Both the position numbers and the translations under genes were made by a program. Positions 1 through 64,000 of a stretch of DNA of 64,000 nucleotides are shown here, one piece after another. The DNA is from Bacillota bacterium (GTDB lineage: Bacteria; Bacillota_I; Bacilli_A; RFN20; CAG-288), in assembly GCA_036830315.1 (NCBI GenBank), contig DAISOU010000004.1, forward strand, positions 30,357 to 94,356, written 5' to 3'. Position 1 is the stretch's first letter. Each line of letters starts with the position of its first letter. The notes below the pieces were generated by a model. It worked only from the letters and a program-made list of their open reading frames with translations, did no database searches and had not been told where the DNA came from.

Positions 1-2332
1 CTTTTATGATGCTCTTGAAAGTACTGATGAAGTCACTTAATCCGATTCCGTTTTGCTCCTGAGAGGAGACAATCTGTTTCAGGGCTTCAATCTTGGAGAT
101 GCTGTCATCGACATTTCCTAACTTGTAGAGATTCTCGATGACGGGGAAGGAAACAAGGAGGTTTTGGAATATTTCACTGAATGAAGATGTGTAATTTTCT
201 TTGCAGAAAGTATCCAGAGTAAGGAAAATCTGGTCTTCTTTTATCAGTCTCAAGTCATCTCTTTGATGGTTTGAGTCAGTATCTGGGTCTCGATAGGAAA
301 TAAGTTTATAGATTTTTTCATCATCGTATTCGTAAAGGTAGCTTCTGGCTACGGAGGCAAAGAGATGTTTGGCATCTTCCTGGCTTTTGTTCATTCTGAA
401 ACTGATGAGTTTTAAGAGAGACTGAATGACGACGATGATATCGTTGCTTACCAAGTTGTCGACATTGGTCATATTCAGTTTGACGTTGTTCTCATTGAAT
501 AGTTTCTGATAAAGTGAAAAGTCCTTCTTCACTCTGAGAAGAATGGCGAAATCTCCGTATCGGCATTTTCTTAATCCACCTATATCTCGGTCATAAACCA
601 TAAAACCATCTTTAATCTTTGTTTGAATGTCAGATAGTATGGCTTTAGCATCGTAAAGGACTTCGTCTTTGTTTACACGATGTGATTTTTTGATATCGCC
701 TTCAAATTCGGATTCTCGGTCTTTTATTCTAAAGATTCCAAAATCATCATAGGGTTCGTGATAGAGATTGACTTTTTCATCGTACTGAAGCTCTTCGATG
801 GGATCCTTATAGTCGATGCCACCGTGATTAAGACGCATATATTTTTTGAAGATATAGTTGATGTCATTTAATAGATTTTTCCCGGAACGGTAGTTCTTGT
901 TCATCGGGATGACTTTGTGTCCCTGACCTGAATGGTATTCTCTCTGTCTGTTTCGGAAGAGTTCTACCTTGGAATTGTTGAAGCGGTAGATTGACTGCTT
1001 GGCATCACCGACACAGAAAAGATGAGTCCTTTCTCCGTTTTCCTTAGGAAGAAGAAGGCTGTTGATAAGAAGTTCCTGTCCGTCATTTGTATCCTGGTAT
1101 TCGTCAACCATGATGTAATTGAAACGCTCTCTTACTTCTTTGGCGACATCAGCGTACTGTTCATCAGTGAAAAGCGACAGAGCCATAGTGGAAATGTCGC
1201 TGAAAGAATAAGAATTCGTTTCTTTTTCGTAATCGTTCAATCGCGACTCTGTTTTTAGAGCCAATTCTAAAAGCAGATGAATATCGTCCTTGTAGAAATC
1301 GAGTTTACTGAATTCCTGTTCCTTGGTTCCGATATCGGCCAGGTTCTTGAGAACTCCGTCTTTGTTGCCGCAGATTGTGGTGAGTGCTTTGTAGATGGCA
1401 GCGAGCCTTGTCTTTTCGTCCTCGTCTTCGTTTTTGATTCTAGTCTTTGTAATTTTTTCCTTAAAGGTCTTGCTCTCGCTGACAAACTCTTCATCGTCGA
1501 GATCGATGAGTTTCACTAGCATTTCATAGAGAGTCTGGATATGTTCGTCTTCGTCAAAAGAAAGGCCGTGATAGTCTTTATAGAAAGAAGATGGGCTTTT
1601 AAAGAAAGACTCCAGATTATTTAGTCTGTCTCCGTTAATTTCATTGATCTGTGAATAGTGTTCCTGTAAGAAATGAGCTTTGTATATCGCTACTATCAGA
1701 TTCGATCTGATCTCTTCACAGACTTGATGATAGATGTTGTCAGAAAAATCTCTTGATAAGTATTTTGAATCATAAGTACTGATAAATTCGTTTCTTTTTG
1801 GTGTTGACATCTTCTTAAGCTCACCAAGAAGAGATATTACTGAAGATTTGATAATATCGTCGTTTTTCATCGAGAACTTACTGATTGTCGAAAAGAGACG
1901 GCGATTGTTGTCTTGATCCTTATAGTATTCTTCAAAGAGGCCGTCGACGATCTCTCTTTCTTTGGCAAAGAGGACTGAATCATTGGCGATTGTGATATTG
2001 TCGGCTATGCCAAGTCTTTTGGCATAAGTGGAAACTAGATACTGTCTGAAGGAGTCGAAGGTCTGAATATGGCTCGAGAGGATTTTATCGGCGTTAGGAT
2101 CGTTTTCCTTAGCAAATCTTTTGATGATCCTGGTTTTCATCTCATGGGCGGCATTGTTAGTGAAAGTCAAAACTAAAATACTGGAAGGCGTCACTTCGCC
2201 TTTCTTGATGAGCTGATAGACGCGTTCGCTTAAAGTCTTGGTCTTTCCGCTTCCGGCACCGGCAGTTATCAGAATGTCGACATTGGAGGAAGTGTCGATA
2301 GCTTCTTGCTGTTCTTTGTTGAATGAGGCCAT
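1..2332 (-). CDS. addA: ATP-dependent helicase/nuclease subunit A (UvrD/PcrA-type SF1 helicase). N-terminal part only; the gene runs past the window start.
   Basis: Verified minus-strand start at 2330-2332, MASFNKEQQEAIDTSSNVDILITAGAGSGKT, with Walker A GAGSGKT. Open frame continues to coordinate 1. It sits 2 nt downstream of the addB-like gene. Confidence 0.7.
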   Translation of the reverse strand, partial: MASFNKEQQEAIDTSSNVDILITAGAGSGKTKTLSERVYQLIKKGEVTPSSILVLTFTNNAAHEMKTRIIKRFAKENDPNADKILSSHIQTFDSFRQYLVSTYAKRLGIADNITIANDSVLFAKEREIVDGLFEEYYKDQDNNRRLFSTISKFSMKNDDIIKSSVISLLGELKKMSTPKRNEFISTYDSKYLSRDFSDNIYHQVCEEIRSNLIVAIYKAHFLQEHYSQINEINGDRLNNLESFFKSPSSFYKDYHGLSFDEDEHIQTLYEMLVKLIDLDDEEFVSESKTFKEKITKTRIKNEDEDEKTRLAAIYKALTTICGNKDGVLKNLADIGTKEQEFSKLDFYKDDIHLLLELALKTESRLNDYEKETNSYSFSDISTMALSLFTDEQYADVAKEVRERFNYIMVDEYQDTNDGQELLINSLLLPKENGERTHLFCVGDAKQSIYRFNNSKVELFRNRQREYHSGQGHKVIPMNKNYRSGKNLLNDINYIFKKYMRLNHGGIDYKDPIEELQYDEKVNLYHEPYDDFGIFRIKDRESEFEGDIKKSHRVNKDEVLYDAKAILSDIQTKIKDGFMVYDRDIGGLRKCRYGDFAILLRVKKDFSLYQKLFNENNVKLNMTNVDNLVSNDIIVVIQSLLKLISFRMNKSQEDAKHLFASVARSYLYEYDDEKIYKLISYRDPDTDSNHQRDDLRLIKEDQIFLTLDTFCKENYTSSFSEIFQNLLVSFPVIENLYKLGNVDDSISKIEALKQIVSSQEQNGIGLSDFISTFKSIIK

Positions 2333-2334
2333 GA

Positions 2335-4758
2335 TCAGTTCTCCTTTGCTTTCGGATTGAAATGCTCGTCTATCTTGGAAACTGAGCTTCTGATATCACT
2401 CTCTTTGTGATAACAGATGTCGTTATATATGCAGGAAGAGCAGACAAGGTTGAGTTTTGTCGGTTTCTGAGAGGGGATAAAACTTGTGGGACTGATTGGA
2501 AATTTGGCAGCTTTGATACTTCTTATGTTTTCAAGGCAGGAATTGATGGCGTCATCGACTAAGTCTTTCAGGGTATAAGTGATCGATGATTTCTTCAGCC
2601 AGGCAAAAGCCTGTTCGGATCCCTTGAAGGAATTCTTTCCGCTGACATATTTGCTTTTAGGTTCTTTTTCTGTCTTTCCCTTTAACTCCAGGGTTTCATC
2701 TATCGAATGATAGAGACTGGTATCATAGGCAAGACATCCCGTTATCTTAGTATTCTCTAAAAGATTGTCTGTTGATTGAATAGACTTAGCTTTTGATCCA
2801 TAAGCATCTTTTGGAGTATTGAAGAATATTCTCTGTATGCCAAAACCTCCGAAAGAGGCATTGTCGACTAATTTCATTTTGTCTTCGCTGTTTTCAAAGG
2901 CGTAATAATAAAGGGGAAGCTGAACAGAAGAACCGGCGCATACTGATTTGATATCGAATTGTTCCTTGCCGGTCTTATAGTCGATGAGATAGTAGTATTT
3001 TCTGCTGTCATAGTCCTGAGTCTCGACGATCTTGTCGATTCTTCCCGTAAAATGATAAGTGCAGTCCCCGTCTTTGATATCCCAGGTTATCTTCTGTTCG
3101 GAATAGTCTTTGATGATATGGGAATTATCTTTCCAGGTGTTAGTGACTGACAATATTCTTCTTAGCCACATATAGACTAAAGAAAGAGTGAGTTGTTCTT
3201 TTCCATTATCAGGAATGTTGTATTTCTTTATCTCGTCTAAGTAGAAAGCCTTTCTGTATTCAAAGCTTTTATCGAAATCGAAATCTTTATGATAGGCTTC
3301 TTCCATAATTCCATGGATCAGATTGCCTAAAATAATCGGGTGATAATCAGTTTCTGTTTTAGGAAGAGTCTCTTCAAGATAAAACTTGAAGGGACAGCAG
3401 ACATAGGACTTTAAAGCAGATACGCTCCAGACGTCTTTTCTTTTGCTTATATAAGTCTTGAGTCCTTTGAAAGAATGATCGTAGGTTCTTACTTCACCAT
3501 CGGAGAAGAGCCAGAAATTTCGGTCATATTGGTCGCAGACAAAGAGTTTCTTTGAGCGGTCGGTGTAAACACCGTTTCTGTTGATGGGATTTCTGACAAG
3601 CTTCTTCAGTTTATCGTCTTCTCCTTCGATAAACTGGGAGAGATAGATGTGATCAGCCTGGTGCTGTTCCACAAATGAAAGAAGAAGGATGTGATTATAA
3701 AGAAGATAATTGAGTTTTTTCCTCTTCTCGAGTTTAGTCTGGACATAACTGGTATTGGCACCGCATTTTTCCAGTTGCTCATCGGAGAGGATATTGTTGT
3801 CTTTATAGACCTTATAGAAGACATCGTAATGGAAATCAGTGACATAGATAATTGAATTCTGATTCATGGAAAAAGAATCAGTGACAGTGATTCCTTTATC
3901 TCCAAGACTCTTGGAATTGTTGTTTCCTTTTACGATTTCGAGCAAATCGGCATAGGCCTTATCAAAGTCGATAGTTTCAAGTTCATAGTAATCGATGACT
4001 CTTTTAAGTTCTTTCAGAGAGTCATCTTCAAGTTCTTTCTCAGTAAAGGAGAGACTTCTCTCCTGATGGATCTGTTTGATTTTTTCAGCCAAAGTCCTAT
4101 TGCTTAAAAATGGCTTTTTGTAGATGGCATAGGAAGGAACATTAAACAAAGAGCTTGCAGCATTGACGTAGAAAAGATCGTCATCGCCTTTGATGAGAAC
4201 CTTGATTTTGTCTTTTTCATCTGGATTATCGAGAAGTCTTCTTCGGATATCGGAATAGATATAGGTAAACTGCTGATATTTGTCCTTGAAGGGGATTATG
4301 TCGAGATCTAAGACATCATCATTTACTTTCTCAATGCCTAAGTCCTGGAAAGAAAGTTCCTTGAAGCTGATCTTTTTTCGCAAAAGAAGACTGCGAACTT
4401 CAAAGTCTTCCGGCATTTCAAAAAGAAAGAGATCACAGGAGTCTAATTCATATCTTCCTAATTCATCTTCCTGAAGATAGTCCTCTTTAAGTAATCCATA
4501 TAACTCTAAAAGAGTCTTATTCTTATAGAAGTCAGCCACTCTTAAAAGTTTCATCCACTTCTTTGCGGATGAATAATCCATGTCTTTTCTTTTGAGAAGA
4601 AGAGGAAGAGGGTCATTTTTATAAGTGAAGGAAGAAAGATCAAGGAGTTCTTCTTTTGTGATGATCTTTATACGCAATTCCGGATGAGCGTTTTTATAGC
4701 GGAAAAGAAGAGGAAAATAATCGCGGTCAGCTACCCAGATGCTTTTGCTGTTTTTCAC
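2335..4758 (-). CDS. addB: AddB/RexB-like helicase-nuclease subunit B, short form (807 aa). It has an iron-sulfur staple-type nuclease domain.
   Basis: The C-terminus has a Cys before the nuclease core (SVCAGSS) and then C-x2-C-x5-C (CSSCIYNDICYHKE), as in B. subtilis AddB. It lies directly upstream of addA on the same strand. The N-terminus has no Walker A. The start is GTG. Confidence 0.6.
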   Translation of the reverse strand: MKNSKSIWVADRDYFPLLFRYKNAHPELRIKIITKEELLDLSSFTYKNDPLPLLLKRKDMDYSSAKKWMKLLRVADFYKNKTLLELYGLLKEDYLQEDELGRYELDSCDLFLFEMPEDFEVRSLLLRKKISFKELSFQDLGIEKVNDDVLDLDIIPFKDKYQQFTYIYSDIRRRLLDNPDEKDKIKVLIKGDDDLFYVNAASSLFNVPSYAIYKKPFLSNRTLAEKIKQIHQERSLSFTEKELEDDSLKELKRVIDYYELETIDFDKAYADLLEIVKGNNNSKSLGDKGITVTDSFSMNQNSIIYVTDFHYDVFYKVYKDNNILSDEQLEKCGANTSYVQTKLEKRKKLNYLLYNHILLLSFVEQHQADHIYLSQFIEGEDDKLKKLVRNPINRNGVYTDRSKKLFVCDQYDRNFWLFSDGEVRTYDHSFKGLKTYISKRKDVWSVSALKSYVCCPFKFYLEETLPKTETDYHPIILGNLIHGIMEEAYHKDFDFDKSFEYRKAFYLDEIKKYNIPDNGKEQLTLSLVYMWLRRILSVTNTWKDNSHIIKDYSEQKITWDIKDGDCTYHFTGRIDKIVETQDYDSRKYYYLIDYKTGKEQFDIKSVCAGSSVQLPLYYYAFENSEDKMKLVDNASFGGFGIQRIFFNTPKDAYGSKAKSIQSTDNLLENTKITGCLAYDTSLYHSIDETLELKGKTEKEPKSKYVSGKNSFKGSEQAFAWLKKSSITYTLKDLVDDAINSCLENIRSIKAAKFPISPTSFIPSQKPTKLNLVCSSCIYNDICYHKESDIRSSVSKIDEHFNPKAKEN

Positions 4759-4792
4759 AGCTTTAGTTTATCACTTCCAGAGCCTGTTTATC

Positions 4793-4823
4793 GATAGAAA
4801 AGGCCGCTTTTTACAAGCGGCCT
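4793..4823 (-). terminator. Rho-independent terminator after the 235-aa membrane protein gene.
   Basis: 9-bp stem aggccgctt / aagcggcct, followed on the minus strand by a short U-run. Confidence 0.55.
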
Positions 4824-4832
4824 GCAGGTGGT

Positions 4833-5540
4833 TTACTTTTCTTCTTTTTCTTTGGACTTGGAGTCCTTGATATCTTCCTCAAGGGCCTTGATATTGTTGA
4901 CGGGAAGATAGTCTTTTGGTTTTTTGAAGACGACTTCTTTGATTCTGGCTCGGAATTTCTCTGTTTTGACTGCCATTTCAGCTCGGTCGATGAAGTAGAT
5001 TGACACTGATTCCCAGACAAAGACCCAGGCTGCGATATCCATGATTTCGCTGAAGACATTGATCAGAAGCTTATTGGTTCCTGTTCCTTCGATGAAATAG
5101 TTGAAGAGGATATTTGATATCAGGAACAGAATACCGATGATGAGAAGAGCGATAGCGCTTCTCTTTTTCTTCTGTAGGCCAATCCTATTGTTGAAATAGT
5201 GAATGTTCATGTTGTCTTCCAAGATCTGATTGGCATCTTCGATAGTATAGCCGTCATAATCTTTAATATTGAAGATGATATTGACATCGTAGACTAGAGG
5301 AATAAGCTGGACGATTCCCCGGAGTTTTTCTTTGAAATCAGTAGTAAAGAACCTCGCTTTTCCGTTTCCCAGATTCTGGTCGAGGAAATCTTCGAAGTGA
5401 TCATAGTGGAATTCGATAGTGGCTACGCCTTTGTCATTGTCGAGAATAAAGTACTTGCCGAGTATCTCATTCTGCTGGGAGAAGACCTTTTTGCCTAATA
5501 CCTTCAGCTTATTCTTTTTGTCCGGTGCTTCAAGTTTCAT
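4833..5540 (-). CDS. Hypothetical membrane protein with a ~125 aa cytoplasmic N-domain and two TM helices.
   Basis: 235-aa ORF with the hydrophobic stretch AIALLIIGILFLISNILFNYFI. Same strand as the ABC exporter pair and 30 nt downstream of it. Confidence 0.5.
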   Translation of the reverse strand: MKLEAPDKKNKLKVLGKKVFSQQNEILGKYFILDNDKGVATIEFHYDHFEDFLDQNLGNGKARFFTTDFKEKLRGIVQLIPLVYDVNIIFNIKDYDGYTIEDANQILEDNMNIHYFNNRIGLQKKKRSAIALLIIGILFLISNILFNYFIEGTGTNKLLINVFSEIMDIAAWVFVWESVSIYFIDRAEMAVKTEKFRARIKEVVFKKPKDYLPVNNIKALEEDIKDSKSKEKEEK

Positions 5541-5569
5541 AACAATGCTTCTTTCTTTATACCAATATA

Positions 5570-7405
5570 TTAAGCTAATTCGGTTTTGCCTGTATAGAGG
5601 TCATAGTAAGGACCTTTGTTTTTCAAAAGCTCTTCCTGTCTTCCCCGTTCAATGATATTTCCATTGTCGAGCACGATTATTTCGTCAGCATCGCGGATGG
5701 TGCTTAAGCGGTGGGCGATGATGATGACAGTTCTTTCTTTCATCAGTTTATTCAGTCCTTCATGGATGAGTTCTTCGCTTCTGGTGTCGATGTTGGATGT
5801 AGCTTCATCCAATATCAAAACCGGAGGCTGATTGAGAGTGGCACGAGTCAATCCCAAAAGCTGTCTCTGTCCTTCTGATAAGTTTGAGCCGTCATCAAAA
5901 AGCATAGTTGAATAACCGCGGGGCATTCTCTTGATGAAGCTGTCTGAGCAGCTGTTGACTGATGCTTCTTCGATTTCTTGCTGAGAAGAATGACGCCTGA
6001 CATAACGGATATTGTCTTCGATAGTTCCTGTGAACAGATGAGTATCCTGAGTAACCATCGACAAAGCTCTTCTGAGAGAATCTAATTTGATATCTTCAAT
6101 ATTGATTCCGTCATAGGTGATACGACCAGAATCAAGAGGATAGAATCTGGCGAGAAGGGAGATAATAGTTGTTTTTCCGGCTCCAGTCGATCCGACAAAT
6201 GCGACCTTTTGACCTGGATATGCCTCAAAGGAGACATTCTTCAATATTGGATGACCTTTACTATAGCTGAAACAGACATTTTCAAACTTGATTACGCCAG
6301 CTAACGGCACTTCTTTAAGAGAACCATCCTTATTTTTAAAGCTCCAGACGTATCTGTCTTTGAAGGTCTTGTCTTCATTCTTCCTGAGAAGCTGAACCTG
6401 TCCGTTATCTTCTTCGTTCTTCTCATCGAGGAAGGAGAATATTCGTTCAGCACCGGCTAAGCCTGAGAGGATGTTGTTGATATGCATAGTCAGGTAGTTG
6501 AAAGGCTGACAGGCGGTTCTCACAAAGACTAAGTAGGAAGAAAGTCCGCCGATACCAGAAGACAATAATCCATTGGCTAAAAAGAGACAGCCGACTATCG
6601 AGGAGACGGCAAAATTGAAGTAGCTCAGGGAGACATTCACCGGTATGGCAAGCTGAGTGTGGAAGAAGGCTTCCTGGCTGGCTTTCCGCCACTGGTCATT
6701 GGCTTTGTCAAAAGCCTGAAGACTTTCTTCTTCGTGGTTGAAGGCTTTCATGACCTTGATGCCGGCGATATCTTCTTCGACTCTGGAGTTGACATCGGAA
6801 AGACAGTCCTGCTGGGCCTTGAAATACTTTCTGGCTGCCCGGGAATTTAAGAACATGAAGAGGAACATCAGTATCAGGAAGAAAATGACTATCAGGGATA
6901 GATAGACGTTGATGAGGAAGAGACAGACTATGGTACCGAAAAGTTTTGTGATAGTCAGAAAGATATTGGCCAGTGATTCGTTTAGCATGATGACTAGCGT
7001 GTCAACATCATTGGTGAAGAAGGTCATTATCGAACCATGAGTGTGGCGGTCAAAATAGGAAATGGGAAGAGACTCCAGCTTATCGATGAGTTCCTGTCTG
7101 ATTCTGAAGATCACCTTCTGAGTCAACCTGACCATCAGCTGAGAATAGATGATGCAGGCAATGATCCCTACAGAATAGATGATTCCGATATTTATACAGA
7201 GAGAGGCTAGGTTCTTTCCGTTGTTATAGGCTAAATCGTTGATGACATCTTTCGACATGTAGTTTCCGATGATCGAGGCTAAGCCGACATAGACGGCTAA
7301 GACCATCACCAAGAGGAAAAAGGCTCTCTGTCCTTGGAAGAAGGACCAGAGTCTTTTGACAGTCGGGAGCATTTTTTTTGGTCTGGATGCGTTTAATGAT
7401 TTCAT
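5570..7405 (-). CDS. ABC transporter ATP-binding/permease protein (type B exporter, half-transporter).
   Basis: N-terminal 6-TM domain. Walker A GSTGAGKTT, ABC signature LSEGQRQLLGL, Walker B ILILDEATS. Confidence 0.9.
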   Translation of the reverse strand: MKSLNASRPKKMLPTVKRLWSFFQGQRAFFLLVMVLAVYVGLASIIGNYMSKDVINDLAYNNGKNLASLCINIGIIYSVGIIACIIYSQLMVRLTQKVIFRIRQELIDKLESLPISYFDRHTHGSIMTFFTNDVDTLVIMLNESLANIFLTITKLFGTIVCLFLINVYLSLIVIFFLILMFLFMFLNSRAARKYFKAQQDCLSDVNSRVEEDIAGIKVMKAFNHEEESLQAFDKANDQWRKASQEAFFHTQLAIPVNVSLSYFNFAVSSIVGCLFLANGLLSSGIGGLSSYLVFVRTACQPFNYLTMHINNILSGLAGAERIFSFLDEKNEEDNGQVQLLRKNEDKTFKDRYVWSFKNKDGSLKEVPLAGVIKFENVCFSYSKGHPILKNVSFEAYPGQKVAFVGSTGAGKTTIISLLARFYPLDSGRITYDGINIEDIKLDSLRRALSMVTQDTHLFTGTIEDNIRYVRRHSSQQEIEEASVNSCSDSFIKRMPRGYSTMLFDDGSNLSEGQRQLLGLTRATLNQPPVLILDEATSNIDTRSEELIHEGLNKLMKERTVIIIAHRLSTIRDADEIIVLDNGNIIERGRQEELLKNKGPYYDLYTGKTELA

Positions 7406-9177
7406 GCTTTCATCCCCTCGGTCTGGATCTTATAGATAGACTGATAGATATCGTCTATCTCTTTCAGTTCTTCGCTTGTTCCGATATTGTGGATCTTTCC
7501 GTCATTTAAAACGATGATCTTGTCCGCATTTTCAATAGTCGAAACTTTCTGGGAGATGATTATCTTTGTCATATGGGGAAGACGTGTCTTGAGATTGGAT
7601 TTAACTTCTTCCTCTGTGATTCTGTCTAAGGCAGAGAAGGAATCATCGAGTATCAGGATTTTCGGATTTTTGAGGATGGCTCTGGCTATGCAGATTCTCT
7701 GTCTCTGACCGCCGGAGATATTGCTTCCTGTCTGACCTAATTCAGTTTGGAAACCTAAAGGCAGTTTATCGACGATGAAAGAATAACAGCCTGCTATCTT
7801 GCAGCTTTCCTCAATCTGCTCTTTAGTGGCTTCTTTGTTTCCCCAGCAGAGATTGTCTTCGATAGTCCCTGAGAAGAGACGGGGATTCTGGAAGGAGATG
7901 GCGATATTTGATCTCAGTTCTTTTAGCGAATAGTCTTTGATGTTCTTTCCGTCGATGAGTATTTCACCTTCTGAGGCATCATAGAATCTTTCAATCAGGC
8001 TGATTAAGGTGGTTTTCGAACTTCCAGTCTGTCCTAAAATACCGACAAAATCGCCATCGGAGATATCAAAGCTTATATGACTGAGGACATTCTCCTTGGC
8101 TGTCTCTTTGTATTTGAATGAGACATCTTTGAAGGATATCGAACCGGAAGTTATTTTTTCCTTGGAGTCCTTGTTGTCTTTGATTTCATTTTCGGAGCTG
8201 AACACCTGTTTGATTCTATAGGCGCTGGCCTGAGATCTGGTGAAAGTCATGAAGACATTGGATAACATATTCAAAGAGGCCAATACCTGCATGACATAGC
8301 TCAAGTAGGCGGTGATGTTGTTGATGAGCTTACCGGTGGTGTCAGCTAGGGAAAGTTTTCCTCCGACATAGAGAACACCGATAAGGCAGGCATAAGTCAT
8401 CAAGTCCATCGCTGCCATATTCCAGGCGCTGACAGAAAAAGATTTTATTCCTATGTCGTTTACTTCTTTGTTCACCTTTGTGAACTTGGAGATCTCATAA
8501 TCCTTTTTGGCGTTGGCTTTGACTAATTTGATGGCGACTAAACTTTCCTGAGTGGTTCTATTGACGTTATCAAGAGCATCCTGGACTCTGATGAAAAGAG
8601 GCTTGGCCTTGATGATGATGAGAACTAAGAGGAGAGCGAGAACTGGAAGAACAATGGCGAATACTAAGGACAGGTCTTTTGACATCAAGACGGCAAAGAC
8701 GAGGGAAAAGGCTAATTGAATAGGTGCTCTTAAGATAGCTCTCAAGGTCTGACAGAAGGCATCGGAGACAATCTGAACATCGTTTGTGATTCTGGTCACC
8801 AGGGAATTGAGGCGGAATTCATCCATGTTGCTGAAAGAGAATTCTTGAATCTTCTTATATTCGGCTTTTCTTAGTTCATATCCTAATCCTCTTCCGGCTA
8901 TGGCCGTGAATTTGGCAGTGATTATTCCTAAGAATATGGAAACTAAGGCAAAAGCCATCATTATTCCGCCTATCATCAGGATATAATCCATATTAAGCGT
9001 ATAGGAGATGATTTGATTCTGTTCGTTCAATACGGGGTTCATTCCATAGTCGAGAAGTTCTTTCATCAAAAAAGGAATGCTTATTTCCAAAGCACATTCG
9101 ACAATGATGGTAATACAGGCAATAATGAAGAATTTCCTATAAGGCTTCAAAAACCTGAGCAGTGAATTTTTAAACAT
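7402..9177 (-). CDS. ABC transporter ATP-binding/permease protein, the heterodimeric partner.
   Basis: GQTGSSKTT Walker A, LSGGQRQRICIARA signature, ILILDDSFSALD. Overlaps the downstream partner by 4 nt. Confidence 0.9.
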   Translation of the reverse strand: MFKNSLLRFLKPYRKFFIIACITIIVECALEISIPFLMKELLDYGMNPVLNEQNQIISYTLNMDYILMIGGIMMAFALVSIFLGIITAKFTAIAGRGLGYELRKAEYKKIQEFSFSNMDEFRLNSLVTRITNDVQIVSDAFCQTLRAILRAPIQLAFSLVFAVLMSKDLSLVFAIVLPVLALLLVLIIIKAKPLFIRVQDALDNVNRTTQESLVAIKLVKANAKKDYEISKFTKVNKEVNDIGIKSFSVSAWNMAAMDLMTYACLIGVLYVGGKLSLADTTGKLINNITAYLSYVMQVLASLNMLSNVFMTFTRSQASAYRIKQVFSSENEIKDNKDSKEKITSGSISFKDVSFKYKETAKENVLSHISFDISDGDFVGILGQTGSSKTTLISLIERFYDASEGEILIDGKNIKDYSLKELRSNIAISFQNPRLFSGTIEDNLCWGNKEATKEQIEESCKIAGCYSFIVDKLPLGFQTELGQTGSNISGGQRQRICIARAILKNPKILILDDSFSALDRITEEEVKSNLKTRLPHMTKIIISQKVSTIENADKIIVLNDGKIHNIGTSEELKEIDDIYQSIYKIQTEGMKA

Positions 9178-9257
9178 AGACAGTCGCTTTCTTAATATAC
9201 TCCTTATTGATGTCTTTTACTTTAATAGAATAGCTAAAAAATATGTGAGCGTTTATT

Positions 9258-9286
9258 TTGCAACAGATTTTATCTTTGCTATACTA
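9258..9286 (+). promoter_or_regulatory. Sigma-A-type promoter for rubrerythrin.
   Basis: TTGCAA, 16-17 nt spacer, TATACT. A strong RBS AAGGAGA lies 8 nt before the ATG at 9307. Confidence 0.5.
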
Positions 9287-9306
9287 TTTGCAAGGAGAAA
9301 TACCTA

Positions 9307-9861
9307 ATGAAAGAATTAAAAGGTACTAAGACTGAAGCTAATTTGCTTGCTGCTTTTGCCGGTGAGAGTCAGGCCCACACCAAATATCGTTACTATTCCG
9401 AAGTCGCTAACAAGGAAGGCCACAAGGAGTTTTCTGAACTCTTCATGGAGACTGCCAAGAATGAATCTGAACACGCTGAACTCTGGTTCAAGTATCTTCA
9501 TGGCGGAAGTATTCCCACCACTGAAGTGAACATCGATGATGCCGCCAATGGCGAACATTACGAATGCACCGAGATGTATCCTACTTTCGCAAAGATTGCC
9601 CGTGAAGAAGGATTCCCGGAAATCGCTGCCAAGTTCGAGATGGTCGGCAAGATCGAATCTCGTCATGAAGCCCGTTATCAGTCAATGCTCAATGAGCTCA
9701 AGACCGACAAGGCTGTCATCAAGGAAGGCTTAGTCGTTGTCTGGAAGTGCCAGGTCTGTGGTCACATCCATGTCGGACCCGTCGCTTTAAAGGTCTGCCC
9801 TGTCTGCGGACATAAGAACTCCTTCTTACCTGAAGTCCTCAACTACGATTGGAAAGCCTAA
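9307..9861 (+). CDS. rbr: Rubrerythrin (ferritin-like diiron domain plus C-terminal rubredoxin-like CxxC...CxxC).
   Basis: EAxxH-type diiron ligand spacing and a C-terminal CQVCGH...CPVCGH motif. Confidence 0.9.
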   Translation: MKELKGTKTEANLLAAFAGESQAHTKYRYYSEVANKEGHKEFSELFMETAKNESEHAELWFKYLHGGSIPTTEVNIDDAANGEHYECTEMYPTFAKIAREEGFPEIAAKFEMVGKIESRHEARYQSMLNELKTDKAVIKEGLVVVWKCQVCGHIHVGPVALKVCPVCGHKNSFLPEVLNYDWKA

Positions 9862-9876
9862 GTTAGACTGACAAAA

Positions 9877-9926
9877 TAAAACTGCTGCTCTCTACTTGAA
9901 AAAGTAAGATGGCAGCAGTTTTTTAT
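9877..9926. terminator. Bidirectional rho-independent terminator between rbr (+) and the 321-aa membrane protein gene (-).
   Basis: 8-bp stem actgctgc / gcagcagt followed by TTTTTTATT. An A-run sits on the other side. Confidence 0.6.
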
Positions 9927-9947
9927 TGCTTAAAATCGAATTATTAC

Positions 9948-10913
9948 TTATTTTGATCTGAGAAGAAACGCCTCGCCTTCGTTTCCTAAGAAGACAGTTA
10001 TTTTCTGATTGTCTTTAAGAGATTTCATATTGCCTTTTGTGAAGTATCCTATCAGGGGGATTTCTAAGGTTGAATGGTCTTCTTCGCTTGATAAGACGGC
10101 GTCAGCATAGCGTGTTCCATCTATTTTTCTGATAACAGCCTGAATGACAACACCGCCTTTTTTTAGTCTTCTGCTCATGTTCTGATAAGCGTCGACGATG
10201 CCCTTGATGATAAAGAAAAGAGCAACGACAATCAGAAGAACACCTAAGATGATAGTCGAAGCTTTTCCGCTGGCTCCTTTGTCAAAGACTACCGATAAAC
10301 AGCAGATGACAACTCCGACGACTAAGACTAAATCAAAATAAAGGGAGATAAGTAAGAGACTCTTGATAAAGCCGTGGACTTTAAAAGGACTGGGTATATT
10401 TTTTGAAACGTTTTCTTCTTCTTCTTTCTTGAAATGATTCTTTTCGCCTTGACTGTTCAAAAGAACCGGTAGCTTATTGTCGATGAGACAAATCGGTATC
10501 TTCTCCTCTCGATAGAAGAGAGAGCTGACTGATTTTAAAATGAAATAACTGGCTATTGTTCCTTCAAACTGACGTCCGTCATCGATTGCAAAACGGGCAG
10601 TGATCAGACCCTGGCTCACATTGACGATCGTCGCTTCCACATATTCGTATCTTTCGCCTTGGAACTGTTTCTTTCTCTTTAAGGCCAGGAAGACGTCCAA
10701 AACAACAAAGACAGCGGCACTTGCAAAGGCCAGTATCACTATCACCAGGAAGTAGGTATAACTGGTATCTTCTTTGAACATCGACTCTTTATTGAAAATG
10801 AGAAGAAAACCGATTGTCGCTAAAAGAAAGGCTGGCAATAAAAAGGCGAGAAACATACAGGTCATGCCGTAAATTTCACTGATTTTCATGGAGTTAGGAT
10901 CTTTGTTTTTCAT
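9948..10913 (-). CDS. Hypothetical membrane protein with an internal duplication (two TM pairs, each followed by a ~100 aa soluble domain).
   Basis: 321-aa ORF. Hydrophobic pairs occur at the N-terminus and mid-protein. Each is followed by a basic stretch and a beta-rich segment. Confidence 0.45.
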   Translation of the reverse strand: MKNKDPNSMKISEIYGMTCMFLAFLLPAFLLATIGFLLIFNKESMFKEDTSYTYFLVIVILAFASAAVFVVLDVFLALKRKKQFQGERYEYVEATIVNVSQGLITARFAIDDGRQFEGTIASYFILKSVSSLFYREEKIPICLIDNKLPVLLNSQGEKNHFKKEEEENVSKNIPSPFKVHGFIKSLLLISLYFDLVLVVGVVICCLSVVFDKGASGKASTIILGVLLIVVALFFIIKGIVDAYQNMSRRLKKGGVVIQAVIRKIDGTRYADAVLSSEEDHSTLEIPLIGYFTKGNMKSLKDNQKITVFLGNEGEAFLLRSK

Positions 10914-11092
10914 TTGAATTATCCCCGTTTTGATAATTATAGCCTATCGGGAGAGACGATTTATTCAAATGTTTGAGAAAACGATTGAGAAAGGAATAAT
11001 TATTTGTTGAAATATCTTCATGAAAACAATGAAAAATATTTTCATAAGTAATATAATTAATATAAGTTTGTAATAAAGCGGAGGTTTGTCCC

Positions 11093-12106
11093 ATGGAAGA
11101 TAATAAGAAGATGTACAAGGATCGTGTCACGATCTATGAAGTTGCCAAGATTGCCGGTGTCTCCTTGGCCACGGTTTCAAGAGTCATCAACAACCATCCT
11201 AATGTCACCGAGAAAACCAAGAAAGCTGTCAATGATGCCATTCAGCGTCTAGGATATAAGCCTTCTGCTTTAGCTCAGGGCTTAGCTAATTCCCGCTCGA
11301 CCAATATCGGCATCATGATTCCTTCTACCGGTTACTCCTATGTTTCAAATATGTTGGATGGAATGATCGATATCGCCAAGATCTACGGCTATATCACTTC
11401 TATTTTCATCACTAAGAGAACCAAGGAAGATGCTGCTCAGGTCATCGAGTCTTTAATCAAGTCTCACGTTGACGGAGCTGTCATCTATGATGATGAACTT
11501 GGAACTGATGAAATCAGATCCATCCAGAATTATCATATTCCGCTTATTGTCATCGGCCACGATATGTCCGGTGATGCCTTAGGTTCCATCATCATCGAAT
11601 ACAAAGATCCGGTCATGGATGTCGTCAAGGCCCATATGCTGGCTGTCAAGGATGATGTCTATGTTCTCGATATTGTCAACGAAGGCAAGATGATTGATGA
11701 AATCAGAGATGGACTTCTCGAGTTTGCCTCAGCTAATGACAAGAAGATTACCCTTCTTCCCTACAACGATTCTTATGGTATTGTCTATGCCGGCATGAAG
11801 GAATTCTTCAAGACTCACAGAACCGGATACTTTGTCGCTCCCCGTGATTCTCTGGCTGCCGCTATTGTCAACGCTGCCTTAGAAAGCGGACTCAGAGTTC
11901 CTGAAGATGTTCAGGTTCTTGCTGAAGTCGGTTCTAAGTATTCCTATATCATCCGTCCGGAAATCTCTTCTTTCTCCATCGATATGTTCAAGGTCGGCTC
12001 TATCGCTGTCCGTATGCTCACCAAGTTATTGAGCGATCCGGATGGTCTTACCAATAAGACTTTCCGTATTCGTGCTCGATTCGATAAGAGAGATACCACT
12101 AAGTAA
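11093..12106 (+). CDS. LacI family transcriptional regulator.
   Basis: N-terminal HTH VTIYEVAKIAGVSLATVSRVINN plus a periplasmic-binding-protein-like core. Confidence 0.85.
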   Translation: MEDNKKMYKDRVTIYEVAKIAGVSLATVSRVINNHPNVTEKTKKAVNDAIQRLGYKPSALAQGLANSRSTNIGIMIPSTGYSYVSNMLDGMIDIAKIYGYITSIFITKRTKEDAAQVIESLIKSHVDGAVIYDDELGTDEIRSIQNYHIPLIVIGHDMSGDALGSIIIEYKDPVMDVVKAHMLAVKDDVYVLDIVNEGKMIDEIRDGLLEFASANDKKITLLPYNDSYGIVYAGMKEFFKTHRTGYFVAPRDSLAAAIVNAALESGLRVPEDVQVLAEVGSKYSYIIRPEISSFSIDMFKVGSIAVRMLTKLLSDPDGLTNKTFRIRARFDKRDTTK

Positions 12107-12139
12107 ACTATTTTCCTCATCCTTTTGGGAGGGTCTTAA

Positions 12140-13888
12140 ATGCCATTGTCTTTGATTCAGGTCTTAATGGAAGTAGGTGCATTAATCGGCATCATCATTG
12201 GCTCTGTCGTTGCTTTAATAGGCCTAGTTTTTCTTTTATTCTTTTTTGGAAAGAAAAGATATACTCACGCCTATTTTGAGCTTCAGAAAAAATACAGCGA
12301 CGTTCACAATATTTTAGTGACTGACTGTCAGGGGATGATAACTCGTCTTGGTGCTTTAGGTCAGTATTCTACTTATTATCGCAATCTCCATGATGAAAGA
12401 TATAAGCAGTATAAGGATATCGTCAATAAGAGAGACAAGGATATGGCCGTCTCTCTGGAGTCTTTGAAGACTCTTCTTGAGGACAAGAATTATAAGTCAG
12501 CTAAGGAAGTTCAGGAACAATGTCAGATATCATTGCTAGAATTCCAGAAGTCAGTTTCTTCTTTCAATGACGATCTAAACAGTCTTTTAAGAGATGAAAA
12601 CGACACTCGCGAATCTGCTCTTCCTGATAAAGAGATGTATCGCAAGATCAAGGATATCTATTCTAAGAATCAGGCGGAACTGAAACCTCTTGAGAAGAGC
12701 TTCAATATCATCTTTGCCAATTCCGAAAAGACTTTCTCTTCTTTTGATGTCCTTGCCAATGAAGCCAAATTCAAAGAAGCCAAAGCCCTTCTTCCAGATC
12801 TTGAAAAAGTCCTGAAAGCCGTTTTGGCCATCATCGATGATCTGCCGGTTTTGGAAACTAAGATCACTAAGGTAATTCCGGCTAAGGTAGTCGATTTGAA
12901 AAATTCCTATGACGAGATGCTTAAAGAAAACTATATCCTCGATTATCTTCAAGTCGATGAAAAAATAGCTGAGATCACTGCTTTGAATGAGCAGCTTGGC
13001 GAACAGATGAGGTTATTGGATACTTCCGGTGTCAACGAGAATCTAGATAAGATTCAGGATGAAATAAACAATATTCTCTTCTGCTTTGACGATGAGAAAA
13101 AAGCCAAGGCCGACTTTTTATCCAACCAGAATACCTTGTCTTGTTCATCCTTCGAACTTGAAAAAGAATATTCTACTCATATGAGACTTCTTCCTAAGTT
13201 CCAGTCCACTTATGTTCTCAATAAGAAGTATGTCGATCAGATGATCGCCTTAAAGAACGATATCGAGAATACCGGTTATCTCAAGCGTGAACTCGATAGC
13301 TATCTTGATACTTCCTCTAAGCAGCCCTATACCGTTATCACTAAGAAGATGCACGATATGCAAAATTCCATGGATAAGATCAAGAAGACCATGGCCGATT
13401 ATTCACTTTATCTTGCAAGCCTCAAAGACGAAAGCGAAAAAGTATATCTTGGTCTGCGCGAAAATTATGTCAAACTCAGAATCAGTCAGTCAAAACTCAG
13501 GCATATAGCCGTCAATTCTTTGATACTTACTTATAATCCTTCTTATGAGAGACTCTATAAGAAGATTATCGAAATCGACAATATTCTGCTTACTCCGCCA
13601 GTCGATGTCACTAAGGCGATGGCTGAATATCTTCCTTTTGTAGAAGAGACAGATGCTCTTATCAATGAAGTGATAAAGAAGAGCGATGAAGCCGATAAGG
13701 CTGAAATGGCCTTTGTCTACGCCAATGCCTACAGACAGGAATTCTCTAATTCAAGAGCTTTTCTGGAGACAGCTGAACAGGCTTATAACGAAGGCGACTT
13801 CCAAAGAGCCTTGTCAGCCTCTGTTCAGGTAGTCCAGGCCTTCTCGACTGATGACAGCGCTTCTCTTAACGGCAAGAAGAAAAGATGA
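12140..13888 (+). CDS. ezrA: Septation ring formation regulator EzrA.
   Basis: N-terminal TM anchor followed by ~550 aa of coiled-coil. Sits in the conserved ezrA-iscS-thiI arrangement. Confidence 0.8.
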   Translation: MPLSLIQVLMEVGALIGIIIGSVVALIGLVFLLFFFGKKRYTHAYFELQKKYSDVHNILVTDCQGMITRLGALGQYSTYYRNLHDERYKQYKDIVNKRDKDMAVSLESLKTLLEDKNYKSAKEVQEQCQISLLEFQKSVSSFNDDLNSLLRDENDTRESALPDKEMYRKIKDIYSKNQAELKPLEKSFNIIFANSEKTFSSFDVLANEAKFKEAKALLPDLEKVLKAVLAIIDDLPVLETKITKVIPAKVVDLKNSYDEMLKENYILDYLQVDEKIAEITALNEQLGEQMRLLDTSGVNENLDKIQDEINNILFCFDDEKKAKADFLSNQNTLSCSSFELEKEYSTHMRLLPKFQSTYVLNKKYVDQMIALKNDIENTGYLKRELDSYLDTSSKQPYTVITKKMHDMQNSMDKIKKTMADYSLYLASLKDESEKVYLGLRENYVKLRISQSKLRHIAVNSLILTYNPSYERLYKKIIEIDNILLTPPVDVTKAMAEYLPFVEETDALINEVIKKSDEADKAEMAFVYANAYRQEFSNSRAFLETAEQAYNEGDFQRALSASVQVVQAFSTDDSASLNGKKKR

Positions 13889-15030
13889 AAGAAGAAATAT
13901 ATTTTGACTGCAGTGCGACGACAAGACCATATCCGGAAGTCCTGAAGACTTTTGATGATGTGTCTTTTAAGCATTTTGCAAATCCTTCCTCTAATCACGC
14001 CTTAGGATATGAAAGCAGTGCACTTTTAGAAAAAGCCCGTTTGCAGATAGCTAAATATCTTTCCGTATCAAACGACGAAATCATCTTTACCTCCGGGGCA
14101 ACAGAAGGCAACAATCTGGCCATTAAAGGAACCTGCTACCATAACAAAGGCTGGGCCAAGAGAATCATCACCACTAAGGCCGAACATCCTTCGGTCCTTC
14201 AGGTTTTTGATGAATTGTCAAAAGAAGGATTTGAAGTTGTCTATCTCGATTATGATAAAGACGGCAAGCTTGATCTTGAGGAACTGAAAAACAGTCTCAA
14301 CGATCACACATCTTTGGTTTCTGTCATGGCCATCAACAATGAAATCGGATATATCTTCCCAATCAGAGAAGTTTATCAGTTGGTTCATAAATATTCAAAA
14401 GCTGTTTTGCATGTCGATGCCACTCAGGCTATCGGAAAAGAAGATATCGATTCTTCTTATTATGATCTGCTGACTTTCTCCGGTCATAAAATCGGCGGTC
14501 TGAAAGGCTCTGGTCTTCTTATCAAAAAGAAGAATGTCGAACTCGATGCACAGATTTTAGGCGGCGGACAGGAAAAAGGACTGAGATCTGGTACTTTGGC
14601 TGTCGGTCTTGACTGTTCTCTGGCAACAGCTGTCAGAATGACTCTTTCAAGCATGCCGGCAAGAAAAGAAAAAGCCAGACAGCTGAATTCTTATCTCCGT
14701 AATGAGCTTTCTAAGATCGATGAGGTGGAAATCACCAGCCCTCTGGATGCGACTCCCTTCATCTTGAATTTTGCCTTGAAGGTCCACAAAGGTTCAGTTG
14801 TCGCAGAAGCCCTGTCAAATTCAGGGATCTACGTCTCTACTAAAAGCGCCTGTTCTTCTAAGGAACCCGGTCTCTCCTACGTCCTGAAAAATGCCGGATA
14901 TAGCGAAGATATTGCCCGTAACAGTATCAGACTTTCCTTCTCAGGCCTTGAAGATATGGAAGAAGGAACTAATTTCATCTCTGAACTCAAAAAGATACTA
15001 TCGACACTCAAAGAGGATAATAAAAAATGA
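13885..15030 (+). CDS. Cysteine desulfurase (NifS/IscS family, class V aminotransferase).
   Basis: PLP-lysine region SGHKIGG and C-terminal active-site Cys loop STKSACSS. Overlaps ezrA by 4 nt. Confidence 0.85.
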   Translation: MKEEIYFDCSATTRPYPEVLKTFDDVSFKHFANPSSNHALGYESSALLEKARLQIAKYLSVSNDEIIFTSGATEGNNLAIKGTCYHNKGWAKRIITTKAEHPSVLQVFDELSKEGFEVVYLDYDKDGKLDLEELKNSLNDHTSLVSVMAINNEIGYIFPIREVYQLVHKYSKAVLHVDATQAIGKEDIDSSYYDLLTFSGHKIGGLKGSGLLIKKKNVELDAQILGGGQEKGLRSGTLAVGLDCSLATAVRMTLSSMPARKEKARQLNSYLRNELSKIDEVEITSPLDATPFILNFALKVHKGSVVAEALSNSGIYVSTKSACSSKEPGLSYVLKNAGYSEDIARNSIRLSFSGLEDMEEGTNFISELKKILSTLKEDNKK

Positions 15031-16211
15031 ACCAGACAGATATGATCATCGTGTTCTTCGGTGAGCTTTCCACTAAGGGAAAGAACATCATGAACTTCAT
15101 CCGCTTGTTGGGAAAGAACATCCGCTACGCTCTCAGAGACTTTAAGGCTCTGACTTTTGAAGTAAGGAAAGATCATATTTATATTCTTCTCAATGGCGAA
15201 GATTATGAGGAAATCAAAAAGAAACTGGTCAAAGTTCCGGGCATTCTTTCTTTTTCTCTGGCTAAGGCCATCGACAAAGATGTCGAAAAGATCAAAGAAG
15301 AGAGTCTGAAACTTTATCAGAATTCCGGTAAGGTGACTTTTAAGGTTGATACCAAAAGAGTCGATAAGACTTTTCCTCTTCATTCCGATGAACTTAATCG
15401 AGAAGTCGGCGGTTACATATTAAAGAACATCCCCACTTCCAAAGTCGATGTCCATCATCCAGAATTACTGATTCACATCGCTATCAGAGAAGAACAGTGC
15501 TATGTCTACGGAATCAAGGACAAAGCCATGGGCGGCTATCCTTTAGGTATAGCTGGAAAATCCATGCTTCTCATTTCAGGTGGTATCGACTCACCAGTCG
15601 CTGCCTATCTCATGATGAAAAGAGGAGTGAAGCTGGAATGCGTTCATTTTGCCGCTCCTCCCTATACTTCCGCTAAAGTCATCGATAAGATTCATGATCT
15701 TCTTCATGTTCTCAATGACTACCAGCCTGATATCAAATTGTATATTGTTCCCTTCACTGACTTGGAAAAGAAAATCTATGAAGTTGCCGGTCCTAGTTAC
15801 TGTGTCACTATCATGCGCAGAATGATGCTGCGAATCGCGGAAGGCTTGGCTTATCGACATAACGACTTAGTTCTCTCAGGCGGAGAATCTATCGGTCAGG
15901 TTGCCAGTCAGACCCTTCCTTCGATGAAAGTCATCGAAGAATGCGGAACTTTGCCTTTTATCAGACCATTGGCAACTTATGATAAGACTGAGATTATCGA
16001 TATTGGAAAGAAGATAGGTACTTATGATATTTCCATCCGTCCTTATGAAGATTGCTGCACGATCTTTGAAATAAAAGATCCTGTCACTGCTCCCCATATC
16101 GATAAAGTCAGAGAAATCGAAGCTGCTTTTGACTATCAGACGATGGTCAAAGACTGCATCAACAATGTGACCTCGGAACACGTGACTCTAGACAAAGAAG
16201 AAGAGTTCTGA
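15027..16211 (+). CDS. thiI: tRNA 4-thiouridine synthase (tRNA uracil 4-sulfurtransferase) ThiI.
   Basis: THUMP-like N-terminus and the PP-loop SGGIDSPVA. Overlaps iscS by 4 nt. Confidence 0.9.
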   Translation: MNQTDMIIVFFGELSTKGKNIMNFIRLLGKNIRYALRDFKALTFEVRKDHIYILLNGEDYEEIKKKLVKVPGILSFSLAKAIDKDVEKIKEESLKLYQNSGKVTFKVDTKRVDKTFPLHSDELNREVGGYILKNIPTSKVDVHHPELLIHIAIREEQCYVYGIKDKAMGGYPLGIAGKSMLLISGGIDSPVAAYLMMKRGVKLECVHFAAPPYTSAKVIDKIHDLLHVLNDYQPDIKLYIVPFTDLEKKIYEVAGPSYCVTIMRRMMLRIAEGLAYRHNDLVLSGGESIGQVASQTLPSMKVIEECGTLPFIRPLATYDKTEIIDIGKKIGTYDISIRPYEDCCTIFEIKDPVTAPHIDKVREIEAAFDYQTMVKDCINNVTSEHVTLDKEEEF

Positions 16212-16599
16212 TTTTATTAAGGCTGTTGGATTAAAATTCCATCTTAGTTTTTCAGATGAGAAAAGATAAAGTGCTTGTATAAGTCTTCTCTGCTAAGAAA
16301 AATTTCATAGTAGGCATTTTTAATCTTATACCTATAAGTTGGCAGATAGTAATTTGTTTTATCTGCTATGAGGCTTCAAGCGGAAGAGATTTAATTCCTT
16401 ATGAAAATGAGCTGCTTTAGTTCTTCCTCAATTGAAAAGCAGTCAAAAAAATAGAATGAATTTTTTTCGTTTTATAGGTTTTCAAATCGCTGTCTTGTGT
16501 TTCAATTATGTAGTATCTGTGGTATCATTTACAAATAGATATTTGTTTAAAAAAAGACGATATGTGCTTTTGTTTATTTTATCTCAAAGGAGTTCCATT

Positions 16600-18165
16600 A
16601 TGGGAAAGAAAGCGTTGATTATCGGAGCTGGCCCTGCTGGTCTGACAGCGGCTTATGAATTACTGAAACACAGTGATATTCATCCGGTTATTTTAGAGTG
16701 TTCTGGCGATATAGGCGGTATATCCAAGACTGTTTCCTATCATGGAAACCGTATCGATATCGGTGGCCATCGTTTTTTCACTAAAGACGAGAAAGTCAAT
16801 GCACTGTGGCAGGAAATCATGCCTTTGCAATCGAAACCAAGCATTGATGATCTGACTTTGGGTATTGAGAAAGATCTTCCTAGGGAAGGACCTGACCCGG
16901 AAAAAACTGATGACGTCATGCTTCTGAGAAGAAGAGTTTCCAGAATTTATTTCAACAAACATTTTTTTGATTATCCGATTTCAATGAAATTTGCCACTTT
17001 CCGCAACATGGGATTCTGCAACACCATGAAAGCCGGATTTGGCTATCTAGGTTCCTGTGTTCACAAGAGAAAAGAAACCAACCTTGAGAATTTCTACATC
17101 AACCGTTTTGGAAAATCTCTGTATCAGATGTTCTTTGAAGATTATACTGAGAAAGTCTGGGGCGTTCATCCACGTAACATTTCCGCTTCCTGGGGCACTC
17201 AGAGAGTCAAAGGCCTATCGTTGTTCAAGACACTGTTAAACGCTCTTACCAAGCCTTTTAAACACGGAAACAAACATACTGAAACCTCTCTTATCGAGCA
17301 GTTCTACTATCCTAAAAAAGGTCCGGGTCAGCTCTATGAAGAAATGGCTAAGAAAGTAGTTGCTCTGGGTGGAGAAATCGTCATGAATGCCGAAGTTACC
17401 AAAGTCATCCTCGACAAAGACAATAAAGTCGAGAAGCTTGTTGTCAACCATAATGGCGTTGATGAGGAATTCACTGGTGATTATGTAATCTCCTCAATGG
17501 CAATCAAGGATCTGGCTATGGCTTTAGGGGAGGATAAGACCGGCAAAGAAGTCTATGATATTGCAACTAACCTTCCTTATCGAGATTTTATTACGGTTGG
17601 TCTGCTTCTTGATAAGCTGAAGATTCATAACACAACAAAAATAAAGACTCTTAATAATCTGGTTCCTGACAATTGGATTTATGTTCAGGACCGCGGGGTT
17701 AAGATGGGACGAATCCAGATTTTCAATAACTGGTCGCCTTATATGGTTGCTGATCCGATGCATAAGGTTTGGATCGGACTGGAATATTTCTGCAATGAGG
17801 GCGATGAGATGTGGAATTCTTCTGATGAGGTCTTTATCAAGAAAGCTGTCGATGAACTGGTTTCAATCGGTGTCATAGATTCGCCAGCCGATGTCTTGGA
17901 TTCTGCTAAGTTCAGAATCAAAAAAGCATATCCGGCCTATTTTGGCACTTATGACAAGTTTGATGAAGTCAAAGATTATCTCAATACTATACCTAATCTA
18001 TATTGTGTCGGCAGAAATGGCCAGCATCGATACAACAATATGGATCATTCCATGGCCTCAGCCATGGAGGCTGTAGATATCATTATCAACAACAATCCCG
18101 ATCATAGCAAGATCTGGTCCGTCAACACTGACCAATCCTACAATGAGGAAAAGAAGCAAAAATAA
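16600..18165 (+). CDS. NAD(P)/FAD-dependent oxidoreductase (amine oxidase / protoporphyrinogen oxidase-like fold).
   Basis: GxGxxG dinucleotide-binding motif [21 protein letters not shown], preceded by RBS AAAGGAG. The longer upstream ORF extension is hydrophobic junk, so I rejected it. Confidence 0.7.
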
Positions 18166-19754
18166 TGGATATCACCGCTGCAAATGAGCTGCCGCTTCCA
18201 AGAGTGAAAAAATCAATATCCAAGCCTTTGCGTTTTTTATATGAGTTCCTTTTCTATTTGTGTCTGTTTGTTTTCGCTTTGGTTTCCTATATTGTCATCA
18301 CACCTTTGTTCAATACTCCCAGAAATGGTGTCGTCGCTCAGTCTCTTACCATTTTGCTTTTGGCTATCTTAGGAGGTGTCTTCTATTATCTGAAGAAAAA
18401 CGAAAGAGTAGATCAGAAAACCATTTTATTGTTTATGATTCTAGTCGGCTATTTTATAAGATTAGGATATATCCTATATACTCCAGGCAGTGCCAGACAG
18501 CATGATACTTGGTCAACTAACTATGATGGCCATTTTGCCTATGCCGATATCATTTTTTCTACGGGTGCTTTGCCGACCACTAACGCCTATCAGTTCTATC
18601 ATCCGCCGCTCAATTCTTTGATAGATGCTGGATTCATGCACGTCTTTGAAGGAATAACCTCTTTCGTCAACAGCCATATGATCTGGCTGACTGGCGGTAT
18701 CGGCTTAGCTGAAACCCATGAAGCTTATTTCTCAGCCTGCCAGGTTCTCACTTTGATGTATTCAACTCTCATCATGGAGTTTGCCATTCGCTCTTTCAGT
18801 CGTCTTAAACTCAAGGGGTCAGCTTTTTATCTGGCTAGTGCCTTTATCTGCTTCTTCCCCAGATTCATTCAATTATCTGGACAGTTAAATAACGATATCC
18901 TTACTATCATGTTGTCTTTTGCCGGTGTTTATTTCACTTTGAGATGGAAAGATACGGATAATTGGCTTGATATCATCTTGATTGCAGTGACTATCGGTTT
19001 ATCCATGATGACTAAACTAAGCGGCGCTGTTGTCTGTCTTCCAATTGCCGTGCTCTTCATCTGGAAGTTCATACAGGTGATAAAGAACAAGAACGGCCTA
19101 GTCAGAACGATTATGCAGTTTATCGTCTTCTTGGCTATCTGTGCACCTTTAGGCCTTTGGTTCCAAGTTTATGCCAAAATCAGATTTGATCAGAGCTTCG
19201 GCTTTGTTTTCGGTAATTTGAATGATGCTTTATCAGTGAGTCAGTATAATTTCTTTGAACGCTTCCTTACTCCTTTTGCCGGTGATTTATTCAACAACGG
19301 CATCTTCTGCAATGCTTTCGAGGACTATAACCTATTTACCTACACCATGAAATCAGCAATCTTCGGTGAGTTCTCCTTCTGGCAAGGCGAAGGATTTGGT
19401 TTCCTGGCTGTTGTTTCTAATTATCTGGTGACTTTGTCTACTATCGTCTTATTCGTTATCTTGGCTTTCAAGAAAAAGTTTAACCTTCTAAGCAAAGAAT
19501 GGGTCTTTGCTTGGACGATGTTCTTAGCCTTTGTCTTCTCTCAGCTTTTCTTCAATATCAAGATGCCGTATGGCTGCACGATGGACTTCCGTTACATGGT
19601 TCCTATTGTTCTGCCTATGGGTTATCTGATCGGATCAATCGATGAACAGCTTAAGGTTATGTCAAAAGGGTATCAGATTACCGGCAGGGTTTATCGTTAT
19701 TCCGTCTATGCTTTCTTAGGAAGTTCAATGCTGTTTTATATGGTCTGCATCTAA
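18165..19754 (+). CDS. Polytopic membrane protein, possibly a GT-C-fold (ArnT/PMT-like) glycosyltransferase.
   Basis: About 12 predicted TM segments. The start ATG overlaps the oxidoreductase stop (TAATG). Confidence 0.4.
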   Translation: MDITAANELPLPRVKKSISKPLRFLYEFLFYLCLFVFALVSYIVITPLFNTPRNGVVAQSLTILLLAILGGVFYYLKKNERVDQKTILLFMILVGYFIRLGYILYTPGSARQHDTWSTNYDGHFAYADIIFSTGALPTTNAYQFYHPPLNSLIDAGFMHVFEGITSFVNSHMIWLTGGIGLAETHEAYFSACQVLTLMYSTLIMEFAIRSFSRLKLKGSAFYLASAFICFFPRFIQLSGQLNNDILTIMLSFAGVYFTLRWKDTDNWLDIILIAVTIGLSMMTKLSGAVVCLPIAVLFIWKFIQVIKNKNGLVRTIMQFIVFLAICAPLGLWFQVYAKIRFDQSFGFVFGNLNDALSVSQYNFFERFLTPFAGDLFNNGIFCNAFEDYNLFTYTMKSAIFGEFSFWQGEGFGFLAVVSNYLVTLSTIVLFVILAFKKKFNLLSKEWVFAWTMFLAFVFSQLFFNIKMPYGCTMDFRYMVPIVLPMGYLIGSIDEQLKVMSKGYQITGRVYRYSVYAFLGSSMLFYMVCI

Positions 19755-19825
19755 ATCCAAGTTTATTTGGAGAATAATAGTAAATCTATATTCCTTCTAT
19801 AAATCCATTTCTCAGTTCCGGCAAC

Positions 19826-19858
19826 AAAAAAGAGGCCGCTGGTGCGACCTCTTTTTGC
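19826..19858. terminator. Bidirectional terminator between the membrane protein gene (+) and rplT (-).
   Basis: Stem agaggccgc / gcgacctct, flanked by an A-run and a T-run. Confidence 0.6.
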
Positions 19859-19868
19859 TTAATAGCTA

Positions 19869-20243
19869 TTAGGCAGCTTTCTTTTCGTTGTCGGCGATAG
19901 CTTTCTTGGCAGTCTCAGTGAGATTGTGGAATTCAGTCGGATTAGTTCCGGCTAATTCACTTAACATCTTACGGTTGAGTTCGATGTTAGCAAGCTTCAT
20001 TCCGAACATGAACTTGGAATAGGAGATACCTTCGGCCTTGCAGGCAGCGGAGATACGTCTGATCCAGAGTTTACGATAGTCCTGTTTACGTTCCTTACGT
20101 CCGTTGAAGGCATAAGCATCAGCGCGTAATACAGCTTCCTTAGCAGTCTTGTAAAGTCTTCTATGTCCGCCGAAGTAACCTTCGGCTCTCTTCATGATAC
20201 GCTTACGATTTGCGTGTCTTACGGTTCCACCCTTGACTCTCAT
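19869..20243 (-). CDS. rplT: 50S ribosomal protein L20.
   Basis: MRVKGGTVRHANRKRIMKRAEGYFG. Confidence 0.95.
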   Translation of the reverse strand: MRVKGGTVRHANRKRIMKRAEGYFGGHRRLYKTAKEAVLRADAYAFNGRKERKQDYRKLWIRRISAACKAEGISYSKFMFGMKLANIELNRKMLSELAGTNPTEFHNLTETAKKAIADNEKKAA

Positions 20244-20263
20244 TATTTCATTTCCTCCGGTTG

Positions 20264-20455
20264 TTAGGCGATCAGATTCTTCATTCTCTTAGTTTGCGTG
20301 TTGTTGAGATATCTGGCCTTTCTATTGTGTCTGATCAACTTGTGGGTCTTGTTGTGAGAAAGATGGGAAGTGTTCTGATTCCACTTCTTGATCTTGCCGG
20401 TGGCAGTGATCTTGAATCTCTTGACGGCTCCACGTTTACTCTTCATCTTAGGCAT
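20264..20455 (-). CDS. rpmI: 50S ribosomal protein L35.
   Basis: MPKMKSKRGAVKRFKITATGKIK. Confidence 0.95.
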   Translation of the reverse strand: MPKMKSKRGAVKRFKITATGKIKKWNQNTSHLSHNKTHKLIRHNRKARYLNNTQTKRMKNLIA

Positions 20456-20467
20456 GTGAATGTCCTC

Positions 20468-21034
20468 CTATTTTTTTGTAGACTTCGGGCTAAGCATGAC
20501 GAAGTAGTCTTTGCCTAGTAACTCAGGCTGCTTCTCCATTACGGAATAATCTTTGACCAGATCCAGGAAGGTTTTGAGCGTGGTTTCTACAATATCCATA
20601 CGCTGCATCATTCTTCCCTTGATGTAGACAGCGACCTTGACCTTCATGCCTTCTTGTAAGAAGCCGATGGCAGCCTTAGCCTTTGTCTCCAAGTCATGCT
20701 TATCTGTAGTGGCAGTGAAGCGAATCTCCTTAAGCACGGTCTTTTTCTGATTCTTCTTCATCTCTTTCTCTTTTTTGTCCTGCTCAAATTTGTACTTTCC
20801 GAAGTTGATGATTTTGCATACGGGCGGTACGGCATTGGGGGAGACACAGAAGAGATCGAGCTGCATATCCATAGATTTCTGAAGAGCGACTCTAAGCGGT
20901 ACGACGCCAAAGCTCTCTCCTTCAGGCCCTATTAAAAGGACTTCCTTGAAATGGATTCTGTCGTTGATCAGTTCACGATCGTAATTGCTTCTTGGACGAA
21001 ACTTTTGCTGTCCCTGCTGATAATTGTTATATAT
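20468..21034 (-). CDS. infC: Translation initiation factor IF-3, with a non-AUG (AUA) start codon.
   Basis: The listed ORF (from M at 20872) covers only the C-domain. The N-domain (…NDRIHFKEVLLIGPEGESFGVVPLRVALQKS…) continues in frame upstream. A strong SD (AAGGAGGA) at 21041-21050 sits 9 nt before an in-frame AUA at 21032-21034. Confidence 0.75.
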   Translation of the reverse strand: MYNNYQQGQQKFRPRSNYDRELINDRIHFKEVLLIGPEGESFGVVPLRVALQKSMDMQLDLFCVSPNAVPPVCKIINFGKYKFEQDKKEKEMKKNQKKTVLKEIRFTATTDKHDLETKAKAAIGFLQEGMKVKVAVYIKGRMMQRMDIVETTLKTFLDLVKDYSVMEKQPELLGKDYFVMLSPKSTKK

Positions 21035-21227
21035 AAGACTCTTCCTCCTTGGATTTTTGTGAAAAAAAGCGGGTTCTCGTACTTGAGAAACCCGCTTATA
21101 AATACCATGTGATGATTATCTTATTTGTTTAGATAGAATGATAATCAGGCATTTGACCTACCGGAACGTTATCCAGTCAGGTGAGAACGGGTGTCCTCTT
21201 TCCTAGTTGCGATTTTTCGCAAGAAAT
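21035..21227 (-). promoter_or_regulatory. infC-rpmI-rplT leader (ribosomal protein L20 leader type) with an attenuator terminator.
   Basis: Minus-strand hairpin AGCGGGUUUCUC-loop-GAGAACCCGCU (21068-21096) followed by a U-run. It ends ~12 nt before the infC SD, as in the B. subtilis L20-controlled leader. Confidence 0.55.
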
Positions 21228-21256
21228 AGTATAAGTGGTCTTCGTTCTTTTGTCAA
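21228..21256 (-). promoter_or_regulatory. Near-consensus sigma-A promoter driving the infC leader.
   Basis: Minus strand: TTGACA (21251-21256), 17 nt spacer, TATACT (21228-21233). Confidence 0.6.
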
Positions 21257-21262
21257 CATCAT

Positions 21263-21715
21263 TTACAGTTTCAATGCCATTTTAAGATGTGGGATACCAG
21301 CATCTAAGAAGAAATTGTGGTCTGTCACTTCAAATCCGAGCTTTTCATAGAAACCGACAGCGTGGGTCTGTGATTCTAGAAAGACTGTATACCCATGGTA
21401 GTCTCTTCTTAGGTAGTCGAGAAGAAAACTTACTAATTGATAGCCGGCTTCTTTTCCTCTTTCTTCCTTTAAGACTGCAACTCTTCCAAGATGAAAAGAC
21501 TCAGTCTTTGAATCAGTGAAAAGACGAAGAGTGCCAATAGCTTTATTATCCTTATATATAAGGAAGTGTCTGGCATCTTGGTCTCTCCCGTCGATTTCCT
21601 CTTCGGGACTGACTTTTTCCTCTTCGATGAAGACTTTGGCTCTGATTTCAAAACAAGAGATCATCTCCTTGGCGGAGACGACCTCTTTGATTTGATAATT
21701 TACTGAATTATTCAT
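21263..21715 (-). CDS. GNAT family N-acetyltransferase.
   Basis: 150 aa. Acetyl-CoA binding motif region RGKEAGYQLVSF. Confidence 0.8.
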   Translation of the reverse strand: MNNSVNYQIKEVVSAKEMISCFEIRAKVFIEEEKVSPEEEIDGRDQDARHFLIYKDNKAIGTLRLFTDSKTESFHLGRVAVLKEERGKEAGYQLVSFLLDYLRRDYHGYTVFLESQTHAVGFYEKLGFEVTDHNFFLDAGIPHLKMALKL

Positions 21716-21741
21716 TCTGATCGTCTTGAACAGCTCAATGT

Positions 21742-22395
21742 TTACTTGACAGTACCGAAGATTCTATCACCGGCATCGCCTAAGCCAGGGCAGATATAGG
21801 CGTGATCATTGAGGCATCTGTCTAAGGCGCCGACATAGAGATTTACATCGGGATGCTTTTCACAGAAGGCCTTGATTCCTTCAGGAGCAGCGATGATGCA
21901 GATGAACTTGATGTTCTTGGCACCCTTTTCTTTCAACAGATTGACAGCATCGATAGCAGAACCGCCAGTTGCCAACATCGGATCGAGAACATAGACTTCT
22001 CTTTCTTCGAGGGAGGACGGCAGCTTGCAATAATATTCATGGGGTTTGTGAGTCACGGGATCACGATATAATCCGATATGACCGACACGGGCAGAAGGAA
22101 CTAACTGCAGCATTCCATCAACCATACCTAAGCCAGCTCTGAGAATTGGAACAAAGACTAATTTCTTTCCGGAGATCATAGGTTCCATGGCTACTTCAAT
22201 AGGAGTCTGGACTTCTACTTCCTTGGTAGGAAGATGACGAAGGGCTTCATAGCCTTCCATGACGGCAATCTCACGTACTAGACGACGAAACTCGTTGGTG
22301 CCGGTGTTGACGTCTCTTAAGAGGGTGATCTTGTGAGTCAAAAGAGGATGCTTGAGGATGGTAACGTTCTTGTATTCCTTAACATCGAATTCCAT
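21742..22395 (-). CDS. upp: Uracil phosphoribosyltransferase.
   Basis: 217 aa. PRPP-binding loop [12 protein letters not shown]. Typical UPRTase N-terminus. Confidence 0.9.
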
Positions 22396-22621
22396 ATGGC
22401 TTTCCTCACTTTCCGTAGAGTATTATATCTAAATAAACTTTCTTTAAAAGAAAAATCGTAAGTTATTATTTTTTCTTCGTCTTCTTTTCTAAATTCAAAA
22501 CAGTTATTTTCCGTTTAATCAAGCCTGATGAAAAGAAAAACGGACCTGGATTTTGACCAATTGCTTCGGTTGTCATCAATCCTTCTTTGGAAAAAAAGGC
22601 TTTTGTCATAGAATAGAGGTT

Positions 22622-23296
22622 ATGAAAAGATCATTTGATATCATTTACGAAGACAGATATATGTTAGCCGTCTATAAGAAAGGCGGGCTTTTGACAATCG
22701 GCACTGAAAGAGATCCCCGTCACTGCCTCTATCATTATGTCCGTGAGTATCTTAACGGAAAGAAACAGCGTGTCTTTATCGTTCATCGTCTCGACAAAGA
22801 TACTTCTGGCATTGTTCTTTTTGCCAAGGACATCGACACTAAAGAATATCTGCAGTCTTTCTTTGAAGAAGGAACAGTCGATCGTTATTACGAGTGTGTG
22901 GTCAAAGAAAGACTGCCTCTTGATAAAGACTATGAAGTAGTTCAGTATCTCTGCTTTGATGAGAGAAGCGGAATGGTATATGAAACCAGAGACAGATCAA
23001 AGGGAAAGAGAGCAGTCACTCTTTTTCACACAAACTCTTATTCTAAGCACGGAACAGTTCTGGATATCAAAATTCTTACTGGAAGACGAAATCAGATAAG
23101 ACTTGCTCTTCAAAAGCTTCAGCTGACTCTTATCGGTGATAGGAAATACAGCGGAGACGGCAATAAGGCAATGCTTTTAAATGAATATGAGATAGTGTTC
23201 CCACCCGAATGTGATATTAGACAGAAGAGCTTTTACTGTGAACCTAAATGGCTCAAAGATGAAGAACAAAACAATTTGAAACCCAAACAATTGTAA
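22622..23296 (+). CDS. RluA family pseudouridine synthase.
   Basis: Catalytic motif HRLDKDTSGIVLFAK. Internal ATG chosen at MKRSFDIIYEDRYMLAVYKK. Confidence 0.8.
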   Translation: MKRSFDIIYEDRYMLAVYKKGGLLTIGTERDPRHCLYHYVREYLNGKKQRVFIVHRLDKDTSGIVLFAKDIDTKEYLQSFFEEGTVDRYYECVVKERLPLDKDYEVVQYLCFDERSGMVYETRDRSKGKRAVTLFHTNSYSKHGTVLDIKILTGRRNQIRLALQKLQLTLIGDRKYSGDGNKAMLLNEYEIVFPPECDIRQKSFYCEPKWLKDEEQNNLKPKQL

Positions 23297-23356
23297 TAAA
23301 ATATCAGTTTCTATATAATCTCAACGCATATGCAGAATTTAAGAAGGAACGCAAAT

Positions 23357-24628
23357 ATGGTAATAACAATCGTTGTAGATATGTTCGGAGAAGAAAATAA
23401 CGGTACTACCGTTACGGCTATGCGCGAAGCTAAGATTCTTACCGAACTTGGCAATGAAGTAAGAATCATGGCCTATTTTCCTCCTAAGCATGTCGATGTA
23501 TCAATGTATAAGACTTATCAGTTACGTCTTTTCAAATTCCCTGTTTTTGAGAAACTTATTGAGAATAACGGTATGTTTATCGCTGATATCCATAAAGAGG
23601 ACTATCCGGCTGTCAGAGATTTTATAGCTGGCAGTGATGTTGTCCATATGTTCCTTCCTTTCAGAGTGGAAAAGAAAATCAGAGAGATCGCTGTCGCTAT
23701 GGGAATCGCTGTGACCAGTGCTTTCCACTGCCAGCCTGAGAATATCTCCTATAACATCAACATGGGCCATTGGCACGGACTGAACAATTACATCTATCGG
23801 ATGTTTTATCGTTGGATGTATAAATACACCCGTCATATTCATACACCAAGCGAGATGATGAAAGATCAGATGAAGCTCAACAAGTATAAAAATATCATTC
23901 ATCCTATTTCCAATGGTGTCTCGCCGGCCTTTGTTCCGATAGCGACAGAAAAGCCGGCTGTCTATAAAGACAAGTTCGTCATTCTGATGGTCGGAAGACT
24001 ATCAGGAGAGAAGAGACAGGATCTGCTTATCAAGGCTATCGGACATTCAAAATACAATGACAAGATCCAGCTCATCCTCTGTGGTCAGGGACCAAAGAAA
24101 AAGAAATACGAACGTCTATCCCAAAAATACCTCAAGAATCCCTGCAAGTTCGAATTCCTCAGTCAGACTGAACTTCTCAAAGTCATCAACTACTGCGATT
24201 TATATGTTCATGCCTCAGATGCCGAAAGTGAAGCCATCGCCTGTATTGAGGCTTTCTGCTGTGGCAAGGTTCCGATAATTTCTGATTCTCTCTATAGTGC
24301 CACTAATCATTTTGCCTTAGACAACAACTGTCTTTTCAGAGCCGGAGATTATAAGTCTCTCCAGGATAGAATCGAGTTCTTCATGGATCACCCAGAATTC
24401 GAAAAGTCTCTCTCTGACAGGTACGTGGAATACGGCAAGGATTTTGAAATCGTCCATTGTGTTGAAAAGCTCAACAACATGTTCAAGGACGAATATCGAG
24501 ATCATCGGGAAGATATGCGTTTTGAGAGAGCTTTCTGCACCAACAAGGGTGAAAGAAGGCGTATCAGAAAAGCTGCCAAGCTTGCCCATATCGACAATCC
24601 GGTCATCTTCAAAAAGTCGGTTATTTAG
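23357..24628 (+). CDS. Glycosyltransferase family 4 (GT-B), possibly glycolipid synthesis.
   Basis: GT4 C-terminal EX7E-like region EAIACIEAFCCGKVPIISDS. RBS AAGGAAC. Confidence 0.8.
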   Translation: MVITIVVDMFGEENNGTTVTAMREAKILTELGNEVRIMAYFPPKHVDVSMYKTYQLRLFKFPVFEKLIENNGMFIADIHKEDYPAVRDFIAGSDVVHMFLPFRVEKKIREIAVAMGIAVTSAFHCQPENISYNINMGHWHGLNNYIYRMFYRWMYKYTRHIHTPSEMMKDQMKLNKYKNIIHPISNGVSPAFVPIATEKPAVYKDKFVILMVGRLSGEKRQDLLIKAIGHSKYNDKIQLILCGQGPKKKKYERLSQKYLKNPCKFEFLSQTELLKVINYCDLYVHASDAESEAIACIEAFCCGKVPIISDSLYSATNHFALDNNCLFRAGDYKSLQDRIEFFMDHPEFEKSLSDRYVEYGKDFEIVHCVEKLNNMFKDEYRDHREDMRFERAFCTNKGERRRIRKAAKLAHIDNPVIFKKSVI

Positions 24629-24635
24629 TCTATGA

Positions 24636-24675
24636 AAGCCTTGGCGCAGTGCCAGGGCTTTTTTTATTTTTTTCC
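24636..24675 (+). terminator. Strong rho-independent terminator after the GT4 gene.
   Basis: Stem aagccttggc / gccagggctt followed by TTTTTTATTTTTTT. Confidence 0.7.
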
Positions 24676-24729
24676 TTAATTTCAGAGAAGATCTGTTAAT
24701 TTTGATTCTGAGACTGTATATTAATCCTG

Positions 24730-27552
24730 ATGAGTAATTGTTTTCTGACCAATCGGTCTGAAGTGACTTTCCTGAATAAGATCAAGCTGTGTCTTAAAAG
24801 ATGCCGCTCTTTTAAATTATCCGTGTCTTTTATCAAGAAGGCCGGTCTTGTTCTTTTACAGCAGGAGATAATCCAGGCTCTGGAAAGAGGAGCATCGGGA
24901 CAGATAATCACTTCCGGGTATCAGAATTTCACTGATATTTCTTCTTTGGAGATCTTCAATAACTGGCAGAGGAAATATCCAAATTTCAGTTGTCATTTCG
25001 ATCTTGATTCTTTTGGCGATGACGGTTTTCACTGCAAAGGATATCTCTTTGAAGGCGACAAAGACTTTGAGATGATCGTCGGTTCTTCAAATATAACCAG
25101 ATTTGCCTTGCTGAAGAATGTTGAATGGGATGTGTCTTTGTCAGACAAAGAGAGATTCAGTTCTTTTAATGACAGCCTCATAGAATTCGATGTTCTTTGG
25201 AAGAAGACTGCTCCACTTACAGATGAACTGATACGCGCTTATCAGACAAGACTAGCCTATGCCATTGAAAAGTGGGATATGGACTACGTCTCCTCGATGA
25301 ATGGCTCCAGTATCAGACCTAACTATATGCAGAAGATGGCCATGAAGGATATCAGACGATATCGTGATATGGGAGCGACTAAGGCCTTAGTCGTTGCTGC
25401 CACTGGTTCCGGTAAGACGTATCTGGCTGCTTTTGATGCTTTGAATTATGGAGCCAAGAGACTTCTTTATATTGTTCACCGTGAAAGCATTCTAGTTGAT
25501 GCCAGAAAGTCGTTTATTAAAGTATTCTCAAATAAAAAGCTCACATTTGGATTATATACAGGCGATAAAAAAGAACTGGACTGCGATTTTATTTTCGCTA
25601 CTAATTCCGAGATGTCCAGGCATCTTGAAATATTTGATCCTAAGGAGTTTGATTATATCATCCTTGATGAATGCCATCATTCCACAGCTGATTCTTATCA
25701 GAAAATCATTCAGTATTTCCAACCCAGTTTTCTATTAGGACTGACAGCTACACCTGACCGTATGGACAATAAGGATGTTCTTCAGGTCTTTGATAAGAAC
25801 ATTCCTTATCAGCTATCTATCGCCGATGCCTTGAACAATGATCTGATTGTTCCTTTCAAGTACTACGCTATCCGTGATGAATACGTTGATTATTCTTTGG
25901 ATAAAACAGATTATCAGCTGATGATAAACCAGATTGTATCGCCTGAAAACTGCGCTTTTGTCGATGAACAGATAAAAAGCCATCTGCCCGTTAACGGGAA
26001 ATTGAAGGCTATCGGGTTCTGTCGGAATATTCAACATGCTCAATTGATGAGTCAGAGAATGAATGACTTAGGCTATCATACAACCTATCTTACTGGAAAC
26101 AATGATACTGGGGAGAGAATAGAGTCTTTTAAAGAATTATCGGATGAGAGTGATCCTCTTCAGATCATTTTTGCCGTAGATGTTTTAAACGAAGGCGTCG
26201 ATGTCCCGGCCATGAATATGGTTCTGTTTTTAAGACCTACTCAGTCACAGACTATCTTTATTCAGCAATTGGGACGTGGATTGAGAAAATACGAAGGCAA
26301 AAACTTCCTGACTGTCCTAGATTTTATCGGCAATAGTTATCAGAGAAGTGTTCAGATAGCATTAGCTCTTTCTTCTCTGAAACCCAATTCTGTTATAGAA
26401 AAACCTGCTCTCTGTGCTTTGGTCACTGATAATTTCAGACAGCTTGATCTTCCTATCGAAGTCTTCTTTGATGAGAAATCGAAAGAAGAGATTCTGAACT
26501 ATATTTCCAGAACCAATTTCAATAGCAAAGATTTTCTCAAAGGTGATTATCTGAAATTCAAAGACTATCTTCATAGTGAGACTTATCCTTCCCATATGGA
26601 TTATCTAAATGATGCCTGTGCCCCTGACTTGATGAGGTTTATCAATTCAAGAGTAAATGGTACCGTAAACGGCTGTTACTACAACTTCCTAAAGAAGATG
26701 GAAGAGGAAAATATTACATTGTTTACGAAAGATGAAGTTGAAATACTTGTAGACTTAAGTCAGTTGCTCCCTCTTATAAGACCCGATGATTATTCAATCT
26801 TCCTATCGCTTTTATCTGGTGATAAGAACGCTGATGAATTGGCAGAGGATGATAAGAAATACGGAATATTCAAATCTGGTCAGTTTGAAAATGCACTTCG
26901 TTTTCTTGAGGGAAAACTCTATTCTGATAATGAACAGTTTTCTAAGAAGTGGCTCATCGTCAAAAATGATAACGGACTTTATCATCTCGATTCATCTTCT
27001 TTCAGCGATGAGTTCAGGGAACATCTTTTGGATCTTTTAAATTACGGATTAGAAAGATTTAGAAGCGAATACGGAATGTTCGAAGGCGATTTAAGTCTTT
27101 ACGGAAACTACACCACCTCTCAGATCATGATGGCCTTGAATCAGAAAAAGCTTCAGTATATGAAGGGAACTATGTACGATGGAGAACACGGAGTTCTTTT
27201 TGTCGGATTGAAAAAAGATTCATCTATCAGCGAAAGACTTAAATACGCAGATAAGTTCTTATCTGCCGATGTTTTCCAATGGGAATCGGAAGTGGGATGC
27301 GATTATTATTCGGCAGTAGGAAAGAAAGTACTTAAATTGAAGAAAGTCTCCTTGTTTATCCGTAAGGTTAAAGAAGAAGACGGCATAAGAATGCCTTATC
27401 TATATGTCGGAGAAGGCAGGATGACTAATCCTCGTCTTACTTCAAATCCCGGAAAGACTCTTTTGTTTGATATCATCCTTGATCACAGGGTCGATATCAG
27501 GCATCGGGATGAACTTCTGGTTCCTGAAAAGAATGAAGGAGAAGAAGAATGA
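24730..27552 (+). CDS. HKD(PLD)-family nuclease domain fused to an SF2 DEAH-box helicase, with a ~350 aa C-terminal domain (DUF3427-like). Function uncharacterised.
   Basis: HKD motif HCKGYLFEGDKDFEMIVGSSN. Walker A AATGSGKT. DECHH box. Motif III TAT. Motif VI QQLGRGLR. Confidence 0.8.
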   Translation: MSNCFLTNRSEVTFLNKIKLCLKRCRSFKLSVSFIKKAGLVLLQQEIIQALERGASGQIITSGYQNFTDISSLEIFNNWQRKYPNFSCHFDLDSFGDDGFHCKGYLFEGDKDFEMIVGSSNITRFALLKNVEWDVSLSDKERFSSFNDSLIEFDVLWKKTAPLTDELIRAYQTRLAYAIEKWDMDYVSSMNGSSIRPNYMQKMAMKDIRRYRDMGATKALVVAATGSGKTYLAAFDALNYGAKRLLYIVHRESILVDARKSFIKVFSNKKLTFGLYTGDKKELDCDFIFATNSEMSRHLEIFDPKEFDYIILDECHHSTADSYQKIIQYFQPSFLLGLTATPDRMDNKDVLQVFDKNIPYQLSIADALNNDLIVPFKYYAIRDEYVDYSLDKTDYQLMINQIVSPENCAFVDEQIKSHLPVNGKLKAIGFCRNIQHAQLMSQRMNDLGYHTTYLTGNNDTGERIESFKELSDESDPLQIIFAVDVLNEGVDVPAMNMVLFLRPTQSQTIFIQQLGRGLRKYEGKNFLTVLDFIGNSYQRSVQIALALSSLKPNSVIEKPALCALVTDNFRQLDLPIEVFFDEKSKEEILNYISRTNFNSKDFLKGDYLKFKDYLHSETYPSHMDYLNDACAPDLMRFINSRVNGTVNGCYYNFLKKMEEENITLFTKDEVEILVDLSQLLPLIRPDDYSIFLSLLSGDKNADELAEDDKKYGIFKSGQFENALRFLEGKLYSDNEQFSKKWLIVKNDNGLYHLDSSSFSDEFREHLLDLLNYGLERFRSEYGMFEGDLSLYGNYTTSQIMMALNQKKLQYMKGTMYDGEHGVLFVGLKKDSSISERLKYADKFLSADVFQWESEVGCDYYSAVGKKVLKLKKVSLFIRKVKEEDGIRMPYLYVGEGRMTNPRLTSNPGKTLLFDIILDHRVDIRHRDELLVPEKNEGEEE

Positions 27553-27947
27553 AATGCGTTAAGGCGGCAGCGGCAATGATCGTCTATAAAGATCGATTTC
27601 TGGTCGCTCAGAGAGGATACGGAGAATTCAAAGACTTCTGGGAGTTTCCTGGCGGAAAAGTAGAATTGAATGAACGGCCAGAAAATACGATTGTCCGAGA
27701 AATCAAAGAAGAATTAAATGCCGACATCATCGTTGATACTCTTATTACAGATATTGAACACGACTACGATTCATTTCATTTATCAATGAAATTATTTGCC
27801 TGCCATCTTAATAACTGTAGCATAGAGTTGCTTGAACATGAAGCTTCAAAATGGATCACTGTCGCTGAGCTGGATTCAATTGGTTTTCTGCCTGCTGACA
27901 AAAAGGCCCTGCCATTTATAAAAGACTATTTTACAAAGAAGAAGTAA
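27549..27947 (+). CDS. Nudix hydrolase (MutT/8-oxo-dGTP or CTP pyrophosphohydrolase-like).
   Basis: Nudix box GGKVELNERPENTIVREIKEELN. Start overlaps the helicase stop (ATGA). Confidence 0.85.
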   Translation: MKCVKAAAAMIVYKDRFLVAQRGYGEFKDFWEFPGGKVELNERPENTIVREIKEELNADIIVDTLITDIEHDYDSFHLSMKLFACHLNNCSIELLEHEASKWITVAELDSIGFLPADKKALPFIKDYFTKKK

Positions 27948-29328
27948 GTTTTTCTTTTATCTTTCTGTCGATATTTTCTACCTGTTCTTTCAGGTGTTCT
28001 TTCGTGCCGTCAGTCTTGAGGATGAAATCCAGTTTATGATGATTCTTATCATAGGAATTGAGGTTGTTGAATTTTAGGCGGTCTTCAATATCCTTATCTC
28101 CTCTTTCTTTCAGATGTTCTTCCTGTCTTGTTGTTTCACAGCCTATAAGATAAGTGAATCCTTTATCCATCTTGGCATCAAACAAAAGAGGTACTTCAAT
28201 CGCTTTATTGACATCGTCGTTATCGATGATGAACTCATTGACCCTTCTTCTGATGATGGAGAAGATGAAATTCTGATAGTTTCTTTTGAATGCTTTATCA
28301 GAAACGAGTTTTTCAGATACTAAGACTTTGTCTACTTCCGGATTAAAGACATCGGGAAATTTCTTTTTGAGTTCGGTAAGGAATGCTTTATCTTTGTAGA
28401 GTTTTCCGACTTCTTCATCACAGGACATAGTCTTATAGCCTAATTCTCTAAAATAGGATAGAGCGAGGCTTTTTCCTGAACCGATCTTACCGGTTATTGC
28501 TAAGGAGACTCCTGTATGCTGGCACTTAGGACAATATGAAGTTCCTCTTCCTTCCAGCTTTCTTTTTTCGATTTTGAAAGTCTTGCATCTAGTGCATTCT
28601 TTTCCGTCTCGGGAATAGACTTTGAGGAAATTTTGGAAAGACCCTTCTACATCTTCAGTGGCTTTATAGCTTCTGACAGTTGACCCGTGATTTTCAATTG
28701 ACTGAGTCAGGATTCTAATGGAATTTGAAAGGATATCTTCGCAGTTTTTCAAAGTAACTTTGTTTCCTGGCATAAAAGGAGAAATAGAGGAGGCAAAACA
28801 GACTTCATCAGCGTAGATATTGCCAAGTCCTGACATAATGGACTGATCCAAAAGGAGTTCTTTTATCGGTTTTTTCTTAGTTTTATAGATGTCAAACAGA
28901 TATTGAGGGTCATTGATTTCAAATGGTTCTCTTCCTAATTCTTCCAAAGGTCCTTCTTCGTCTTTTTTTAGATAATAGGAGACTCCGAACTTTCTGACAT
29001 CGTAAAATGCCAATCCTTCTTCATCGTTTCTGAAAGGAATGAAAAGTGACAGATGAGAAGAGGGGTGGCTTTCTTTATCGACCACGAATAATTTTCCTTC
29101 CATCCTCAGATGGAAAAGAACCTGATGGTCGTCGTTTAGAAGGAAGATCAAGAATTTTCCTCTTCTTCTTATTTCGAGTATGGTCTTATTTTCCAATCCC
29201 TGCACGTATTCGTTAAGAGGTGTTTTGATCATGCCTTTGAAAAAGACAACTGGTTTGTCAAAGGTCTTATTGACTATGCGTTTAGTCAATTCCCGTCTGA
29301 CAGTCTCGACTTCAGGAAGCTCTGGCAT
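27931..29328 (-). CDS. mutM: Fusion protein: formamidopyrimidine-DNA glycosylase (MutM/Fpg) joined to dephospho-CoA kinase (CoaE).
   Basis: N-terminus MPELPEVETVRREL, where the catalytic Pro2 requires a start at 29326-29328. Zinc finger CTRC…CPKC runs through a QHTG linker into the CoaE P-loop VSLAITGKIGSGKS with no stop codon. Confidence 0.75.
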   Translation of the reverse strand: MPELPEVETVRRELTKRIVNKTFDKPVVFFKGMIKTPLNEYVQGLENKTILEIRRRGKFLIFLLNDDHQVLFHLRMEGKLFVVDKESHPSSHLSLFIPFRNDEEGLAFYDVRKFGVSYYLKKDEEGPLEELGREPFEINDPQYLFDIYKTKKKPIKELLLDQSIMSGLGNIYADEVCFASSISPFMPGNKVTLKNCEDILSNSIRILTQSIENHGSTVRSYKATEDVEGSFQNFLKVYSRDGKECTRCKTFKIEKRKLEGRGTSYCPKCQHTGVSLAITGKIGSGKSLALSYFRELGYKTMSCDEEVGKLYKDKAFLTELKKKFPDVFNPEVDKVLVSEKLVSDKAFKRNYQNFIFSIIRRRVNEFIIDNDDVNKAIEVPLLFDAKMDKGFTYLIGCETTRQEEHLKERGDKDIEDRLKFNNLNSYDKNHHKLDFILKTDGTKEHLKEQVENIDRKIKEKLTSSL

Positions 29329-29329
29329 A

Positions 29330-31975
29330 TCAGTGGGCCTCATACCAGTCGACACTGGCTTCTCCTTCGACTTTGAAGGGAACATTCATACTTATGGCTT
29401 TCTCCATGCATTCTTTAAGGATAGGAAGTACTTTGTCAAGTTCATTGTCAGGTACTTTGAATAGGAGTTCATCGTGAATCTGAAGAATGATCTTTGTCTC
29501 ATATCCTTTTAGGGCATTTTGACATTTGACCATGGCGACTTTGATCAAGTCGGCCGCTGACCCCTGAATGACGGTATTGACAGCTGCTCTTTCCGAGAAT
29601 GACCTTAAGATTCTGTTAGTGGAATTGATATCCTTGAGATATCTTCTTCGGTTGAGGACAGTCGTCACATAGCCTTTTTCTCTGGCACTGTTTATACATT
29701 TGTTCTGGAATTCATCGACGCCTTCAAAACTGGCTTTGAAGCTCTTGATGAGATCAGAGGCTTCATCGCGGGGAATATCAAGCTGCTGGGAAAGACCAAA
29801 GGGAGAAATGCCGTAGACGATTCCAAAGTTGACAGCTTTTGCTTTTCTTCTCATTTCGCTGGTGACTTCATCAATGGGGACATTGAAGACACGGCTGGCC
29901 GTGGCTTTATGAATATCGTATCCTTCTCTGAAGATCTCTAAAAGAGCTTTGATGTTGCCGACGGAAGCTAAAACACGTAACTCAATCTGTGAATAATCCA
30001 GAGAGAGGATTTTATATTTGTGATCAGGATAGAAGAAGGCTTTTCTGATGTTCTTGCCTTCTTCATTTCGAATAGAAATATTCTGAAGATTAGGTTCAGA
30101 CATTGAAAGTCTTCCGGTAGAAGTCAGAGCCTGATTATAGATAGCGTGGATCTTATCATCTTTTCCAATGTGCTTAGGAAGAGAAGAAGTATAACCGGAT
30201 ACTAACTTGTTGTAGATTCTGTATTCCATGATGAGAGGAATAATCGGATGGTCTTCTTTATGGGCATTGAGAACATCGATTCCCGTTCCTTTTTCGCCCT
30301 TGAATTTGCTGATGCCTAAATCGGTAAAGAGAACTTCTTCGAGTTTCTTAGGTGAGTTGATATTGAATTCTTGATTGGCTAATCGATAAATTTCTCTTTG
30401 CAAAGAGGTTAATTTTAGCTGGTATTCATCATCGATACTCTTCAAAGTATCCAAATTGATCGGGAATCCTTCTATTTCCATCTTTGCCAAGAGATCGGCA
30501 AGTGGCATTTCTACATTTTGGAAAAGTTCAGTCTCTTCGTTGTTCTGAAGATCTTCGATGACTTTGTCTTTTAAATCCAGAGCATAGGAAAGAGTCTGAT
30601 AGGCGATATTCTTGTTGGCATCTAAGGAGATTCCATACGACAAGAAGAGAGAATCTCTTTTTTGCCCGCAGTCAGGATTGATAAGATATGTCGCCAAGAG
30701 AAGATCAAAGGTCACTCCTCTGATTTCTGGGTAAACATAGCGGCTCAAAAGAACAGACAGGCCCTTGAAATCATAGACCGTGAGTTCTTTCTTGTCGGCT
30801 TTCAAAAACTCTTTGAAGCTGTCGTCATTTTTGGCATCTGCTTCTTTAAGCTGATAGATATTGTCGTCTCCCCCTAAAAGGAAACTGTATAAAGAGGAAG
30901 TATTTTCGTTTTCGCCGCTTGCATCATAGGTGATTCCTAAAATATTTTCTTTTATTTCAGAAAAAGAAGATATTTCAATGAGTTTTCTTTCTTTATAGGG
31001 TGAAGCGTTTTCATCTTTGTTCTTCTCATCGTAAGAGGAGAAGAAAGAATCCAGAGACATCTGCATCGATTCCGATGTGTCTTTTATACCGGGCATTCTG
31101 TCGATAGAAGACAAGAACTGACTGAGTTGATAACGAAGATAGAATTTAGACAGTTTTCCTTTTTCATAGGGCTGGTACAAGGACTTGGAATAGGCTTCTT
31201 CCATATCTAAAGAGGTATCGATGGCTGCCAGCTTCTTTGAGAAAAGCGCATCTTCCTCTCCAGCGATGATCTTCTGATTGATTTTGCTGTCTGGATGTTC
31301 TTTGCAGAAAGCGATGACGTTCTCCAGGTGACCGTGTTCTTCCAGTAGCTTCTTAGCAGTCTTCTCTCCTACGCCTTTTATTCCTTTGTAGTTGTCGGAA
31401 CTGTCTCCGGCCATTCCCTTATAGTCGACTATCTGGTCGGCATTTAATCCGAAGGCATCATAGAGGTTATCCTGAGTCAGAACCAAGGTCTCGGAAAGAC
31501 CTTTTTTCAATAGTTCGACAGAGACGTTCTTTCCTAACTCCAAAAGCTGCAGAAAATCGTGATCGGAGGTGAAAAGACGGACTTCATCACCTTTTGAACT
31601 GGCATATTTAGCCATGGAACCGGCTAAGTCATCTCCTTCATAGCCCTCTTTTTCTTCCCAGTAGATATTCATGCTTTCCAGCATTTCTCTGGCTATTGGC
31701 ATCTGAGCGATAAGCTCAGAGGGAGCTGGTTTTCTCTGTGCCTTATAATCGGCAAACTCTTTTTTTCTCAGCGTCGGAGAACCGGTATCAAAGGCGACAA
31801 AGAGATTATCGCCTTCATTGATCTTCATCTTTATCTTTTTGATGAGATTATGAAAAGCGAAGATGGCATTGATCGGAATGTTATCTTTAGTCGTCATGAT
31901 GTTTCCAGTATAGGCAGTTGAATAATAGGCTCTGAAGAGAAGTGAATTGCCATCGACGATATAAGTTTTTTTCAT
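29330..31975 (-). CDS. polA: DNA polymerase I.
   Basis: 881 aa. 5-prime nuclease N-domain and C-terminal family A polymerase motifs (DYSQIELR, KAVNFGIVYG, QIHDELLF). Confidence 0.95.
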   Translation of the reverse strand: MKKTYIVDGNSLLFRAYYSTAYTGNIMTTKDNIPINAIFAFHNLIKKIKMKINEGDNLFVAFDTGSPTLRKKEFADYKAQRKPAPSELIAQMPIAREMLESMNIYWEEKEGYEGDDLAGSMAKYASSKGDEVRLFTSDHDFLQLLELGKNVSVELLKKGLSETLVLTQDNLYDAFGLNADQIVDYKGMAGDSSDNYKGIKGVGEKTAKKLLEEHGHLENVIAFCKEHPDSKINQKIIAGEEDALFSKKLAAIDTSLDMEEAYSKSLYQPYEKGKLSKFYLRYQLSQFLSSIDRMPGIKDTSESMQMSLDSFFSSYDEKNKDENASPYKERKLIEISSFSEIKENILGITYDASGENENTSSLYSFLLGGDDNIYQLKEADAKNDDSFKEFLKADKKELTVYDFKGLSVLLSRYVYPEIRGVTFDLLLATYLINPDCGQKRDSLFLSYGISLDANKNIAYQTLSYALDLKDKVIEDLQNNEETELFQNVEMPLADLLAKMEIEGFPINLDTLKSIDDEYQLKLTSLQREIYRLANQEFNINSPKKLEEVLFTDLGISKFKGEKGTGIDVLNAHKEDHPIIPLIMEYRIYNKLVSGYTSSLPKHIGKDDKIHAIYNQALTSTGRLSMSEPNLQNISIRNEEGKNIRKAFFYPDHKYKILSLDYSQIELRVLASVGNIKALLEIFREGYDIHKATASRVFNVPIDEVTSEMRRKAKAVNFGIVYGISPFGLSQQLDIPRDEASDLIKSFKASFEGVDEFQNKCINSAREKGYVTTVLNRRRYLKDINSTNRILRSFSERAAVNTVIQGSAADLIKVAMVKCQNALKGYETKIILQIHDELLFKVPDNELDKVLPILKECMEKAISMNVPFKVEGEASVDWYEAH

Positions 31976-34896
31976 TTTGTTACCTTCCTTCCAAGATATA
32001 TGAAGTCATAAGGAATGATTCGATTCCAGGAGAAGTCTCCGTTTACTAGGATAAAGGCATTCTTCAAAGCCTCTTTGCGTCCTTTGACTTCAATCTGGTA
32101 GTCTTTTCTGCCATCGGTTGCAACAAGATAATGATGCATTTCCAAGTCAGAATCGTCTGTGATTATAAGAGTCCTGTAGCCGTCTTTATGAGCTATTTTA
32201 TCTAAGTCTTCTGAGATAACGGAACCTAAGACGGTCTTTTCAAGATAGAGCCTTTTTCCGATGTCTTCTCCGTTCTTCTTAAGAGCGGGAACATTGGAAT
32301 CAGTGAATCCCATCTTGGCAAAAGACATGTAATCATCGAGTTTTGAAGACATCTCTTCTCGATTCTTCTCTAGAGAATCGAAGACACCGGCTTTAATGAG
32401 AGAATCGATGCTCTTCTCTTCGCTGAAAGAGACAAACTCCTCGGTTCTCTTACAGAATGAATAGAAACTTTGGAAGGGACCGCTTTTTTCTCTTTCGGCA
32501 ATTATCTTCTCAAGCAGATTCTTGTCAGTTGCGGAAACACCGGAAAAAGGCAGAAATATCTCTTTGTTCTTTATGAGGATGTCTTTGAGCTTTGAAGTGT
32601 TGATATCAGGTACTTTGATGACATATTGTCTCTTGTGGATTTCTTTCTGGAGAAAAGACATCTCAAGTGAAGAAAGAGAGGTGTTCTGCAAAGAGACTGA
32701 ATAGAATTCTTCAGGGAACAGGGCTTTATAATAAAGGAGTGTGTAGGAGATGAGGGCATAGCTATAGGAGTGAGACTTGTTGAAGCCGTAGTTGGCAAAT
32801 TTTTCGATGTCTTTATAGATGCTTTCGGCTGTTTCAGACTTGATTCCGTTTTTGATGGCCCCTTTGAGGAACTTGTCTTTATATTCTTCCATCTTCTGAA
32901 GATTCTTTTTTGAGATGGCACGGCGGAACAAGTCGGCATCGGAAGCCGTAAAGGAAGCTATTTCCTTAACGGCTTCGATGACCTGTTCCTGATAAATCAT
33001 GATTCCGTATGTGTCTTTAAGTATCTTATCTAATCTCGGATCGAGATAAGTGACTTTTTCAAGGCCGTCTTTTCGTTTGGCATAGGTGTTGATATAGGCC
33101 ATAGGTCCTGGTCGGTAAAGAGCAAGAAGAGCAGCCAGATCTTTGAAGCTGCTAGGCTTGAGAGTCTTGATGGCTTTTCTCATTCCGCTTTTCTCTAATT
33201 GGAATATATAGGCGAGATCTCCGTCATTCAGTATTTTGTAACAGAGCGGGTTATCAAGATCTGACATGATATTCGGAAGTGTCTTGGAATTGTCTTTGAT
33301 CTGTTTTTCGATGTTCTTGATGAAAGTTAGGTTAGACAAAGAGAGAATATCGCATTTCAAAAATCCCATTCTTTCCATATTGGGAAATTCATATAAGGCA
33401 ATACCGGTCTTTCCCTGACTCAAAGGACAGGATTTATATATTTCGTCTTCGTTGATGATGATGCCGGCTGGATGGTTAGAGGTATTGACCGGTATTCCCA
33501 GTAGGGAATCAGCTTTCATGACCAGATCTTTATAGTAGGGATCTTGAAGAAGGGCATCTAGTTTCGGTCCTTTGAAAGAGTCGTTTAAAGCGTCTTTGAA
33601 GTTGTCGGCAGTCTCAGGTATCGAGGAGGTGAGTTTTTTCAGTCTGACCGGAGAGAAAGAGAGAGCATTTCCGATGAGATTCAGGGCGCTTCTGGGTCTC
33701 AGTCTGACAAAAGTGATGATATCGGAGACATGAGTCTCACCATATCTTTTTCTGATATACGATATGACTTCGTTTCTGCGGTCATCTTCGAAATCAATAT
33801 CGATATCAGGCATATTGGATCTCTTGGGATTGAGGAATCTTTCAAAAGAAAAATCGCATTTGATCGGATCGAGAGCTGTGATATCTAGAGCATAAGTCAC
33901 TAATGATCCGGCAGCCGATCCTCTCCCTGGTCCGATCTTGATGCCTGAGCTTTTTGCAAAGCGGACATAATCCGAGACTAAGAGGAAATAAGAAGAGAAA
34001 TTCATTTTCCTTATCGTATCCAGTTCATAGGAGAGACGATTGATGTAGTTTTGAGGCAGGTCTTTGCCGATTTTGTTCATCAGTCCTTCAACAGCCATTT
34101 TCTCTAATTTGGAATTGTCGTCTGGAAAAGAGACGGGCTTTCCTCTTTTGGCAAAGAAATCAAAATGGCATTTGTCAGCCAGTTCAATAGTCCTATCCAT
34201 ATCTTCCTGGCGGTAAAGAGTTGACAGGGCTTTTTCGGACAAGAGAAAAAACGGTCCGGTTTCTGGTAGGATATCAACTTTTTCCTTCTTCAGTGCTTTA
34301 TACAGAAGAGCGGTTTTATAGGCGTCGCTTTTTCTGATATACAAAGACTTGGGGAAAGCGACAGTCTTGTATGAACAGTTGCTGCAGAAATCATATAAGG
34401 CTGGCATCTCATTGATATCGACTTCATTGGAGATGATTATTCCCACATAGAAGTCATCTTGGAAGATATGACTATAGCTGAAAAGCTGAGAGGCTATCGC
34501 ATTCAGATAGGCCAAATCGCGATAATCATCCCTTTCGGTATCTAAGACTAGTATCAGTCCTTCATGATATAAAGAGAGAATATCAGATCCTAGGACCTCT
34601 AGTTTTCTAGAGAGGATCTCACAGAGATTACGATAGCCCTGTTCGTTTTTGATATAGAGAACGCCGTCTAATGGCAATTTAAATGCGGTAGCCAGATTGA
34701 CTCGGCATCCGAATAAAGGCTTTAATCCATATGTTCTTGCACTATCGGCAAAGGAAGGATAACAGAAAAAAGAATGGTCTTTGACAGCCACTCCCTGGTA
34801 TCCGAGTTCTTTTGCTCTTTGACAGTATTCTTCAGGTAAGATTGAAGAATCTTTGAAGTCATAGGCAGTGATTGTGTTTAGCTGATAATAACTCAT
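31972..34896 (-). CDS. dnaE: DNA polymerase III alpha subunit (DnaE type).
   Basis: 974 aa. N-terminal PHP domain and a polymerase core. Overlaps polA by 4 nt. Confidence 0.85.
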   Translation of the reverse strand: MSYYQLNTITAYDFKDSSILPEEYCQRAKELGYQGVAVKDHSFFCYPSFADSARTYGLKPLFGCRVNLATAFKLPLDGVLYIKNEQGYRNLCEILSRKLEVLGSDILSLYHEGLILVLDTERDDYRDLAYLNAIASQLFSYSHIFQDDFYVGIIISNEVDINEMPALYDFCSNCSYKTVAFPKSLYIRKSDAYKTALLYKALKKEKVDILPETGPFFLLSEKALSTLYRQEDMDRTIELADKCHFDFFAKRGKPVSFPDDNSKLEKMAVEGLMNKIGKDLPQNYINRLSYELDTIRKMNFSSYFLLVSDYVRFAKSSGIKIGPGRGSAAGSLVTYALDITALDPIKCDFSFERFLNPKRSNMPDIDIDFEDDRRNEVISYIRKRYGETHVSDIITFVRLRPRSALNLIGNALSFSPVRLKKLTSSIPETADNFKDALNDSFKGPKLDALLQDPYYKDLVMKADSLLGIPVNTSNHPAGIIINEDEIYKSCPLSQGKTGIALYEFPNMERMGFLKCDILSLSNLTFIKNIEKQIKDNSKTLPNIMSDLDNPLCYKILNDGDLAYIFQLEKSGMRKAIKTLKPSSFKDLAALLALYRPGPMAYINTYAKRKDGLEKVTYLDPRLDKILKDTYGIMIYQEQVIEAVKEIASFTASDADLFRRAISKKNLQKMEEYKDKFLKGAIKNGIKSETAESIYKDIEKFANYGFNKSHSYSYALISYTLLYYKALFPEEFYSVSLQNTSLSSLEMSFLQKEIHKRQYVIKVPDINTSKLKDILIKNKEIFLPFSGVSATDKNLLEKIIAEREKSGPFQSFYSFCKRTEEFVSFSEEKSIDSLIKAGVFDSLEKNREEMSSKLDDYMSFAKMGFTDSNVPALKKNGEDIGKRLYLEKTVLGSVISEDLDKIAHKDGYRTLIITDDSDLEMHHYLVATDGRKDYQIEVKGRKEALKNAFILVNGDFSWNRIIPYDFIYLGRKVTK

Positions 34897-35010
34897 ATAT
34901 ATATTATAAACTAAAAACCTTAAGCCTTGTCTTACAATGAAATTTAATTAACAGACTAAACAGTATTTGTTTTCTTTTTTTAATGATATTGAGCAAATAC
35001 AGGCACAAAG

Positions 35011-35436
35011 CTATTCTTTGTTTTCTGTATTAGTTTTGATTTTAGTCAGGACGGCTAATGAATTTTCGTCAATATTGTTTTTCTTAAATGTGAACCAGGT
35101 TCTTGTATTATTTGAAACCATGATCTTATCTTCCTCTTCTTTATAATATTTGATTCTAAACGTGTATTCTTTATCGTTGCCGTCAGTAAAGACATAGATG
35201 TTTTCTTTTTTGATTTTGACTGATTGGCAGTTTATTTTACCTACCTGTCTTCCTATTGTATAAACTAAGGCGATGAAAAAACTGATAAGTAATGCGATTG
35301 CCAGGCAGACATATACTTCTGGTGTATTGAATTTCTTTTCGTTCCTGATCAGGAATAAACCTAATACTATGCCGTCAATTACTTCTAATAGGACTAATGA
35401 TATATAGAGAATGATATATTTTTTTCTTTCTTTCAT
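35011..35436 (-). CDS. Hypothetical small membrane protein in an AT-rich islet.
   Basis: 141 aa, two TM helices, very low GC. Confidence 0.4.
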   Translation of the reverse strand: MKERKKYIILYISLVLLEVIDGIVLGLFLIRNEKKFNTPEVYVCLAIALLISFFIALVYTIGRQVGKINCQSVKIKKENIYVFTDGNDKEYTFRIKYYKEEEDKIMVSNNTRTWFTFKKNNIDENSLAVLTKIKTNTENKE

Positions 35437-35615
35437 TTCAGATATGCGTTAAGTTCTCCTTCAGTTTTAAACCCGTAGACTTTGCCGTCAATAGGACTTC
35501 CTTCAGTGTCGTAATCAATGAACGAATCATTATATTTATTTGTGTCCGTCGATCGATATAGCGGAGACCAATTTAGATAATTTTCATTTTCAAAATGATA
35601 TCTATATTTTAACAT
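35433..35615 (-). CDS. Hypothetical 60-aa protein, possibly co-translated with the downstream membrane protein.
   Basis: 4-nt overlap with the next ORF. No recognisable motif. Confidence 0.3.
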   Translation of the reverse strand: MLKYRYHFENENYLNWSPLYRSTDTNKYNDSFIDYDTEGSPIDGKVYGFKTEGELNAYLK

Positions 35616-35829
35616 TACTACTTCTTGTTCGTTACTTCTATTTTGAATTCATAGTTTTTTGACTATGAATTAGAACACAAAAATATTATTGATGTTACTT
35701 AGTTCCTGAAAATGGAACACTTTTACAAATGATAGATTGATATCTTATCAATAATATCGGCTATTTGCGGAACAACTATTAATAATATTGTGCCCCTATT
35801 ATATATTTTTGGTTAGAGAGATAATATAT

Positions 35830-36416
35830 AAGCAACCAGCTGCAGATGATCTTATCGATCGGCTGGACGGTATCCGAATAAGGGTTTCGCAGGGATACCT
35901 GTGAAATAAACAAATGTCCTGTTTTGAAAGGAACAGGGGAGGCAGATGAAACTGCCTCTCGGAAATCGGTGCATCGTCATCTTAAAGCTAAGCTAATGGA
36001 TGGGACAGGGACGCAAAGGCGGGAAACCGTCTACCTCTTGCCTCAGTGTGAGAAACTGAGGAAAAAACCAGGAGGCATTCTCAAAAGAAAGTCCTCGGAG
36101 TTGATTGTCAGGTAACTGGCTATAATGTCCTGTTCAGGTACTGGTAGGGGAATTCTCCAAAAAGAACCATGAATTTGGCTCAAAAATAAAGAAAACAATC
36201 CGACGTTCCCTGAAAGTAAGTGACCGATAGAGTCATTATCAACTAGATCCTCGAAAGGGGATAGCCAGAATAGAGCAGCAGTCGCTCTGTTGCCCTCGGA
36301 TTCTGGTTTTGATTAAGCTATTAAGCACAGGATGAAACGATGTAAGGCGAAAGCCTGCATTTTATCAAAACACAGCTGCTTCTGCTCAGGAACTGAGTCG
36401 GCAGCTGTTTTTGTTT
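35830..36416 (+). ncRNA. Candidate large structured non-coding RNA of unknown class (OLE/ROOL/GOLLD-like size range).
   Basis: GC-enriched ~590 nt block with no credible ORF. At least five hairpins are capped by GNRA-type loops (…GAAA…). It ends in a strong intrinsic terminator. Confidence 0.45.
36373..36416 (+). terminator. Rho-independent terminator closing the candidate ncRNA.
   Basis: Outer stem cagctgc / gcagctg, inner stem ctcag / ctgag, then TTTTTGTTT. Confidence 0.7.
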
Positions 36417-36573
36417 ATCAGATAGATTCTGTATTCTTTGGTAGTTCCTCTTTTTGTCTCTTATCTGTATCAAAGTCTTCTAGTTGAGGGAAGAAAGAAA
36501 AAACATTCCTTTTCTTCCTTTACTCTTCTTCGTTTTCGGTTTATATTCAATAGCAAGAAAGAAGAACAAACAC

Positions 36574-37317
36574 ATGGATGACAATATCATCTTCGGAAGA
36601 ATACCGGTTAAGAACGCTTTGACTGCAGGCAAAAGAAGACCTATCAGGGTTTTTCTCAACGCCGCGCACCCAGAACAGGAAATCCTGGACTTGGCAAGAA
36701 AAAGGAACGTCCCTGTAAAAATGGTTTCTTTTGAAGAATTATCCCGTTTATCGAATCATCTTAATAATCAGGGAGCAGTCTGTTCTCTTCCAGATTTTGA
36801 ATATGCAGATTTGGATGAAACTCTTAAAGATATCAAGGATCATACTGAATCCACCCTGGTTATGCTGGACGGCATTGAAGACCCTGTTAATTTCGGTTCA
36901 ATCATTCGTTCCTCAACTGCTTTTGGAATCGACGGAATAATCATCGGCAAGAACCGTCAGGTTCCTGTTACCGGTACTGTATCCAAGATTGCGACGGGCG
37001 GAGAAGAACTTCTTCCTATTATTCAGGTGACCAATCTCACAAGAACTCTCGATACTTTGAAAAAAGCAGGATATTGGGTTGTAGCCTCAGCCGGCGAAGG
37101 AAAAGACACTTATGACCAGATCAATTATTCCGGAAAGATTGTTCTGATTATCGGTTCTGAAGGTTTCGGAGTTTCCGATTTAGTCAGAAAGAATTCTGAT
37201 TTTGTCGCCTCTATTCCTTTAGATGGCCCTGTCAAAGCATTAAATGCCTCGATAGCCTGTGCCGTTTTCTTATCTGAGATTAATTCTTATAGACGCAAAA
37301 AGAATTCTAAGAAGTAA
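36574..37317 (+). CDS. rlmB: TrmH/SpoU family 23S rRNA 2'-O-methyltransferase (RlmB-like).
   Basis: N-terminus IIFGRIPVKNAL plus a SpoU methylase C-domain. The upstream TTG-started extension is hydrophobic, so I rejected it. Confidence 0.7.
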   Translation: MDDNIIFGRIPVKNALTAGKRRPIRVFLNAAHPEQEILDLARKRNVPVKMVSFEELSRLSNHLNNQGAVCSLPDFEYADLDETLKDIKDHTESTLVMLDGIEDPVNFGSIIRSSTAFGIDGIIIGKNRQVPVTGTVSKIATGGEELLPIIQVTNLTRTLDTLKKAGYWVVASAGEGKDTYDQINYSGKIVLIIGSEGFGVSDLVRKNSDFVASIPLDGPVKALNASIACAVFLSEINSYRRKKNSKK

Positions 37318-37350
37318 CATATAAAAAAGAGCTAATAAAAGGAGGTTTCT

Positions 37351-38061
37351 ATGAAAACCATCTCTTTAAGGCACACTGCATCTGTGCCTTTTTCAACCAA
37401 CTCTGTTTTCTGTGTGTTCGTTAAGGGATTGACTGAGGGAGAAGATAATTTCTTTCCTAAGAACTCCTATGAATTTTCCGGATATAACATCAATGAATTG
37501 GTGATCATGGCAAAGCACAGCCGGGAAGCCATGGACGAATATCTTAAGAGAATCCAATTTCTGATATATAAAGAAGCCAGTATATTCAATAAGATCAATC
37601 GCTATTTGGATTTTAACGATGTGTATTCTACCCTTTTTCATACTTCGCTTCAGGCCGTAAAGATCTATGACAGAAGAAAAGGTAATTTCATGAATCTCTT
37701 TCGAAAAATGGTCAAAATGTCTCTGAGATTCTTCAACAGCAATCATTGTAAATCCTATTACCGTGGGCTGAAGAATTATGGCTGCAGAATCAGGGCTGTC
37801 ACTGACTTGAACTCTTTTGCTGATTGTGTTCAGACTCCTTCTTCATCAGATTTGACTGAAGATATAAAACTGCAGGCGGATTTTGAAAGCTATTATAGTG
37901 AATTGACTCCTTTGGAACAGAAAATAATCTCGATGTATATCAATAAATTCTCCATCAGAGATATCAGTATTGCCGTAGATGAAAGCTGTTCGACTGTCTC
38001 TTACAAGATCTATCTGATGCTGGAAGACCTAAAAGCCTGGGAGAAAAGAAAACAGATATAA
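37351..38061 (+). CDS. sigH: Sigma-70 family sigma factor, SigH-like.
   Basis: C-terminal region-4 HTH SIRDISIAVDESCSTVSYKIYLMLEDLKAWEK resembles B. subtilis SigH. Position after rlmB mirrors B. subtilis yacO-yacP-sigH. Strong RBS AAGGAGG. Confidence 0.55.
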   Translation: MKTISLRHTASVPFSTNSVFCVFVKGLTEGEDNFFPKNSYEFSGYNINELVIMAKHSREAMDEYLKRIQFLIYKEASIFNKINRYLDFNDVYSTLFHTSLQAVKIYDRRKGNFMNLFRKMVKMSLRFFNSNHCKSYYRGLKNYGCRIRAVTDLNSFADCVQTPSSSDLTEDIKLQADFESYYSELTPLEQKIISMYINKFSIRDISIAVDESCSTVSYKIYLMLEDLKAWEKRKQI

Positions 38062-38122
38062 GGTTTAAACTATAAAGAAAGAGCCGTTTAACTTATAATC
38101 TATGTATAAGAGAGATAAATAA

Positions 38123-39034
38123 ATGGCTGACTTAATGATTTCCGTTATCGTTCCTGTCTATCAGGTTGAAAAATATCTTAATGAATGTCTTGATTCATTG
38201 GTTAAACAAGACATCAAAGAAAGATATGAAATACTTCTTATTGATTTTGGAAGCACTGACAGCAGTTCTAAAATCTGTCATGAGTATGCTTTCAAGTATC
38301 CTAATCTGGTTACTTGGATTAAGAAGGATGAGAATTACGGAGTGTCGGCAAGTCGTAATGTCGGAATATCTCTTGCCAATGGAAAGTATGTCACCTTTAT
38401 CGATTCAGATGATTTTGTGAGAAAAGACTATCTTTCATCTTTGTTCTCTTATGCCAAGGATGACAAATATGAAATCATCACTGGCGGTTATTATCTTTAC
38501 AAAAAGAAAAAGAGGCCTGGTTATTCGAGGACTTCTTATCAAGGCGAAGGCATAAGCTGTCTTAAAAAACTATACCAAAGTCCCTTTTTGAAATTCAGAA
38601 CTTTTTGCTGGGGCCGTCTGATTAGACTGTCTCTTTTGCGTGACAACCATATAAGATTCGATGATGACCTGAATCAGTATGAAGACTGGCCTTTTATATT
38701 CAAATGCCTGTATTTTGCAAAGAAAGCCATATATTTCAAGAAACCAATTTATTATTACCGCCAAAGAACCGATTCGGTTATGAAGGGGACCAGCGATTTT
38801 GTCACTCCTCATATCGAAGTTTTGAGAAGAACAAAGGAATTTTTAGCTCCTCGAGACGAGAAGAGTACTAGAATCTTATTTGACAAACCTCACTTTGCCA
38901 TCAAGTCACAGATTAGATTCGACTGCCATGAGTCGGCGAAAAAACTTGATACCAGCTCCTCTCTTTTATATAAGAAAGCCAAGAAGGAACTTATTTCTGT
39001 CTTTGATCAGAACAAGGTTCTCAAAGGAGAATAA
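38123..39034 (+). CDS. Glycosyltransferase family 2.
   Basis: ISVIVPVYQVEKYL…FIDSDDF (DxD). Confidence 0.8.
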   Translation: MADLMISVIVPVYQVEKYLNECLDSLVKQDIKERYEILLIDFGSTDSSSKICHEYAFKYPNLVTWIKKDENYGVSASRNVGISLANGKYVTFIDSDDFVRKDYLSSLFSYAKDDKYEIITGGYYLYKKKKRPGYSRTSYQGEGISCLKKLYQSPFLKFRTFCWGRLIRLSLLRDNHIRFDDDLNQYEDWPFIFKCLYFAKKAIYFKKPIYYYRQRTDSVMKGTSDFVTPHIEVLRRTKEFLAPRDEKSTRILFDKPHFAIKSQIRFDCHESAKKLDTSSSLLYKKAKKELISVFDQNKVLKGE

Positions 39035-39035
39035 A

Positions 39036-39884
39036 ATGACTGACAAAAGATTTGGCGAATGCCTTAAAAAGCTCTACTTCGACAGAGATCCTAAGTCTAA
39101 TAAAGGCGATTTCGGACGTGCCCTCTTGATAGGAGGAAGCTCTTCTTATCCGGGTGCGATTGTCATCGCTTCAAAATTAGCCGAAGTATCCGGTGACGGA
39201 TATACAGGAATCAGAGTGCCTGACGATATTTTTCCAATCGTGGCTTCCAAAGTCACTCCGCTCGATGTCTTCGAACATTTCTATATTGAAGACATCACTC
39301 CTGTTTTAAAATACGACTCTCTGCTTTTCGGAAACGGAATGGAAGTAAGTTCTCTCAATTACGAGCTTTTGAAAAAGATTGTCAGTGTCTATCAGGGGAA
39401 GATGATTATCGATGGTTCGGGACTATCTATTTTAGCTAAGTACGGAGATGGTTTTCTCCAAAATACCGGCAGCCGTATTCTGCTCACTCCCCATCTGAAA
39501 GAGGCCTCTCTTTTATTCAAAATGGACAGTGTCAGCAAAGAGCCGTCAGATTATCTTGAAAAAGCCAAAGAATATGCTAAGACGCATGATGTCTATATAC
39601 TTCTTAAAAGTTATCAGTCCATTCTGATAACACCTGATGGGGAAGATGAGATTTCTTCGGATACTGGCGCTGTTGCCTTGGCTAAGGCCGGTTCGGGAGA
39701 TGGACTGGCTGGTTTTCTGGCGGGACTTTTAGCTTATGGTCCAAAGCTTGTCGGCACAAAAGACACGATTCTCTTCGGAGACTTTTTCTTCCATCGGGCA
39801 GCTTCTTTATTGATCACCGGTTTTGAGACTGTTCTCAATCTTCCCGCCTTGATAAAAGAACTTCTGATCAATGATGATAAATAG
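39036..39884 (+). CDS. ADP-dependent NAD(P)H-hydrate dehydratase (YjeF C-terminal / Nnr family).
   Basis: KGDFGRALLIGGSSSYPGA and the C-terminal GSGD motif. RBS AAAGGAGA. Start is 1 nt after the GT2 stop. Confidence 0.8.
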   Translation: MTDKRFGECLKKLYFDRDPKSNKGDFGRALLIGGSSSYPGAIVIASKLAEVSGDGYTGIRVPDDIFPIVASKVTPLDVFEHFYIEDITPVLKYDSLLFGNGMEVSSLNYELLKKIVSVYQGKMIIDGSGLSILAKYGDGFLQNTGSRILLTPHLKEASLLFKMDSVSKEPSDYLEKAKEYAKTHDVYILLKSYQSILITPDGEDEISSDTGAVALAKAGSGDGLAGFLAGLLAYGPKLVGTKDTILFGDFFFHRAASLLITGFETVLNLPALIKELLINDDK

Positions 39885-39927
39885 AATTTAAATATTATTT
39901 GATAAGTTGTCTGTCTGCAAAAATAAA

Positions 39928-39966
39928 ATAGGCTACAGGTTATTTTTCCTGTAGCCTATATTTTTA
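39928..39966. terminator. Bidirectional terminator between nnr (+) and pepF (-).
   Basis: 12-bp stem ataggctacagg / cctgtagcctat flanked by an A-run and a T-run. Confidence 0.7.
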
Positions 39967-41694
39967 CTTATCTAATTCAGAAGGATTGAACTGACCTAAG
40001 TAGTCCATAATCTGCTGACTGACATCTTTTAAGGTGTCACCGTCCATCGGGTTTGCGATATCGGCTTTCTTGAGAAGGGCACGGAAGGGAAGAGTGCCGG
40101 CCAGTTTATCGAAGGCGATGTATTTGTCAAAGGCCTTCTTAGGATCGACACGGGACTCATTGAAGAACTCAAGAGAGACAACCTGAGCGATAGTGTAATC
40201 GAGATAATAGAGAGGATTCTCGAAGATGTGATGCTGTCTCATCCACCAGCCGCCTGATTCCAGGAATTCATTGCCGGCATAGTTCTTATGAGGCAAGTAG
40301 GCTTTTTCAAGCTTTCTCCAATAGGCTTTTCTTTCTTCATGAGTGATATCGGGATTCTCATAGACATAAGTCTGGAAACCGTCGACAATACAGCCATAGG
40401 GGATAAAGGTGATGGCATCGCAGAGGTGCTGATACTTGTATTTGTCAGTATCCTGTTTGAAGAAGTACTTCATCCAGGGATAGGTCAGGTATTCCATGGA
40501 CATGGAATGCATTTCACAGCACTCCATACCGGGATTTCGATAAGCGGGGACTTCCTGATCTCCACCTAAGAATCCCTGTAATGAATGACCGAATTCATGG
40601 GTCAGAGTATCGACATCGGCACCGGTTCCGTTGAAGTTGGCGAAGATGAAGGAGGTCTTAAGACCAGAGACATAGCACATGAATCCGCCACCGGCTTTGC
40701 CAGGCTTTGCAACTAGATCTAAGCAGTTGTGTTCGACCATGAAATCAAAGTACTTCTCAGTGATAGGGGATAACTCGGCATACATCTTCTGAGCGGCAGC
40801 GACAAGTTCCTCAGGTTTTCCTTTGGGAGTCGGATTGCCAGACTTATAGAAGATCGCGTAATCGTAGTATTTGGTATCTTTTCCAAAGCCAAGTCTTTCC
40901 TTCTGGGCCTTGCAGATATTTTCAGAAAGGGGAACGATATAATCTAAAATCTTCTGTCTGTAGGAAGAAGCATCTTTAGGAGTCCAATCAAGTCTTCCCA
41001 TTCTGTCATAGGCTAACTGCAGGAAATTATCGTATCCGAGAGTCTTGGCAATCTTGGTTCTGACTTTGACCATGCGGTCATAGATATCGCCGATTTTTTT
41101 GTCGTTTTCAGCATAGAAGGCCCAGACTAGCTTATTGGCTTCCGCTCTTACTTTTCTATCGGAGCTAGAAGTATATTTTCCCATCTGAGGGATAGAAAGC
41201 TTCTTTCCTTCATAATCGATTAGAGCACCTGCCATCAGATTGATGTATTCGGAGACTAACTTGTTCTCTTCGATGAGCATGGGAACGATTTCCGGAGAGA
41301 AGGTCTTCATCGATAAAGCAGTCTCTTCAAAGAGCAGCTTTCCAAATTTGTCTTCTAAATCCTTGCGGTACTTTGAATTATAGAGGTCGTTGTCGACTTT
41401 GTTGGAGGCCTCACTGATTTCAGGACCGATAAGATCGATGAGATCATTGAGCTTGCTATACTCTTCGTTTCTGGTGTCGATATTGTGTCTTATTCCGACG
41501 AGGTTGAAGACAGTTCCGATATCATCTGAAAGAGTGAAGTAGTCCTTTACGGCCTTGATAGCTTCGTCTTTGTTCTTGGCACCGGTGAGTCTCTTGTCGA
41601 TTTCGTCAATGGCAGCGATGATTTCTTCTTTATTGGGGGTCTCAATCTTCACTTGATCGAATTTGTCAAATTTTCCATTAAAATGTTGAATCAT
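39964..41694 (-). CDS. pepF: Oligoendopeptidase F (M3 family).
   Basis: HEFGH zinc motif, 576 aa. Confidence 0.9.
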   Translation of the reverse strand: MIQHFNGKFDKFDQVKIETPNKEEIIAAIDEIDKRLTGAKNKDEAIKAVKDYFTLSDDIGTVFNLVGIRHNIDTRNEEYSKLNDLIDLIGPEISEASNKVDNDLYNSKYRKDLEDKFGKLLFEETALSMKTFSPEIVPMLIEENKLVSEYINLMAGALIDYEGKKLSIPQMGKYTSSSDRKVRAEANKLVWAFYAENDKKIGDIYDRMVKVRTKIAKTLGYDNFLQLAYDRMGRLDWTPKDASSYRQKILDYIVPLSENICKAQKERLGFGKDTKYYDYAIFYKSGNPTPKGKPEELVAAAQKMYAELSPITEKYFDFMVEHNCLDLVAKPGKAGGGFMCYVSGLKTSFIFANFNGTGADVDTLTHEFGHSLQGFLGGDQEVPAYRNPGMECCEMHSMSMEYLTYPWMKYFFKQDTDKYKYQHLCDAITFIPYGCIVDGFQTYVYENPDITHEERKAYWRKLEKAYLPHKNYAGNEFLESGGWWMRQHHIFENPLYYLDYTIAQVVSLEFFNESRVDPKKAFDKYIAFDKLAGTLPFRALLKKADIANPMDGDTLKDVSQQIMDYLGQFNPSELDK

Positions 41695-41807
41695 TATGGG
41701 TTGTCCTTTCTTTGAAAATCAAACTACTGATATTATATCTGATTATCTTCATTTAGAAAGAGAAAAGGCATAAGTGAAGATGGATGTTCTCTTTTGTCTT
41801 CTACTTA

Positions 41808-43316
41808 TCAAAGGTGATAGATTTCTGTGTATTTCTCTGTCAGATAGTCAATATACGGTTTGGCAGAGAATTCTTCCCCGGTGATTTTCTTAATCCAGTC
41901 TTTAGTATCAAGAAGGGCGGCATCCTTGAAGACATTTTCTTTCATCCAAGACAGAATATCGTTCATTCTTCCTTCTCTGACAGTGGTTTCAAATCCGATG
42001 TCTTTATCTAACTTCTTGACATAGATGCAGTTGAGGGCATTACCTAAGGCGTAGGTGGGGAAGTATCCAAATCCGCTTGTCCAATGAACATCCTGGAGAA
42101 TACCGGTTCTGTCATCCTTGTTGTCAACGCCAAGTATTTCCTTATAGAGCCTATTCCATTCCTGATTGAGATTCTTGAAATCAGCCTTATTGTTCATGAT
42201 TTCTCTCTCGAGGCGATAACGGATGATGATGTGAAGAGAATAAGTGAGCTCATCAGCCTCAGTTCTCAGAGGATTGTCCAGATCGACATAGTTGACTCCC
42301 TCATAGAAATCATTCTCGCTGACATCACCCATCTCTTCCTTGAAGATCTTCATGAAACTAGGATAGATGGCATGGATGTAGTTTTTGTTTCTTCCGATGA
42401 TGTTTTCATAGAAGCGGGAGACCGATTCATGTTTGGCCATGGAAAGGAAACTCTCTCCTAAGTGATGAGAAAACACTTCGTCAGGAATATTCTGACCGAA
42501 GAGAGCATGACCGCCTTCATGAATGACAGAATACATATTGGAAATAAAGTTGTTTTCATAATAATGAGTTGTAACTCTCACATCGTTTTGACCAAGCTGA
42601 GATGTGAAAGGATGAATGGTAGTCGATACTGATCCTCTTTTGAAATCAAAACCGTTGAACTTCAGTATCTCAGTCGTGAACTGTTCCTGTTTGGAGATAG
42701 GCACTAATCTTTTGAGGAAATCGTGACGGGGTATGTAGGTGGAGTTTCTGACTTTCTCTAAAAGGGGTTTGATTCCTTTTTCAAGTTCATCAAAGAACTT
42801 GTCTAAGTCAGAAGAAGTGAATCCCTCTTCATAGTCGGAAAAGAGGGTATTGTAGAGATTCTTCTGGTCACAGTCCGGTCTTAAAAGAAGAAGCTTCTTC
42901 TCCATTTTGAAGACTTCTTCTAAAGTAGGGGAGTATTCGGAATAATCGTTGTCTTCTTTGGCTTTTGCCCAGACCATATAGGCTTTGTTGAATAACTCTG
43001 AAGCTCTCATGTTGTCTTCGGGAGTGATATTCTCACTGTCTCTGATGGTTTTGTGAAGCTCTTTGACAAGTCTTTGATCATAGATACTCAGTTCTGAATA
43101 TTCTTTCTCATAGAGTTTGTTGACTATTGAAATGAATTCTTTGCTTTTTTCAATCTTATAAGCTTGGTTGGAGAAGAAGGACATATCTCTTCCGTCTTCT
43201 TCCATTCCGCCTTCCGGAGCAGCGGTCTCCATATCGTAGCTGATTATCTGTGACGCGTGATTGAAAAGCTCTATTCCTGTCAACATATCGTATAGTTCTT
43301 TGATTTCTTTACTCAT
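41808..43316 (-). CDS. M32 family carboxypeptidase (Taq carboxypeptidase-like).
   Basis: HEGGHALFGQN, DVHW…GFGYFPTYALG. Start chosen at the internal M preceded by a GAGGT SD. Confidence 0.85.
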   Translation of the reverse strand: MSKEIKELYDMLTGIELFNHASQIISYDMETAAPEGGMEEDGRDMSFFSNQAYKIEKSKEFISIVNKLYEKEYSELSIYDQRLVKELHKTIRDSENITPEDNMRASELFNKAYMVWAKAKEDNDYSEYSPTLEEVFKMEKKLLLLRPDCDQKNLYNTLFSDYEEGFTSSDLDKFFDELEKGIKPLLEKVRNSTYIPRHDFLKRLVPISKQEQFTTEILKFNGFDFKRGSVSTTIHPFTSQLGQNDVRVTTHYYENNFISNMYSVIHEGGHALFGQNIPDEVFSHHLGESFLSMAKHESVSRFYENIIGRNKNYIHAIYPSFMKIFKEEMGDVSENDFYEGVNYVDLDNPLRTEADELTYSLHIIIRYRLEREIMNNKADFKNLNQEWNRLYKEILGVDNKDDRTGILQDVHWTSGFGYFPTYALGNALNCIYVKKLDKDIGFETTVREGRMNDILSWMKENVFKDAALLDTKDWIKKITGEEFSAKPYIDYLTEKYTEIYHL

Positions 43317-43472
43317 TGTCTTAACCTCGATAGTTAGCATTATAAAACAAAAGCGACATCAGGCATACTCAATTGACATCATATAATTGACAATAATCAG
43401 TGTTTTTTCTGATTCTTCTATGTTTAGGATAATAATGAAAAACTTTGTTTGAAGTCTTATAATTGTCTCATC

Positions 43473-44516
43473 ATGGCAGAAAACAGAAAACTGAAGATAG
43501 ATATGCTTTCCAAGGCGACTAGTGCCCCGGCTCAGGGAGTCGGAAGTGTTTTCATTGAACAGAAAAGACTCATTGAAGAATTAGGGAAAGATGATTTCGA
43601 AGTTTTTCTGAATAAGCATTCCGGTAAATATGATCTATATCATGTTCATTCCGTCAATCCTCAGTATTATCGGATACTGAAGAAGAGGAACTCTATCTGT
43701 TTTGTTCATTTTCTTCCTGATACATTAGAAGGATCAATAAAGCTTCCCAAGTGGGCCTTTCGGCTTTTTAAAAAATATGTCACAGCTTTTTATCAGAGAG
43801 CGAAGGAAATAGTTGTTGTAAATCCCAGTTTCATAGATGCTTTAGTCGGATTTGGAATCGAGAGAGAAAGGATAACATATATTCCCAATTTCGTTTCCAA
43901 AGAAGATTTTTATCAGACTTCAGAAGAAAAAAAAGAAGAATACCGAGAAAAATATCAGTTACCTAAAGATAAATTTGTCGTCTTAGGAGTCGGACAGGTG
44001 CAGACGAGAAAAGGAATCCTGGATTTTATCGATATCAGCAAGAAAAATCCTGATATGTACTTTGTCTGGGCTGGCGGTTTTTCCTTTAAGAACATAACCG
44101 ACGGTTACCGTGAACTGAAAAAGGAGATGGAGACTAAAAGAGATAATCTTTCATTCTTGGGAATCAGAACCCGAAAAGAGATGAATGAAATCTATAATGC
44201 CTGTGACTGCTTTCTTCTTCCTTCTTATAATGAGCTCTTTCCGATGGCTTTGCTTGAAAACTGCAATATCTCAAATCCCTATATTGTCCGAGATCTTAGT
44301 CTTTACAAGGATATTTTAGTCGGGGATTATCTTAAAGCCGATGACAATGAAGGATTCTCTCTTATCCTAAGAAAACTTGCTTCTGATAAAGACTATTATA
44401 AAAAAGCCAGTGTCCTTTCAGAAATGATGTCAGAAAAGTACTCGAGAGAAAACGTCTATCTCCTTTGGAAAGACTATTATAAGAAAGTATACGCGAAGTA
44501 TAAAAAACAGGATTGA
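43473..44516 (+). CDS. Glycosyltransferase family 4 (diacylglycerol glycosyltransferase-like).
   Basis: GT-B fold with the C-terminal motif CDCFLLPSYNELFPMALLE. The listed ORF begins at a TTG at 43449. I prefer the first ATG. Confidence 0.65.
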   Translation: MAENRKLKIDMLSKATSAPAQGVGSVFIEQKRLIEELGKDDFEVFLNKHSGKYDLYHVHSVNPQYYRILKKRNSICFVHFLPDTLEGSIKLPKWAFRLFKKYVTAFYQRAKEIVVVNPSFIDALVGFGIERERITYIPNFVSKEDFYQTSEEKKEEYREKYQLPKDKFVVLGVGQVQTRKGILDFIDISKKNPDMYFVWAGGFSFKNITDGYRELKKEMETKRDNLSFLGIRTRKEMNEIYNACDCFLLPSYNELFPMALLENCNISNPYIVRDLSLYKDILVGDYLKADDNEGFSLILRKLASDKDYYKKASVLSEMMSEKYSRENVYLLWKDYYKKVYAKYKKQD

Positions 44517-44651
44517 AGAAGAAACCAGGTCCCCTTTTAGACATCTATCTTACTGATATATGCGATTATTAGTTTTTTCTTTCTTCTTTATGGTTTTCGT
44601 TATGCTAAAATAAACAAGTATTTAATTATTTAAAGGAAAGAGGACAAACAA

Positions 44652-46868
44652 ATGTCAAAAGAAGTGTTTACACTCGATTTCTTCGGAAAGAAACTTGAAG
44701 TTGAATCCGGTGAAATTGCCAAACAGGCTGATGGAAGCTGCCTTGTCAGATTAGATGACACCGCCGTCTTATGTGCCGCCTGCGGAGCCAAAGAAGCAAA
44801 ATTAGGTCAGGATTTCTTCCCTCTTACTGTCAACTATTTCGAGAGACAGTATGCTGCCGGTAAGATTCCTGGGTCTTTCTTAAGAAGAGAAGGACGTCAG
44901 TCTAGCCGTGAGACTTTGATCTCCCGTCTTATCGATCGTCCTATCCGTCCGATGTTCCCCGATGGTTATGTCAATGAAACACAGATCTCCTGCACCGTCA
45001 TGAGCTGTGATCCTGATGCCTGCAGCGATATGGCCGCCATGTTCGGCGCCTCTTTATCTCTCTGCATCTCTGACATTCCTTTTGATACTCCTATCGCCGG
45101 TGTCCATGTCGGCCGTGTCAACGGCGAACTCATCATCAATCCTACTGTTGAACAGGCTGCTGCCTCCGATATCAATCTGACTGTCGCCGGTACTGAAGAA
45201 GCCATCAATATGGTTGAAGCCGGTGCCGCTGAAGTCAGCGAAGAAGATATGCTTGACGCTTTGATGTTCGGTCATGATGCCATCAAGATTCTCTGCAAGT
45301 TCGAAAAGGAAATCACGGCCAAGATCGGCAAGACCAAGCGTGCTTTGAATATCTACAAGATCGATGAGAAGTTTGCTGCCGAATGCCGCAATCACATTTC
45401 TGAAGGACAGACTGAGACTACTGAAAACCGTATCATCAAGGCTGTCTCTATTTTCGACAAGCTCGAAAGACAGAACACCATCGATTCTATTGAAAAAGAA
45501 GTCATCGATATTGTCGATGCCAGAGATTATAAGACGATGCAGCTCCATGACATCGCTGTCAATGAAGCCAAGAAAGTCTTAGAAGATGTCGTCCGTAAGG
45601 AAGTCAGACGTCTTATCACTATCGACAAGGTCAGACCTGATGGACGTAAGATCGATGAAATCCGTCCTCTCGATGCCCAGGTTCATCTTTTACCCAGAGC
45701 TCATGGTTCTGCCATGTTCACCCGTGGACAGACTCAGGTTATTTCTGCCTGTACTTTAGGATCTTTGGATGATGCTCAGATCATCGATGATATTACCGGC
45801 GATGATTCCAAGAGATGGATGCATCACTACAATTTCCCGCCATATTCTGTCGGTGAATTAGGCCGTATGGGTACTCCTGGCCGTCGTGAAATCGGTCATG
45901 GTGCCTTAGGCGAACGCGCTTTGTCTTATGTCATTCCCTCTGAAGAGGAATTCCCTTATACCATCCGCTGCGTCGCTGATGTCTGTGAGTCTAATGGCTC
46001 TTCTTCTCAGGCCTCTATCTGTGCTTCCTGCATGGCTTTGATGGATGCCGGTGTCCCGCTTAAGGCTCCCGTCTCCGGTATTGCCATGGGTCTTATCACT
46101 TCCGGTCCTTTTGACGGAAACCATCCTTATACTATCCTCACTGATATTCAGGGTATGGAAGATCATCTCGGCGATATGGACTTCAAGGTTGCCGGTACTC
46201 CTAACGGAATCACTGCCTTACAGATGGATATCAAGATTCACGGTATCACCCGTGATGTCTTGGCTGAGGCTTTGGCTCAGTCTAAGCCGGCCAGAAAGCA
46301 GATCTTGGCTGTTATGCTCAAGGCCATCCCTGAACCCAGAAAAGAATTATCTGATTATGCTCTTAAGATGAAGAGATTCAATATCGTCCCTGAGAAGATC
46401 AGAGAAGTCATCGGATCTCAGGGCAAGGTCATCAATGGCATCATCGCTGATTGCAACAATGATGTTAAGATCGATATCAATGATGACGGCCGTGTCATTC
46501 TCTACTCTGTCCACAAGGATATGATTCAGAAGGCTTATGACGCCATTCAGAATATTGTCCGTGTCGCTGTTGTCGGAGAGGTCTTTGACGGCAAGGTCGT
46601 CCGTATCATCGAATCCGGTGCCTTTGTCAATCTCTTCGGAAGCACTGATGCTTATGTTCATATCTCCAAGCTCAGCTGGAACCGTATCACTAAGGTTGAG
46701 GATGTCTGCCATGTCGGTGATACCTTAAAGGTAGTCGTCACTGAGATCGACAGCCAAGGACGTGTCGATGCCAGCCATCGCGACTTCACCGAAAAGCCGG
46801 AAGGATATGTCGATCGCCCTGATCGTCCCCGTCCGACCAAGAACTTCCATAACAACAACCGTCATTAA
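44652..46868 (+). CDS. pnp: Polyribonucleotide nucleotidyltransferase (PNPase).
   Basis: Two RNase PH domains, then KH and S1 domains. 738 aa. Confidence 0.95.
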   Translation: MSKEVFTLDFFGKKLEVESGEIAKQADGSCLVRLDDTAVLCAACGAKEAKLGQDFFPLTVNYFERQYAAGKIPGSFLRREGRQSSRETLISRLIDRPIRPMFPDGYVNETQISCTVMSCDPDACSDMAAMFGASLSLCISDIPFDTPIAGVHVGRVNGELIINPTVEQAAASDINLTVAGTEEAINMVEAGAAEVSEEDMLDALMFGHDAIKILCKFEKEITAKIGKTKRALNIYKIDEKFAAECRNHISEGQTETTENRIIKAVSIFDKLERQNTIDSIEKEVIDIVDARDYKTMQLHDIAVNEAKKVLEDVVRKEVRRLITIDKVRPDGRKIDEIRPLDAQVHLLPRAHGSAMFTRGQTQVISACTLGSLDDAQIIDDITGDDSKRWMHHYNFPPYSVGELGRMGTPGRREIGHGALGERALSYVIPSEEEFPYTIRCVADVCESNGSSSQASICASCMALMDAGVPLKAPVSGIAMGLITSGPFDGNHPYTILTDIQGMEDHLGDMDFKVAGTPNGITALQMDIKIHGITRDVLAEALAQSKPARKQILAVMLKAIPEPRKELSDYALKMKRFNIVPEKIREVIGSQGKVINGIIADCNNDVKIDINDDGRVILYSVHKDMIQKAYDAIQNIVRVAVVGEVFDGKVVRIIESGAFVNLFGSTDAYVHISKLSWNRITKVEDVCHVGDTLKVVVTEIDSQGRVDASHRDFTEKPEGYVDRPDRPRPTKNFHNNNRH

Positions 46869-46882
46869 TTAGATAATATATT

Positions 46883-46913
46883 GGGGTTGGTTTAATACAC
46901 CAACCCTTTTCTG
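46883..46913 (+). terminator. Terminator after pnp.
   Basis: Stem ggggttgg / ccaaccct followed by TTTTCT. Confidence 0.6.
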
Positions 46914-46943
46914 TATAATATGTATATATAAAATAATGGGATT

Positions 46944-46952
46944 TGGTATAAT
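46944..46952 (+). promoter_or_regulatory. Extended -10 element (TGgTATAAT) placed so that transcription would start at or next to the ATG. Implies a leaderless mRNA.
   Basis: TGGTATAAT ends 6 nt before the ATG at 46959. No SD in between. Confidence 0.4.
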
Positions 46953-46958
46953 AAAAAT

Positions 46959-48944
46959 ATGAAAAAAGGAAAAAACTTTGGTGGTGTCTTATCTAGTCTT
47001 CTTGTCTTTTCACTTTTCAGCTGCAATCAATATTCAGTCGGACGTATTGATTTCGAACTGAATGGCGGTTCTTTCAATGATGAGTCTTTTTCTACCACTT
47101 ATCTGCAGGGAAAAGCCGGTGATCCGATCACGACGGTTATTCCTGATCCCGTAAAAAGCGGTTATTATTTTGTCGGCTGGAGAGAAAAGAACAATTCCGG
47201 TGCTTACCGGGTTGTCAATAAGATCTTGGCTGATGACGGAAATTCTTATTACCATTATCCCTATGGAAATGATATTTTCTATGCTTATTTTGAGCCTTTG
47301 GTTCAGATCAATTTTGATTTAGGCGTTGCCAAAGACAGAGAAGGAGCTATTGTCGCCCCGAAACAGGGAGCGACTAATTTCTCCGAATCGGTTTTAAATG
47401 GATACGCCACCAAAACCATTGATTCCACCGATTATCTTCCTACTGCTACTGGCACCCATCTCAATTTCAGTTATTGGTATACGACTAAACCCTTAGCCAA
47501 GACTCAGGAAACCGATGGCACTATTCATTATTCCCTTGATTCCACGGGTGCTGACGGTATTTATCAGTTTGATAAGTCTTTTGGAACTGATGGAATGGCT
47601 TTCCCTCTTCTGGCTTCTGGGGAGACTTTTACTCTTTACGCTTTCTTTGAGGAAGATCCGAAAATTACTGTCAACTTCAATCTCGAAGGAGTAGAACCCG
47701 CTGTTTTCCAGACGGAAAAAGACGGCGACAATATCTCTGCTGATTTGATCAAATGCATCAAGACGGCGATTAATATCGACCTCTCTTCTTCTGAAGATAT
47801 CTATTATCCTAACAAGTCTGAAAAGACAAAGAGATTAGCAGGTCTATTTCTTGATACTGAATTCAAAAAACCTTTCTATCTCAATTCCTCTGTCGGAAAC
47901 AAAGATCTCAGTCTCTATATGAAATGGAACAGCAAGGTCAGTGTCACTTTAGACTATAATGGCGGAAACCTCAGCGGTGAAACTACTTTTGTCTCTACTC
48001 ATTATTCTGACGATATCTTAGGTGATGAATTCCTCACCGCTCACACTCCCGCAAAGGATAACAGCGATTTTATCGGTTTTAATTTAGAGGGGAATGCCTT
48101 TGATTTTGCCAAAACTAAACTTCCGAGTAACAATATAACGTTGATTGCACAGTATTCGGATTACCCTACTCTAACTCTCAAAGGTTTATATCCTGCCTCA
48201 TATACCGGTGAGAAAATCTCTGATGTTCTCATTCAGAAGAAGGCCGGAACTGATATCTCTGCTCTTCTTGAAAACTTCAAGGGAACTTTGACTGGTACTT
48301 CTCTTGAGGCCAATATCTTTAAGACCAAGGCGGCTGATACTGATGTTTATACCGCCTACACTAAGACGATGATGCCTGATAAATCCATGAATCTGTATTT
48401 GCAGATCAATTATAAGATGGTAATTACGTTGAAGACCTTGAAAGACGATGGCTCTGCCTTTACTGATGTCAGTCAGGCTATAGACAAAGTCTCCTATTTT
48501 GGCATTGGGGACACAGTTGATTATTCTTCGTTTGCCGATTTAAAGGAAAACCTTGTCGAAGGCGAGGACACCTATCTTTATAACGGCCTTTATAGCGATG
48601 CTGCTCTTAGTCTTGATATCATTCTTCCTTTGAGCGGAGATTCTTCCTTTACTTCGGCGCCTTCTTTGAATATCTACCGAAAATACACTAAGGGTGTTAT
48701 TCTGAGCTTTGTTCAAAGCGATAAGGTGACCATCATTAACGGAACTGATTCCAATTCCTTGAAATATATGGTTTTGCCAAATGGTTCGACTTCATCAGTC
48801 TATGATGAAATCGTCAGTCTTCTGAATATTGGCACCAAGACTGTTTCTTCCTTAGCTGTTCTTAATGCTGACAATACCACTTCTGTTTTAGGCAATGTTC
48901 TTCCTTCAGCCAATGCCACTATCGTCGTCACCTATAATGCCTGA
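46959..48944 (+). CDS. Surface lipoprotein with Listeria-Bacteroides (Flg_new-type) repeat domains.
   Basis: Signal peptide with lipobox LFSC. Repeated G(Y/F)xFxGW segments. Confidence 0.65.
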   Translation: MKKGKNFGGVLSSLLVFSLFSCNQYSVGRIDFELNGGSFNDESFSTTYLQGKAGDPITTVIPDPVKSGYYFVGWREKNNSGAYRVVNKILADDGNSYYHYPYGNDIFYAYFEPLVQINFDLGVAKDREGAIVAPKQGATNFSESVLNGYATKTIDSTDYLPTATGTHLNFSYWYTTKPLAKTQETDGTIHYSLDSTGADGIYQFDKSFGTDGMAFPLLASGETFTLYAFFEEDPKITVNFNLEGVEPAVFQTEKDGDNISADLIKCIKTAINIDLSSSEDIYYPNKSEKTKRLAGLFLDTEFKKPFYLNSSVGNKDLSLYMKWNSKVSVTLDYNGGNLSGETTFVSTHYSDDILGDEFLTAHTPAKDNSDFIGFNLEGNAFDFAKTKLPSNNITLIAQYSDYPTLTLKGLYPASYTGEKISDVLIQKKAGTDISALLENFKGTLTGTSLEANIFKTKAADTDVYTAYTKTMMPDKSMNLYLQINYKMVITLKTLKDDGSAFTDVSQAIDKVSYFGIGDTVDYSSFADLKENLVEGEDTYLYNGLYSDAALSLDIILPLSGDSSFTSAPSLNIYRKYTKGVILSFVQSDKVTIINGTDSNSLKYMVLPNGSTSSVYDEIVSLLNIGTKTVSSLAVLNADNTTSVLGNVLPSANATIVVTYNA

Positions 48945-49068
48945 TAAGAAGAAGCTCTTCTAATTACATTTAGTATTTGAATATGTTTATATATTTACTA
49001 TAATTAAGCGTGTAGTTTTAGACACGGTCTTTTTATTTATCCGCCTGTCTATAGAAAGCGTCATACAA

Positions 49069-50184
49069 ATGAGTTTAACTGCTGGTATCGTCGGTCTTCC
49101 TAACGTAGGAAAATCCACTCTCTTCAACGCCATCACTAATTCCAATGTCTTAGCTGAGAATTATCCTTTCGCCACTATCAATCCCAACACCGGAGTAGTC
49201 GAAGTAAAGGATCCCCGCTTTGAAGAATTAGTAAGAATCTTCTCTCCTAAAAAACAGGTGAGAGCTACTTTTGAATTTACTGATATTGCCGGTCTTGTCA
49301 AAGGCGCTTCAAAAGGCGAAGGACTCGGCAACCAGTTTTTAGGAAACATCCGCAATACCGACAGCATCATTCATGTTGTTCGCTGCTTTGACGATTCTGA
49401 CATCATCGCCTATAACGGAAGAAAAGTCGATCCGGTCGCCGATGCCACTGAAGTCAATCTTGAACTTATCTTAAGTGATATCTCTGTCCTTGAAAACCGT
49501 CTTGAACGTATTGAACGCAAGGCCACGATGACAAAAGACAAGAACGGTCTTGCTGAAGTCGGTGCCATAAAGAAGCTTTTAGAAGGACTGAAAAACGAAA
49601 AGATGGCATCTGATGTTGAACTGACTACCGAAGAAAAGCCTTTTGTCCACGATTTCAATCTCATCACCAACAAACCGATTATCTATGTCGGCAACGTCGA
49701 TGAGGAATCATACGCTGACCCTAGCAAGAATCCCTATTTTGCCGCCTTGACTATGTATGCTAAGGCTAATCATGCCGAATGCATTCCTGTCTGTGCCCGA
49801 CTTGAAGAGGAGCTTTCAAGAGTGTCACCTCAGGATAGAACAGATTATCTCGAATCTTTAGGTACATCTCTTACTGGTCTTGATAAGATCACGATGGCTG
49901 CCTATCACATTTTAGGACTCCGCACTTTCTTCACTGACGGCCCTGATGAAGTCCGGGCCTGGACTTTCCACGATGGTATGACGGCCCCCGAATGCGCCGG
50001 TGTCATTCATTCTGATTTCCAGAAGTTCTTTTTGAAAGCCGAAGTCTATGCTTATGATGACATTCATGCCTTAGGCAGTGAAGAAGCTGTCAAATCAGCT
50101 GGCAAATACATGACTGTCGGAAAAGACTATCTCGTCAAAGACGGAGACTGTCTTTTCATCCGCTCAGCCGCTGCTAAGAAGTAA
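49069..50184 (+). CDS. ychF: Ribosome-binding ATPase YchF (Obg-like GTPase family).
   Basis: GIVGLPNVGKSTLFNA G1 motif, C-terminal TGS domain. Confidence 0.95.
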   Translation: MSLTAGIVGLPNVGKSTLFNAITNSNVLAENYPFATINPNTGVVEVKDPRFEELVRIFSPKKQVRATFEFTDIAGLVKGASKGEGLGNQFLGNIRNTDSIIHVVRCFDDSDIIAYNGRKVDPVADATEVNLELILSDISVLENRLERIERKATMTKDKNGLAEVGAIKKLLEGLKNEKMASDVELTTEEKPFVHDFNLITNKPIIYVGNVDEESYADPSKNPYFAALTMYAKANHAECIPVCARLEEELSRVSPQDRTDYLESLGTSLTGLDKITMAAYHILGLRTFFTDGPDEVRAWTFHDGMTAPECAGVIHSDFQKFFLKAEVYAYDDIHALGSEEAVKSAGKYMTVGKDYLVKDGDCLFIRSAAAKK

Positions 50185-50194
50185 AGAGATTATT

Positions 50195-50674
50195 ATGGAT
50201 ATCAGAACAGGCTTAGGATATGATATACACCGTCTAAAAGAAGGAAACCATCTTCTTTTAGGAGGTGTCTTAGTTCCTAGCACTGTTGCGATAGATGCCC
50301 ATTCTGACGGCGATATTGTTCTCCATGCCCTGAGTCAGGCTATTTTCTCTTCTTTAGGATTAGAAGACATCGGCACTTATTTTCCTGATAACCTTCAGTC
50401 TACTTTGAATCTCGATTCAAAGAAGATTCTCTCTCTGGCTCTGGAAAAGATGAATGAAAAAGGCTATCAGCTTGGCAATGTGGCAGTCGCTGTCATTCTT
50501 CAAAGACCAAAAATCAAAGACTATAAGGGACTGATAAAAACCAGTCTCTCTCATCTTCTGTCTTTGGATGAAGATAGGATTGCCGTTCACGCCAACACCA
50601 AAGAAGGAGTCGGAGAAGTCGGAGAAGGAAAGGCGCTTGAAGTACTCGCTGAAGTATTGATAAAGAAAGACTGA
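50195..50674 (+). CDS. ispF: 2-C-methyl-D-erythritol 2,4-cyclodiphosphate synthase.
   Basis: GxGYDxH…HSDGD motif. Confidence 0.9.
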   Translation: MDIRTGLGYDIHRLKEGNHLLLGGVLVPSTVAIDAHSDGDIVLHALSQAIFSSLGLEDIGTYFPDNLQSTLNLDSKKILSLALEKMNEKGYQLGNVAVAVILQRPKIKDYKGLIKTSLSHLLSLDEDRIAVHANTKEGVGEVGEGKALEVLAEVLIKKD

Positions 50675-50684
50675 GGATTGCTCT

Positions 50685-52370
50685 ATGGATATAGAAAAAC
50701 AGATAAAGACCGAGATTGAAAAGTTCTTTTCCAATCTGGGAGTTGAAGTCAAGGACGAGGAAATCATCCTCACTGCCTCTGATAAGAGAGAACACGGCGA
50801 TTATGCGACTAACATCGCACTTAGAAAAGCCAAAGCCCTAGGGATGAAGCCTATCGACTTAGCGACTAAGATTGCCTCTTCTTTTAAGCTTGACGGCGTT
50901 GACAAGGCTGAGGCCTGCATGCCGGGCTTTTTGAATTTCTTCCTGAAGCAGGATGAACTTGGAAGCATCATCAAGAAAATCATCGACGAAAAAGAAAACT
51001 ACGGAAATCTCGATATCGGCAAAGGCAAGAAAGTAGATGTCGAATACGTCTCTGCTAATCCGACTGGCCTTCTTCATTTAGGTCATGCCCGCGGTGCCGC
51101 TTTAGGAGACTGTATTGCCAGACTTTATAAAAAGTCGGGTTATGATGTCACCCGTGAGTATTACATCAACGATGCCGGAAACCAGATCAACAATTTGGGT
51201 CTTTCCCTTATCGCCAGATACAAGGAGCAGTTCGGTCAGGAATGCACCTTCCCGGAAGACGGATATCACGGTGAGGAAATCACTGAATTAGCCATCAAGC
51301 TCAAAGAAGAAGTCGGCGACAAATATTTAAAGGATCCTGAAAGCAATCTCGAGTTCTTTAAAAAGTATGGTTCTGACAATCTTCTTGAGAGAATCAAAGA
51401 AGATTTACACGAGTTCCGTGTTGATCAGGATGTCTATACTTCTGAAAAAGCTATCCGCAACCGCGGGGATGTCGAAAAAGTACTGGAACGTCTCAAACCT
51501 TATTGCTATGTTCAAGACGAAGCTACTTTCCTCGATACCAAGAAGGACGGAGACGACAAGGACCGTGTTCTTATCAAGTCCGATGGTTCTTATACCTATC
51601 TTTTACCGGATATCGCCTATCATGCTGATAAGTTCTCCCGTGGCTTTGATTTGGTAGTCGATCTTTTCGGAGCTGACCACCACGGCTATGTCACCCGCTT
51701 AAAGTCCGCCGTCAAAGACTTGGGATATAATCCTGATTCTGTTCAGGTGGCTTTGGTTCAGATGGTACGTCTTTTTAAGGACGGAGAAGAATTCAAGATG
51801 TCCAAGAGAACCGGCAATGCTATTTCGATGAAGGAACTCATGGACGAAGTCGGTGTTGACAGCTGCCGTTATTTCTTCGTCTCTCGTTCTGCCAATTCCC
51901 ATCTCGATTTCGATATCGACTTAGCTAAGAAACTCGGTTCTGAGAATCCTGTCTATTATGCTCAGTATACTCATGCCAGACTCTGCGGAATCATGAATAA
52001 CGGAAAAGCCTTCTATCCTGTCGACTATAAGGCAGACCGCCTTTCTTCTGAGCCTGAGAAGAATCTTCTCATCGCCATGAAGGATTTCCCCACTGTCATC
52101 AAAACCGCAACTTATGAGAATGAGCCTTATAAGATCACCAATTATGTCCACTCTCTTGCTATGCTTATCAATGAATTTTATTCTAAGTGCCGTGTTTTAG
52201 ATGATTCTGATGTTGATTTGTCCAGGCAGAGATTAGGTTTGGTCGAAGCCTGCAAAGTCGTCTTAGCCGACGCTTTGGATCTCATCGCCGTCAGTGCTCC
52301 TGAGAGAATGACTAGCGACGACAAAGTCAAAGAAGATGCCTCTGATTCTTCTACGGCTAAAGAGAATTAG
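50685..52370 (+). CDS. argS: Arginine--tRNA ligase.
   Basis: HIGH-like PTGLLHLGHARG and a class I KMSKS-like MSKRTG. 561 aa. Confidence 0.95.
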   Translation: MDIEKQIKTEIEKFFSNLGVEVKDEEIILTASDKREHGDYATNIALRKAKALGMKPIDLATKIASSFKLDGVDKAEACMPGFLNFFLKQDELGSIIKKIIDEKENYGNLDIGKGKKVDVEYVSANPTGLLHLGHARGAALGDCIARLYKKSGYDVTREYYINDAGNQINNLGLSLIARYKEQFGQECTFPEDGYHGEEITELAIKLKEEVGDKYLKDPESNLEFFKKYGSDNLLERIKEDLHEFRVDQDVYTSEKAIRNRGDVEKVLERLKPYCYVQDEATFLDTKKDGDDKDRVLIKSDGSYTYLLPDIAYHADKFSRGFDLVVDLFGADHHGYVTRLKSAVKDLGYNPDSVQVALVQMVRLFKDGEEFKMSKRTGNAISMKELMDEVGVDSCRYFFVSRSANSHLDFDIDLAKKLGSENPVYYAQYTHARLCGIMNNGKAFYPVDYKADRLSSEPEKNLLIAMKDFPTVIKTATYENEPYKITNYVHSLAMLINEFYSKCRVLDDSDVDLSRQRLGLVEACKVVLADALDLIAVSAPERMTSDDKVKEDASDSSTAKEN

Positions 52371-52457
52371 TTTTCTCTTTATAAAAACCGCGGTTAAGAG
52401 TATACTTTAGAAGACTCTTAAATATATATTATTAGATAACTTAAAGGAGAGATAGTT

Positions 52458-52898
52458 ATGGCAGATAAAAAATCATATGTCGATGTCGCTTATGATGTTC
52501 TCAAAGACAGCTATGAAAAGAACGGCAAGAAGAGCGTCCCAGTCGCTTTCGGCGAATTGCTTCTCGCTGTCGGTCAGACTCTCGGTATCAACGAAGAGGA
52601 AGAGCTTCTCAAGATCGCTTCCAAGTTCTATACCGCTCTGACAATGGACGGACGTTTCGTAATCAAGGAAAACAATACCTGGGTCTTAAGAGAGCATGAG
52701 CTTCTCGATAACATCCATATTGACATGAATGATGTCTATTCCGAAGATGACGAAGACGAAGACGAATCCGAAAAGGAAAAAGGCATCGACAAGATGGATG
52801 AAGATGAAGAAGAAAAACCATCTGACTCTGATAGTGAAGAAGAAACAGAAGAGTTGAAAGATCTCTCTGGTTCTGATGACGAAGACGAAAACAACTAG
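52458..52898 (+). CDS. rpoE: DNA-directed RNA polymerase subunit delta.
   Basis: Conserved N-domain followed by an acidic D/E-rich C-terminal tail. Confidence 0.85.
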   Translation: MADKKSYVDVAYDVLKDSYEKNGKKSVPVAFGELLLAVGQTLGINEEEELLKIASKFYTALTMDGRFVIKENNTWVLREHELLDNIHIDMNDVYSEDDEDEDESEKEKGIDKMDEDEEEKPSDSDSEEETEELKDLSGSDDEDENN

Positions 52899-52915
52899 TC
52901 TTTCGTTGATTGCCT

Positions 52916-52941
52916 AAGCCCTCTAATCAGGGCTTTTTTTA
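52916..52941 (+). terminator. Terminator after rpoE.
   Basis: Stem aagccct / agggctt followed by TTTTTTTAT. Confidence 0.65.
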
Positions 52942-52958
52942 TCAAAAAGGAGATAAAC

Positions 52959-53909
52959 ATGACTGAACAGGAAAAGATTGAAGAACAAATTTTTCAAGCC
53001 GTCGAAGACAATGACAGCATTGTCGTTTTCGGACACAAGAACCCCGACGGAGACTGTCTGGGATCCGTGCAGGGACTAAAAGAGGCTTTGAGGGAGTACT
53101 ATCCTAAGAAGCATATCTACTCTGTTGGCACCTACCCTTCCTATATCGGTGCCTTTGCCGGCAAGGATGATGAAGTCACCGATGACATCATCCGTAATTC
53201 CTTGGCCTTTATGGTCGATCTTTCTGACTTAGAGAGAGTCGAAGATCAGAGAATCCATATGGCAAAGAGCATTGTCTGCATTGATCATCATATGCAGAAC
53301 AACATCCTGCCTTTCCCCGTTTACCGAAATGATAAGGCACCCAGTGCTACTTTCATCATCGCCACTCTTCTCTATAAGAGATTTAAGGAAATCTCTCCTT
53401 TGACAGCCACCTATCTTTATTTAGGCCTTGTCACTGATTCAGGACGTTTCCAGTTTGACAGCGAGCCGGCTACTTTTGCAATTGCCGCCAAACTTGTCAA
53501 GAGCGGTGCTAAATACAAGGAAATCTATCGTGAGCTTTATAAACAGAGCTCTATTGATCTCAAGTATCGTTCTTTCATCTACCAGAATTTCCAGTTCGAC
53601 GGTCTTGTCACTTACTGTGTCGTCCACAAAGAAGACTATAAGGCCTTAGGTCTTGATCAGAATGATGCTTCCGGGAAGGTCAACCTGCTTTCAATGCTTG
53701 ACGGCCATCCTATCTGGGCTTTCTTCATCGAGCAGGATAACGGTGTCATCAGAGTTGAACTCCGAAGCGACGGAACTAAGAATGTTCAGAAGGTCGCCAC
53801 TGCCTTTGGAGGCGGCGGACATATTCCTGCTGCTGGCTGCAGACTCACTGATTTTGCCGATGTTTCAAAGGTTGTCGCTGCTTTGAATCTGGCTGAAGAG
53901 GTTAAATAA
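52959..53909 (+). CDS. nrnA: DHH/DHHA1 phosphoesterase NrnA (oligoribonuclease / pAp phosphatase).
   Basis: DHH motif GHKNPDGDCLGS and the DHHA1 GGGH. Confidence 0.85.
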   Translation: MTEQEKIEEQIFQAVEDNDSIVVFGHKNPDGDCLGSVQGLKEALREYYPKKHIYSVGTYPSYIGAFAGKDDEVTDDIIRNSLAFMVDLSDLERVEDQRIHMAKSIVCIDHHMQNNILPFPVYRNDKAPSATFIIATLLYKRFKEISPLTATYLYLGLVTDSGRFQFDSEPATFAIAAKLVKSGAKYKEIYRELYKQSSIDLKYRSFIYQNFQFDGLVTYCVVHKEDYKALGLDQNDASGKVNLLSMLDGHPIWAFFIEQDNGVIRVELRSDGTKNVQKVATAFGGGGHIPAAGCRLTDFADVSKVVAALNLAEEVK

Positions 53910-54691
53910 TGTACGAGTCTATTTTGAGAGAGATGATCAAAGCAGTTCAGGAGAGTTCGCTTGAGATCATGAGAATTTATAAAAATGGATTCGATATCAG
54001 AATAAAGAGCGATGAGTCTCCTGCCACTGATGCTGATATAGCTTCCGATAAGATCATCAGAAACAAATTATCTGTTTTTAATGAAATCGGTTGGTTGTCT
54101 GAAGAAGATGCCGATGACCTCTCAAGATTGAATAAGAGAGAGCTTTTCATCATTGATCCTTTAGACGGGACACAGGATTTCTGTGACCGCGATGGTTCTT
54201 TCGGCATCAATGTCGCCTATGTCATTGACCATAAGCCTGTTGTCACCGTAATTGGAATTCCCCGCGATGGTGCCTTTGCCTATGCTGTAAAAGGACAAGG
54301 CTCATTTTATGTTCATGAAGACGGAAGAGAAGAAGAGATGCATGTCTCTGATCGAGTCAAAGACCTGATCATGGTCGGGAGCCGGACTCATGAACTTCCA
54401 GAAGAAAGAGCTGTCTATCAAAGACATGCCTCTCTTATCAAAGAAACTAAATGCTATGGTGCCTCTTTGAAGGCTGTCTATTTGGCGATGGGCATTGTCG
54501 ATGCTTCTATCCGTTATACGAAAATGACGAAAGAATGGGATGTCTGTGCTCCTGACTTGATAGTCAAAGAGGCAGGCGGTATCTTCTGTGACACTAATCT
54601 TCAAGAGTTCAATTATAATAGAGCTGATGTCTACAACAGAGACGGGTATTGTATGTTTAATAGGAAAGAGAACACGGTTCTGCTTAAGTAA
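53909..54691 (+). CDS. Inositol monophosphatase family protein (CysQ/SuhB-like 3'-phosphoadenosine 5'-phosphatase candidate).
   Basis: IIDPLDGTQDF and WDVCAPDLIVKEAGG motifs. Start overlaps the nrnA stop. Confidence 0.8.
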   Translation: MYESILREMIKAVQESSLEIMRIYKNGFDIRIKSDESPATDADIASDKIIRNKLSVFNEIGWLSEEDADDLSRLNKRELFIIDPLDGTQDFCDRDGSFGINVAYVIDHKPVVTVIGIPRDGAFAYAVKGQGSFYVHEDGREEEMHVSDRVKDLIMVGSRTHELPEERAVYQRHASLIKETKCYGASLKAVYLAMGIVDASIRYTKMTKEWDVCAPDLIVKEAGGIFCDTNLQEFNYNRADVYNRDGYCMFNRKENTVLLK

Positions 54692-54693
54692 TT

Positions 54694-56322
54694 ATGAAAA
54701 GTATCAAATATGTTATGTTTCCACTTCTTCTGCTCTCTTTAGTCTCCTGCACTTTGCCGTCGATCAATATCGGAGGCTCGTCTTTTTCATCATCTGACAG
54801 CAGTTCTTCAATTTCTTCTGGTAAAGAAGAATCTTCTGCAGTTTCCTCTTCGTCAGGTGGTTCTTCTGGTTCTGATGGTTCCTCATCTAGTTCATCAGCT
54901 GAGTTTCCTGATTATGTGACTGTCTATTCCATCAACGATGTTCATGGATCCATGCCTGAAAGTCAGAAAAAAGGAGAACTTGGAGTCGCTAAGCTTTCCT
55001 ATGCTATCAAGCATGATGCTGACTATAACCCTGAGACTTCTTTGATTCTCTCAGCCGGTGATTCCTGGCAGGGCGGATATCTTTCTTATAAAGAGAAACC
55101 TCTCACTGATCAGCTTCTTTCATATCTCGGTGTCGAGGCTATGGCTATCGGCAATCATGAGTTTGATTGGGGTGTCGATCAGATAAAGAGCTTGTCTGAG
55201 TCTTCTCCTTTCCCGTTATTAGGCTGCAATATCAGAGATTCTTCAGGTAACCAGGCTGATTTCTGCAAACCTTCTGCTGTCATTCAAAAAGGAGCCGTCA
55301 AATATGGTGTTATCGGTGCTATCGGCTCCGGTGAAGAAAGCTCAATAGCTTCAGGAATGCTCGGCAGTTATTCTTTTTCTGGCAATATTGATCTTATAAA
55401 GAATGAAGCAAAAAGCCTGACTGATGAAGGCTGCGATATAGTCGTTGTCCTTCTTCATGACGCTTCTGATTCCAGTTATACTTTATCTATTGCCAATACA
55501 CTGAGTCTTGCCGATAACAACATCTCCGGAATATTTGGCGGTCATTCGCATATGTTCCAGTCCTTGAATATCGGTTCTAACAATATGCCTTATGTACAGG
55601 GCGGAAGCAATACTCGCGGATACTGCAAGATGAAGTTTTCCACTCATACCGGCGGATTGATTAAAAAAGCCTATGTCCAATCAAATAGCAGTGATTTTGC
55701 AGTCAGCGATGACAAACTTGATCAGAATATATTAGATACGATTCAGACTAAGGAAACACAGTATCAGGCGGATGAGACTTTAGGTACTCTCGATTACAAG
55801 ATGACTAAATATGACGATGACTGGACCGCCTGCAATTTTGTCGCAACGGGAATGAATGAAGCTGTTCTTCACTACGGATATAAGAGCACAAGACCTCTGC
55901 TTGCAATTCACAATATGGCCGGCATCAGAGATTCTCTCTATCCTGGAAATGTGACTATCACCGACTTGTTTAAAGTATCTCCTTTTGATAACAAGCTTAA
56001 GTTGTTTAAGGACGTCAGAGGAAGTGTTGTCTCTAATTTAATCGGTACACAGACTTCTGATCATTCTTCCAAGTATTACGCTTTTTCAACTAGTGACTCT
56101 CTGGCTTTTGAAACATCTAAATATTACGACTTAGTCGTTATTGACTTTGTCTATAATTCTTCTTATTTTCCATCTTCTTTACAGAATGCCACTCAATATG
56201 ACTGCGGAAAAGATGGTTCTCTTCTCTACATCAGAGATGCTCTCAAGGATTACATGTCCTTTGGAGGAAGAGATGGCGGTAATGCCTTCTATAAAGAAGA
56301 CTTCGCCTGTGTAGCTGCTTAG
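54694..56322 (+). CDS. Surface lipoprotein 5'-nucleotidase / metallophosphoesterase.
   Basis: Lipobox LVSCT, Ser-rich linker, GNHEFDWG metallophosphatase motif and a 5'-nucleotidase C-domain. Confidence 0.8.
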   Translation: MKSIKYVMFPLLLLSLVSCTLPSINIGGSSFSSSDSSSSISSGKEESSAVSSSSGGSSGSDGSSSSSSAEFPDYVTVYSINDVHGSMPESQKKGELGVAKLSYAIKHDADYNPETSLILSAGDSWQGGYLSYKEKPLTDQLLSYLGVEAMAIGNHEFDWGVDQIKSLSESSPFPLLGCNIRDSSGNQADFCKPSAVIQKGAVKYGVIGAIGSGEESSIASGMLGSYSFSGNIDLIKNEAKSLTDEGCDIVVVLLHDASDSSYTLSIANTLSLADNNISGIFGGHSHMFQSLNIGSNNMPYVQGGSNTRGYCKMKFSTHTGGLIKKAYVQSNSSDFAVSDDKLDQNILDTIQTKETQYQADETLGTLDYKMTKYDDDWTACNFVATGMNEAVLHYGYKSTRPLLAIHNMAGIRDSLYPGNVTITDLFKVSPFDNKLKLFKDVRGSVVSNLIGTQTSDHSSKYYAFSTSDSLAFETSKYYDLVVIDFVYNSSYFPSSLQNATQYDCGKDGSLLYIRDALKDYMSFGGRDGGNAFYKEDFACVAA

Positions 56323-56380
56323 CTAGCAAAATTATAAAACTATGAAAAGGCACCCGATGTGGGTGCCTTTTCTTTCGTTT

Positions 56381-57763
56381 CTATTTTTCAAACTTTCTAT
56401 AGGATGTACTAAGTTTGATTTCAAACTTGCTCAGCTTGTCAGTGATGCTGTCGATATAGGATTTCTCGATTTTATCACAGGTTTCCTTGATGCTGACGGC
56501 CGCCTTTGTGATGCTTTCTGTTTTGTCTTGAATACTCTTGACACTATCCTGAAGGGACAGAAGAGGTTTATCTAGATAGGTTGTCTTAAGATAATCAAAC
56601 TGATTTAACAGTTCTTCCTGTTTCTGAAGATTGATTTCTTCTTTGATGCCCTTGAGGATCAGTTCACTGAACCTTTTAGTCAAGGAGACGATCATATTCA
56701 GGAAGGTCATCATATAGGCTGGTCTTACCACATACATATCCTTGAATTCGCGTACCTTCATTATCGGAATGTCATTGGGTTTGTCCATTTCGAGGTTGGA
56801 GACTAAGACGGCATAACGGCAGTTCTTCTTGGTTCTGTTTTCATCTAGCTTCTTATAGTAGAAGGCATTGGTCTTCTTATTTGTGGAATCGGGATTCTCG
56901 TCCTTCATATCCATACAGACTGAGGCCAATAATGATTTTTCCTGTCCGACAGTTTCCTTATCTGCATAGACTTTGAAGATGTAGTCGGCTTTGGAGCCCT
57001 TGTCTTCGGATTCATTGCGGACAACTACATTGTCTTTTTCCCAAGTGCAGTTATCTAATCCGTTCTGCATATAGGATTCGGCTTCTTTGTTGCACCAGGC
57101 TTCTAAGTCTTCACCGGTCTGTTTGATATTCAAAGCACCTTTCTGACGTTGGAGGGCACTGTACTTCTCTTCGCTTTCATGAAGCTTGTCTTTGAGCTCC
57201 TGAATAGTCTTGTCGTTTTCGCTGTTGGTTTTGAGACGGACATTTTCGATTTCGGTTTCCTTTGATTTCTGGAGGAATTCGTTCTGCTTGGAAAGCTCTG
57301 AGATCTTTTTGTCTTTCTCGTCTAGTTCATTTCTTTTTTCATCGTCATTTTTGATCTTGAGCTTCTGCAAGTCCAGTTCTTTTTGTACTTGGAAATTCTC
57401 AAGCTGTTTCTTTAATTCGTCGACTTTATCTGTATAAGAGAGCATAACTTCCTGCTCTTTGTTTTTGAGGGCATTTTCATTGTCTTTTTTAAGCTGCTCT
57501 AGCTGAAGCTGGAATTCTTTGATTCTGCTGCTGTTTTCAATGTCTTTGTTTTTAGTTTCCAAAACATATTGGTTTTCAATGACTTTCTTTGCTTCCTCTA
57601 GCTTTCTGAGGTAGACGTTATCTGTGCCCTGCTTTATTGCAGCATCGATACTGGTAAAATCGATTTTGGCTACTGAGGTCAGATCGATTTCATCGCCTTT
57701 TAATCCGTCCTCATCTAAAATCAGTGTATTCTTGTCTTTGACTATTACTTTAAGTGTCTTCAT
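56381..57763 (-). CDS. Coiled-coil protein with a C-terminal DUF2130/RmuC-like domain (possible PD-(D/E)xK nuclease fold).
   Basis: About 200 aa of K/E-rich heptad repeats, then a globular domain containing D(ADYIF)…(CM)DMK. RBS GAGGAA. Confidence 0.45.
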   Translation of the reverse strand: MKTLKVIVKDKNTLILDEDGLKGDEIDLTSVAKIDFTSIDAAIKQGTDNVYLRKLEEAKKVIENQYVLETKNKDIENSSRIKEFQLQLEQLKKDNENALKNKEQEVMLSYTDKVDELKKQLENFQVQKELDLQKLKIKNDDEKRNELDEKDKKISELSKQNEFLQKSKETEIENVRLKTNSENDKTIQELKDKLHESEEKYSALQRQKGALNIKQTGEDLEAWCNKEAESYMQNGLDNCTWEKDNVVVRNESEDKGSKADYIFKVYADKETVGQEKSLLASVCMDMKDENPDSTNKKTNAFYYKKLDENRTKKNCRYAVLVSNLEMDKPNDIPIMKVREFKDMYVVRPAYMMTFLNMIVSLTKRFSELILKGIKEEINLQKQEELLNQFDYLKTTYLDKPLLSLQDSVKSIQDKTESITKAAVSIKETCDKIEKSYIDSITDKLSKFEIKLSTSYRKFEK

Positions 57764-57814
57764 ATTATTTCCTCACTTCTATATTTTAACAGGAATATTT
57801 CAAGTATTGTTAAC

Positions 57815-57845
57815 CATATAAAAACTCCTGTGAGAAACAGGAGTT
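57815..57845 (-). terminator. Terminator downstream of fsa.
   Basis: 9-bp stem aactcctgt / acaggagtt. Confidence 0.5.
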
Positions 57846-57860
57846 GTTTATTATTGATAA

Positions 57861-58523
57861 TTACTTATCCTGAGGAAGTTCAGCGGTTTTTTCGGCGGCT
57901 TCGGCAAAGGTGATAAGTCCGTTGTCGGTCAGAGGATGATGAACGAGTTTGGTTATGACCTTAAAGGGGATAGTCGCGATATCGGCACCGGCCAAGGCAC
58001 AGTCTTCGACGTGCTTTGTCGAACGGATGGAAGCACAGATGATCTTGGTTTTATATCCGTTTTTCTCTTTCAGTGTGACTAAGTCTTCAATGAGTTTCTT
58101 GGAATCCCAGCCGTTATCATCAAGTCTTCCTAAGAAAGGCGAGACATAGGTAGCATTGTTTTCCATGGCTAAGAGAGCCTGTGAGACTGAGAAGCAGAGA
58201 GTCAGATTAGTGGGAATGCCTTTATCAGTCAGATACTTGCAGGCTTCTAAGCCGTCATTGGTAATCGGCAATTTGATGACGATATGCTTAGGGTCAATCT
58301 GATAGAGTTCTTCGCCCTGCTTGATCATGCCTTCAAAGTCACAGGCAGTGACTTCAGCGGAAATCGGGCCATCGATGAGCTTTACAATCTGAGAGATGAT
58401 CTGTTTCTGACTCATGCCTTCTTTGGCGATGAGAGAGGGGTTAGTCGTAACTCCCTTTACATAGCCGTACTTCGAAGCTTCTTTGATTTCACCGATGTTA
58501 GCGGTGTCGATAAATAATACCAT
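57861..58523 (-). CDS. fsa: Fructose-6-phosphate aldolase / transaldolase-like (TalC/Fsa).
   Basis: MVLFIDTANIGEI…VTTNPSLI. Internal start chosen because AAGGAGAA sits 6 nt upstream. Confidence 0.8.
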   Translation of the reverse strand: MVLFIDTANIGEIKEASKYGYVKGVTTNPSLIAKEGMSQKQIISQIVKLIDGPISAEVTACDFEGMIKQGEELYQIDPKHIVIKLPITNDGLEACKYLTDKGIPTNLTLCFSVSQALLAMENNATYVSPFLGRLDDNGWDSKKLIEDLVTLKEKNGYKTKIICASIRSTKHVEDCALAGADIATIPFKVITKLVHHPLTDNGLITFAEAAEKTAELPQDK

Positions 58524-58685
58524 TATTTTTCTCCTTCTATTTTTCATCTCTATTATACGATTAATTAAGGTGAGTAACTTCAAAAAGAGTCTTTGTTTAT
58601 GGGAATACTTCCGTTTCATACAAAGAGAGACCTGAGTGACTCAGGTCTCTTGGTCTAAACGATATCTGACTTGGAAAACTATTGC

Positions 58686-61600
58686 CTAGTTATTATAGTT
58701 TTCCGGGTCTTTTTTAGCCTTGAAGGCACGTATTACCATCCAGGCTGCAAAGCCGGCGACAAAGACATAGACGATGACTGAGGCAGTTGTCAGACCGATT
58801 CTCCAAGGAGAGGTGGTATAGGTGACAATGGCACCTGGTGCCACTTCATTCATCCAGTTAGAGTTAGCGAGGGCATAAGCGATATGGTGAACACTGTTTC
58901 TCATAGCCCATTTAGCAGAGGATGAGGTAGTATCGGTGGCATTGACCTGCATGAAGTAGAGGATGTAGTCATTGCCGGAACGCATAGTCTGGTCACGGCG
59001 CTTGGCACTGCCACCTGACATATCGGAGATGACAGCGCCCTGGAAGCCCCATTCGTCTCTTAAAGTCTTAGTGACTAAACTATAGCTTCCAGAGGAGAAG
59101 GTAGTACCGACGTAGTTGTAGCTTGTCATCATACCGGTGGCTCCGCGGACAACCTTTTGTTTGTGATTGCCCTCTCCGTCAGCGATATAGTCGATGGTCA
59201 TACGGGATTCCTTGACATAGATTTCAAAAGGTTTCAGATAGATTTCTCTCATAGTCTGTTCATCAGCCCAGACACAGATATTGGCACGATTGGTCTCATT
59301 GTCATTTAAGGCGAAGTGTTTGACATAGCAGGTGACGCCCTGATTTCCGGCACCGGAAGTGACAGCGGCACACATCTTGCCGGCTAAGACACCGTCTTCT
59401 GAATAGTATTCGAAGTTACGTCCAGAGAATGCGGTTCTGTGAGTGTCACATCCTGGTGCATACCAGCCGGTATTACCGATAGTCAGACATTCCTGACCGA
59501 CGGCATCGCCGTAGGCATAAGCCAAGTCGAGATTGAAAGTGGCAGCGACAATCGGCTCAGTCGGCCAGGCACAGGTAGATAAATCGGTAGCTCCGAAAGC
59601 GGAATTTATCGTGAGTCCCTGAGGGCCGTCAAGTGACTTTGATGCTGATAGACCGATTGAAGAAAGAGGAGAGATGCAGTACTGATCTTTGAACATCAGA
59701 GTCAGAAGCTCAGATGAAGAATAATCGATCTGATTGAGCAATTCATCCCAGAGAGGATCAAAGTAATCGACTCCGCGGAAATTGGTTATGGACTGATTAT
59801 TGGTTTTAGAAGAGAGCGGATCTTCGGCGTGATAGACTTTGCTTCCTTCGACATTGCCTAACTCAGTGTCAGTGGCGACATCGAATTCCTGGAGGTTTTC
59901 AACTACCCAGTTAGGTGCTTCTTTTTCTTTCTTTCCGGCGACGAGATTGGAGACTGCAAGTCCGTTGTCTTTTCCTCTGGTCAGTCTTTCGACTAAGGAG
60001 GAATCAGTCATATACTTAGTGCTTTCTTCAAAATTGTTGGTGGCAGCTTCAAAAGTAGCCTTGGTATCGGCTTTGGCTTTGGCAGGAACACTTGTGGCAT
60101 TGCCGTTATCATCTAAGGCAGACTGAGCATCCTTTTCCGATTGACGGGGATTGTCATTATCAAAATAGATTGTGGAACCTATATCGAATGTCTCATCTTG
60201 AACTACGTCGTGACTGTTATTACGTAAGGAGATATGATAGGTTCCCTTATCGAGCATATAGCAGCCCTTGGTTTTATCGCTGTTTTCATGCTTGTAACTA
60301 TAGGAAGCCATATCATCAGTGTCAAACTTCAGCTTGAGAATTTCACTTTCATTGGGAGCGAGAACCTTTGTCTTTTCAAAAGCGGCTAATAAGGCAGTCG
60401 GTTTTTCAACACCGAGCTCTTTGTCTAAATCGGTATAAGGGGCAGTGTAATAGATCTGGGCAACATCCTTTCCGGCTACGTTTCCGGTGTTGGTTACTTT
60501 GACTTCTACAGTCACTTCGTTTTCATTTCCTTTAAAGGAAGTTATTTCTTTCTTGAAGGTAGTATAAGAAAGACCATATCCGAAAGGATAGACGACCTGT
60601 CCTTCGGTCTTAGTTGAACCATCAGCGTTCAATTCACCATAACTGAAATCGGATAATTTGGTGTCATAGGCAGTCTCATAGTATTTGTATCCCATATAAA
60701 CGCCTTCTTCGTATTCGATGTATTCGAAGGGATTAGAGGCTTTTCTGGAATCAGAATACTGCTTTCCGCCCATCGGAGCTAAGCCGTTGGTGTTGGTGTA
60801 GGCAAAACCATCGACATCGCCGATGTTCTTATAAGTGGGATCTTCTTTGACATCGCGGACAAAGACATCGACAGTCTTTCCTGAAGGATTGACTTCTCCA
60901 GCCAGAATGTCACTCATGGACTGGAATCCCTTGGCACCAGGACCGCCGACCCAGATGATGGCATCGATATCAGTGTCGTCAGCAAGACTTCCTAATTCCA
61001 TGGCATTGGAGGAGTTGATGACAACGACTACTTTGTCGCAGTTTGTTTTGGCAAGCTGCAAAGTCTCCTCTTCTTCAGGCATCAAGTCGAGGGCGTGTTT
61101 GACTTTATCAGTCGATTCAGCATCTCTGACCTTGCTGATACCAGCTGCTGCTGTTCCGGCAGCTGAAGCCTGGACATTTCCGACTTTGTTATAAGGAATA
61201 GAGAAGAGATCATTGTTCTCTCCTCCTGATCTTCCTAAGAAGACAATACCGGTTGTGGCAGAAGAAGTGATGTTGGAAGTCTTATAAACAGATTTGTCGA
61301 ATTCATAGATACTCTGATCAGATCCGTTATAGGTGTTAGTCCAATCGAAGTAATAGAGAACATCGTTTCCGGCCGTGGTGTCATAGTAGTATTTTCTGAC
61401 ATCAGTCGTACCGCTGACTCCTTCAAAAGTGTTGGCGACGTTGAAATTGCTGTCCAGGGCTTTCTCAGGAGAGACGACATAAGCGTCAGTAGTGACGACA
61501 TTTCCTGATCCTGATCCGCCATAGAAAGGATTCATGTAGCGATAGCCAAAAGGAGCGACATTGCTTTCTTTGGCCAGAGGCAGAGCGCCGTTATTCTTTA

Positions 61601-61907
61601 AAACGACAGTTCCTTCATCGGCGATGCTTTTGGCGACTTTGGCAGCAGCGGCCTGAGAACCAGTGTCACCGCCTGTGGATGTGAATTTGTTTTCGTAGTA
61701 CTTGGTGTTCCAAGTCGAAGAAGAATCGGTGTTGTTGATGACTTTGTTTCCTCTTCCTAAGTAGGTGTCTAAGGCGCTGGAGTAGACGTTGGCGACACAA
61801 GTCAAGGCAATCATCGCACCTGTCAAAACTAATAAGACCGGAGTAAAGATAGCTATGTTTTTCTTTGTCGACATCTTCTTTTTCTTCTTTTTCATCTCTT
61901 CTTCCAT
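58686..61907 (-). CDS. Membrane-anchored glycoside hydrolase family 3 (beta-glucosidase/xylosidase-like) with permuted domain order.
   Basis: GH3 motifs KHFALNDNETNR and GFQGAVISDM lie in the C-terminal half. TM helices at both ends. Start taken at the internal M preceded by GGGGAGGA. Confidence 0.8.
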   Translation of the reverse strand: MEEEMKKKKKKMSTKKNIAIFTPVLLVLTGAMIALTCVANVYSSALDTYLGRGNKVINNTDSSSTWNTKYYENKFTSTGGDTGSQAAAAKVAKSIADEGTVVLKNNGALPLAKESNVAPFGYRYMNPFYGGSGSGNVVTTDAYVVSPEKALDSNFNVANTFEGVSGTTDVRKYYYDTTAGNDVLYYFDWTNTYNGSDQSIYEFDKSVYKTSNITSSATTGIVFLGRSGGENNDLFSIPYNKVGNVQASAAGTAAAGISKVRDAESTDKVKHALDLMPEEEETLQLAKTNCDKVVVVINSSNAMELGSLADDTDIDAIIWVGGPGAKGFQSMSDILAGEVNPSGKTVDVFVRDVKEDPTYKNIGDVDGFAYTNTNGLAPMGGKQYSDSRKASNPFEYIEYEEGVYMGYKYYETAYDTKLSDFSYGELNADGSTKTEGQVVYPFGYGLSYTTFKKEITSFKGNENEVTVEVKVTNTGNVAGKDVAQIYYTAPYTDLDKELGVEKPTALLAAFEKTKVLAPNESEILKLKFDTDDMASYSYKHENSDKTKGCYMLDKGTYHISLRNNSHDVVQDETFDIGSTIYFDNDNPRQSEKDAQSALDDNGNATSVPAKAKADTKATFEAATNNFEESTKYMTDSSLVERLTRGKDNGLAVSNLVAGKKEKEAPNWVVENLQEFDVATDTELGNVEGSKVYHAEDPLSSKTNNQSITNFRGVDYFDPLWDELLNQIDYSSSELLTLMFKDQYCISPLSSIGLSASKSLDGPQGLTINSAFGATDLSTCAWPTEPIVAATFNLDLAYAYGDAVGQECLTIGNTGWYAPGCDTHRTAFSGRNFEYYSEDGVLAGKMCAAVTSGAGNQGVTCYVKHFALNDNETNRANICVWADEQTMREIYLKPFEIYVKESRMTIDYIADGEGNHKQKVVRGATGMMTSYNYVGTTFSSGSYSLVTKTLRDEWGFQGAVISDMSGGSAKRRDQTMRSGNDYILYFMQVNATDTTSSSAKWAMRNSVHHIAYALANSNWMNEVAPGAIVTYTTSPWRIGLTTASVIVYVFVAGFAAWMVIRAFKAKKDPENYNN

Positions 61908-61988
61908 ATGAATCCTCCCCATAGGGAATATTTCACCCTATTATTGATTACCATTTAACCTTTATTTTTATTTTGACTCTATGGCAAG

Positions 61989-62018
61989 TTCGTAGCGGGT
62001 AAGACTCAATTCGTAACT
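61989..62018. promoter_or_regulatory. Candidate LytTR response-regulator binding site: 9-bp direct repeats with a 12-bp spacer.
   Basis: TTCGTAGCG, 12-nt spacer (ggtaagactcaa), TTCGTAACT. Lies between the Agr-like operon and the GH3 gene. Confidence 0.35.
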
Positions 62019-62067
62019 TACAAAAGCCCTTACATTTTAAATATGATGACGAGGTGCAAAAGAATAA

Positions 62068-62103
62068 TAAAGATTAAAAAGAGCACCTGCTTCCAGGTGC
62101 TCT
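62068..62103 (-). terminator. Terminator after the histidine kinase gene.
   Basis: 10-bp stem agagcacctg / caggtgctct with a U-run on the minus strand. Confidence 0.65.
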
Positions 62104-62126
62104 AAAATCAGATAAAACAGAACAAA

Positions 62127-63443
62127 TCAGTCGTTTTTCAGCGGAAACCAGAAATCAAGGCTGAAGACGTTGCTTTTTGAAGAGACTAACATCCTGCCAT
62201 GATACTTCTCAGCTATCATCTCCATGCTACGCAGACCGAATCCATGGAAGCGCTTGTCTTCTTTAGTCGTGATCGGCAGGCCGTCTTTGATAGCGACATC
62301 TTTCTGACAGTAGTTGTCGAAATGAAGATAGAGCATTTCTCCTTTAGAGAAGACTTTCAGGGAGATGATTCTCTTTTCTAAGTCGGGAATCTTTATTTCC
62401 TCCTCGATGGCATTATCGAGGGCGTTGCCAAAGAGAGAACAGATATCCATATCCTCCATCTTCAGAAGCGATAAGTTTGGAGCATCGACAATATAACTCA
62501 GTTTGATGTTGTTCTTTTCGCAGTAGAGGGATTTCTCAGTCAGAACTACGTCCAGAGTCTCATTGCCAGTCTTAGCTACCTGATCATAGAGCATGATTGA
62601 TTTTTCAATCTCAGTCAGGCTTTTCTCCTTGGTCTCAGAATCATCAAGACTTCGAAGAGAGGAAATCTGATTCTTCAGGTCATGGCATTTGATGTTGATG
62701 ACATCGATATTGGTCTTCCATTGATCATATTGTCTTTTCTCGCTGTTGTAGAGACGTTCAAAGGTTTCTTTTTCTCTCTGCATGCGGCTTTTGTCAAAGA
62801 AAAAGAACTGGATAGAGAGAAGGAAGAAACAGCATAAAGACGCATAGATAAGGGCGATGGCGTTATTGGTGTTGCTGGGAAGAAGAAGCATCGACATGAC
62901 ATAAGTCAGCAAGAAGGTTCCAAAGGAAATCAATATGACATAGATATTGTTGACGGCAGTGTCTTTTCCTTTTTTGATTCTGACCACAAAGACAAAATAG
63001 AAGATTGTATAGAGGACTGCCATGATGCCAAGCTCTATCAATAGGGCATATTTGACACGATAGGTAAAGCCAGCTTCACTGATGATCAAAAGAGTGAGGT
63101 TATGAGATAGGTTTTGGACTGCATAGGCAGAAGAGGTATAGAAGAGAACCTCTTTAAAGGAAATCCGACTGGTCAGAAAGAAGAAAAGAGATGAAAAAAT
63201 CAGACAGAGCAGGAAAGAGAAGTTGAACCAGCCGCCCACAGTTAACGGACCTTGAGAGGAATAGAAGTTGGGAATGAAGAAAAAACCGATGTCTAAGGCT
63301 ACCCAGCAAAGCAGAGGAATATAGAAATACTTTCTTTTGCCAAAGACTAAGACAAACAAAAGCTGGGCGAACATTATCTCCGAGTAGAAGCTGGTCATAA
63401 AAGAGAGAACGGGAGTCAAGAACGAATTCCAAAAAGCATCCAT
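62127..63443 (-). CDS. Sensor histidine kinase, AgrC/ComD/LytS-like (HPK10, GHKL ATPase with polytopic N-terminal sensor).
   Basis: Six-plus TM segments, then a C-terminal ATPase. Translationally overlaps the upstream LytTR regulator (ATGA). Confidence 0.8.
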   Translation of the reverse strand: MDAFWNSFLTPVLSFMTSFYSEIMFAQLLFVLVFGKRKYFYIPLLCWVALDIGFFFIPNFYSSQGPLTVGGWFNFSFLLCLIFSSLFFFLTSRISFKEVLFYTSSAYAVQNLSHNLTLLIISEAGFTYRVKYALLIELGIMAVLYTIFYFVFVVRIKKGKDTAVNNIYVILISFGTFLLTYVMSMLLLPSNTNNAIALIYASLCCFFLLSIQFFFFDKSRMQREKETFERLYNSEKRQYDQWKTNIDVINIKCHDLKNQISSLRSLDDSETKEKSLTEIEKSIMLYDQVAKTGNETLDVVLTEKSLYCEKNNIKLSYIVDAPNLSLLKMEDMDICSLFGNALDNAIEEEIKIPDLEKRIISLKVFSKGEMLYLHFDNYCQKDVAIKDGLPITTKEDKRFHGFGLRSMEMIAEKYHGRMLVSSKSNVFSLDFWFPLKND

Positions 63444-64000
63444 CAGAAAGCCCCTCCCTGGAATCCTATCAGGTCATTGAGAAAAGACTTTTTCTTTGAA
63501 CGGGATATCTTCAGTCTCGTTTCATTGACTACCACTTCTTCTTCCTTGACGGCAGTCACATAGAATAGATTGATCAGATAACAGTTATTGCAGCGGGAGA
63601 AATGGTTTTTCTTAAGTGTCTCCTCTGCTTTTGACAAAGAACCTGTCGCTTCGATATCACCCTTGTCAGTGTGATAGATAAGAGAGTGATTCATGACTTC
63701 GATGTAATAGATCTGTGAGGTCTCAAGTCTTATCATGCCATCTCTTTTATAGATGGTGACTTCGCGGTCGGCGTATTTTTTCTTATAGGCCATGGCTTTG
63801 CTGAGCTTGGCGATAAATGTGAAATATCCGACTGGTTTTACGATATAGTCAAGCGCATTGACCTCATAGCCCTTGATGGCATACTGAGCCATGTTGGTCA
63901 TGAAGACTAAGGGAACAAAAGAGTCGATTGATCGTAGTCTTTTTGAAGCTTCCAATCCATCGAGATTAGGCATTTCGATATCCATGAAAACTACGTCGTA
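63443..64000 (-). CDS. LytTR-family response regulator (AgrA/ComE-like). N-terminus lies beyond the window end.
   Basis: Receiver-domain remnant …DVVFMDIEMPNLDGLE plus a C-terminal LytTR DNA-binding domain. Confidence 0.85.
   Translation of the reverse strand, partial: YDVVFMDIEMPNLDGLEASKRLRSIDSFVPLVFMTNMAQYAIKGYEVNALDYIVKPVGYFTFIAKLSKAMAYKKKYADREVTIYKRDGMIRLETSQIYYIEVMNHSLIYHTDKGDIEATGSLSKAEETLKKNHFSRCNNCYLINLFYVTAVKEEEVVVNETRLKISRSKKKSFLNDLIGFQGGAF

Follow-up and report, generated by a model that had tools for sequence, protein, structure and literature searches.

The stretch of DNA analysed here (the window, 64 kb) very probably encodes a SauUSI-family type IV restriction endonuclease together with the conserved Nudix partner of that family. 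By its sequence, the 940-aa product of the larger gene is a diverged SauUSI-family member. We also consider it highly likely that the pair forms a two-gene module for defence against foreign DNA, of a kind already known. SauUSI itself is an ATP-dependent type IV restriction endonuclease of S. aureus that depends on 5mC or 5hmC. Its biochemistry was reported in 2011 (Xu et al. 2011, PMC3141236), its crystal structure in 2021 (7CLG, identified as SauUSI by its depositors; PMC7913695) and single-molecule work on its mechanism in 2025 (bioRxiv 10.1101/2025.10.16.682607).

Organization of the locus

The SauUSI-like gene occupies positions 24730..27552 on the plus strand (940 aa) and is followed on the same strand by a predicted Nudix (deoxy)nucleoside-triphosphate pyrophosphohydrolase gene of 132 aa (27549..27947). 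At the junction (...GAAGAATGAAATG...), the start codon of the Nudix gene (ATG, 27549-27551) overlaps the stop codon of the 940-aa ORF (TGA, 27550-27552). This confirms both ORFs and the translational coupling through an ATGA overlap that the first-pass annotation had described. Direct reading of the sequence revealed a Shine-Dalgarno AAGGAG for the Nudix gene (27536..27541, plus strand), which lies within the closing stretch of the SauUSI-like gene and 7 nt ahead of the ATG. Public gene calls place the Nudix start at Met10, giving 123 aa. The start at ATGA is better supported, because AAGGAG is found 7 nt upstream and homologues align from residue 1. Given homology E-values of 1e-110, the 940-aa ORF cannot be a chance reading frame.

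On its 5' side, the module is bounded by the intrinsic terminator of an upstream GT4 glycosyltransferase gene (24634..24672, plus strand). It consists of a hairpin with a 13-bp stem (six GC pairs) and a 3-nt loop at 24634-24662, followed by a T-run. The module had been credited with its own promoter region after this strong terminator; the terminator stood up to inspection, but a consensus scan of the 67-nt gap at 24663-24729 yielded no sigma-70-type promoter, only TATATT at 24717-24722. On the other side, the Nudix gene is indeed convergent to mutM, in the form of an Fpg/MutM-CoaE fusion ORF (27931..29385, minus strand) that overlaps its 3' end by 17 nt. While these two genes are the immediate neighbours, the chromosomal neighbours include mutM, polA and dnaE, and housekeeping genes account for the other large ORFs that were scanned in the window.

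The 940-aa protein belongs to the SauUSI family

Using phmmer, we could align residues 8-919 of the 940-aa protein with PDB entry 7CLG (E=7.7e-110), and residues 7-892 matched the PADLOC model mREase_IV (PDLC03658, E=2.6e-109). A Foldseek search with the AF2 model (pLDDT 82.9) also gave 7CLG as the top match (E=5.6e-53, 941 columns); the matches ranking after it had values of ~1e-16 and covered only the helicase core. Identity to SauUSI is about 27–30%. All four Pfam domains expected from the earlier domain reading (PLD/HKD nuclease, SF2 helicase, DUF3427) are present, namely PLDc_2, ResIII, Helicase_C and DUF3427. The suggestion that such a nuclease-helicase serves in phage or foreign-DNA defence was likewise right. 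Among defence models, PADLOC matched the large protein to mREase_IV and the Nudix protein to PDC-S07. The first-pass annotation had regarded the HKD-helicase family as uncharacterised. This claim of novelty falls with the full-length match to an already characterised restriction family, an outcome that the annotation itself had named as removing it.

The N-terminal PLD-family nuclease/dimerisation domain covers about residues 1-165 (24730..25224, plus strand), with a marginal PLDc_2 match (27.3 bits at a cut-off of 27). It carries the HxK...GSSN motif at 25030-25092 on the plus strand (HCKGYLFEGDKDFEMIVGSSN, residues 101-121). In the HMMER alignment to 7CLG, H101, K103 and G118-S-S-N121 align to H119, K121 and GSSN of SauUSI, and the family alignments show little or no variation at these positions. 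A catalytic role has been reported for SauUSI H119 and K121 (PMC7913695). The SF2 helicase-like ATPase/translocase follows at about residues 195-597 (25312..26520, plus strand; ResIII 1.6e-36, Helicase_C 2.7e-12). Its core is complete, as had been noted, with Walker A GSGKT (25405-25419, residues 226-230), DECHH (25666-25680, residues 313-317), TAT (residues 339-341) and QQLGRGLR (26263-26286, residues 512-519), all on the plus strand and all invariant in the family alignments.

The remaining C-terminal part, about 350 aa, had been described as a domain of unknown function. In SauUSI, this region comprises a helical coupler and an SRA-like 5mC/5hmC reader (PMC7913695). Here, the helical coupler domain spans about residues 598-790 (26521..27099, plus strand), corresponding to the Pfam DUF8090 region and the N-terminal part of DUF3427. 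It aligns to the SauUSI coupler (618-805), is all-helical in the AF2 model and is assigned to PF26350 in precomputed Pfam data. The C-terminal part of DUF3427 forms the predicted SRA-like target-recognition domain (TRD) at about residues 791-925 (27100..27504, plus strand). DUF3427 is matched with E=1.3e-30, the TRD region is beta-rich in the AF2 model, and the TRD alone matches that of SauUSI in BLASTP (E=4e-9). D841 (codon at 27250-27252, plus strand) corresponds to SauUSI D858 and is invariant across homologues of 27–54% identity, and F824, V825 and W851 correspond to SauUSI F841, I842 and W868. The loop that holds the pocket/wedge residues M829 and Y831 of SauUSI aligns ambiguously (K812/T814 by HMMER, Y816 by MAFFT), so the specificity of the 940-aa protein could differ. 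The HKD motif is thus intact, as first read, and H101/K103, GKT, DExH, TAT, QQLGRGLR and D841 are all kept in homologues down to 27% identity.

By homology to SauUSI, whose mechanism has been worked out previously (PMC3141236, PMC7913695, bioRxiv 10.1101/2025.10.16.682607), the 940-aa protein would dimerise via its N-terminal PLD domains, and the HxK residues (H101/K103) of two protomers would make up the nuclease site. The SRA-like C-terminal domain would flip out 5-methyl- or 5-hydroxymethyl-cytosine, with the base read by D841. Recognition of the modified base would switch on the SF2 ATPase and start translocation along the DNA, and repeated cutting during translocation would shred modified non-self DNA. 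The host would be spared, presumably because it lacks C5-methylation at the target sites.

The Nudix gene is a regular partner of SauUSI-like genes

The coupling to a Nudix enzyme had been considered unusual, yet it is the rule in this family. A linked MutT/Nudix gene next to members of the SauUSI family was reported for at least 60 genomes (Xu 2011, PMC3141236). In our survey, the pair is co-conserved, with a Nudix gene adjacent to the SauUSI-like gene at 65 of 80 metagenome loci and 8 of 13 genome loci; only 6 metagenome loci with adequate flanks lacked it. The position of the Nudix gene varies among the metagenome loci (upstream, downstream or convergent), and the flanking genes of the module differ at every locus. 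Two plasmid-borne SauUSI-like copies also carry the Nudix gene. Conversely, the Nudix homologues of Succinatimonas, an unrelated Firmicute and S. aureus all adjoin a gene for a PLD-helicase-DUF3427 protein. The same islands contain a further pair, in which another helicase is accompanied by a second small NTP pyrophosphatase (MazG/DCTPP1-like).

Restriction in S. aureus does not require the Nudix gene: a delta-nudix strain still restricts and is viable in a sauUSI+ background (Monk et al. 2012). Its viability indicates that, in the laboratory, the Nudix protein does not act as an essential antitoxin.

Relatives of the Nudix protein

The 132-aa protein matches Pfam NUDIX_4/NUDIX and contains the Nudix box G36-x5-E42-x7-R50-E51-I52-x-E54-E55-x-N57, in which the last Gly is replaced by Asn. 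Other clade members also vary at this position, among them 3GWY, which is an active enzyme. Residues 1-125 match positions 3-129 of the 135 in PDC-S07 (E=9.8e-40), which PADLOC lists as a single-gene phage-defence candidate. The best PDB match is 5X1X (E=1.5e-22, 37% identity), which is 99% identical to the SauUSI-adjacent Nudix protein of S. aureus.

Another structure, 3GWY (B. fragilis Q5LBB1), is the best PDB match of a SauUSI-linked Nudix protein (E=1.7e-30). It is 33% identical to the window protein and 45–48% identical to other SauUSI-linked members. In a neighbor-joining tree without support values, 3GWY nests inside the SauUSI-linked Nudix clade, while E. coli MutT and 3HHJ fall outside. 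The clade is marked by His in an LxEH signature (73/79) and Asp in a PAD signature (77/79), where MutT has Gly and Asn119. Q5LBB1 hydrolyses 5-Me-CTP, 5-Me-dCTP and 5-hydroxymethyl-dCTP with kcat/Km >1e6 M-1 s-1 and is much less active on canonical NTPs (PMC5158307). The 3GWY-type genes in Bacteroides stand alone (no SauUSI-like neighbour on three contigs), and hence this activity is known from Q5LBB1 and not from a SauUSI-linked member; moreover, the specificity of Nudix enzymes is notoriously difficult to predict from homologues (PMC5158307). For the S. aureus partner, SAUSA300_2432, we found no substrate data in the literature searched. With these points in mind, we put it at about an even chance that the Nudix partner hydrolyses 5-substituted (d)CTP, that is, 5-methyl-dCTP and 5-hydroxymethyl-dCTP.

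Possible roles of the Nudix partner

The position of 3GWY inside the SauUSI-linked clade suggests that the partner removes modified dCTP. Our tentative proposal is that it could thereby serve in self-protection of a host that carries a SauUSI-type enzyme. The Nudix protein would convert 5-methyl-dCTP and 5-hydroxymethyl-dCTP to the monophosphates, so that modified cytosine nucleotides salvaged from shredded foreign DNA or made by phages would be kept out of the host dNTP pool. The host chromosome would thus stay free of 5mC marks, even hemimethylated ones, that would set off self-restriction. Since SauUSI is triggered even by hemimethylated sites (bioRxiv 10.1101/2025.10.16.682607), stray incorporation of 5mC would be dangerous. 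As a secondary effect, phages that build hmC or 5mC genomes might be starved. Intact restriction in delta-nudix S. aureus is what would be expected of a safeguard, not of a subunit. In its full form, with the partner as a dedicated 5-methyl/5-hydroxymethyl-dCTP pyrophosphatase acting as the self-protection arm of the system, the proposal is a shade more tentative still.

The same activity could also be turned against the phage. As a second, offensive layer of defence, the Nudix protein would destroy phage pools of 5-hydroxymethyl-dCTP and 5-methyl-dCTP, leaving the SauUSI-like enzyme to cut whatever modified DNA is still made. This draws on the same inference as self-protection, from the activity of 3GWY on 5-hm-dCTP and its clade membership. 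The PADLOC listing of the Nudix family as a stand-alone candidate fits as well, and conversion of the 5hmdCTP pool has been raised in a 2025 review as something that host sensing might target. However, a phage-resistance phenotype for PDC-S07 was not found in the literature searched, and linkage to SauUSI-type genes may be all that lies behind its enrichment in defence islands. We therefore regard the offensive role as rather unlikely to be the explanation. Offensive and self-protection roles are not mutually exclusive.

The partner might also be an ordinary MutT-type housekeeping sanitiser (8-oxo-dGTPase) that travels with the restriction gene, perhaps acting with mutM in a GO (8-oxoG) system, as the first-pass annotation had considered. 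Public annotations label the homologues '8-oxo-dGTP diphosphatase MutT', MutT (TIGR00586, 65.3 bits) is among the best NCBIfam equivalog-type matches, and the gene converges on mutM-coaE with an overlap. Nevertheless, the protein misses every curated NCBIfam cut-off, both for MutT (65.3 bits against 97.9 for TIGR00586, 59.1 against 148 for NF008044) and for NudG (59.8 against 156 for NF007834). It is only 24% identical to E. coli MutT, which lies outside the clade. In that enzyme, Asn119 (PAN motif) reads 8-oxoG; the window protein has Asp at this position, like 77 of the 79 sequences in the clade. In the flanks of 93 related loci (13 genome, 80 metagenome), mutM-coaE had no match, although a SauUSI-like gene stood beside the Nudix gene in nearly all of them; mutM adjoins the module only where a contig is essentially the same sequence as the window. 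As this adjacency never recurs, the GO-system role is left unsupported, and the linkage rate, the variable gene order and the plasmid copies argue against hitch-hiking of the Nudix gene. We consider a MutT-type role improbable.

A further alternative concerns the large protein, which might have diverged from SauUSI in function. It might recognise a different modification, or work in the repair or processing of DNA instead of restriction. Identity to SauUSI is low, DUF3427 is matched less well than in other homologues (107 vs 319 bits), and the loop at the SauUSI M829/Y831 positions is variable. In addition, at least one homologue of SauUSI, ScoA3I, failed to cleave DNA in a modification-dependent manner in vitro, and DNA-repair and replication genes (mutM, polA, dnaE) are found among the chromosomal neighbours. 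But the catalytic and base-reading signatures are all retained, this neighbourhood is not conserved in relatives, and the module has kept the Nudix partner that is a hallmark of the family. Such a divergence therefore seems quite improbable.

Finally, the Nudix protein might modulate the restriction enzyme itself. It could break down the ATP/dATP cofactor of the enzyme or a nucleotide signal, or remove products of the pyrophosphate type, as speculated by Xu et al. Helicases hydrolyse ATP to ADP and Pi, not PPi, which counts against such modulation. Although the tight coupling (ATGA here, a 1-nt gap in S. aureus), the early speculation on a role linked to ATP/dATP hydrolysis (Xu 2011, PMC3141236) and the pairing of a MazG/DCTPP1-like pyrophosphatase with another helicase, which hints at a general pyrophosphatase-plus-helicase theme, would fit it, SauUSI does not need the Nudix protein for activity in vitro or in vivo (PMC3141236; Monk 2012) and the sole characterised clade member is much less active on canonical NTPs (PMC5158307), making this reading very improbable.

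Comparison with known systems

SauUSI (SAUSA300_2431, 7CLG) and the 940-aa protein have the same four-part order of PLD nuclease, SF2 translocase, helical coupler and SRA-like/DUF3427 reader. They align end to end (953 aa and 940 aa, about 27–30% identity), with the HxK pair, the helicase motifs and Asp858 (D841 here) conserved. A type IV enzyme acts on modified DNA only and has no cognate methyltransferase; no methyltransferase gene is adjacent in either locus, though of the present genome only 64 kb are visible. Both loci have a tightly coupled Nudix gene, which lies downstream with the ATGA overlap here but upstream with a 1-nt gap in S. aureus. SauUSI recognises S5mCNGS; because the M829/Y831 loop differs, the context recognised here may be different. 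The hosts also differ, an uncultured low-GC Bacilli/Mollicutes-like organism here and S. aureus for SauUSI. The S. aureus Nudix protein SAUSA300_2432 (5X1X, deposited as 'Mutator mutT protein') is found in the same SauUSI-type partnership and carries the LxEH and PAD signatures, whereas B. fragilis Q5LBB1 (3GWY) has the clade and signatures in common with the window protein but is encoded by a stand-alone gene.

Other enzymes also combine a flipped-base 5mC/5hmC reader with a nuclease, as in the SRA-HNH proteins TagI/ScoA3IV, the DUF3427-PD-(D/E)XK protein YenY4I and the MspJI family. Their nuclease folds differ from that of SauUSI-type enzymes, and they are ATP-independent since they lack the helicase motor.

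For the role proposed for the partner, there are two functional parallels. E. coli NudG (Orf135) and mammalian DCTPP1/RS21-C6 are both pool sanitisers that prefer 5-methyl-dCTP; NudG is a Nudix protein with CTP/dCTP/5-methyl-dCTP activity. DCTPP1 has an all-alpha fold unrelated to Nudix. Genes for DCTPP1-like MazG proteins are found in the islands that also hold the SauUSI-type module. To our knowledge, neither NudG nor DCTPP1 is linked to a restriction enzyme.

If the self-protection proposal is true, the Nudix protein would take the part that the methyltransferase plays in classical restriction-modification systems, but in inverted form. A type IV restriction enzyme joined to a nucleotide-pool sanitiser would then amount to a two-component immunity logic, overlooked ever since the first report of the linkage in 2011.

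Identity of the large protein

The 940-aa protein encoded at 24730..27552 (+) of the window, which the first-pass annotation had presented as an uncharacterised nuclease-helicase fusion, is, by sequence and predicted structure, a diverged member (approximately 30% identity) of the SauUSI family. The SauUSI system is already characterised in structure and mechanism, and its Nudix linkage is known too, so the family is an established restriction family and not a novel one. The motifs quoted earlier (HCKGY...GSSN at residues 101–121, GSGKT, DECHH, TAT and QQLGRGLR) were all present, and the four suggested Pfam domains PLDc_2 (marginal), ResIII, Helicase_C and DUF3427 were recovered. The expectation of a defence-type enzyme was borne out by the PADLOC model for type IV methyl-directed restriction enzymes (PDLC03658), which matched end to end (E=2.6e-109, residues 7–892 on 953 model positions). 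A phmmer search against the PDB aligned residues 8–919 with the SauUSI structure 7CLG (E=7.7e-110). This entry was also the top, full-length Foldseek match (E=5.6e-53) of an AlphaFold2 model with a mean pLDDT of 82.9; the next matches (RadD, XPB and type I/ISP enzymes, approximately 1e-16) covered the helicase core only.

SauUSI, the ATP-dependent type IV enzyme of S. aureus, cuts DNA that carries 5mC or 5hmC, preferably at S5mCNGS, and is the main barrier to transformation of this species (PMC3141236, PMC3312211). The crystal structure shows a dimer joined through the PLD nuclease domains, with the active site built from their HxK motifs (H119/K121). Next to these come an SF2 translocase, a helical coupler and, at the C-terminus, a reader of SRA fold; in a model of base flipping, 5mC swings into a pocket of this reader and is read there by D858 (PMC7913695). 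Residues H101/K103 of the window enzyme align to H119/K121, and F824, V825, D841 and W851 to F841, I842, D858 and W868. H101, K103, GSSN, all helicase motifs and D841 vary little or not at all among homologues of 27 to 72% identity. The reader domain by itself matched the SauUSI TRD with E=4e-9. The sole soft spot is the loop with SauUSI M829/Y831, which aligns ambiguously to the large protein, so that the recognised sequence context may differ from that of SauUSI.

By analogy with the steps demonstrated for SauUSI (PMC7913695, bioRxiv 10.1101/2025.10.16.682607), one reader domain of the window enzyme would recognise a modified cytosine and trigger ATP hydrolysis and directional translocation, which in SauUSI can start from hemimethylated sites (bioRxiv 10.1101/2025.10.16.682607). 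The partner reader could keep hold of its site while a DNA loop grows. The place where cleavage is set off would be a distal methylated site, a preferred sequence or a DNA end, and cycle after cycle the DNA would be shredded.

Gene organization and surroundings

A 132-aa ORF (27549..27947, +) that matches Pfam NUDIX and NUDIX_4 begins with an ATG overlapping the TGA with which the large gene ends (junction GAAGAATGAAATG), in line with the ATGA overlap reported before; we refer to the two genes as the module. An AAGGAG Shine-Dalgarno sequence (27536–27541) is located 7 nt 5' of this start. Public gene calls begin the Nudix at Met10 (P0001, 123 aa; window 27549–27576; L014, 5847), which would remove the first beta-strand (MKxxKVVAAII), conserved in all homologues. 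Since the Shine-Dalgarno spacing fits and the homologues align from residue 1, the overlapping start is the better call.

On the 5' side, the terminator noted in the first pass was found as a strong hairpin-like element (13-bp stem and T-run, 24634–24662). The promoter claimed for the pair could not be confirmed, as a consensus scan of the 67-nt gap 5' of the large gene found no sigma-70 promoter. The start of the large protein (MSNCFLTNRS) is kept in a 68%-identical orthologue, L001. We also observed that the large gene lacks a Shine-Dalgarno sequence and a consensus -35 element (24663–24732), and that a TATATT at 24717–24722 ends 7 nt 5' of its ATG, a position that would suit a leaderless transcript beginning at the A of this codon.

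On the 3' side, a convergent Fpg/MutM-CoaE gene (27931..29385, -; Pfam) shares its last 17 nt with the Nudix gene, and no terminator separates the two. A single 484-aa ORF joins MutM (Fpg) to dephospho-CoA kinase (CoaE), as it does in public gene calls. Because Fpg requires an N-terminal Pro, translation probably begins at Met20 (MPELPEV..., ATG ending at 29328), which would leave 1 nt between the gene and the stop codon of polA (29330–29332).

The window does not qualify as a defence island: its other large ORFs encode ABC transporters, EzrA, PNPase, an M3 peptidase, a GH3 glycosidase and an AddB-like nuclease, and PADLOC returned nothing for them apart from ABC ATPase cross-matches. The latter include spurious partial 'mad3' matches of two ABC transporter genes (5570–9177) via their ATPase domains. 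An 807-aa ORF (2335–4758, -) with a C-terminal PD-(D/E)XK domain (PDDEXK_1) has no PADLOC match and is probably an AddB/RexB-type recombination nuclease subunit. Recent horizontal acquisition of the module cannot be called from composition, the GC gap (38.7–38.8% vs 41% for the window) being too small.

Linkage of the Nudix gene across genomes

The coupling to a Nudix gene had been considered unusual, but pairing is the norm of the SauUSI family. Xu et al. (2011, PMC3141236) reported the MutT/Nudix-like gene SAUSA300_2432 to be linked to sauUSI, and such genes to at least 60 SauUSI-like genes, adding that the 'function ... remains to be examined'. The Nudix is adjacent in 8 of our 13 genome loci (directly downstream in L001–L007, upstream in L013), at large-protein identities down to 30%, and in 65 of 80 metagenome loci (29–56%). 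Within the latter, a family Nudix lies at most 400 nt from the large gene in 62 cases (33 downstream, 22 upstream, 7 convergent) and three loci have an ordinary adjacent Nudix; two more carry one about 1.6 kb away. Seven of those without a Nudix have truncated flanks, and only six have at least 500 nt on both sides; linkage is seen in approximately 90% of the loci with adequate flanks. In a reverse search, Nudix homologues of Succinatimonas (a gammaproteobacterium), an unrelated Firmicute and S. aureus each abutted a PLD-helicase-DUF3427 gene. Two copies with Nudix are plasmid-borne (Lactiplantibacillus, Chondrinema).

The flanking genes vary in every lineage compared, and neither mutM-coaE nor the glycosyltransferase gene (GT4) found 5' of the module stands beside it elsewhere, mutM in none of 93 related loci. 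Together the two genes therefore behave as a mobile unit, and their place beside mutM/polA/dnaE in the window is incidental. A GO-system (8-oxoG) role, which the convergent mutM had brought to mind, or any other functional link to mutM was rejected given these flanks and because the window Nudix misses the NCBIfam cut-off for MutT (65.3 vs 97.9). The protein also scores below the NudG cut-off (59.8 vs 156) and is 24% identical to E. coli MutT.

The window Nudix shares 52–54% identity with the partners in L004, L016 and L020, although the large proteins of these loci reach only 30–32% identity to the window enzyme; with the partners of closer enzymes (L002/L003, 46–48%) it shares only 31–32%. 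The two gene trees look incongruent, which suggests partner swapping between modules.

Some relatives deserve mention in their own right. In L003 (5983–8795), a SauUSI-like gene beside an intact Nudix is broken by a frameshift into 222 + 714 aa, and in one Succinatimonas population (L017, 3007–5973) the gene is split into 424 + 547 aa; these could be decaying defence genes or assembly errors. Full-length relatives (up to 49.6% identity) occur in short 'Bacteriophage sp.' records from human faecal viromes (similarity matches H13–H20, e.g. MT836390.1, 3383–6133) and in two 'Staphylococcus phage' records; these could reflect mis-binning of bacterial fragments, or type IV enzymes that phages genuinely carry.

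Relatives and possible role of the Nudix partner

The best PDB match of the window Nudix is 5X1X (E=1.5e-22), which is 99% identical to the S. aureus Nudix encoded 1 nt upstream of sauUSI; the structure of the SauUSI partner is thus already solved, and the literature searched assigns it no substrate. For the linked Nudix of L004, the top match is 3GWY (E=1.7e-30), B. fragilis Q5LBB1. In a 74-compound screen, 3GWY was specific for 5-substituted (d)CTP, with kcat/Km values of 6.7e6 (5-Me-CTP), 4.8e6 (5-Me-dCTP) and 4.4e6 M-1 s-1 (5-hydroxymethyl-dCTP) and much lower values for canonical NTPs (PMC5158307).

A neighbour-joining tree of 79 sequences (without support values) placed 3GWY inside the SauUSI-linked clade, and E. 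coli MutT and Bartonella 3HHJ outside. 3GWY is 45–48% identical to several linked members, as close as these are to each other, and only 33% identical to the window Nudix. Two clade signatures, the His of 'LxEH' (73 of 79) and the Asp of 'PAD' (77 of 79), stand where Gly and Asn119 are found in MutT. At the final Gly of the Nudix box (GX5EX7REUXEEXGU; residues 36–58 of the window protein), the window Nudix has Asn, and the clade as a whole has Asp, Asn or Lys. Even 3GWY (EEMDY), which is catalytically active, lacks this Gly, which is evidently not required in the subfamily.

The 3GWY-type genes of Bacteroides are not themselves tied to SauUSI. A SauUSI-like gene had been expected beside the B. 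fragilis 5-Me-dCTPase gene, as a direct experimental link, but in the contigs L024 (1979–2419), L025 and L026 (6001–6393) the genes (gene calls P0241, P0243) stand alone and none has a SauUSI-like neighbour; each points away from a DprA-like (DNA_processg_A) gene. The substrate proposed for the partner therefore comes from clade membership only, and Nudix specificities carry over poorly by homology.

The bases of the nucleotide substrates measured for 3GWY are exactly those read by the SauUSI-type nuclease, which makes sanitation of modified dCTP a natural hypothesis. Our leading reading, although we would put it below even odds, is that the Nudix is the self-protection arm of type IV restriction. 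It would clear 5-methyl- and 5-hydroxymethyl-dCTP, which could stem from salvage of shredded foreign DNA or from phage metabolism, from the nucleotide pool, and in this way would stop them from being polymerised into chromosomal DNA and provoking self-restriction. As a secondary effect, phages that build modified-cytosine DNA would be starved. S. aureus delta-nudix cells still restrict and are viable (Monk et al. 2012, PMC3312211). A self-protection role would fit both observations, since restriction would be intact without the Nudix and its loss tolerated when a source of 5mC is absent. The literature searched, outside which most subscription journals lie, held nothing on the function of the partner beyond Xu 2011 and Monk 2012, and no paper proposing or testing self-protection from modified dCTP.

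Neighbouring MazG-like genes

DCTPP1-like MazG genes (PF12643; E=7.5e-17 to mouse dCTP pyrophosphatase 1) lie beside SauUSI-like genes in several loci, two of which (L009/L010) have no Nudix. We considered them as non-homologous substitutes for the Nudix, a reading that lost ground when gene order was compared in 14 loci and one plasmid: a Schlafen-group-3/DUF2075 helicase is the usual immediate neighbour of the MazG gene, which is more probably the partner of that helicase. The pair of MazG pyrophosphatase (approximately 107 aa) and helicase (650–730 aa, with weak AbiO/Nhi/PDC-S41 similarity) recurs near SauUSI-Nudix modules in varying order, for example in L004 (5509–11179), L005, L009/L010 (8832–11380), L046, L071, L081 and L094. 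On an L. plantarum plasmid (L109, NZ_CP028230.1, 2005–7400), the order is Nudix, SauUSI-like, MazG-like, helicase. One possibility is that the two genes form another defence pair of the type 'small NTP pyrophosphatase + helicase', another that they belong to a four-gene supermodule; as evidence, the recurrent four-gene block is ambiguous.

Implications

NCBI labels these genes only as 'DUF3427 domain-containing protein' or 'DEAD/DEAH box helicase', and the partner as 'MutT'. Our finding mainly corrects this annotation gap: such genes are recognisable SauUSI-type barriers to methylated DNA, and dcm-minus DNA is advisable for transforming these uncultured gut relatives of the Bacilli and Mollicutes. 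The Nudix partner, a loose end for approximately 15 years, gains a specific and directly testable hypothesis for how modification-dependent restriction may avoid autoimmunity.

Follow-up and report, generated by a model that had tools for sequence, protein, structure and literature searches.

A ROOL-family RNA at a tRNA-free chromosomal locus of a Bacillota bacterium

The locus and its genes

The window analysed here, a stretch of 64,000 nucleotides (64 kb) from contig DAISOU010000004.1 of a Bacillota bacterium, carries a large RNA in the core chromosome, between orf60, orf141, dnaE and polA on the minus strand and rlmB on the plus strand (Table 1). The plus-strand neighbours are rlmB, a weak sigma-70-like gene, a GT2 glycosyltransferase gene and nnrD. 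RlmB matches TIGR00186 (202.5 bits; cutoff 160). The first-pass annotation of this DNA had named dnaE, rlmB and the sigma-factor-like gene correctly, although the sigma assignment is a weak one (22.8 bits, below cutoff). The same annotation placed the RNA between dnaE and rlmB, which is accurate on the right; on the left, however, two small minus-strand ORFs (35011-35436 and 35433-35615) come before dnaE.

The gene tables, which cover ~54 kb (~8-62 kb of the window), contain housekeeping genes only (infC-rpmI-rplT, ezrA, thiI, pnp, argS, ychF, ispF and others) and no phage gene. ARAGORN found no tRNA or tmRNA in the 64 kb, and the Rfam scan was likewise without a tRNA. The same contig occurs in several metagenome assemblies.

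Table 1. Coordinates of the features at the locus, numbered from the first letter of the window (helix names as explained in the text).
Feature	Position	Strand	Basis and remarks
orf141, orphan ORF upstream of dnaE; two N-terminal hydrophobic segments seen by eye	35011-35436	−	One homologue cluster
orf60, small acidic ORF divergent from the ROOL	35433-35615	−	Gene called in public assemblies; 88% amino-acid identity in sister lineage
Predicted sigma-70-type promoter of the ROOL	35779-35807	+	−35 TTAATA (35779-35784), 17-nt spacer, −10 TATATT (35802-35807); consensus scan
ROOL RNA (RF03087), full length	35812-36376	+	cmscan 173.4 bits; MFE z = −6.4
P2 apical hairpin GAUC-UUAUC-GAUC	35848-35860	+	Rfam alignment; L2 (35852-35856) corresponds to bridge B1 loop of env-120
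P3b hairpin, GAAA tetraloop 35926-35929	35917-35938	+	Identical in sister lineage
12-bp long-range helix, 5′ strand (P10, own mapping)	35996-36007	+	Square brackets in Rfam consensus; pairs with 36126-36137
Apical P7 hairpin AGGCGG-GAAA-CCGUCU	36017-36032	+	Loop GAAA here, GCAA in sister lineage, both GNRA
L8 loop GUGAGAA	36048-36054	+	36049-36054 (UGAGAA) complementary to 36078-36083; corresponds to env-120 G307-A310, bridge B4
J6/8 linker segment UUCUCA	36078-36083	+	Partner of L8; inter-subunit kissing contact B4
P9 hairpin, 5-bp stem, GNRA loop GUAA (36112-36115)	36107-36120	+	A-minor bridge B2 position
P10 long-range helix, 3′ strand	36126-36137	+	Rfam alignment
Variable A-rich linker, loop of P11 hairpin, 53 nt	36153-36205	+	Aligned to unstructured loop of Rfam model
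3′ flank of linker, UCCGA, 5′ half of third pseudoknot	36199-36203	+	Pairs with 36296-36300
P18 long hairpin; L18 loop UCGCU (36282-36286), GC palindrome (36284-36285), internal loop UCGGA (36296-36300)	36263-36308	+	Loop identical to Rfam consensus
3′-terminal hairpin AGGC-GAAA-GCCU (P19, own mapping)	36345-36356	+	Rfam alignment, hairpin scan
Predicted intrinsic terminator	36372-36416	+	Interrupted stem 36372-36407, −24.1 kcal/mol, then TTTTTGTTT (36408-36416)
Separate promoter-like site for rlmB (TTTACT, 17 nt, TATATT)	36519-36547	+	Consensus scan; rlmB start 36574

Assignment to the ROOL family

ROOL RNAs, found in bacteria and phages, are large molecules that assemble by themselves into hollow cages made of RNA only; the family was described in 2017 (Weinberg et al., 2017; PMC5737381). 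A search of the 64-kb window with cmscan (Rfam 15, gathering thresholds) returned a single match, ROOL (RF03087), at 35812-36376 of the plus strand. The match runs end to end over the model (1-574 of 574), is not truncated and scores 173.4 bits (E = 4.1e-37), which is 74 bits above the gathering score of 99.1. At 565 nt the RNA compares with a family mean of 581. The first-pass annotation had called the block unassigned and had put forward a cmscan against Rfam as the check; that check gives this full-length ROOL match, so the RNA is no longer unassigned and, by the annotation's own refuting criterion, its novelty is gone. Relaxing the cutoff to E ≤ 1 over 35400-36700 added only FuFi-1, at chance level (19 bits against a gathering score of 59.6). 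GOLLD, OLE, raiA, tmRNA, RNase P and SRP gave no covariance-model match, either at gathering score in the 64-kb window or at E ≤ 1 in 35400-36700. Among the four look-alikes named in the first-pass annotation (OLE, ROOL, GOLLD and a raiA-like RNA), ROOL is the one with an Rfam match.

The composition of the block is in line with what had been seen by eye. Its G+C content of 0.44-0.48 is higher than the 0.27-0.33 of the spacer and small ORFs on its left, as reported. Under a strict definition (a GNRA tetraloop closed by at least four pairs), the RNA contains five GNRA-tetraloop hairpins in its 565 nt, the maximum for any 565-nt stretch in the 64-kb window, where the mean is 0.58. The minimum free energy (MFE) of the plus strand is −190.8 kcal/mol (z = −6.4 against 100 dinucleotide shuffles), and the minus strand gives z = −3.8 against dinucleotide shuffles. 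The five hairpins quoted in the first-pass annotation each occur once in the window, at 35919, 35939, 36041, 36249 and 36344. Their description as perfect hairpins with GAAA-type loops is right as to their presence and GNRA-rich character, but two of the loops are not tetraloops (AUGAAA in P3c and GUGAGAA in L8, a kissing loop) and several stems contain G-U pairs. A further proposed hairpin, GGTATCC (35869) with GGATACC (35893), consists of two segments which are present and complementary, yet they are unpaired with each other in both the family fold and the MFE fold. The broader description of a large, independently terminated, GNRA-rich structured ncRNA without a real ORF stands. We give a probability of about 0.95 to the reading that 35812-36376 holds a complete RNA of the known ROOL family, encoded by a stand-alone gene whose ncRNA transcript is ~600 nt long.

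Transcription signals

The predicted ROOL promoter agrees with the consensus at 9 of 12 positions, and the start that it predicts (~35813-35816) coincides with the first position of the Rfam model. In a sister lineage that carries the ROOL at the same locus, the −10 region (35795-35810) is 100% identical, against a difference of 16.8% for the spacer as a whole. At the other end, the stem of the predicted terminator starts where helix P1 ends. Owing to an internal loop in the stem, it escaped a simple terminator scan; the strong terminator of the first-pass annotation is nonetheless there, a hairpin of −24.1 kcal/mol followed by TTTTTGTTT. Its counterpart in the sister lineage is of similar energy (−23.8 kcal/mol), with U36377:A36403 replaced by C:G, a compensatory change, and C36376:G36404 by U-G. 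A spacer of 157 nt separates the terminator from rlmB, which has a promoter-like site of its own. Promoter and terminator are predictions from sequence, and together the promoter-like site and strong terminator suggest a stand-alone gene and not an rlmB leader. The ROOL would be transcribed from its own sigma-70-type promoter (~35779-35807) and end at its own terminator (36372-36416), giving ~600 nt.

Structural anatomy

With the Rfam consensus structure projected on it, the sequence carries 150 of the 159 model pairs; 125 are canonical. The Rfam register includes ~25 non-canonical pairs and is weakest in the outer helix P1. When aligned by hand from the sequence, P1 reaches seven of eight pairs (GAUAAUAU at 35820-35827 with AUUUUAUC at 36359-36366), and the MFE fold joins the same two ends. 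Helix numbers follow Kretsch et al. as far as they can be mapped, the mapping being our own.

All three ROOL pseudoknots are present. The long-range helix P10 has 11 of its 12 pairs standard, three of these being G-U. The second, a covarying pseudoknot in the family, joins loop L8 to the linker J6/8 (next section). The third pseudoknot joins UCCGA (36199-36203) to UCGGA (36296-36300) in the internal loop of P18 (J17/18). A tally of candidate ROOLs gives UCUGA/UCAGA as the pair type in most and GCUGA/UCAGC in others. A zone-based comparison of own with mismatched partners for this pseudoknot gave 88% against 79% at ≥ 5 nt with zones that were too long, and only the pair-type tally was used.

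Subunit contacts and expected assembly

The solved ROOLs tabulated in a recent review are env-120 (9MDS), Enterococcus faecalis (9J3T) and Ligilactobacillus salivarius (9J6Y) (PMC12990946), and the ROOL of Firmicutes bacterium CAG:227 is also cited as a protein-free dihedral assembly. The solved RNAs form protein-free dihedral cages ~28 nm across, octamers or a hexamer, which are stable at nanomolar RNA. The variable linker is disordered in these cages and lies inside, facing the cavity.

Several of the elements that hold neighbouring chains together in env-120 are recognisable in the window. In the cryo-EM structure, G307-A310 pairs with U332-C335 between neighbouring chains (bridge B4). The corresponding L8 motif UGAGAA (36049-36054) and J6/8 motif UUCUCA (36078-36083), read directly from the sequence, make six Watson-Crick pairs. 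The two inner pairs carry substitutions in both strands when compared with env-120 (GGUA/UACC) and with the Rfam consensus (UGGCA/UGCCA); compensatory change has thus kept the complementarity. Bridge B2 of env-120 is an A-minor contact in which G364-A365-A366 touches G62 of the neighbouring chain, and at its position L9 has the GNRA loop GUAA. The symmetric bridge B6 is formed in env-120 by G565:C566′; L18 of the window copy, UCGCU, is the same as the Rfam consensus and carries a self-complementary GC at that position.

Two other bridges are less readily traced. For B1, L2 has UUAUC, to which the aligned segment CAAU immediately 5′ of UCCGA shows no complementarity, and a search for another partner of 4 bp or more found none. 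The loop-bulge contact B3 is absent, as apical P7 is a plain stem of 4-6 bp with a GAAA (or GCAA) loop that lacks the bulge and the loop bases used by env-120. According to the ROOL structure paper P7 is not always conserved, and the missing B3 feature is therefore not family-defining. The length of the apical P7 stem has been linked to 6-mer or 8-mer assembly in the solved ROOLs (PMC12990946).

Because the elements of B4, B6 and B2 and the overall fold are kept, it is likely, by analogy, that this ROOL assembles as the solved ones do. With B1 lacking an evident partner and the B3 bases missing, neither assembly nor stoichiometry is guaranteed here, and the choice between a 6-mer and an 8-mer cannot be predicted from sequence. 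The transcript would fold as a ROOL, with multistem junctions, the 12-bp long-range helix and two further pseudoknots, and would most probably build a protein-free hollow dihedral homo-oligomer of eight or six chains. The holding contacts would be the L8-J6/8 kissing interaction, the A-minor contact of the L9 GNRA loop and the symmetric GC pair of L18, and the A-rich linker would point into the cavity. Roles discussed for the cage are the encapsulation or storage of macromolecules such as tRNAs (PMC12990946). No biological role for ROOL was reported in the literature searched.

Comparison with other ROOLs and ornate RNAs

A degenerate pattern built on motifs conserved in ROOLs picked out 81 viral candidate loci and at least 120 metagenomic ones. 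When 11 of these were tested against Rfam, ten proved to be ROOLs (141-354 bits). At 173 bits, the window copy lies at the low end of this range and is thus a divergent member of the family. Of 23 candidate ROOL loci, 18 have tRNA genes in the flanking sequence fetched, often as arrays of 10-36 with a tmRNA, and so do nine of the ten verified loci. When L8-type loops of the candidate ROOLs are matched with their own linkers, 69% show complementarity of 4 nt or more and 12% of 6 nt or more; with mismatched linkers the fractions are 28% and 1%. The heuristic L8 finders behind these figures (a 7-nt loop; the last MFE hairpin) often chose the wrong stem, and they served only this own-versus-mismatched statistic and a table checked by eye.

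Close relatives of this RNA are confined to the organism and its sister lineage: other ROOLs reach 32-36 bits on a domain model which scores 197 on itself. Built on the window sequence alone, a covariance model for the P10 domain found 20 of ~200 loci, with ragged alignments. A blastn search with the RNA against 50,697 phage genomes gave no match, which is explained by ROOLs sharing too little primary sequence. The window sequence was also not found by text search of the published ROOL alignment, a gapped and incomplete file.

The two small ORFs on the left give little indication of a partner. Homologues of orf141 form a single cluster at 89% identity among 5.8 billion proteins, and neither orf141 nor orf60 has a match in Pfam, PHROG, NCBIfam or PADLOC. 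Neither adjoins any other ROOL, and orf141 is absent at ~200 other candidate ROOL loci. Since the small ORFs match no family and are absent beside other ROOLs, there is no evidence of a protein partner.

The window copy resembles the rest of the family in its full-length model match, in the long-range helix and both other pseudoknots, and in being a stand-alone unit. It also shares the L8-J6/8 complementarity, the L18 sequence UCGCU, GNRA loops at L9, P3b and P19, and an A-rich variable linker. It differs in its place in the core chromosome, with no tRNA or phage gene, whereas most ROOLs lie in phage or prophage tRNA arrays. Further differences are the use of UGAGAA/UUCUCA for L8 and J6/8 and of UCCGA/UCGGA for the third pseudoknot, the apical P7, which is a plain GNRA hairpin, and the B1 contact, which is not evident. 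Copies outside prophages have been noted before (Weinberg et al., 2017; PMC5737381), and E. faecalis is known to have ROOL in its chromosome (PMC12990946).

GOLLD is likewise a large ornate RNA of bacteria and phages with a GNRA-rich look that forms RNA-only cages (10- to 14-mers), but its sequence and secondary structure are different, it exceeds 800 nt, and it has no Rfam match here. OLE is similar as an ornate ncRNA of ~600 nt in Firmicutes, encoded chromosomally among housekeeping genes. However, OLE is a dimer that works with proteins (e.g., RpsU) in extremophilic anaerobes, and it too has no Rfam match at this locus.

Divergence between lineages

The sister lineage, ~10-12% diverged, is represented by contigs with the same locus (L266, which is short, and L287-L289), among which L287 spans both flanks. 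The ROOL differs at 20 of 565 positions (3.5%). This compares with 57 of 362 (15.7%) in flanking non-coding DNA (p = 1e-10), 9.0% in dnaE (p = 3e-6) and 11.8% in polA (p = 1e-10). Left of ~36428 everything but the ROOL is 7-19% diverged (helicase 12.4%, mutM-coaE 12.6%, orf141 7.0%, orf60 8.7%, spacer 16.8%, terminator 19%), and right of that point, from rlmB to pepF, divergence is 0-0.3%. The right flank is probably a recent recombination tract with its edge just 3′ of the ROOL terminator. Within the ROOL the 20 changes show an even distribution, and its low divergence is thus not a mosaic effect. A hypervariable island of ROOL, orf60 and orf141, considered on the basis of L266, was dropped, as L287 shows the whole left flank to be 9-13% diverged and the right flank (~0.1%) to be the anomaly.

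The kinds of change also fit an RNA under structural constraint, judging from the alignment of the two lineages. In P18, C36265:G36306 becomes U:A, a compensatory replacement; two other changes swap G-U and Watson-Crick pairs, and the P7 loop goes from GAAA to GCAA with GNRA retained. Only 2-3 of the 20 changes weaken a pair. The linker (36153-36205) holds four of the 20, an enrichment that is not significant (p = 0.11), and in the sister lineage a 1-nt deletion puts a 63-aa ORF within the RNA (35924-36115) out of frame. A change of 3.5%, below that of dnaE and polA, indicates strong purifying selection on the ROOL.

The nearest species-representative genomes have only 53% DnaE identity. One of them (L004) keeps the order pepF-nnrD-GT2-rlmB next to dnaE-polA, with ~260 nt between rlmB and dnaE, and another (L006) keeps rlmB and the sigma-like gene beside dnaE-polA; neither has a ROOL between rlmB and dnaE. 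The ROOL, orf60 and orf141 are absent from both, which makes them lineage-specific with respect to the nearest genomes.

Alternative explanations

The first-pass annotation had also offered the block as a long regulatory leader for rlmB-sigH. Read in this way, the RNA would be a cis-regulatory element of the rlmB-sigma operon, cotranscribed with it and attenuated at the terminator; it does lie on the rlmB strand directly upstream, and the terminator could in principle serve as an attenuator. Yet the whole element is explained by ROOL, which is not cis-regulatory and stands beside unrelated genes elsewhere, and the terminator stem, itself with a compensatory substitution, abuts the closing helix P1 with no competing anti-terminator evident. 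Since the 157-nt spacer and the separate promoter-like site come before rlmB, since L004 and L006 keep rlmB next to dnaE without any such element, and since a recombination boundary falls between the ROOL with its terminator and rlmB, a leader is extremely improbable and that proposal is not upheld. The chance that the block is instead another ornate or housekeeping RNA (OLE, GOLLD, raiA, tmRNA, RNase P or SRP), or codes for the 63-aa ORF, is close to nil. Its size and GNRA density do recall OLE and GOLLD and a 63-codon ORF exists, but none of these RNAs matches in Rfam at E ≤ 1, ARAGORN finds no tmRNA, and the ORF is low-complexity and broken in the sister lineage.

It is also very unlikely that the RNA is a decaying, non-functional relic of a phage- or plasmid-borne ROOL that was inserted long ago. 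ROOLs occur mostly in phages and prophages beside tRNA arrays (18 of 23 candidate loci have tRNAs), the block of ROOL, orf60 and orf141 is missing from the nearest genomes, and the Rfam score is at the low end, all of which a relic would fit. Against this, the RNA is full length with its pseudoknots and contact motifs intact, it evolves 3-5 times slower than its flanks and slower than dnaE and polA while accumulating compensatory changes, the promoter −10 and the terminator are maintained, and the 54 kb examined are free of phage genes.

Discussion

The analysis establishes the family membership of the RNA, its structural elements, its predicted transcription signals, its chromosomal context and the strong purifying selection on it. 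It is a known family in a mildly unusual context, and what is left of interest is that the copy is chromosomal, tRNA-free and apparently vertically inherited. As ROOLs outside prophages (Weinberg et al., 2017; PMC5737381) and chromosomal copies in E. faecalis (PMC12990946) are already known, the addition is a modest one. The variants UGAGAA/UUCUCA and UCCGA/UCGGA at subunit contacts may be used for testing assembly rules.

Few natural RNAs are known to form a closed cage unaided by protein, and ROOL is among them. Because most ROOLs travel with phage tRNA arrays, current guesses at the role of the cage centre on tRNA storage or phage biology. A chromosomal, tRNA-free ROOL under constraint tighter than that on dnaE and polA points to some hosts keeping ROOL for themselves. 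We hold tentatively, at somewhat less than even odds, that this ROOL is kept by its host and is not a phage passenger, and that vertical descent has maintained it at a single chromosomal site in two lineages ~10-12% diverged. If so, the cage would have a role in the cell that is independent of phage infection and of cotranscribed tRNAs, and a search for that role would find its cleanest natural context at loci of this kind.

Divergence switch at the 3' end of the ROOL locus

Alignment with a contig of a sister lineage that carries the same ROOL locus and spans both of its flanks (L287) revealed an abrupt change in divergence at window position ~36428. To the left (27022-36428), the two genomes differ by 9-19% across dnaE, polA, mutM-coaE, the helicase gene and the spacers. 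To the right (36429-43438), divergence falls to 0-0.3% from rlmB to pepF, over at least 5 kb, with an increase to 1.1% in the gene encoding the M32 peptidase. The junction is present in several independent assemblies, which makes an assembly chimera unlikely. The low-divergence right side appears to be a tract of recent recombination or transfer, with its edge just 3' of the ROOL terminator.

Genes and spacer left of ROOL

Two protein genes of note lie on the left side (see table). A single ORF combines the Fpg/MutM domains (Fapy_DNA_glyco and H2TH) with dephospho-CoA kinase (CoaE), an apparent MutM-CoaE fusion. PLD-like, DEAD/ResIII helicase, DUF8090 and DUF3427 domains make up the product of the second gene, which has no obvious function among its housekeeping neighbours and is followed by a NUDIX gene.

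Upstream of dnaE and on the same strand are orf60 and orf141, which overlap by 4 nt. Both are orphans with no match in any family library, and orf141 has a single homologue cluster among 5.8 billion proteins. Two hydrophobic segments were read by eye at the N-terminus of orf141. Amino-acid identity to the sister lineage is 88-89% for the two small ORFs versus 94.8% for DnaE and PolA, indicating that the small ORFs evolve faster. The spacer between orf60 and ROOL, 17% diverged between the lineages, holds three inverted repeats that could serve as operators or a terminator for divergent promoters.

Features left of and within ROOL (window coordinates)
Feature	Position	Strand	Sequence or length	Sister lineage
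Helicase-type gene	24730-27552	+	940 aa	
MutM-CoaE ORF	27931-29385	-	484 aa	470 aa
orf141	35011-35436	-		
orf60	35433-35615	-		
Inverted repeat 1	35648-35669		TTCATAG..CTATGAA	substitutions in both arms
Inverted repeat 2	35703-35719		GTTCC..GGAAC	both arms kept
Inverted repeat 3	35738-35752		TTGATA-TCT-TATCAA	identical
Heptamer 1	35869-35875		GGUAUCC	
Heptamer 2	35893-35899		GGAUACC	

Structured RNA in the window and at other ROOL loci

ROOL is the sole Rfam family at gathering score in window 1-64000. At that score, no riboswitch, T-box or ribosomal-protein leader was found in the 64 kb, and no Rfam leader even upstream of the infC-rpmI-rplT genes. Dense tRNA arrays surround other ROOL loci (L175, 1-10736; L260, 5870-8527; the viral contig L098, 8238-8409). 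L175 packs 34 tRNAs into 10.7 kb, together with a tmRNA and a tRNA-SeC call, the tmRNA of L260 lies 1.7 kb from its ROOL, and L098 has two neighbouring tRNAs with the amber-reading CUA anticodon. L109 and L229 contain group I introns.

Within the ROOL copy studied here, the two heptamers are perfectly complementary. In the consensus fold of the family, however, they have separate roles: one is a strand of helix P3, and the other spans the conserved motif GGAUAC at the loop of P3a. Their complementarity could reflect an alternative or transient pairing.

Follow-up and report, generated by a model that had tools for sequence, protein, structure and literature searches.

The two 9-bp direct repeats that lie upstream of a membrane GH3 glycosidase gene in the window (the whole stretch of DNA analyzed, 64,000 nucleotides) are probably the operator of the adjoining LytTR response regulator (RR), through which an Agr-like two-component system would activate the glycosidase. 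Judged against orthologous promoters, the site appears to be a real LytTR operator, and the Agr-like hardware appears to be dedicated to the glycosidase and to lack quorum-sensing accessories. AgrC/AgrA-type systems serve as the textbook case of peptide quorum sensing. In the window, what seems to be the same machinery and operator grammar is tied to a single glycosidase gene, with pheromone genes absent, and the arrangement looks like a widespread control circuit for the glycosidase.

The RR gene, the histidine kinase (HK) gene and the GH3 gene are all on the minus strand. Only the 3' part of the RR gene (63443 to 64000) falls within the window; the full gene begins past the window end and occupies positions 9294 to 10001 of the parent contig locus (L001), encoding a 235-aa protein with receiver and LytTR domains. 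Its stop codon overlaps by 1 nt the start of the gene for a 438-aa AgrC-like (HPK10-type) histidine kinase (62127 to 63443). The RR-HK transcript is predicted to end at an intrinsic terminator (62080 to 62103) consisting of a 10-bp stem with 6 GC pairs, followed by TTTTTAATCTT. Between the terminator and the 1,073-aa GH3 gene (58686 to 61907) lies an untranslated stretch of approximately 170 bp, which ends with a Shine-Dalgarno sequence, GGGGAGGA, at 61913 to 61920. The sequence-only reading had placed the repeats just past the RR-HK terminator and had assigned the GH3 start to 61907, preceded by this Shine-Dalgarno sequence. Both placements were sound: the terminator, with its T-run, runs from 62103 to 62080 on the minus strand, the N termini of GH3 orthologues align to the same methionine, and both the Shine-Dalgarno sequence and the ATG are retained in a 97%-identical strain (L086). 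A search of the intergenic region against Rfam detected no RNA family, the sub-threshold matches all falling on the terminator hairpin, and a structured RNA in this region was ruled out on the absence of above-threshold matches.

The identification of the two regulatory proteins as a LytTR regulator and an Agr-like kinase, originally made by reading the translations, was confirmed by Pfam. The RR matches LytTR with an E value of 2.2e-15 (57.1 bits against a cut-off of 22.6) and Response_reg with an E value of 3.1e-10. Inspection of the sequence revealed the acidic pocket EDDD and the motif FMD57IEMP, in which D57 is the predicted phospho-acceptor. The RR scores far under the NCBIfam equivalog cut-offs for LytR and BtsR (54 versus 246 bits for BtsR), and matches to solved structures at an E value of 0.001 or below were confined to the receiver domain, with none to the LytTR domain. 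The kinase, assigned by Pfam, hydropathy and motifs, matches HATPase_c_5 (PF14501; E value of 2.3e-24) and carries six to seven transmembrane segments within residues 15 to 214, connected by short loops and with no large extracellular domain. Its H box reads KCH254DLKN and its N and G boxes are intact; it reaches no NCBIfam equivalog, and sequence comparison with the PDB gave no match at an E value of 0.01 or below.

The assignment of the glycosidase rests on Pfam, PDB matches, alignment and transmembrane prediction. The enzyme has a permuted domain order, with GH3_C at residues 100 to 407, an Fn3-like domain at 481 to 564 and the catalytic barrel at 780 to 964. The catalytic nucleophile, D962, is retained, GAVISD962M aligning to GFVMSDW of PDB entry 2x40, and so is the KHF motif. 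In placing the barrel C-terminal to the sandwich and Fn3-like domains, the protein resembles the permuted-topology GH3 beta-glycosidases 5k6l and 5wug. Unlike these enzymes, it has a predicted transmembrane helix at each end (residues 20 to 38 and 1041 to 1059), which would anchor it in the membrane, and a genetic tie to a two-component system. No NCBIfam equivalog was reached, the best partial similarities being to arabinopyranosidase and beta-glucosidase models. When three sequences were aligned, the anchors proved to be less conserved than the catalytic domains; conservation of the transmembrane helices, considered as a hint of contact with the kinase, found no support in this alignment, which is not decisive on the point.

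The repeats themselves are as first described, two 9-bp direct repeats within 61989 to 62018 separated by a spacer of exactly 12 bp. On the plus strand they read TTCGTAGCG (61989 to 61997) and TTCGTAACT (62010 to 62018), have a period of 21 and are identical at seven of nine positions (TTCGTA.C.). Read on the gene strand, the distal unit is AGTTACGAA and the proximal unit CGCTACGAA. By itself, such a repeat is unremarkable in this window. An unbiased count of 9-mers with at least 7/9 matching positions, a 6-base run and a 12-bp spacer in the 64-kb window gave 40 clusters of similar repeats, 27 of which are not of low complexity. A position weight matrix (PWM) built in leave-one-out fashion, without the source genome, ranked the site as the top pair in the 64-kb window on both strands, with a score of 16.8, the runner-up reaching 14.8. 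The motif core is short, however, and shuffled windows gave maxima averaging 13.7 ± 2.0 (top shuffle, 17.8), a mean that the site exceeds by only about 1.5 standard deviations. A pattern statistic of one match versus 0.02 expected was discarded as post hoc and an unfair test. It is the comparative data, and nothing else, that place the repeat above chance.

At orthologous loci, the same spacing recurs around a shared core. Upstream of GH3, L003, L088 and L089 carry TACGAA-N15-TACGAA, as does the window, where the cores occupy 62010 to 62015 in the distal half-site (TAAGTTACGAA, 62010 to 62020) and 61989 to 61994 in the proximal half-site (CCCGCTACGAA, 61989 to 61999). A TGCGAA/TACGAA pair is present in L004 and L039, TRCGAC pairs are present in L091 and L092, and looser core pairs were found in L005, L009, L014, L016 and L090. 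The sequence-only reading had made its case depend on the repeat being present at orthologous loci, and a pair is indeed carried by L003, L004, L039, L088, L089, L091 and L092. The core shared by the closest orthologues is T[A/G]CGAA-N15-T[A/G]CGAA, and 26 half-sites yielded the consensus C-N3-Y-T-R-C-G-A-A. The proximal half-site of the window fits this clade consensus; the distal one does not have the C that is otherwise common at position -5. All core pairs in the clade lie on the GH3 coding strand, within intergenic DNA that is dissimilar by eye. A degenerate version of the pair pattern matched 21 times in all locus DNA compared, nine times in GH3 promoters and otherwise in coding sequence. 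No such repeat pair was found at L087, which encodes a 68%-identical GH3 without an adjoining RR or HK.

The 97%-identical strain L086 offers a comparison at short range. There, a block of approximately 130 nt, which begins 22 nt ahead of the distal core and runs as far as the ATG, contains only two substitutions, and the roughly 45 nt directly upstream of it are heavily diverged. The stem of the terminator is retained, with one change in the loop and one at the 3' edge, and the predicted -10 hexamer in that strain is TTTAAT.

The distance from the repeats to the predicted promoter is also conserved. In 10 of 13 loci, a -10 hexamer begins 29 to 30 nt past the proximal core, an offset seen in L003, L088, L089, L091, L092, L009, L014, L016 and L090. 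The hexamer at this offset is TTAAAT both in L003 and in the window, where the predicted -10 element (61953 to 61958) begins 30 nt past the proximal core, lacks the canonical A at position 2 and would direct transcription from a start site near 61946. Relative to that start, the distal and proximal cores are predicted to lie at about -69 to -64 and -48 to -43, respectively. The site in Gemmiger sp. An87 (L016) reads ACAGGATACG-N11-ACAAGATACG and is followed by TGtTACAAT. A TTGCCA hexamer had at first been taken as the -35 element and was assigned to 61981 to 61986. It actually lies at 61982 to 61987, and it was rejected because the 23 nt between it and the probable -10 are the wrong spacing and because L003, L004, L088 and L089 do not conserve it; the sole hexamer 17 nt from the -10 is TAAAGG. 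With low confidence, GAGTCA (61974 to 61979) may serve as a weak -35-like hexamer, as it is found 9 nt past the proximal repeat and 15 nt ahead of the -10, the position expected from LytTR promoters. No sigma-70 consensus promoter was flagged in the intergenic region, as expected of an activator-dependent promoter.

These comparisons bear on the simplest alternative, that the repeat arose by chance and has no function and that GH3 owes its expression to read-through or to an ordinary constitutive promoter. Speaking for such an origin are the 27 to 40 comparable 7/9 repeats that the window contains at a 12-bp spacer and a PWM score near the shuffled maxima. Against it, the same core, spacing, strand and -10 distance recur in at least eight independent orthologous promoters, where a rough estimate from the background rate of the pair pattern gives approximately 0.1 expected by chance; the period of 21 is enriched across the family (see below); and a strong terminator stands between HK and GH3. 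We therefore regard a chance repeat as extremely improbable.

Enrichment of the 21-bp period was evident when promoters were scanned irrespective of the repeat letters. For 60 GH3 genes, direct repeats with at least 7/8 matching positions were counted at periods of 9 to 40 in the 200 nt that precede the start codon. Period 21 occurred in 26 of the 60 loci, compared to about three loci in shuffles, while each of the other periods, other multiples of three included, occurred in one to nine. In RR-HK-GH3 loci scanned to at most 330 nt past the kinase, a period-21 repeat with at least 8/10 matching positions was present in 33 of 56, against 7.5% in shuffles. These counts are conservative, since repeats such as those of L024 and L036, which are perfect or near-perfect, come right after the kinase and before an extra small gene that precedes GH3. 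About 40% of loci have no clear period-21 repeat in the scanned regions; among them are loci in which the HK-GH3 gap is short or extra genes are interposed. The letters of the repeat vary by lineage (CCAGTTAGAC, CTTACAACCT, TATGCCAAAA, TAAGCG and others); its length, spacing and position are constant across lineages. In the putative promoters of the family, the proximal unit begins 40 to 44 nt ahead of a -10 box that is often TGn-extended. Period-21 repeats are a family-wide trait of the GH3 promoters.

Published LytTR promoters have two 9-bp repeats with a 12-bp spacer, 4 to 11 bp to a weak -35 and, 13 to 17 bp further on, a frequently TGn-extended -10; lineages share this geometry, whereas the repeat letters are poorly conserved (PMC6193735). 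Because the layout of the GH3 promoters matches these published promoters, it can be read as LytTR grammar (PMC6193735), and the original view of the 9-12-9 arrangement as a geometry of the LytTR class is strengthened by the family-wide enrichment of period 21. The type of half-site also tracks the similarity of the neighboring regulator: TRCGA-type sites accompany eight of the nine most similar LytTR domains. This association is significant but confounded by phylogeny, and the receiver domain gives a similar p-value. Taken with the conservation of the pair, the repeats very probably are the binding place of the neighboring regulator.

The genetic linkage is what ties the regulator to the glycosidase. 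The closest homologues of the kinase, at 63 to 40% identity, are all metagenomic, and each has an orthologous permuted GH3 alongside; the flanking genes of these loci are otherwise unrelated, and one locus is ordered GH3-RR-HK. The RR-HK-GH3 linkage persists in unrelated flanks and in two gene orders. A metagenome scan with the GH3 alignment returned two loci only. A scan of species-representative genomes yielded 80 further loci with kinase identities of 29 to 45%, most of them with a full-length GH3 homologue adjoining the RR-HK pair, in Clostridia, Bacilli, Bifidobacterium asteroides, Olsenella and two metagenome-assembled genomes (MAGs) labeled Prevotellaceae and Sodaliphilus. Carriers whose record titles bear no MAG label include Gemmiger sp. 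An87, Pseudoflavonifractor capillosus ATCC 29799, Bifidobacterium asteroides ESL0199 and Olsenella sp. KH3B4. The module is hosted, in dozens of loci, by bacteria of several phyla that live in the gut, the rumen or the insect gut, and single genomes can hold paralogous modules, each with its own GH3 (L018 and L052, L024 and L059, L027 and L073).

Clustering of open reading frames (ORFs) from 91 non-redundant loci revealed that the linkage is exclusive. The kinase was found in 90 loci, the LytTR regulator in 89 and GH3 in 82. Two clusters without an L001 member occurred in 61 and 44 loci and are presumed to be antisense shadow ORFs; all remaining families reached at most 11 loci. An AraC-type regulator, an AgrB-like protein and a transporter family were not conserved with the module in these 91 loci.

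The clustering weighs directly on the possibility that another regulator, for example of the AraC family, binds the repeats. AraC-family proteins also use direct repeats with a 21-bp period, as in the I1-I2 half-sites of AraC. The contig carries one candidate, an AraC/PocR gene at a distance of about 6 kb (L001 4661 to 5557), and a near-match to the repeat pair (L001 5545 to 5571) falls in its divergent promoter region. Yet the score of that site is within chance, no AraC-type gene lies in the flanks of L003, L004, L088, L089, L091 or L092, all of which carry the pair, and in the 91 loci the LytTR RR and its kinase are the sole regulatory genes that recur with GH3, to the exclusion of AraC-type and other regulators. 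For the module family, an AraC-family regulator was rejected on the ORF clustering, and for the window we consider it highly unlikely.

The kinase class invites another interpretation, that of a classical Agr/Com quorum circuit in which the kinase senses a peptide encoded elsewhere and GH3 is a density-controlled exoenzyme. The kinase does belong to the polytopic HATPase_c_5 class, whose characterized members (AgrC, ComD, BlpH, PlnB and FsrC) sense peptides. The sequence-only reading had favored a peptide or quorum signal while seeing no agrD or agrB in the window, and the Pfam list of the parent contig is likewise free of an AgrB/AgrD-like gene. The absence extends to the family: across the 91 loci, neither AgrB/AgrD nor ComAB/ComC-like genes, nor a fourth gene of any other kind, are conserved alongside the module, and the small ORFs near or upstream of the RR are mutually unrelated. 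There is also no autoinduction site upstream of the RR, several paralogous modules can coexist in a genome, each with its own GH3, and the module sits among glycan-utilization genes, both here and in Butyrivibrio (PMC2914790). Because the conserved partner is a glycosidase, the module points away from peptide quorum sensing, and we consider a quorum circuit unlikely. Our best guess is that the signal is a glycan-derived cue linked to GH3 activity and not a peptide.

Most characterized LytTR systems differ from that of the window in having a copy of the repeat upstream of the RR. The sequence-only reading had proposed looking for one ahead of the two-component operon itself. The RR is preceded, after a gap of 64 bp, by a GH43 gene that forms part of a DUF4867-isomerase-GH43 string, adjoined by the divergent AraC/PocR gene. 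The gap contains no repeat, and no second copy of a locus's own repeat pair was found within any locus. Across RR-upstream regions, period 21 was seen in 11 of 75, inside the range of other periods and hence not enriched. The near-match at L001 5545 to 5571, AACGAA-N15-TACGAA, lies ahead of the DUF4867-isomerase-GH43(-RR-HK) string, with TATCCT 29 nt downstream. As an autoregulatory operator it was unsupported, ranking fifth in L001 by PWM with a score of 10.6, below the shuffled maxima. The 64-bp gap does hold a weak sigma-70-like match, TAGAAA-17-TACAAT, and the two-component genes are probably expressed from their own weak constitutive promoter. The system appears to be dedicated to a single GH3 target and not to be self-activating; in loci ordered GH3-RR-HK, read-through could provide feedback.

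A working model can be proposed from these features. Once stimulated, the AgrC-like polytopic kinase would phosphorylate the regulator, and a regulator dimer would bind the two same-orientation half-sites, which, with 21 bp or two helical turns between them, would share one helix face. Directly past them would come a promoter with a poor -35, its -10 placed about 30 nt on. Bound regulator would then recruit RNA polymerase and switch on GH3 as a separate transcription unit past the RR-HK terminator. Of what had been read from the sequence alone, the proposal that the two-component system drives GH3 gained strong support from phylogenetic footprinting, and the TTGCCA hexamer, the repeat at the system's own operon and the peptide signal were set aside.

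The direction of regulation is not given by sequence, and the regulator might instead bind as a repressor or anti-activator, GH3 being de-repressed when the kinase is silent. Some LytTR proteins do repress at certain sites. However, the sites here are predicted to lie at about -70 to -43, upstream of the -35 region and without overlap with the -10 or the transcription start. Moreover, the promoters lack a good -35 and have the standard activator layout of LytTR promoters (PMC6193735). Repression is accordingly a very unlikely mode of action, and activation is the mode that we favor.

On the activation model, the comparative data also allow a broader and more speculative proposal. It is possible, though we advance it only tentatively, that the kinase, LytTR regulator and GH3 form a cross-phylum module, found in Clostridia, Bacilli, Actinomycetota and some Bacteroidota MAGs, in which an AgrC-class kinase reports a glycan-derived signal, through either the product of the enzyme or the doubly anchored GH3 itself acting as a membrane co-sensor, and in which lineage- and paralogue-specific half-sites insulate the modules of one genome from each other. 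To our knowledge, AgrC-class kinases are otherwise known only as peptide-pheromone receptors. If true, the module would be a Gram-positive counterpart of the Bacteroides hybrid two-component glycan sensors. Should the operator circuit itself hold up, it would provide a cis-element and a promoter model, both concrete, for a type of CAZyme regulation absent from the literature that we found, its lineage-specific repeats would help to predict which GH3 each paralogous sensor controls, and it would raise the testable question of what an AgrC-like membrane domain senses when there is no peptide.

The linkage itself has been remarked on before. In Butyrivibrio proteoclasticus B316, three LytTR regulators are each found near a secreted GH3 with a C-terminal transmembrane helix (PUL7, PUL21 and PUL33; Kelly et al. 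2010, PMC2914790). Going by the paper's remark alone, this is apparently the same linkage as in the window, in several copies per genome; the remark is one sentence and says nothing of an operator, of promoter geometry or mechanism, or of the kinase class and taxonomic breadth (PMC2914790). A table of Roseburia gpPULs also includes RR[LytTR]+HK (PMC5320581). In the journals covered by our literature search, which were not all journals, we found no functional study of a LytTR-GH3 module beyond the 2010 remark and no description of the operator, its geometry, the kinase class, the cross-phylum spread or the mechanism. A term count gave 0 occurrences of "LytTR" in a 2024 review of hemicellulase regulation (PMC10766802).

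Among well-studied systems, Staphylococcus aureus AgrC/AgrA (acting at P2/P3), ComD/ComE, BlpH/BlpR and PlnB/PlnC-D share with the window a receiver-LytTR response regulator and a polytopic HATPase_c_5 kinase. Their operators, like the one proposed here, consist of two direct repeats of about 9 bp with a 12-bp spacer, facing the same side of the helix and forming an activator site just upstream of a weak -35 (geometry from PMC6193735). Unlike them, the window system has no peptide precursor, no processing or export genes and no autoinduction site, and its apparent regulon is one adjoining glycosidase. The half-site core TRCGAA presumably also sets it apart from the AgrA and ComE consensus sites. 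The promoter grammar is identical to that of HdrRM and BrsRM, the LytTR Regulatory Systems of Streptococcus mutans and its relatives, in which about 10 bp separate the repeats from the -35 and whose regulators have no receiver domain, are restrained by a co-transcribed membrane inhibitor protein and are autoregulatory (PMC6193735). In contrast, the window system has the parts of a true phosphorelay, a receiver domain in the regulator and a bona fide histidine kinase as its partner, and lacks an autoregulatory repeat. A likeness of function is offered by BtsS/BtsR and YpdA/YpdB of Escherichia coli, LytTR systems that respond to a carbon nutrient and not to a peptide and that activate essentially one target gene through direct repeats. 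The kinases of these two systems are LytS-type (5TM-Lyt/GAF/His_kinase) and their targets are transporters, whereas the window combines an AgrC-like HATPase_c_5 kinase with a glycosidase target.

The stop codon of the gene for the LytTR response regulator (RR) and the start codon of the gene for the AgrC-like histidine kinase (HK) share one base, in TGATG at window 63443. Judged from the sequence, this 1-nt overlap suggests that translation of RR and HK is coupled, and the same overlap is present in the gene calls of homologous loci from other genomes and metagenomes (L003, L005, L089, L090, and L093).

In some homologous loci, such as L036 (5126-5370) and L024 (~6950-8350), the period-21 repeat and its promoter were found right after the HK gene, ahead of an extra gene that precedes the one encoding the GH3 glycosidase; in L036, this extra gene encodes a membrane protein of ~90 aa. 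Therefore, the regulated unit can exceed GH3 alone. In a minority of loci, the HK-GH3 gap (57 nt in L035 and 79 nt in L040) leaves no room for a separate promoter before GH3; in these short-gap loci, GH3 is probably cotranscribed with RR and HK, and its control must be exerted at another position.

In L093, the repeat consists of two copies of TAAT[C/T]CGGA, and its distance to the -10 element (~22 nt) is shorter than in the other clade members. L087, a brushtail-possum metagenome locus with a GH3 orthologue (4677-8180, 68% identical) that has no adjoining RR or HK, served as the one natural negative control (n = 1). The TRCGAA pair, the core version of the repeat in this clade, was absent upstream of this gene. 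Past the window end, on the parent contig (L001), a further pair, AACGAA-N15-TACGAA, was located at L001 5545-5571 within the divergent AraC/PocR-DUF4867 promoter region, followed by TATCCT at 29 nt and TATAAT at 38 nt. This pair might serve for autoregulation or as a site of the AraC type; with the position matrix built from the clade's half-sites, it scored 10.6 and ranked fifth in L001, which is within chance.

The GH3 gene (window 58686-61907, minus strand) encodes a protein with a circularly permuted domain order, in which GH3_C (100-407) is followed by an Fn3-like domain (481-564) and then by the catalytic barrel (780-964). One transmembrane helix is predicted at each end (residues 20-38 and 1041-1059), and the N and C termini are therefore each predicted to be membrane anchored. 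Anchoring of both termini is unusual among glycosidases and is conserved family-wide. One family member, in L093 (3100-7650), is much bigger (1516 aa) and carries an extra He_PIG domain.

Immediately upstream of the two-component system, past the window end, lies a string of sugar-utilization genes (L001 3214-9229) encoding an FGGY kinase, the AraC/PocR regulator, DUF4867, an isomerase with Fucose_iso_C, and GH43, which may hint at the glycan class on which GH3 acts. Within the window, a transaldolase/FSA gene (57861-58619, minus strand) was identified as a mechanical ORF of 252 aa, whereas the parent-contig gene call is 220 aa (L001 14921-15583); the first ~32 N-terminal residues of the longer ORF are probably not translated. 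A lipoprotein-like 5'-nucleotidase/metallophosphatase gene (window 54694-56322, plus strand), whose product has a signal peptide followed by a long Ser-rich linker, is convergent with a DUF2130 gene (window 56381-57763, minus strand) of coiled-coil-rich appearance. Neither gene appears to be related to the LytTR operator or GH3 finding.

Several genomes contain two or more paralogous RR-HK-GH3 modules, including three same-MAG pairs (L018 and L052, L024 and L059, and L027 and L073) and one pair on a single 3.07-Mb contig (P0070 and P0120). Multiple modules per genome have likewise been reported for B. proteoclasticus.
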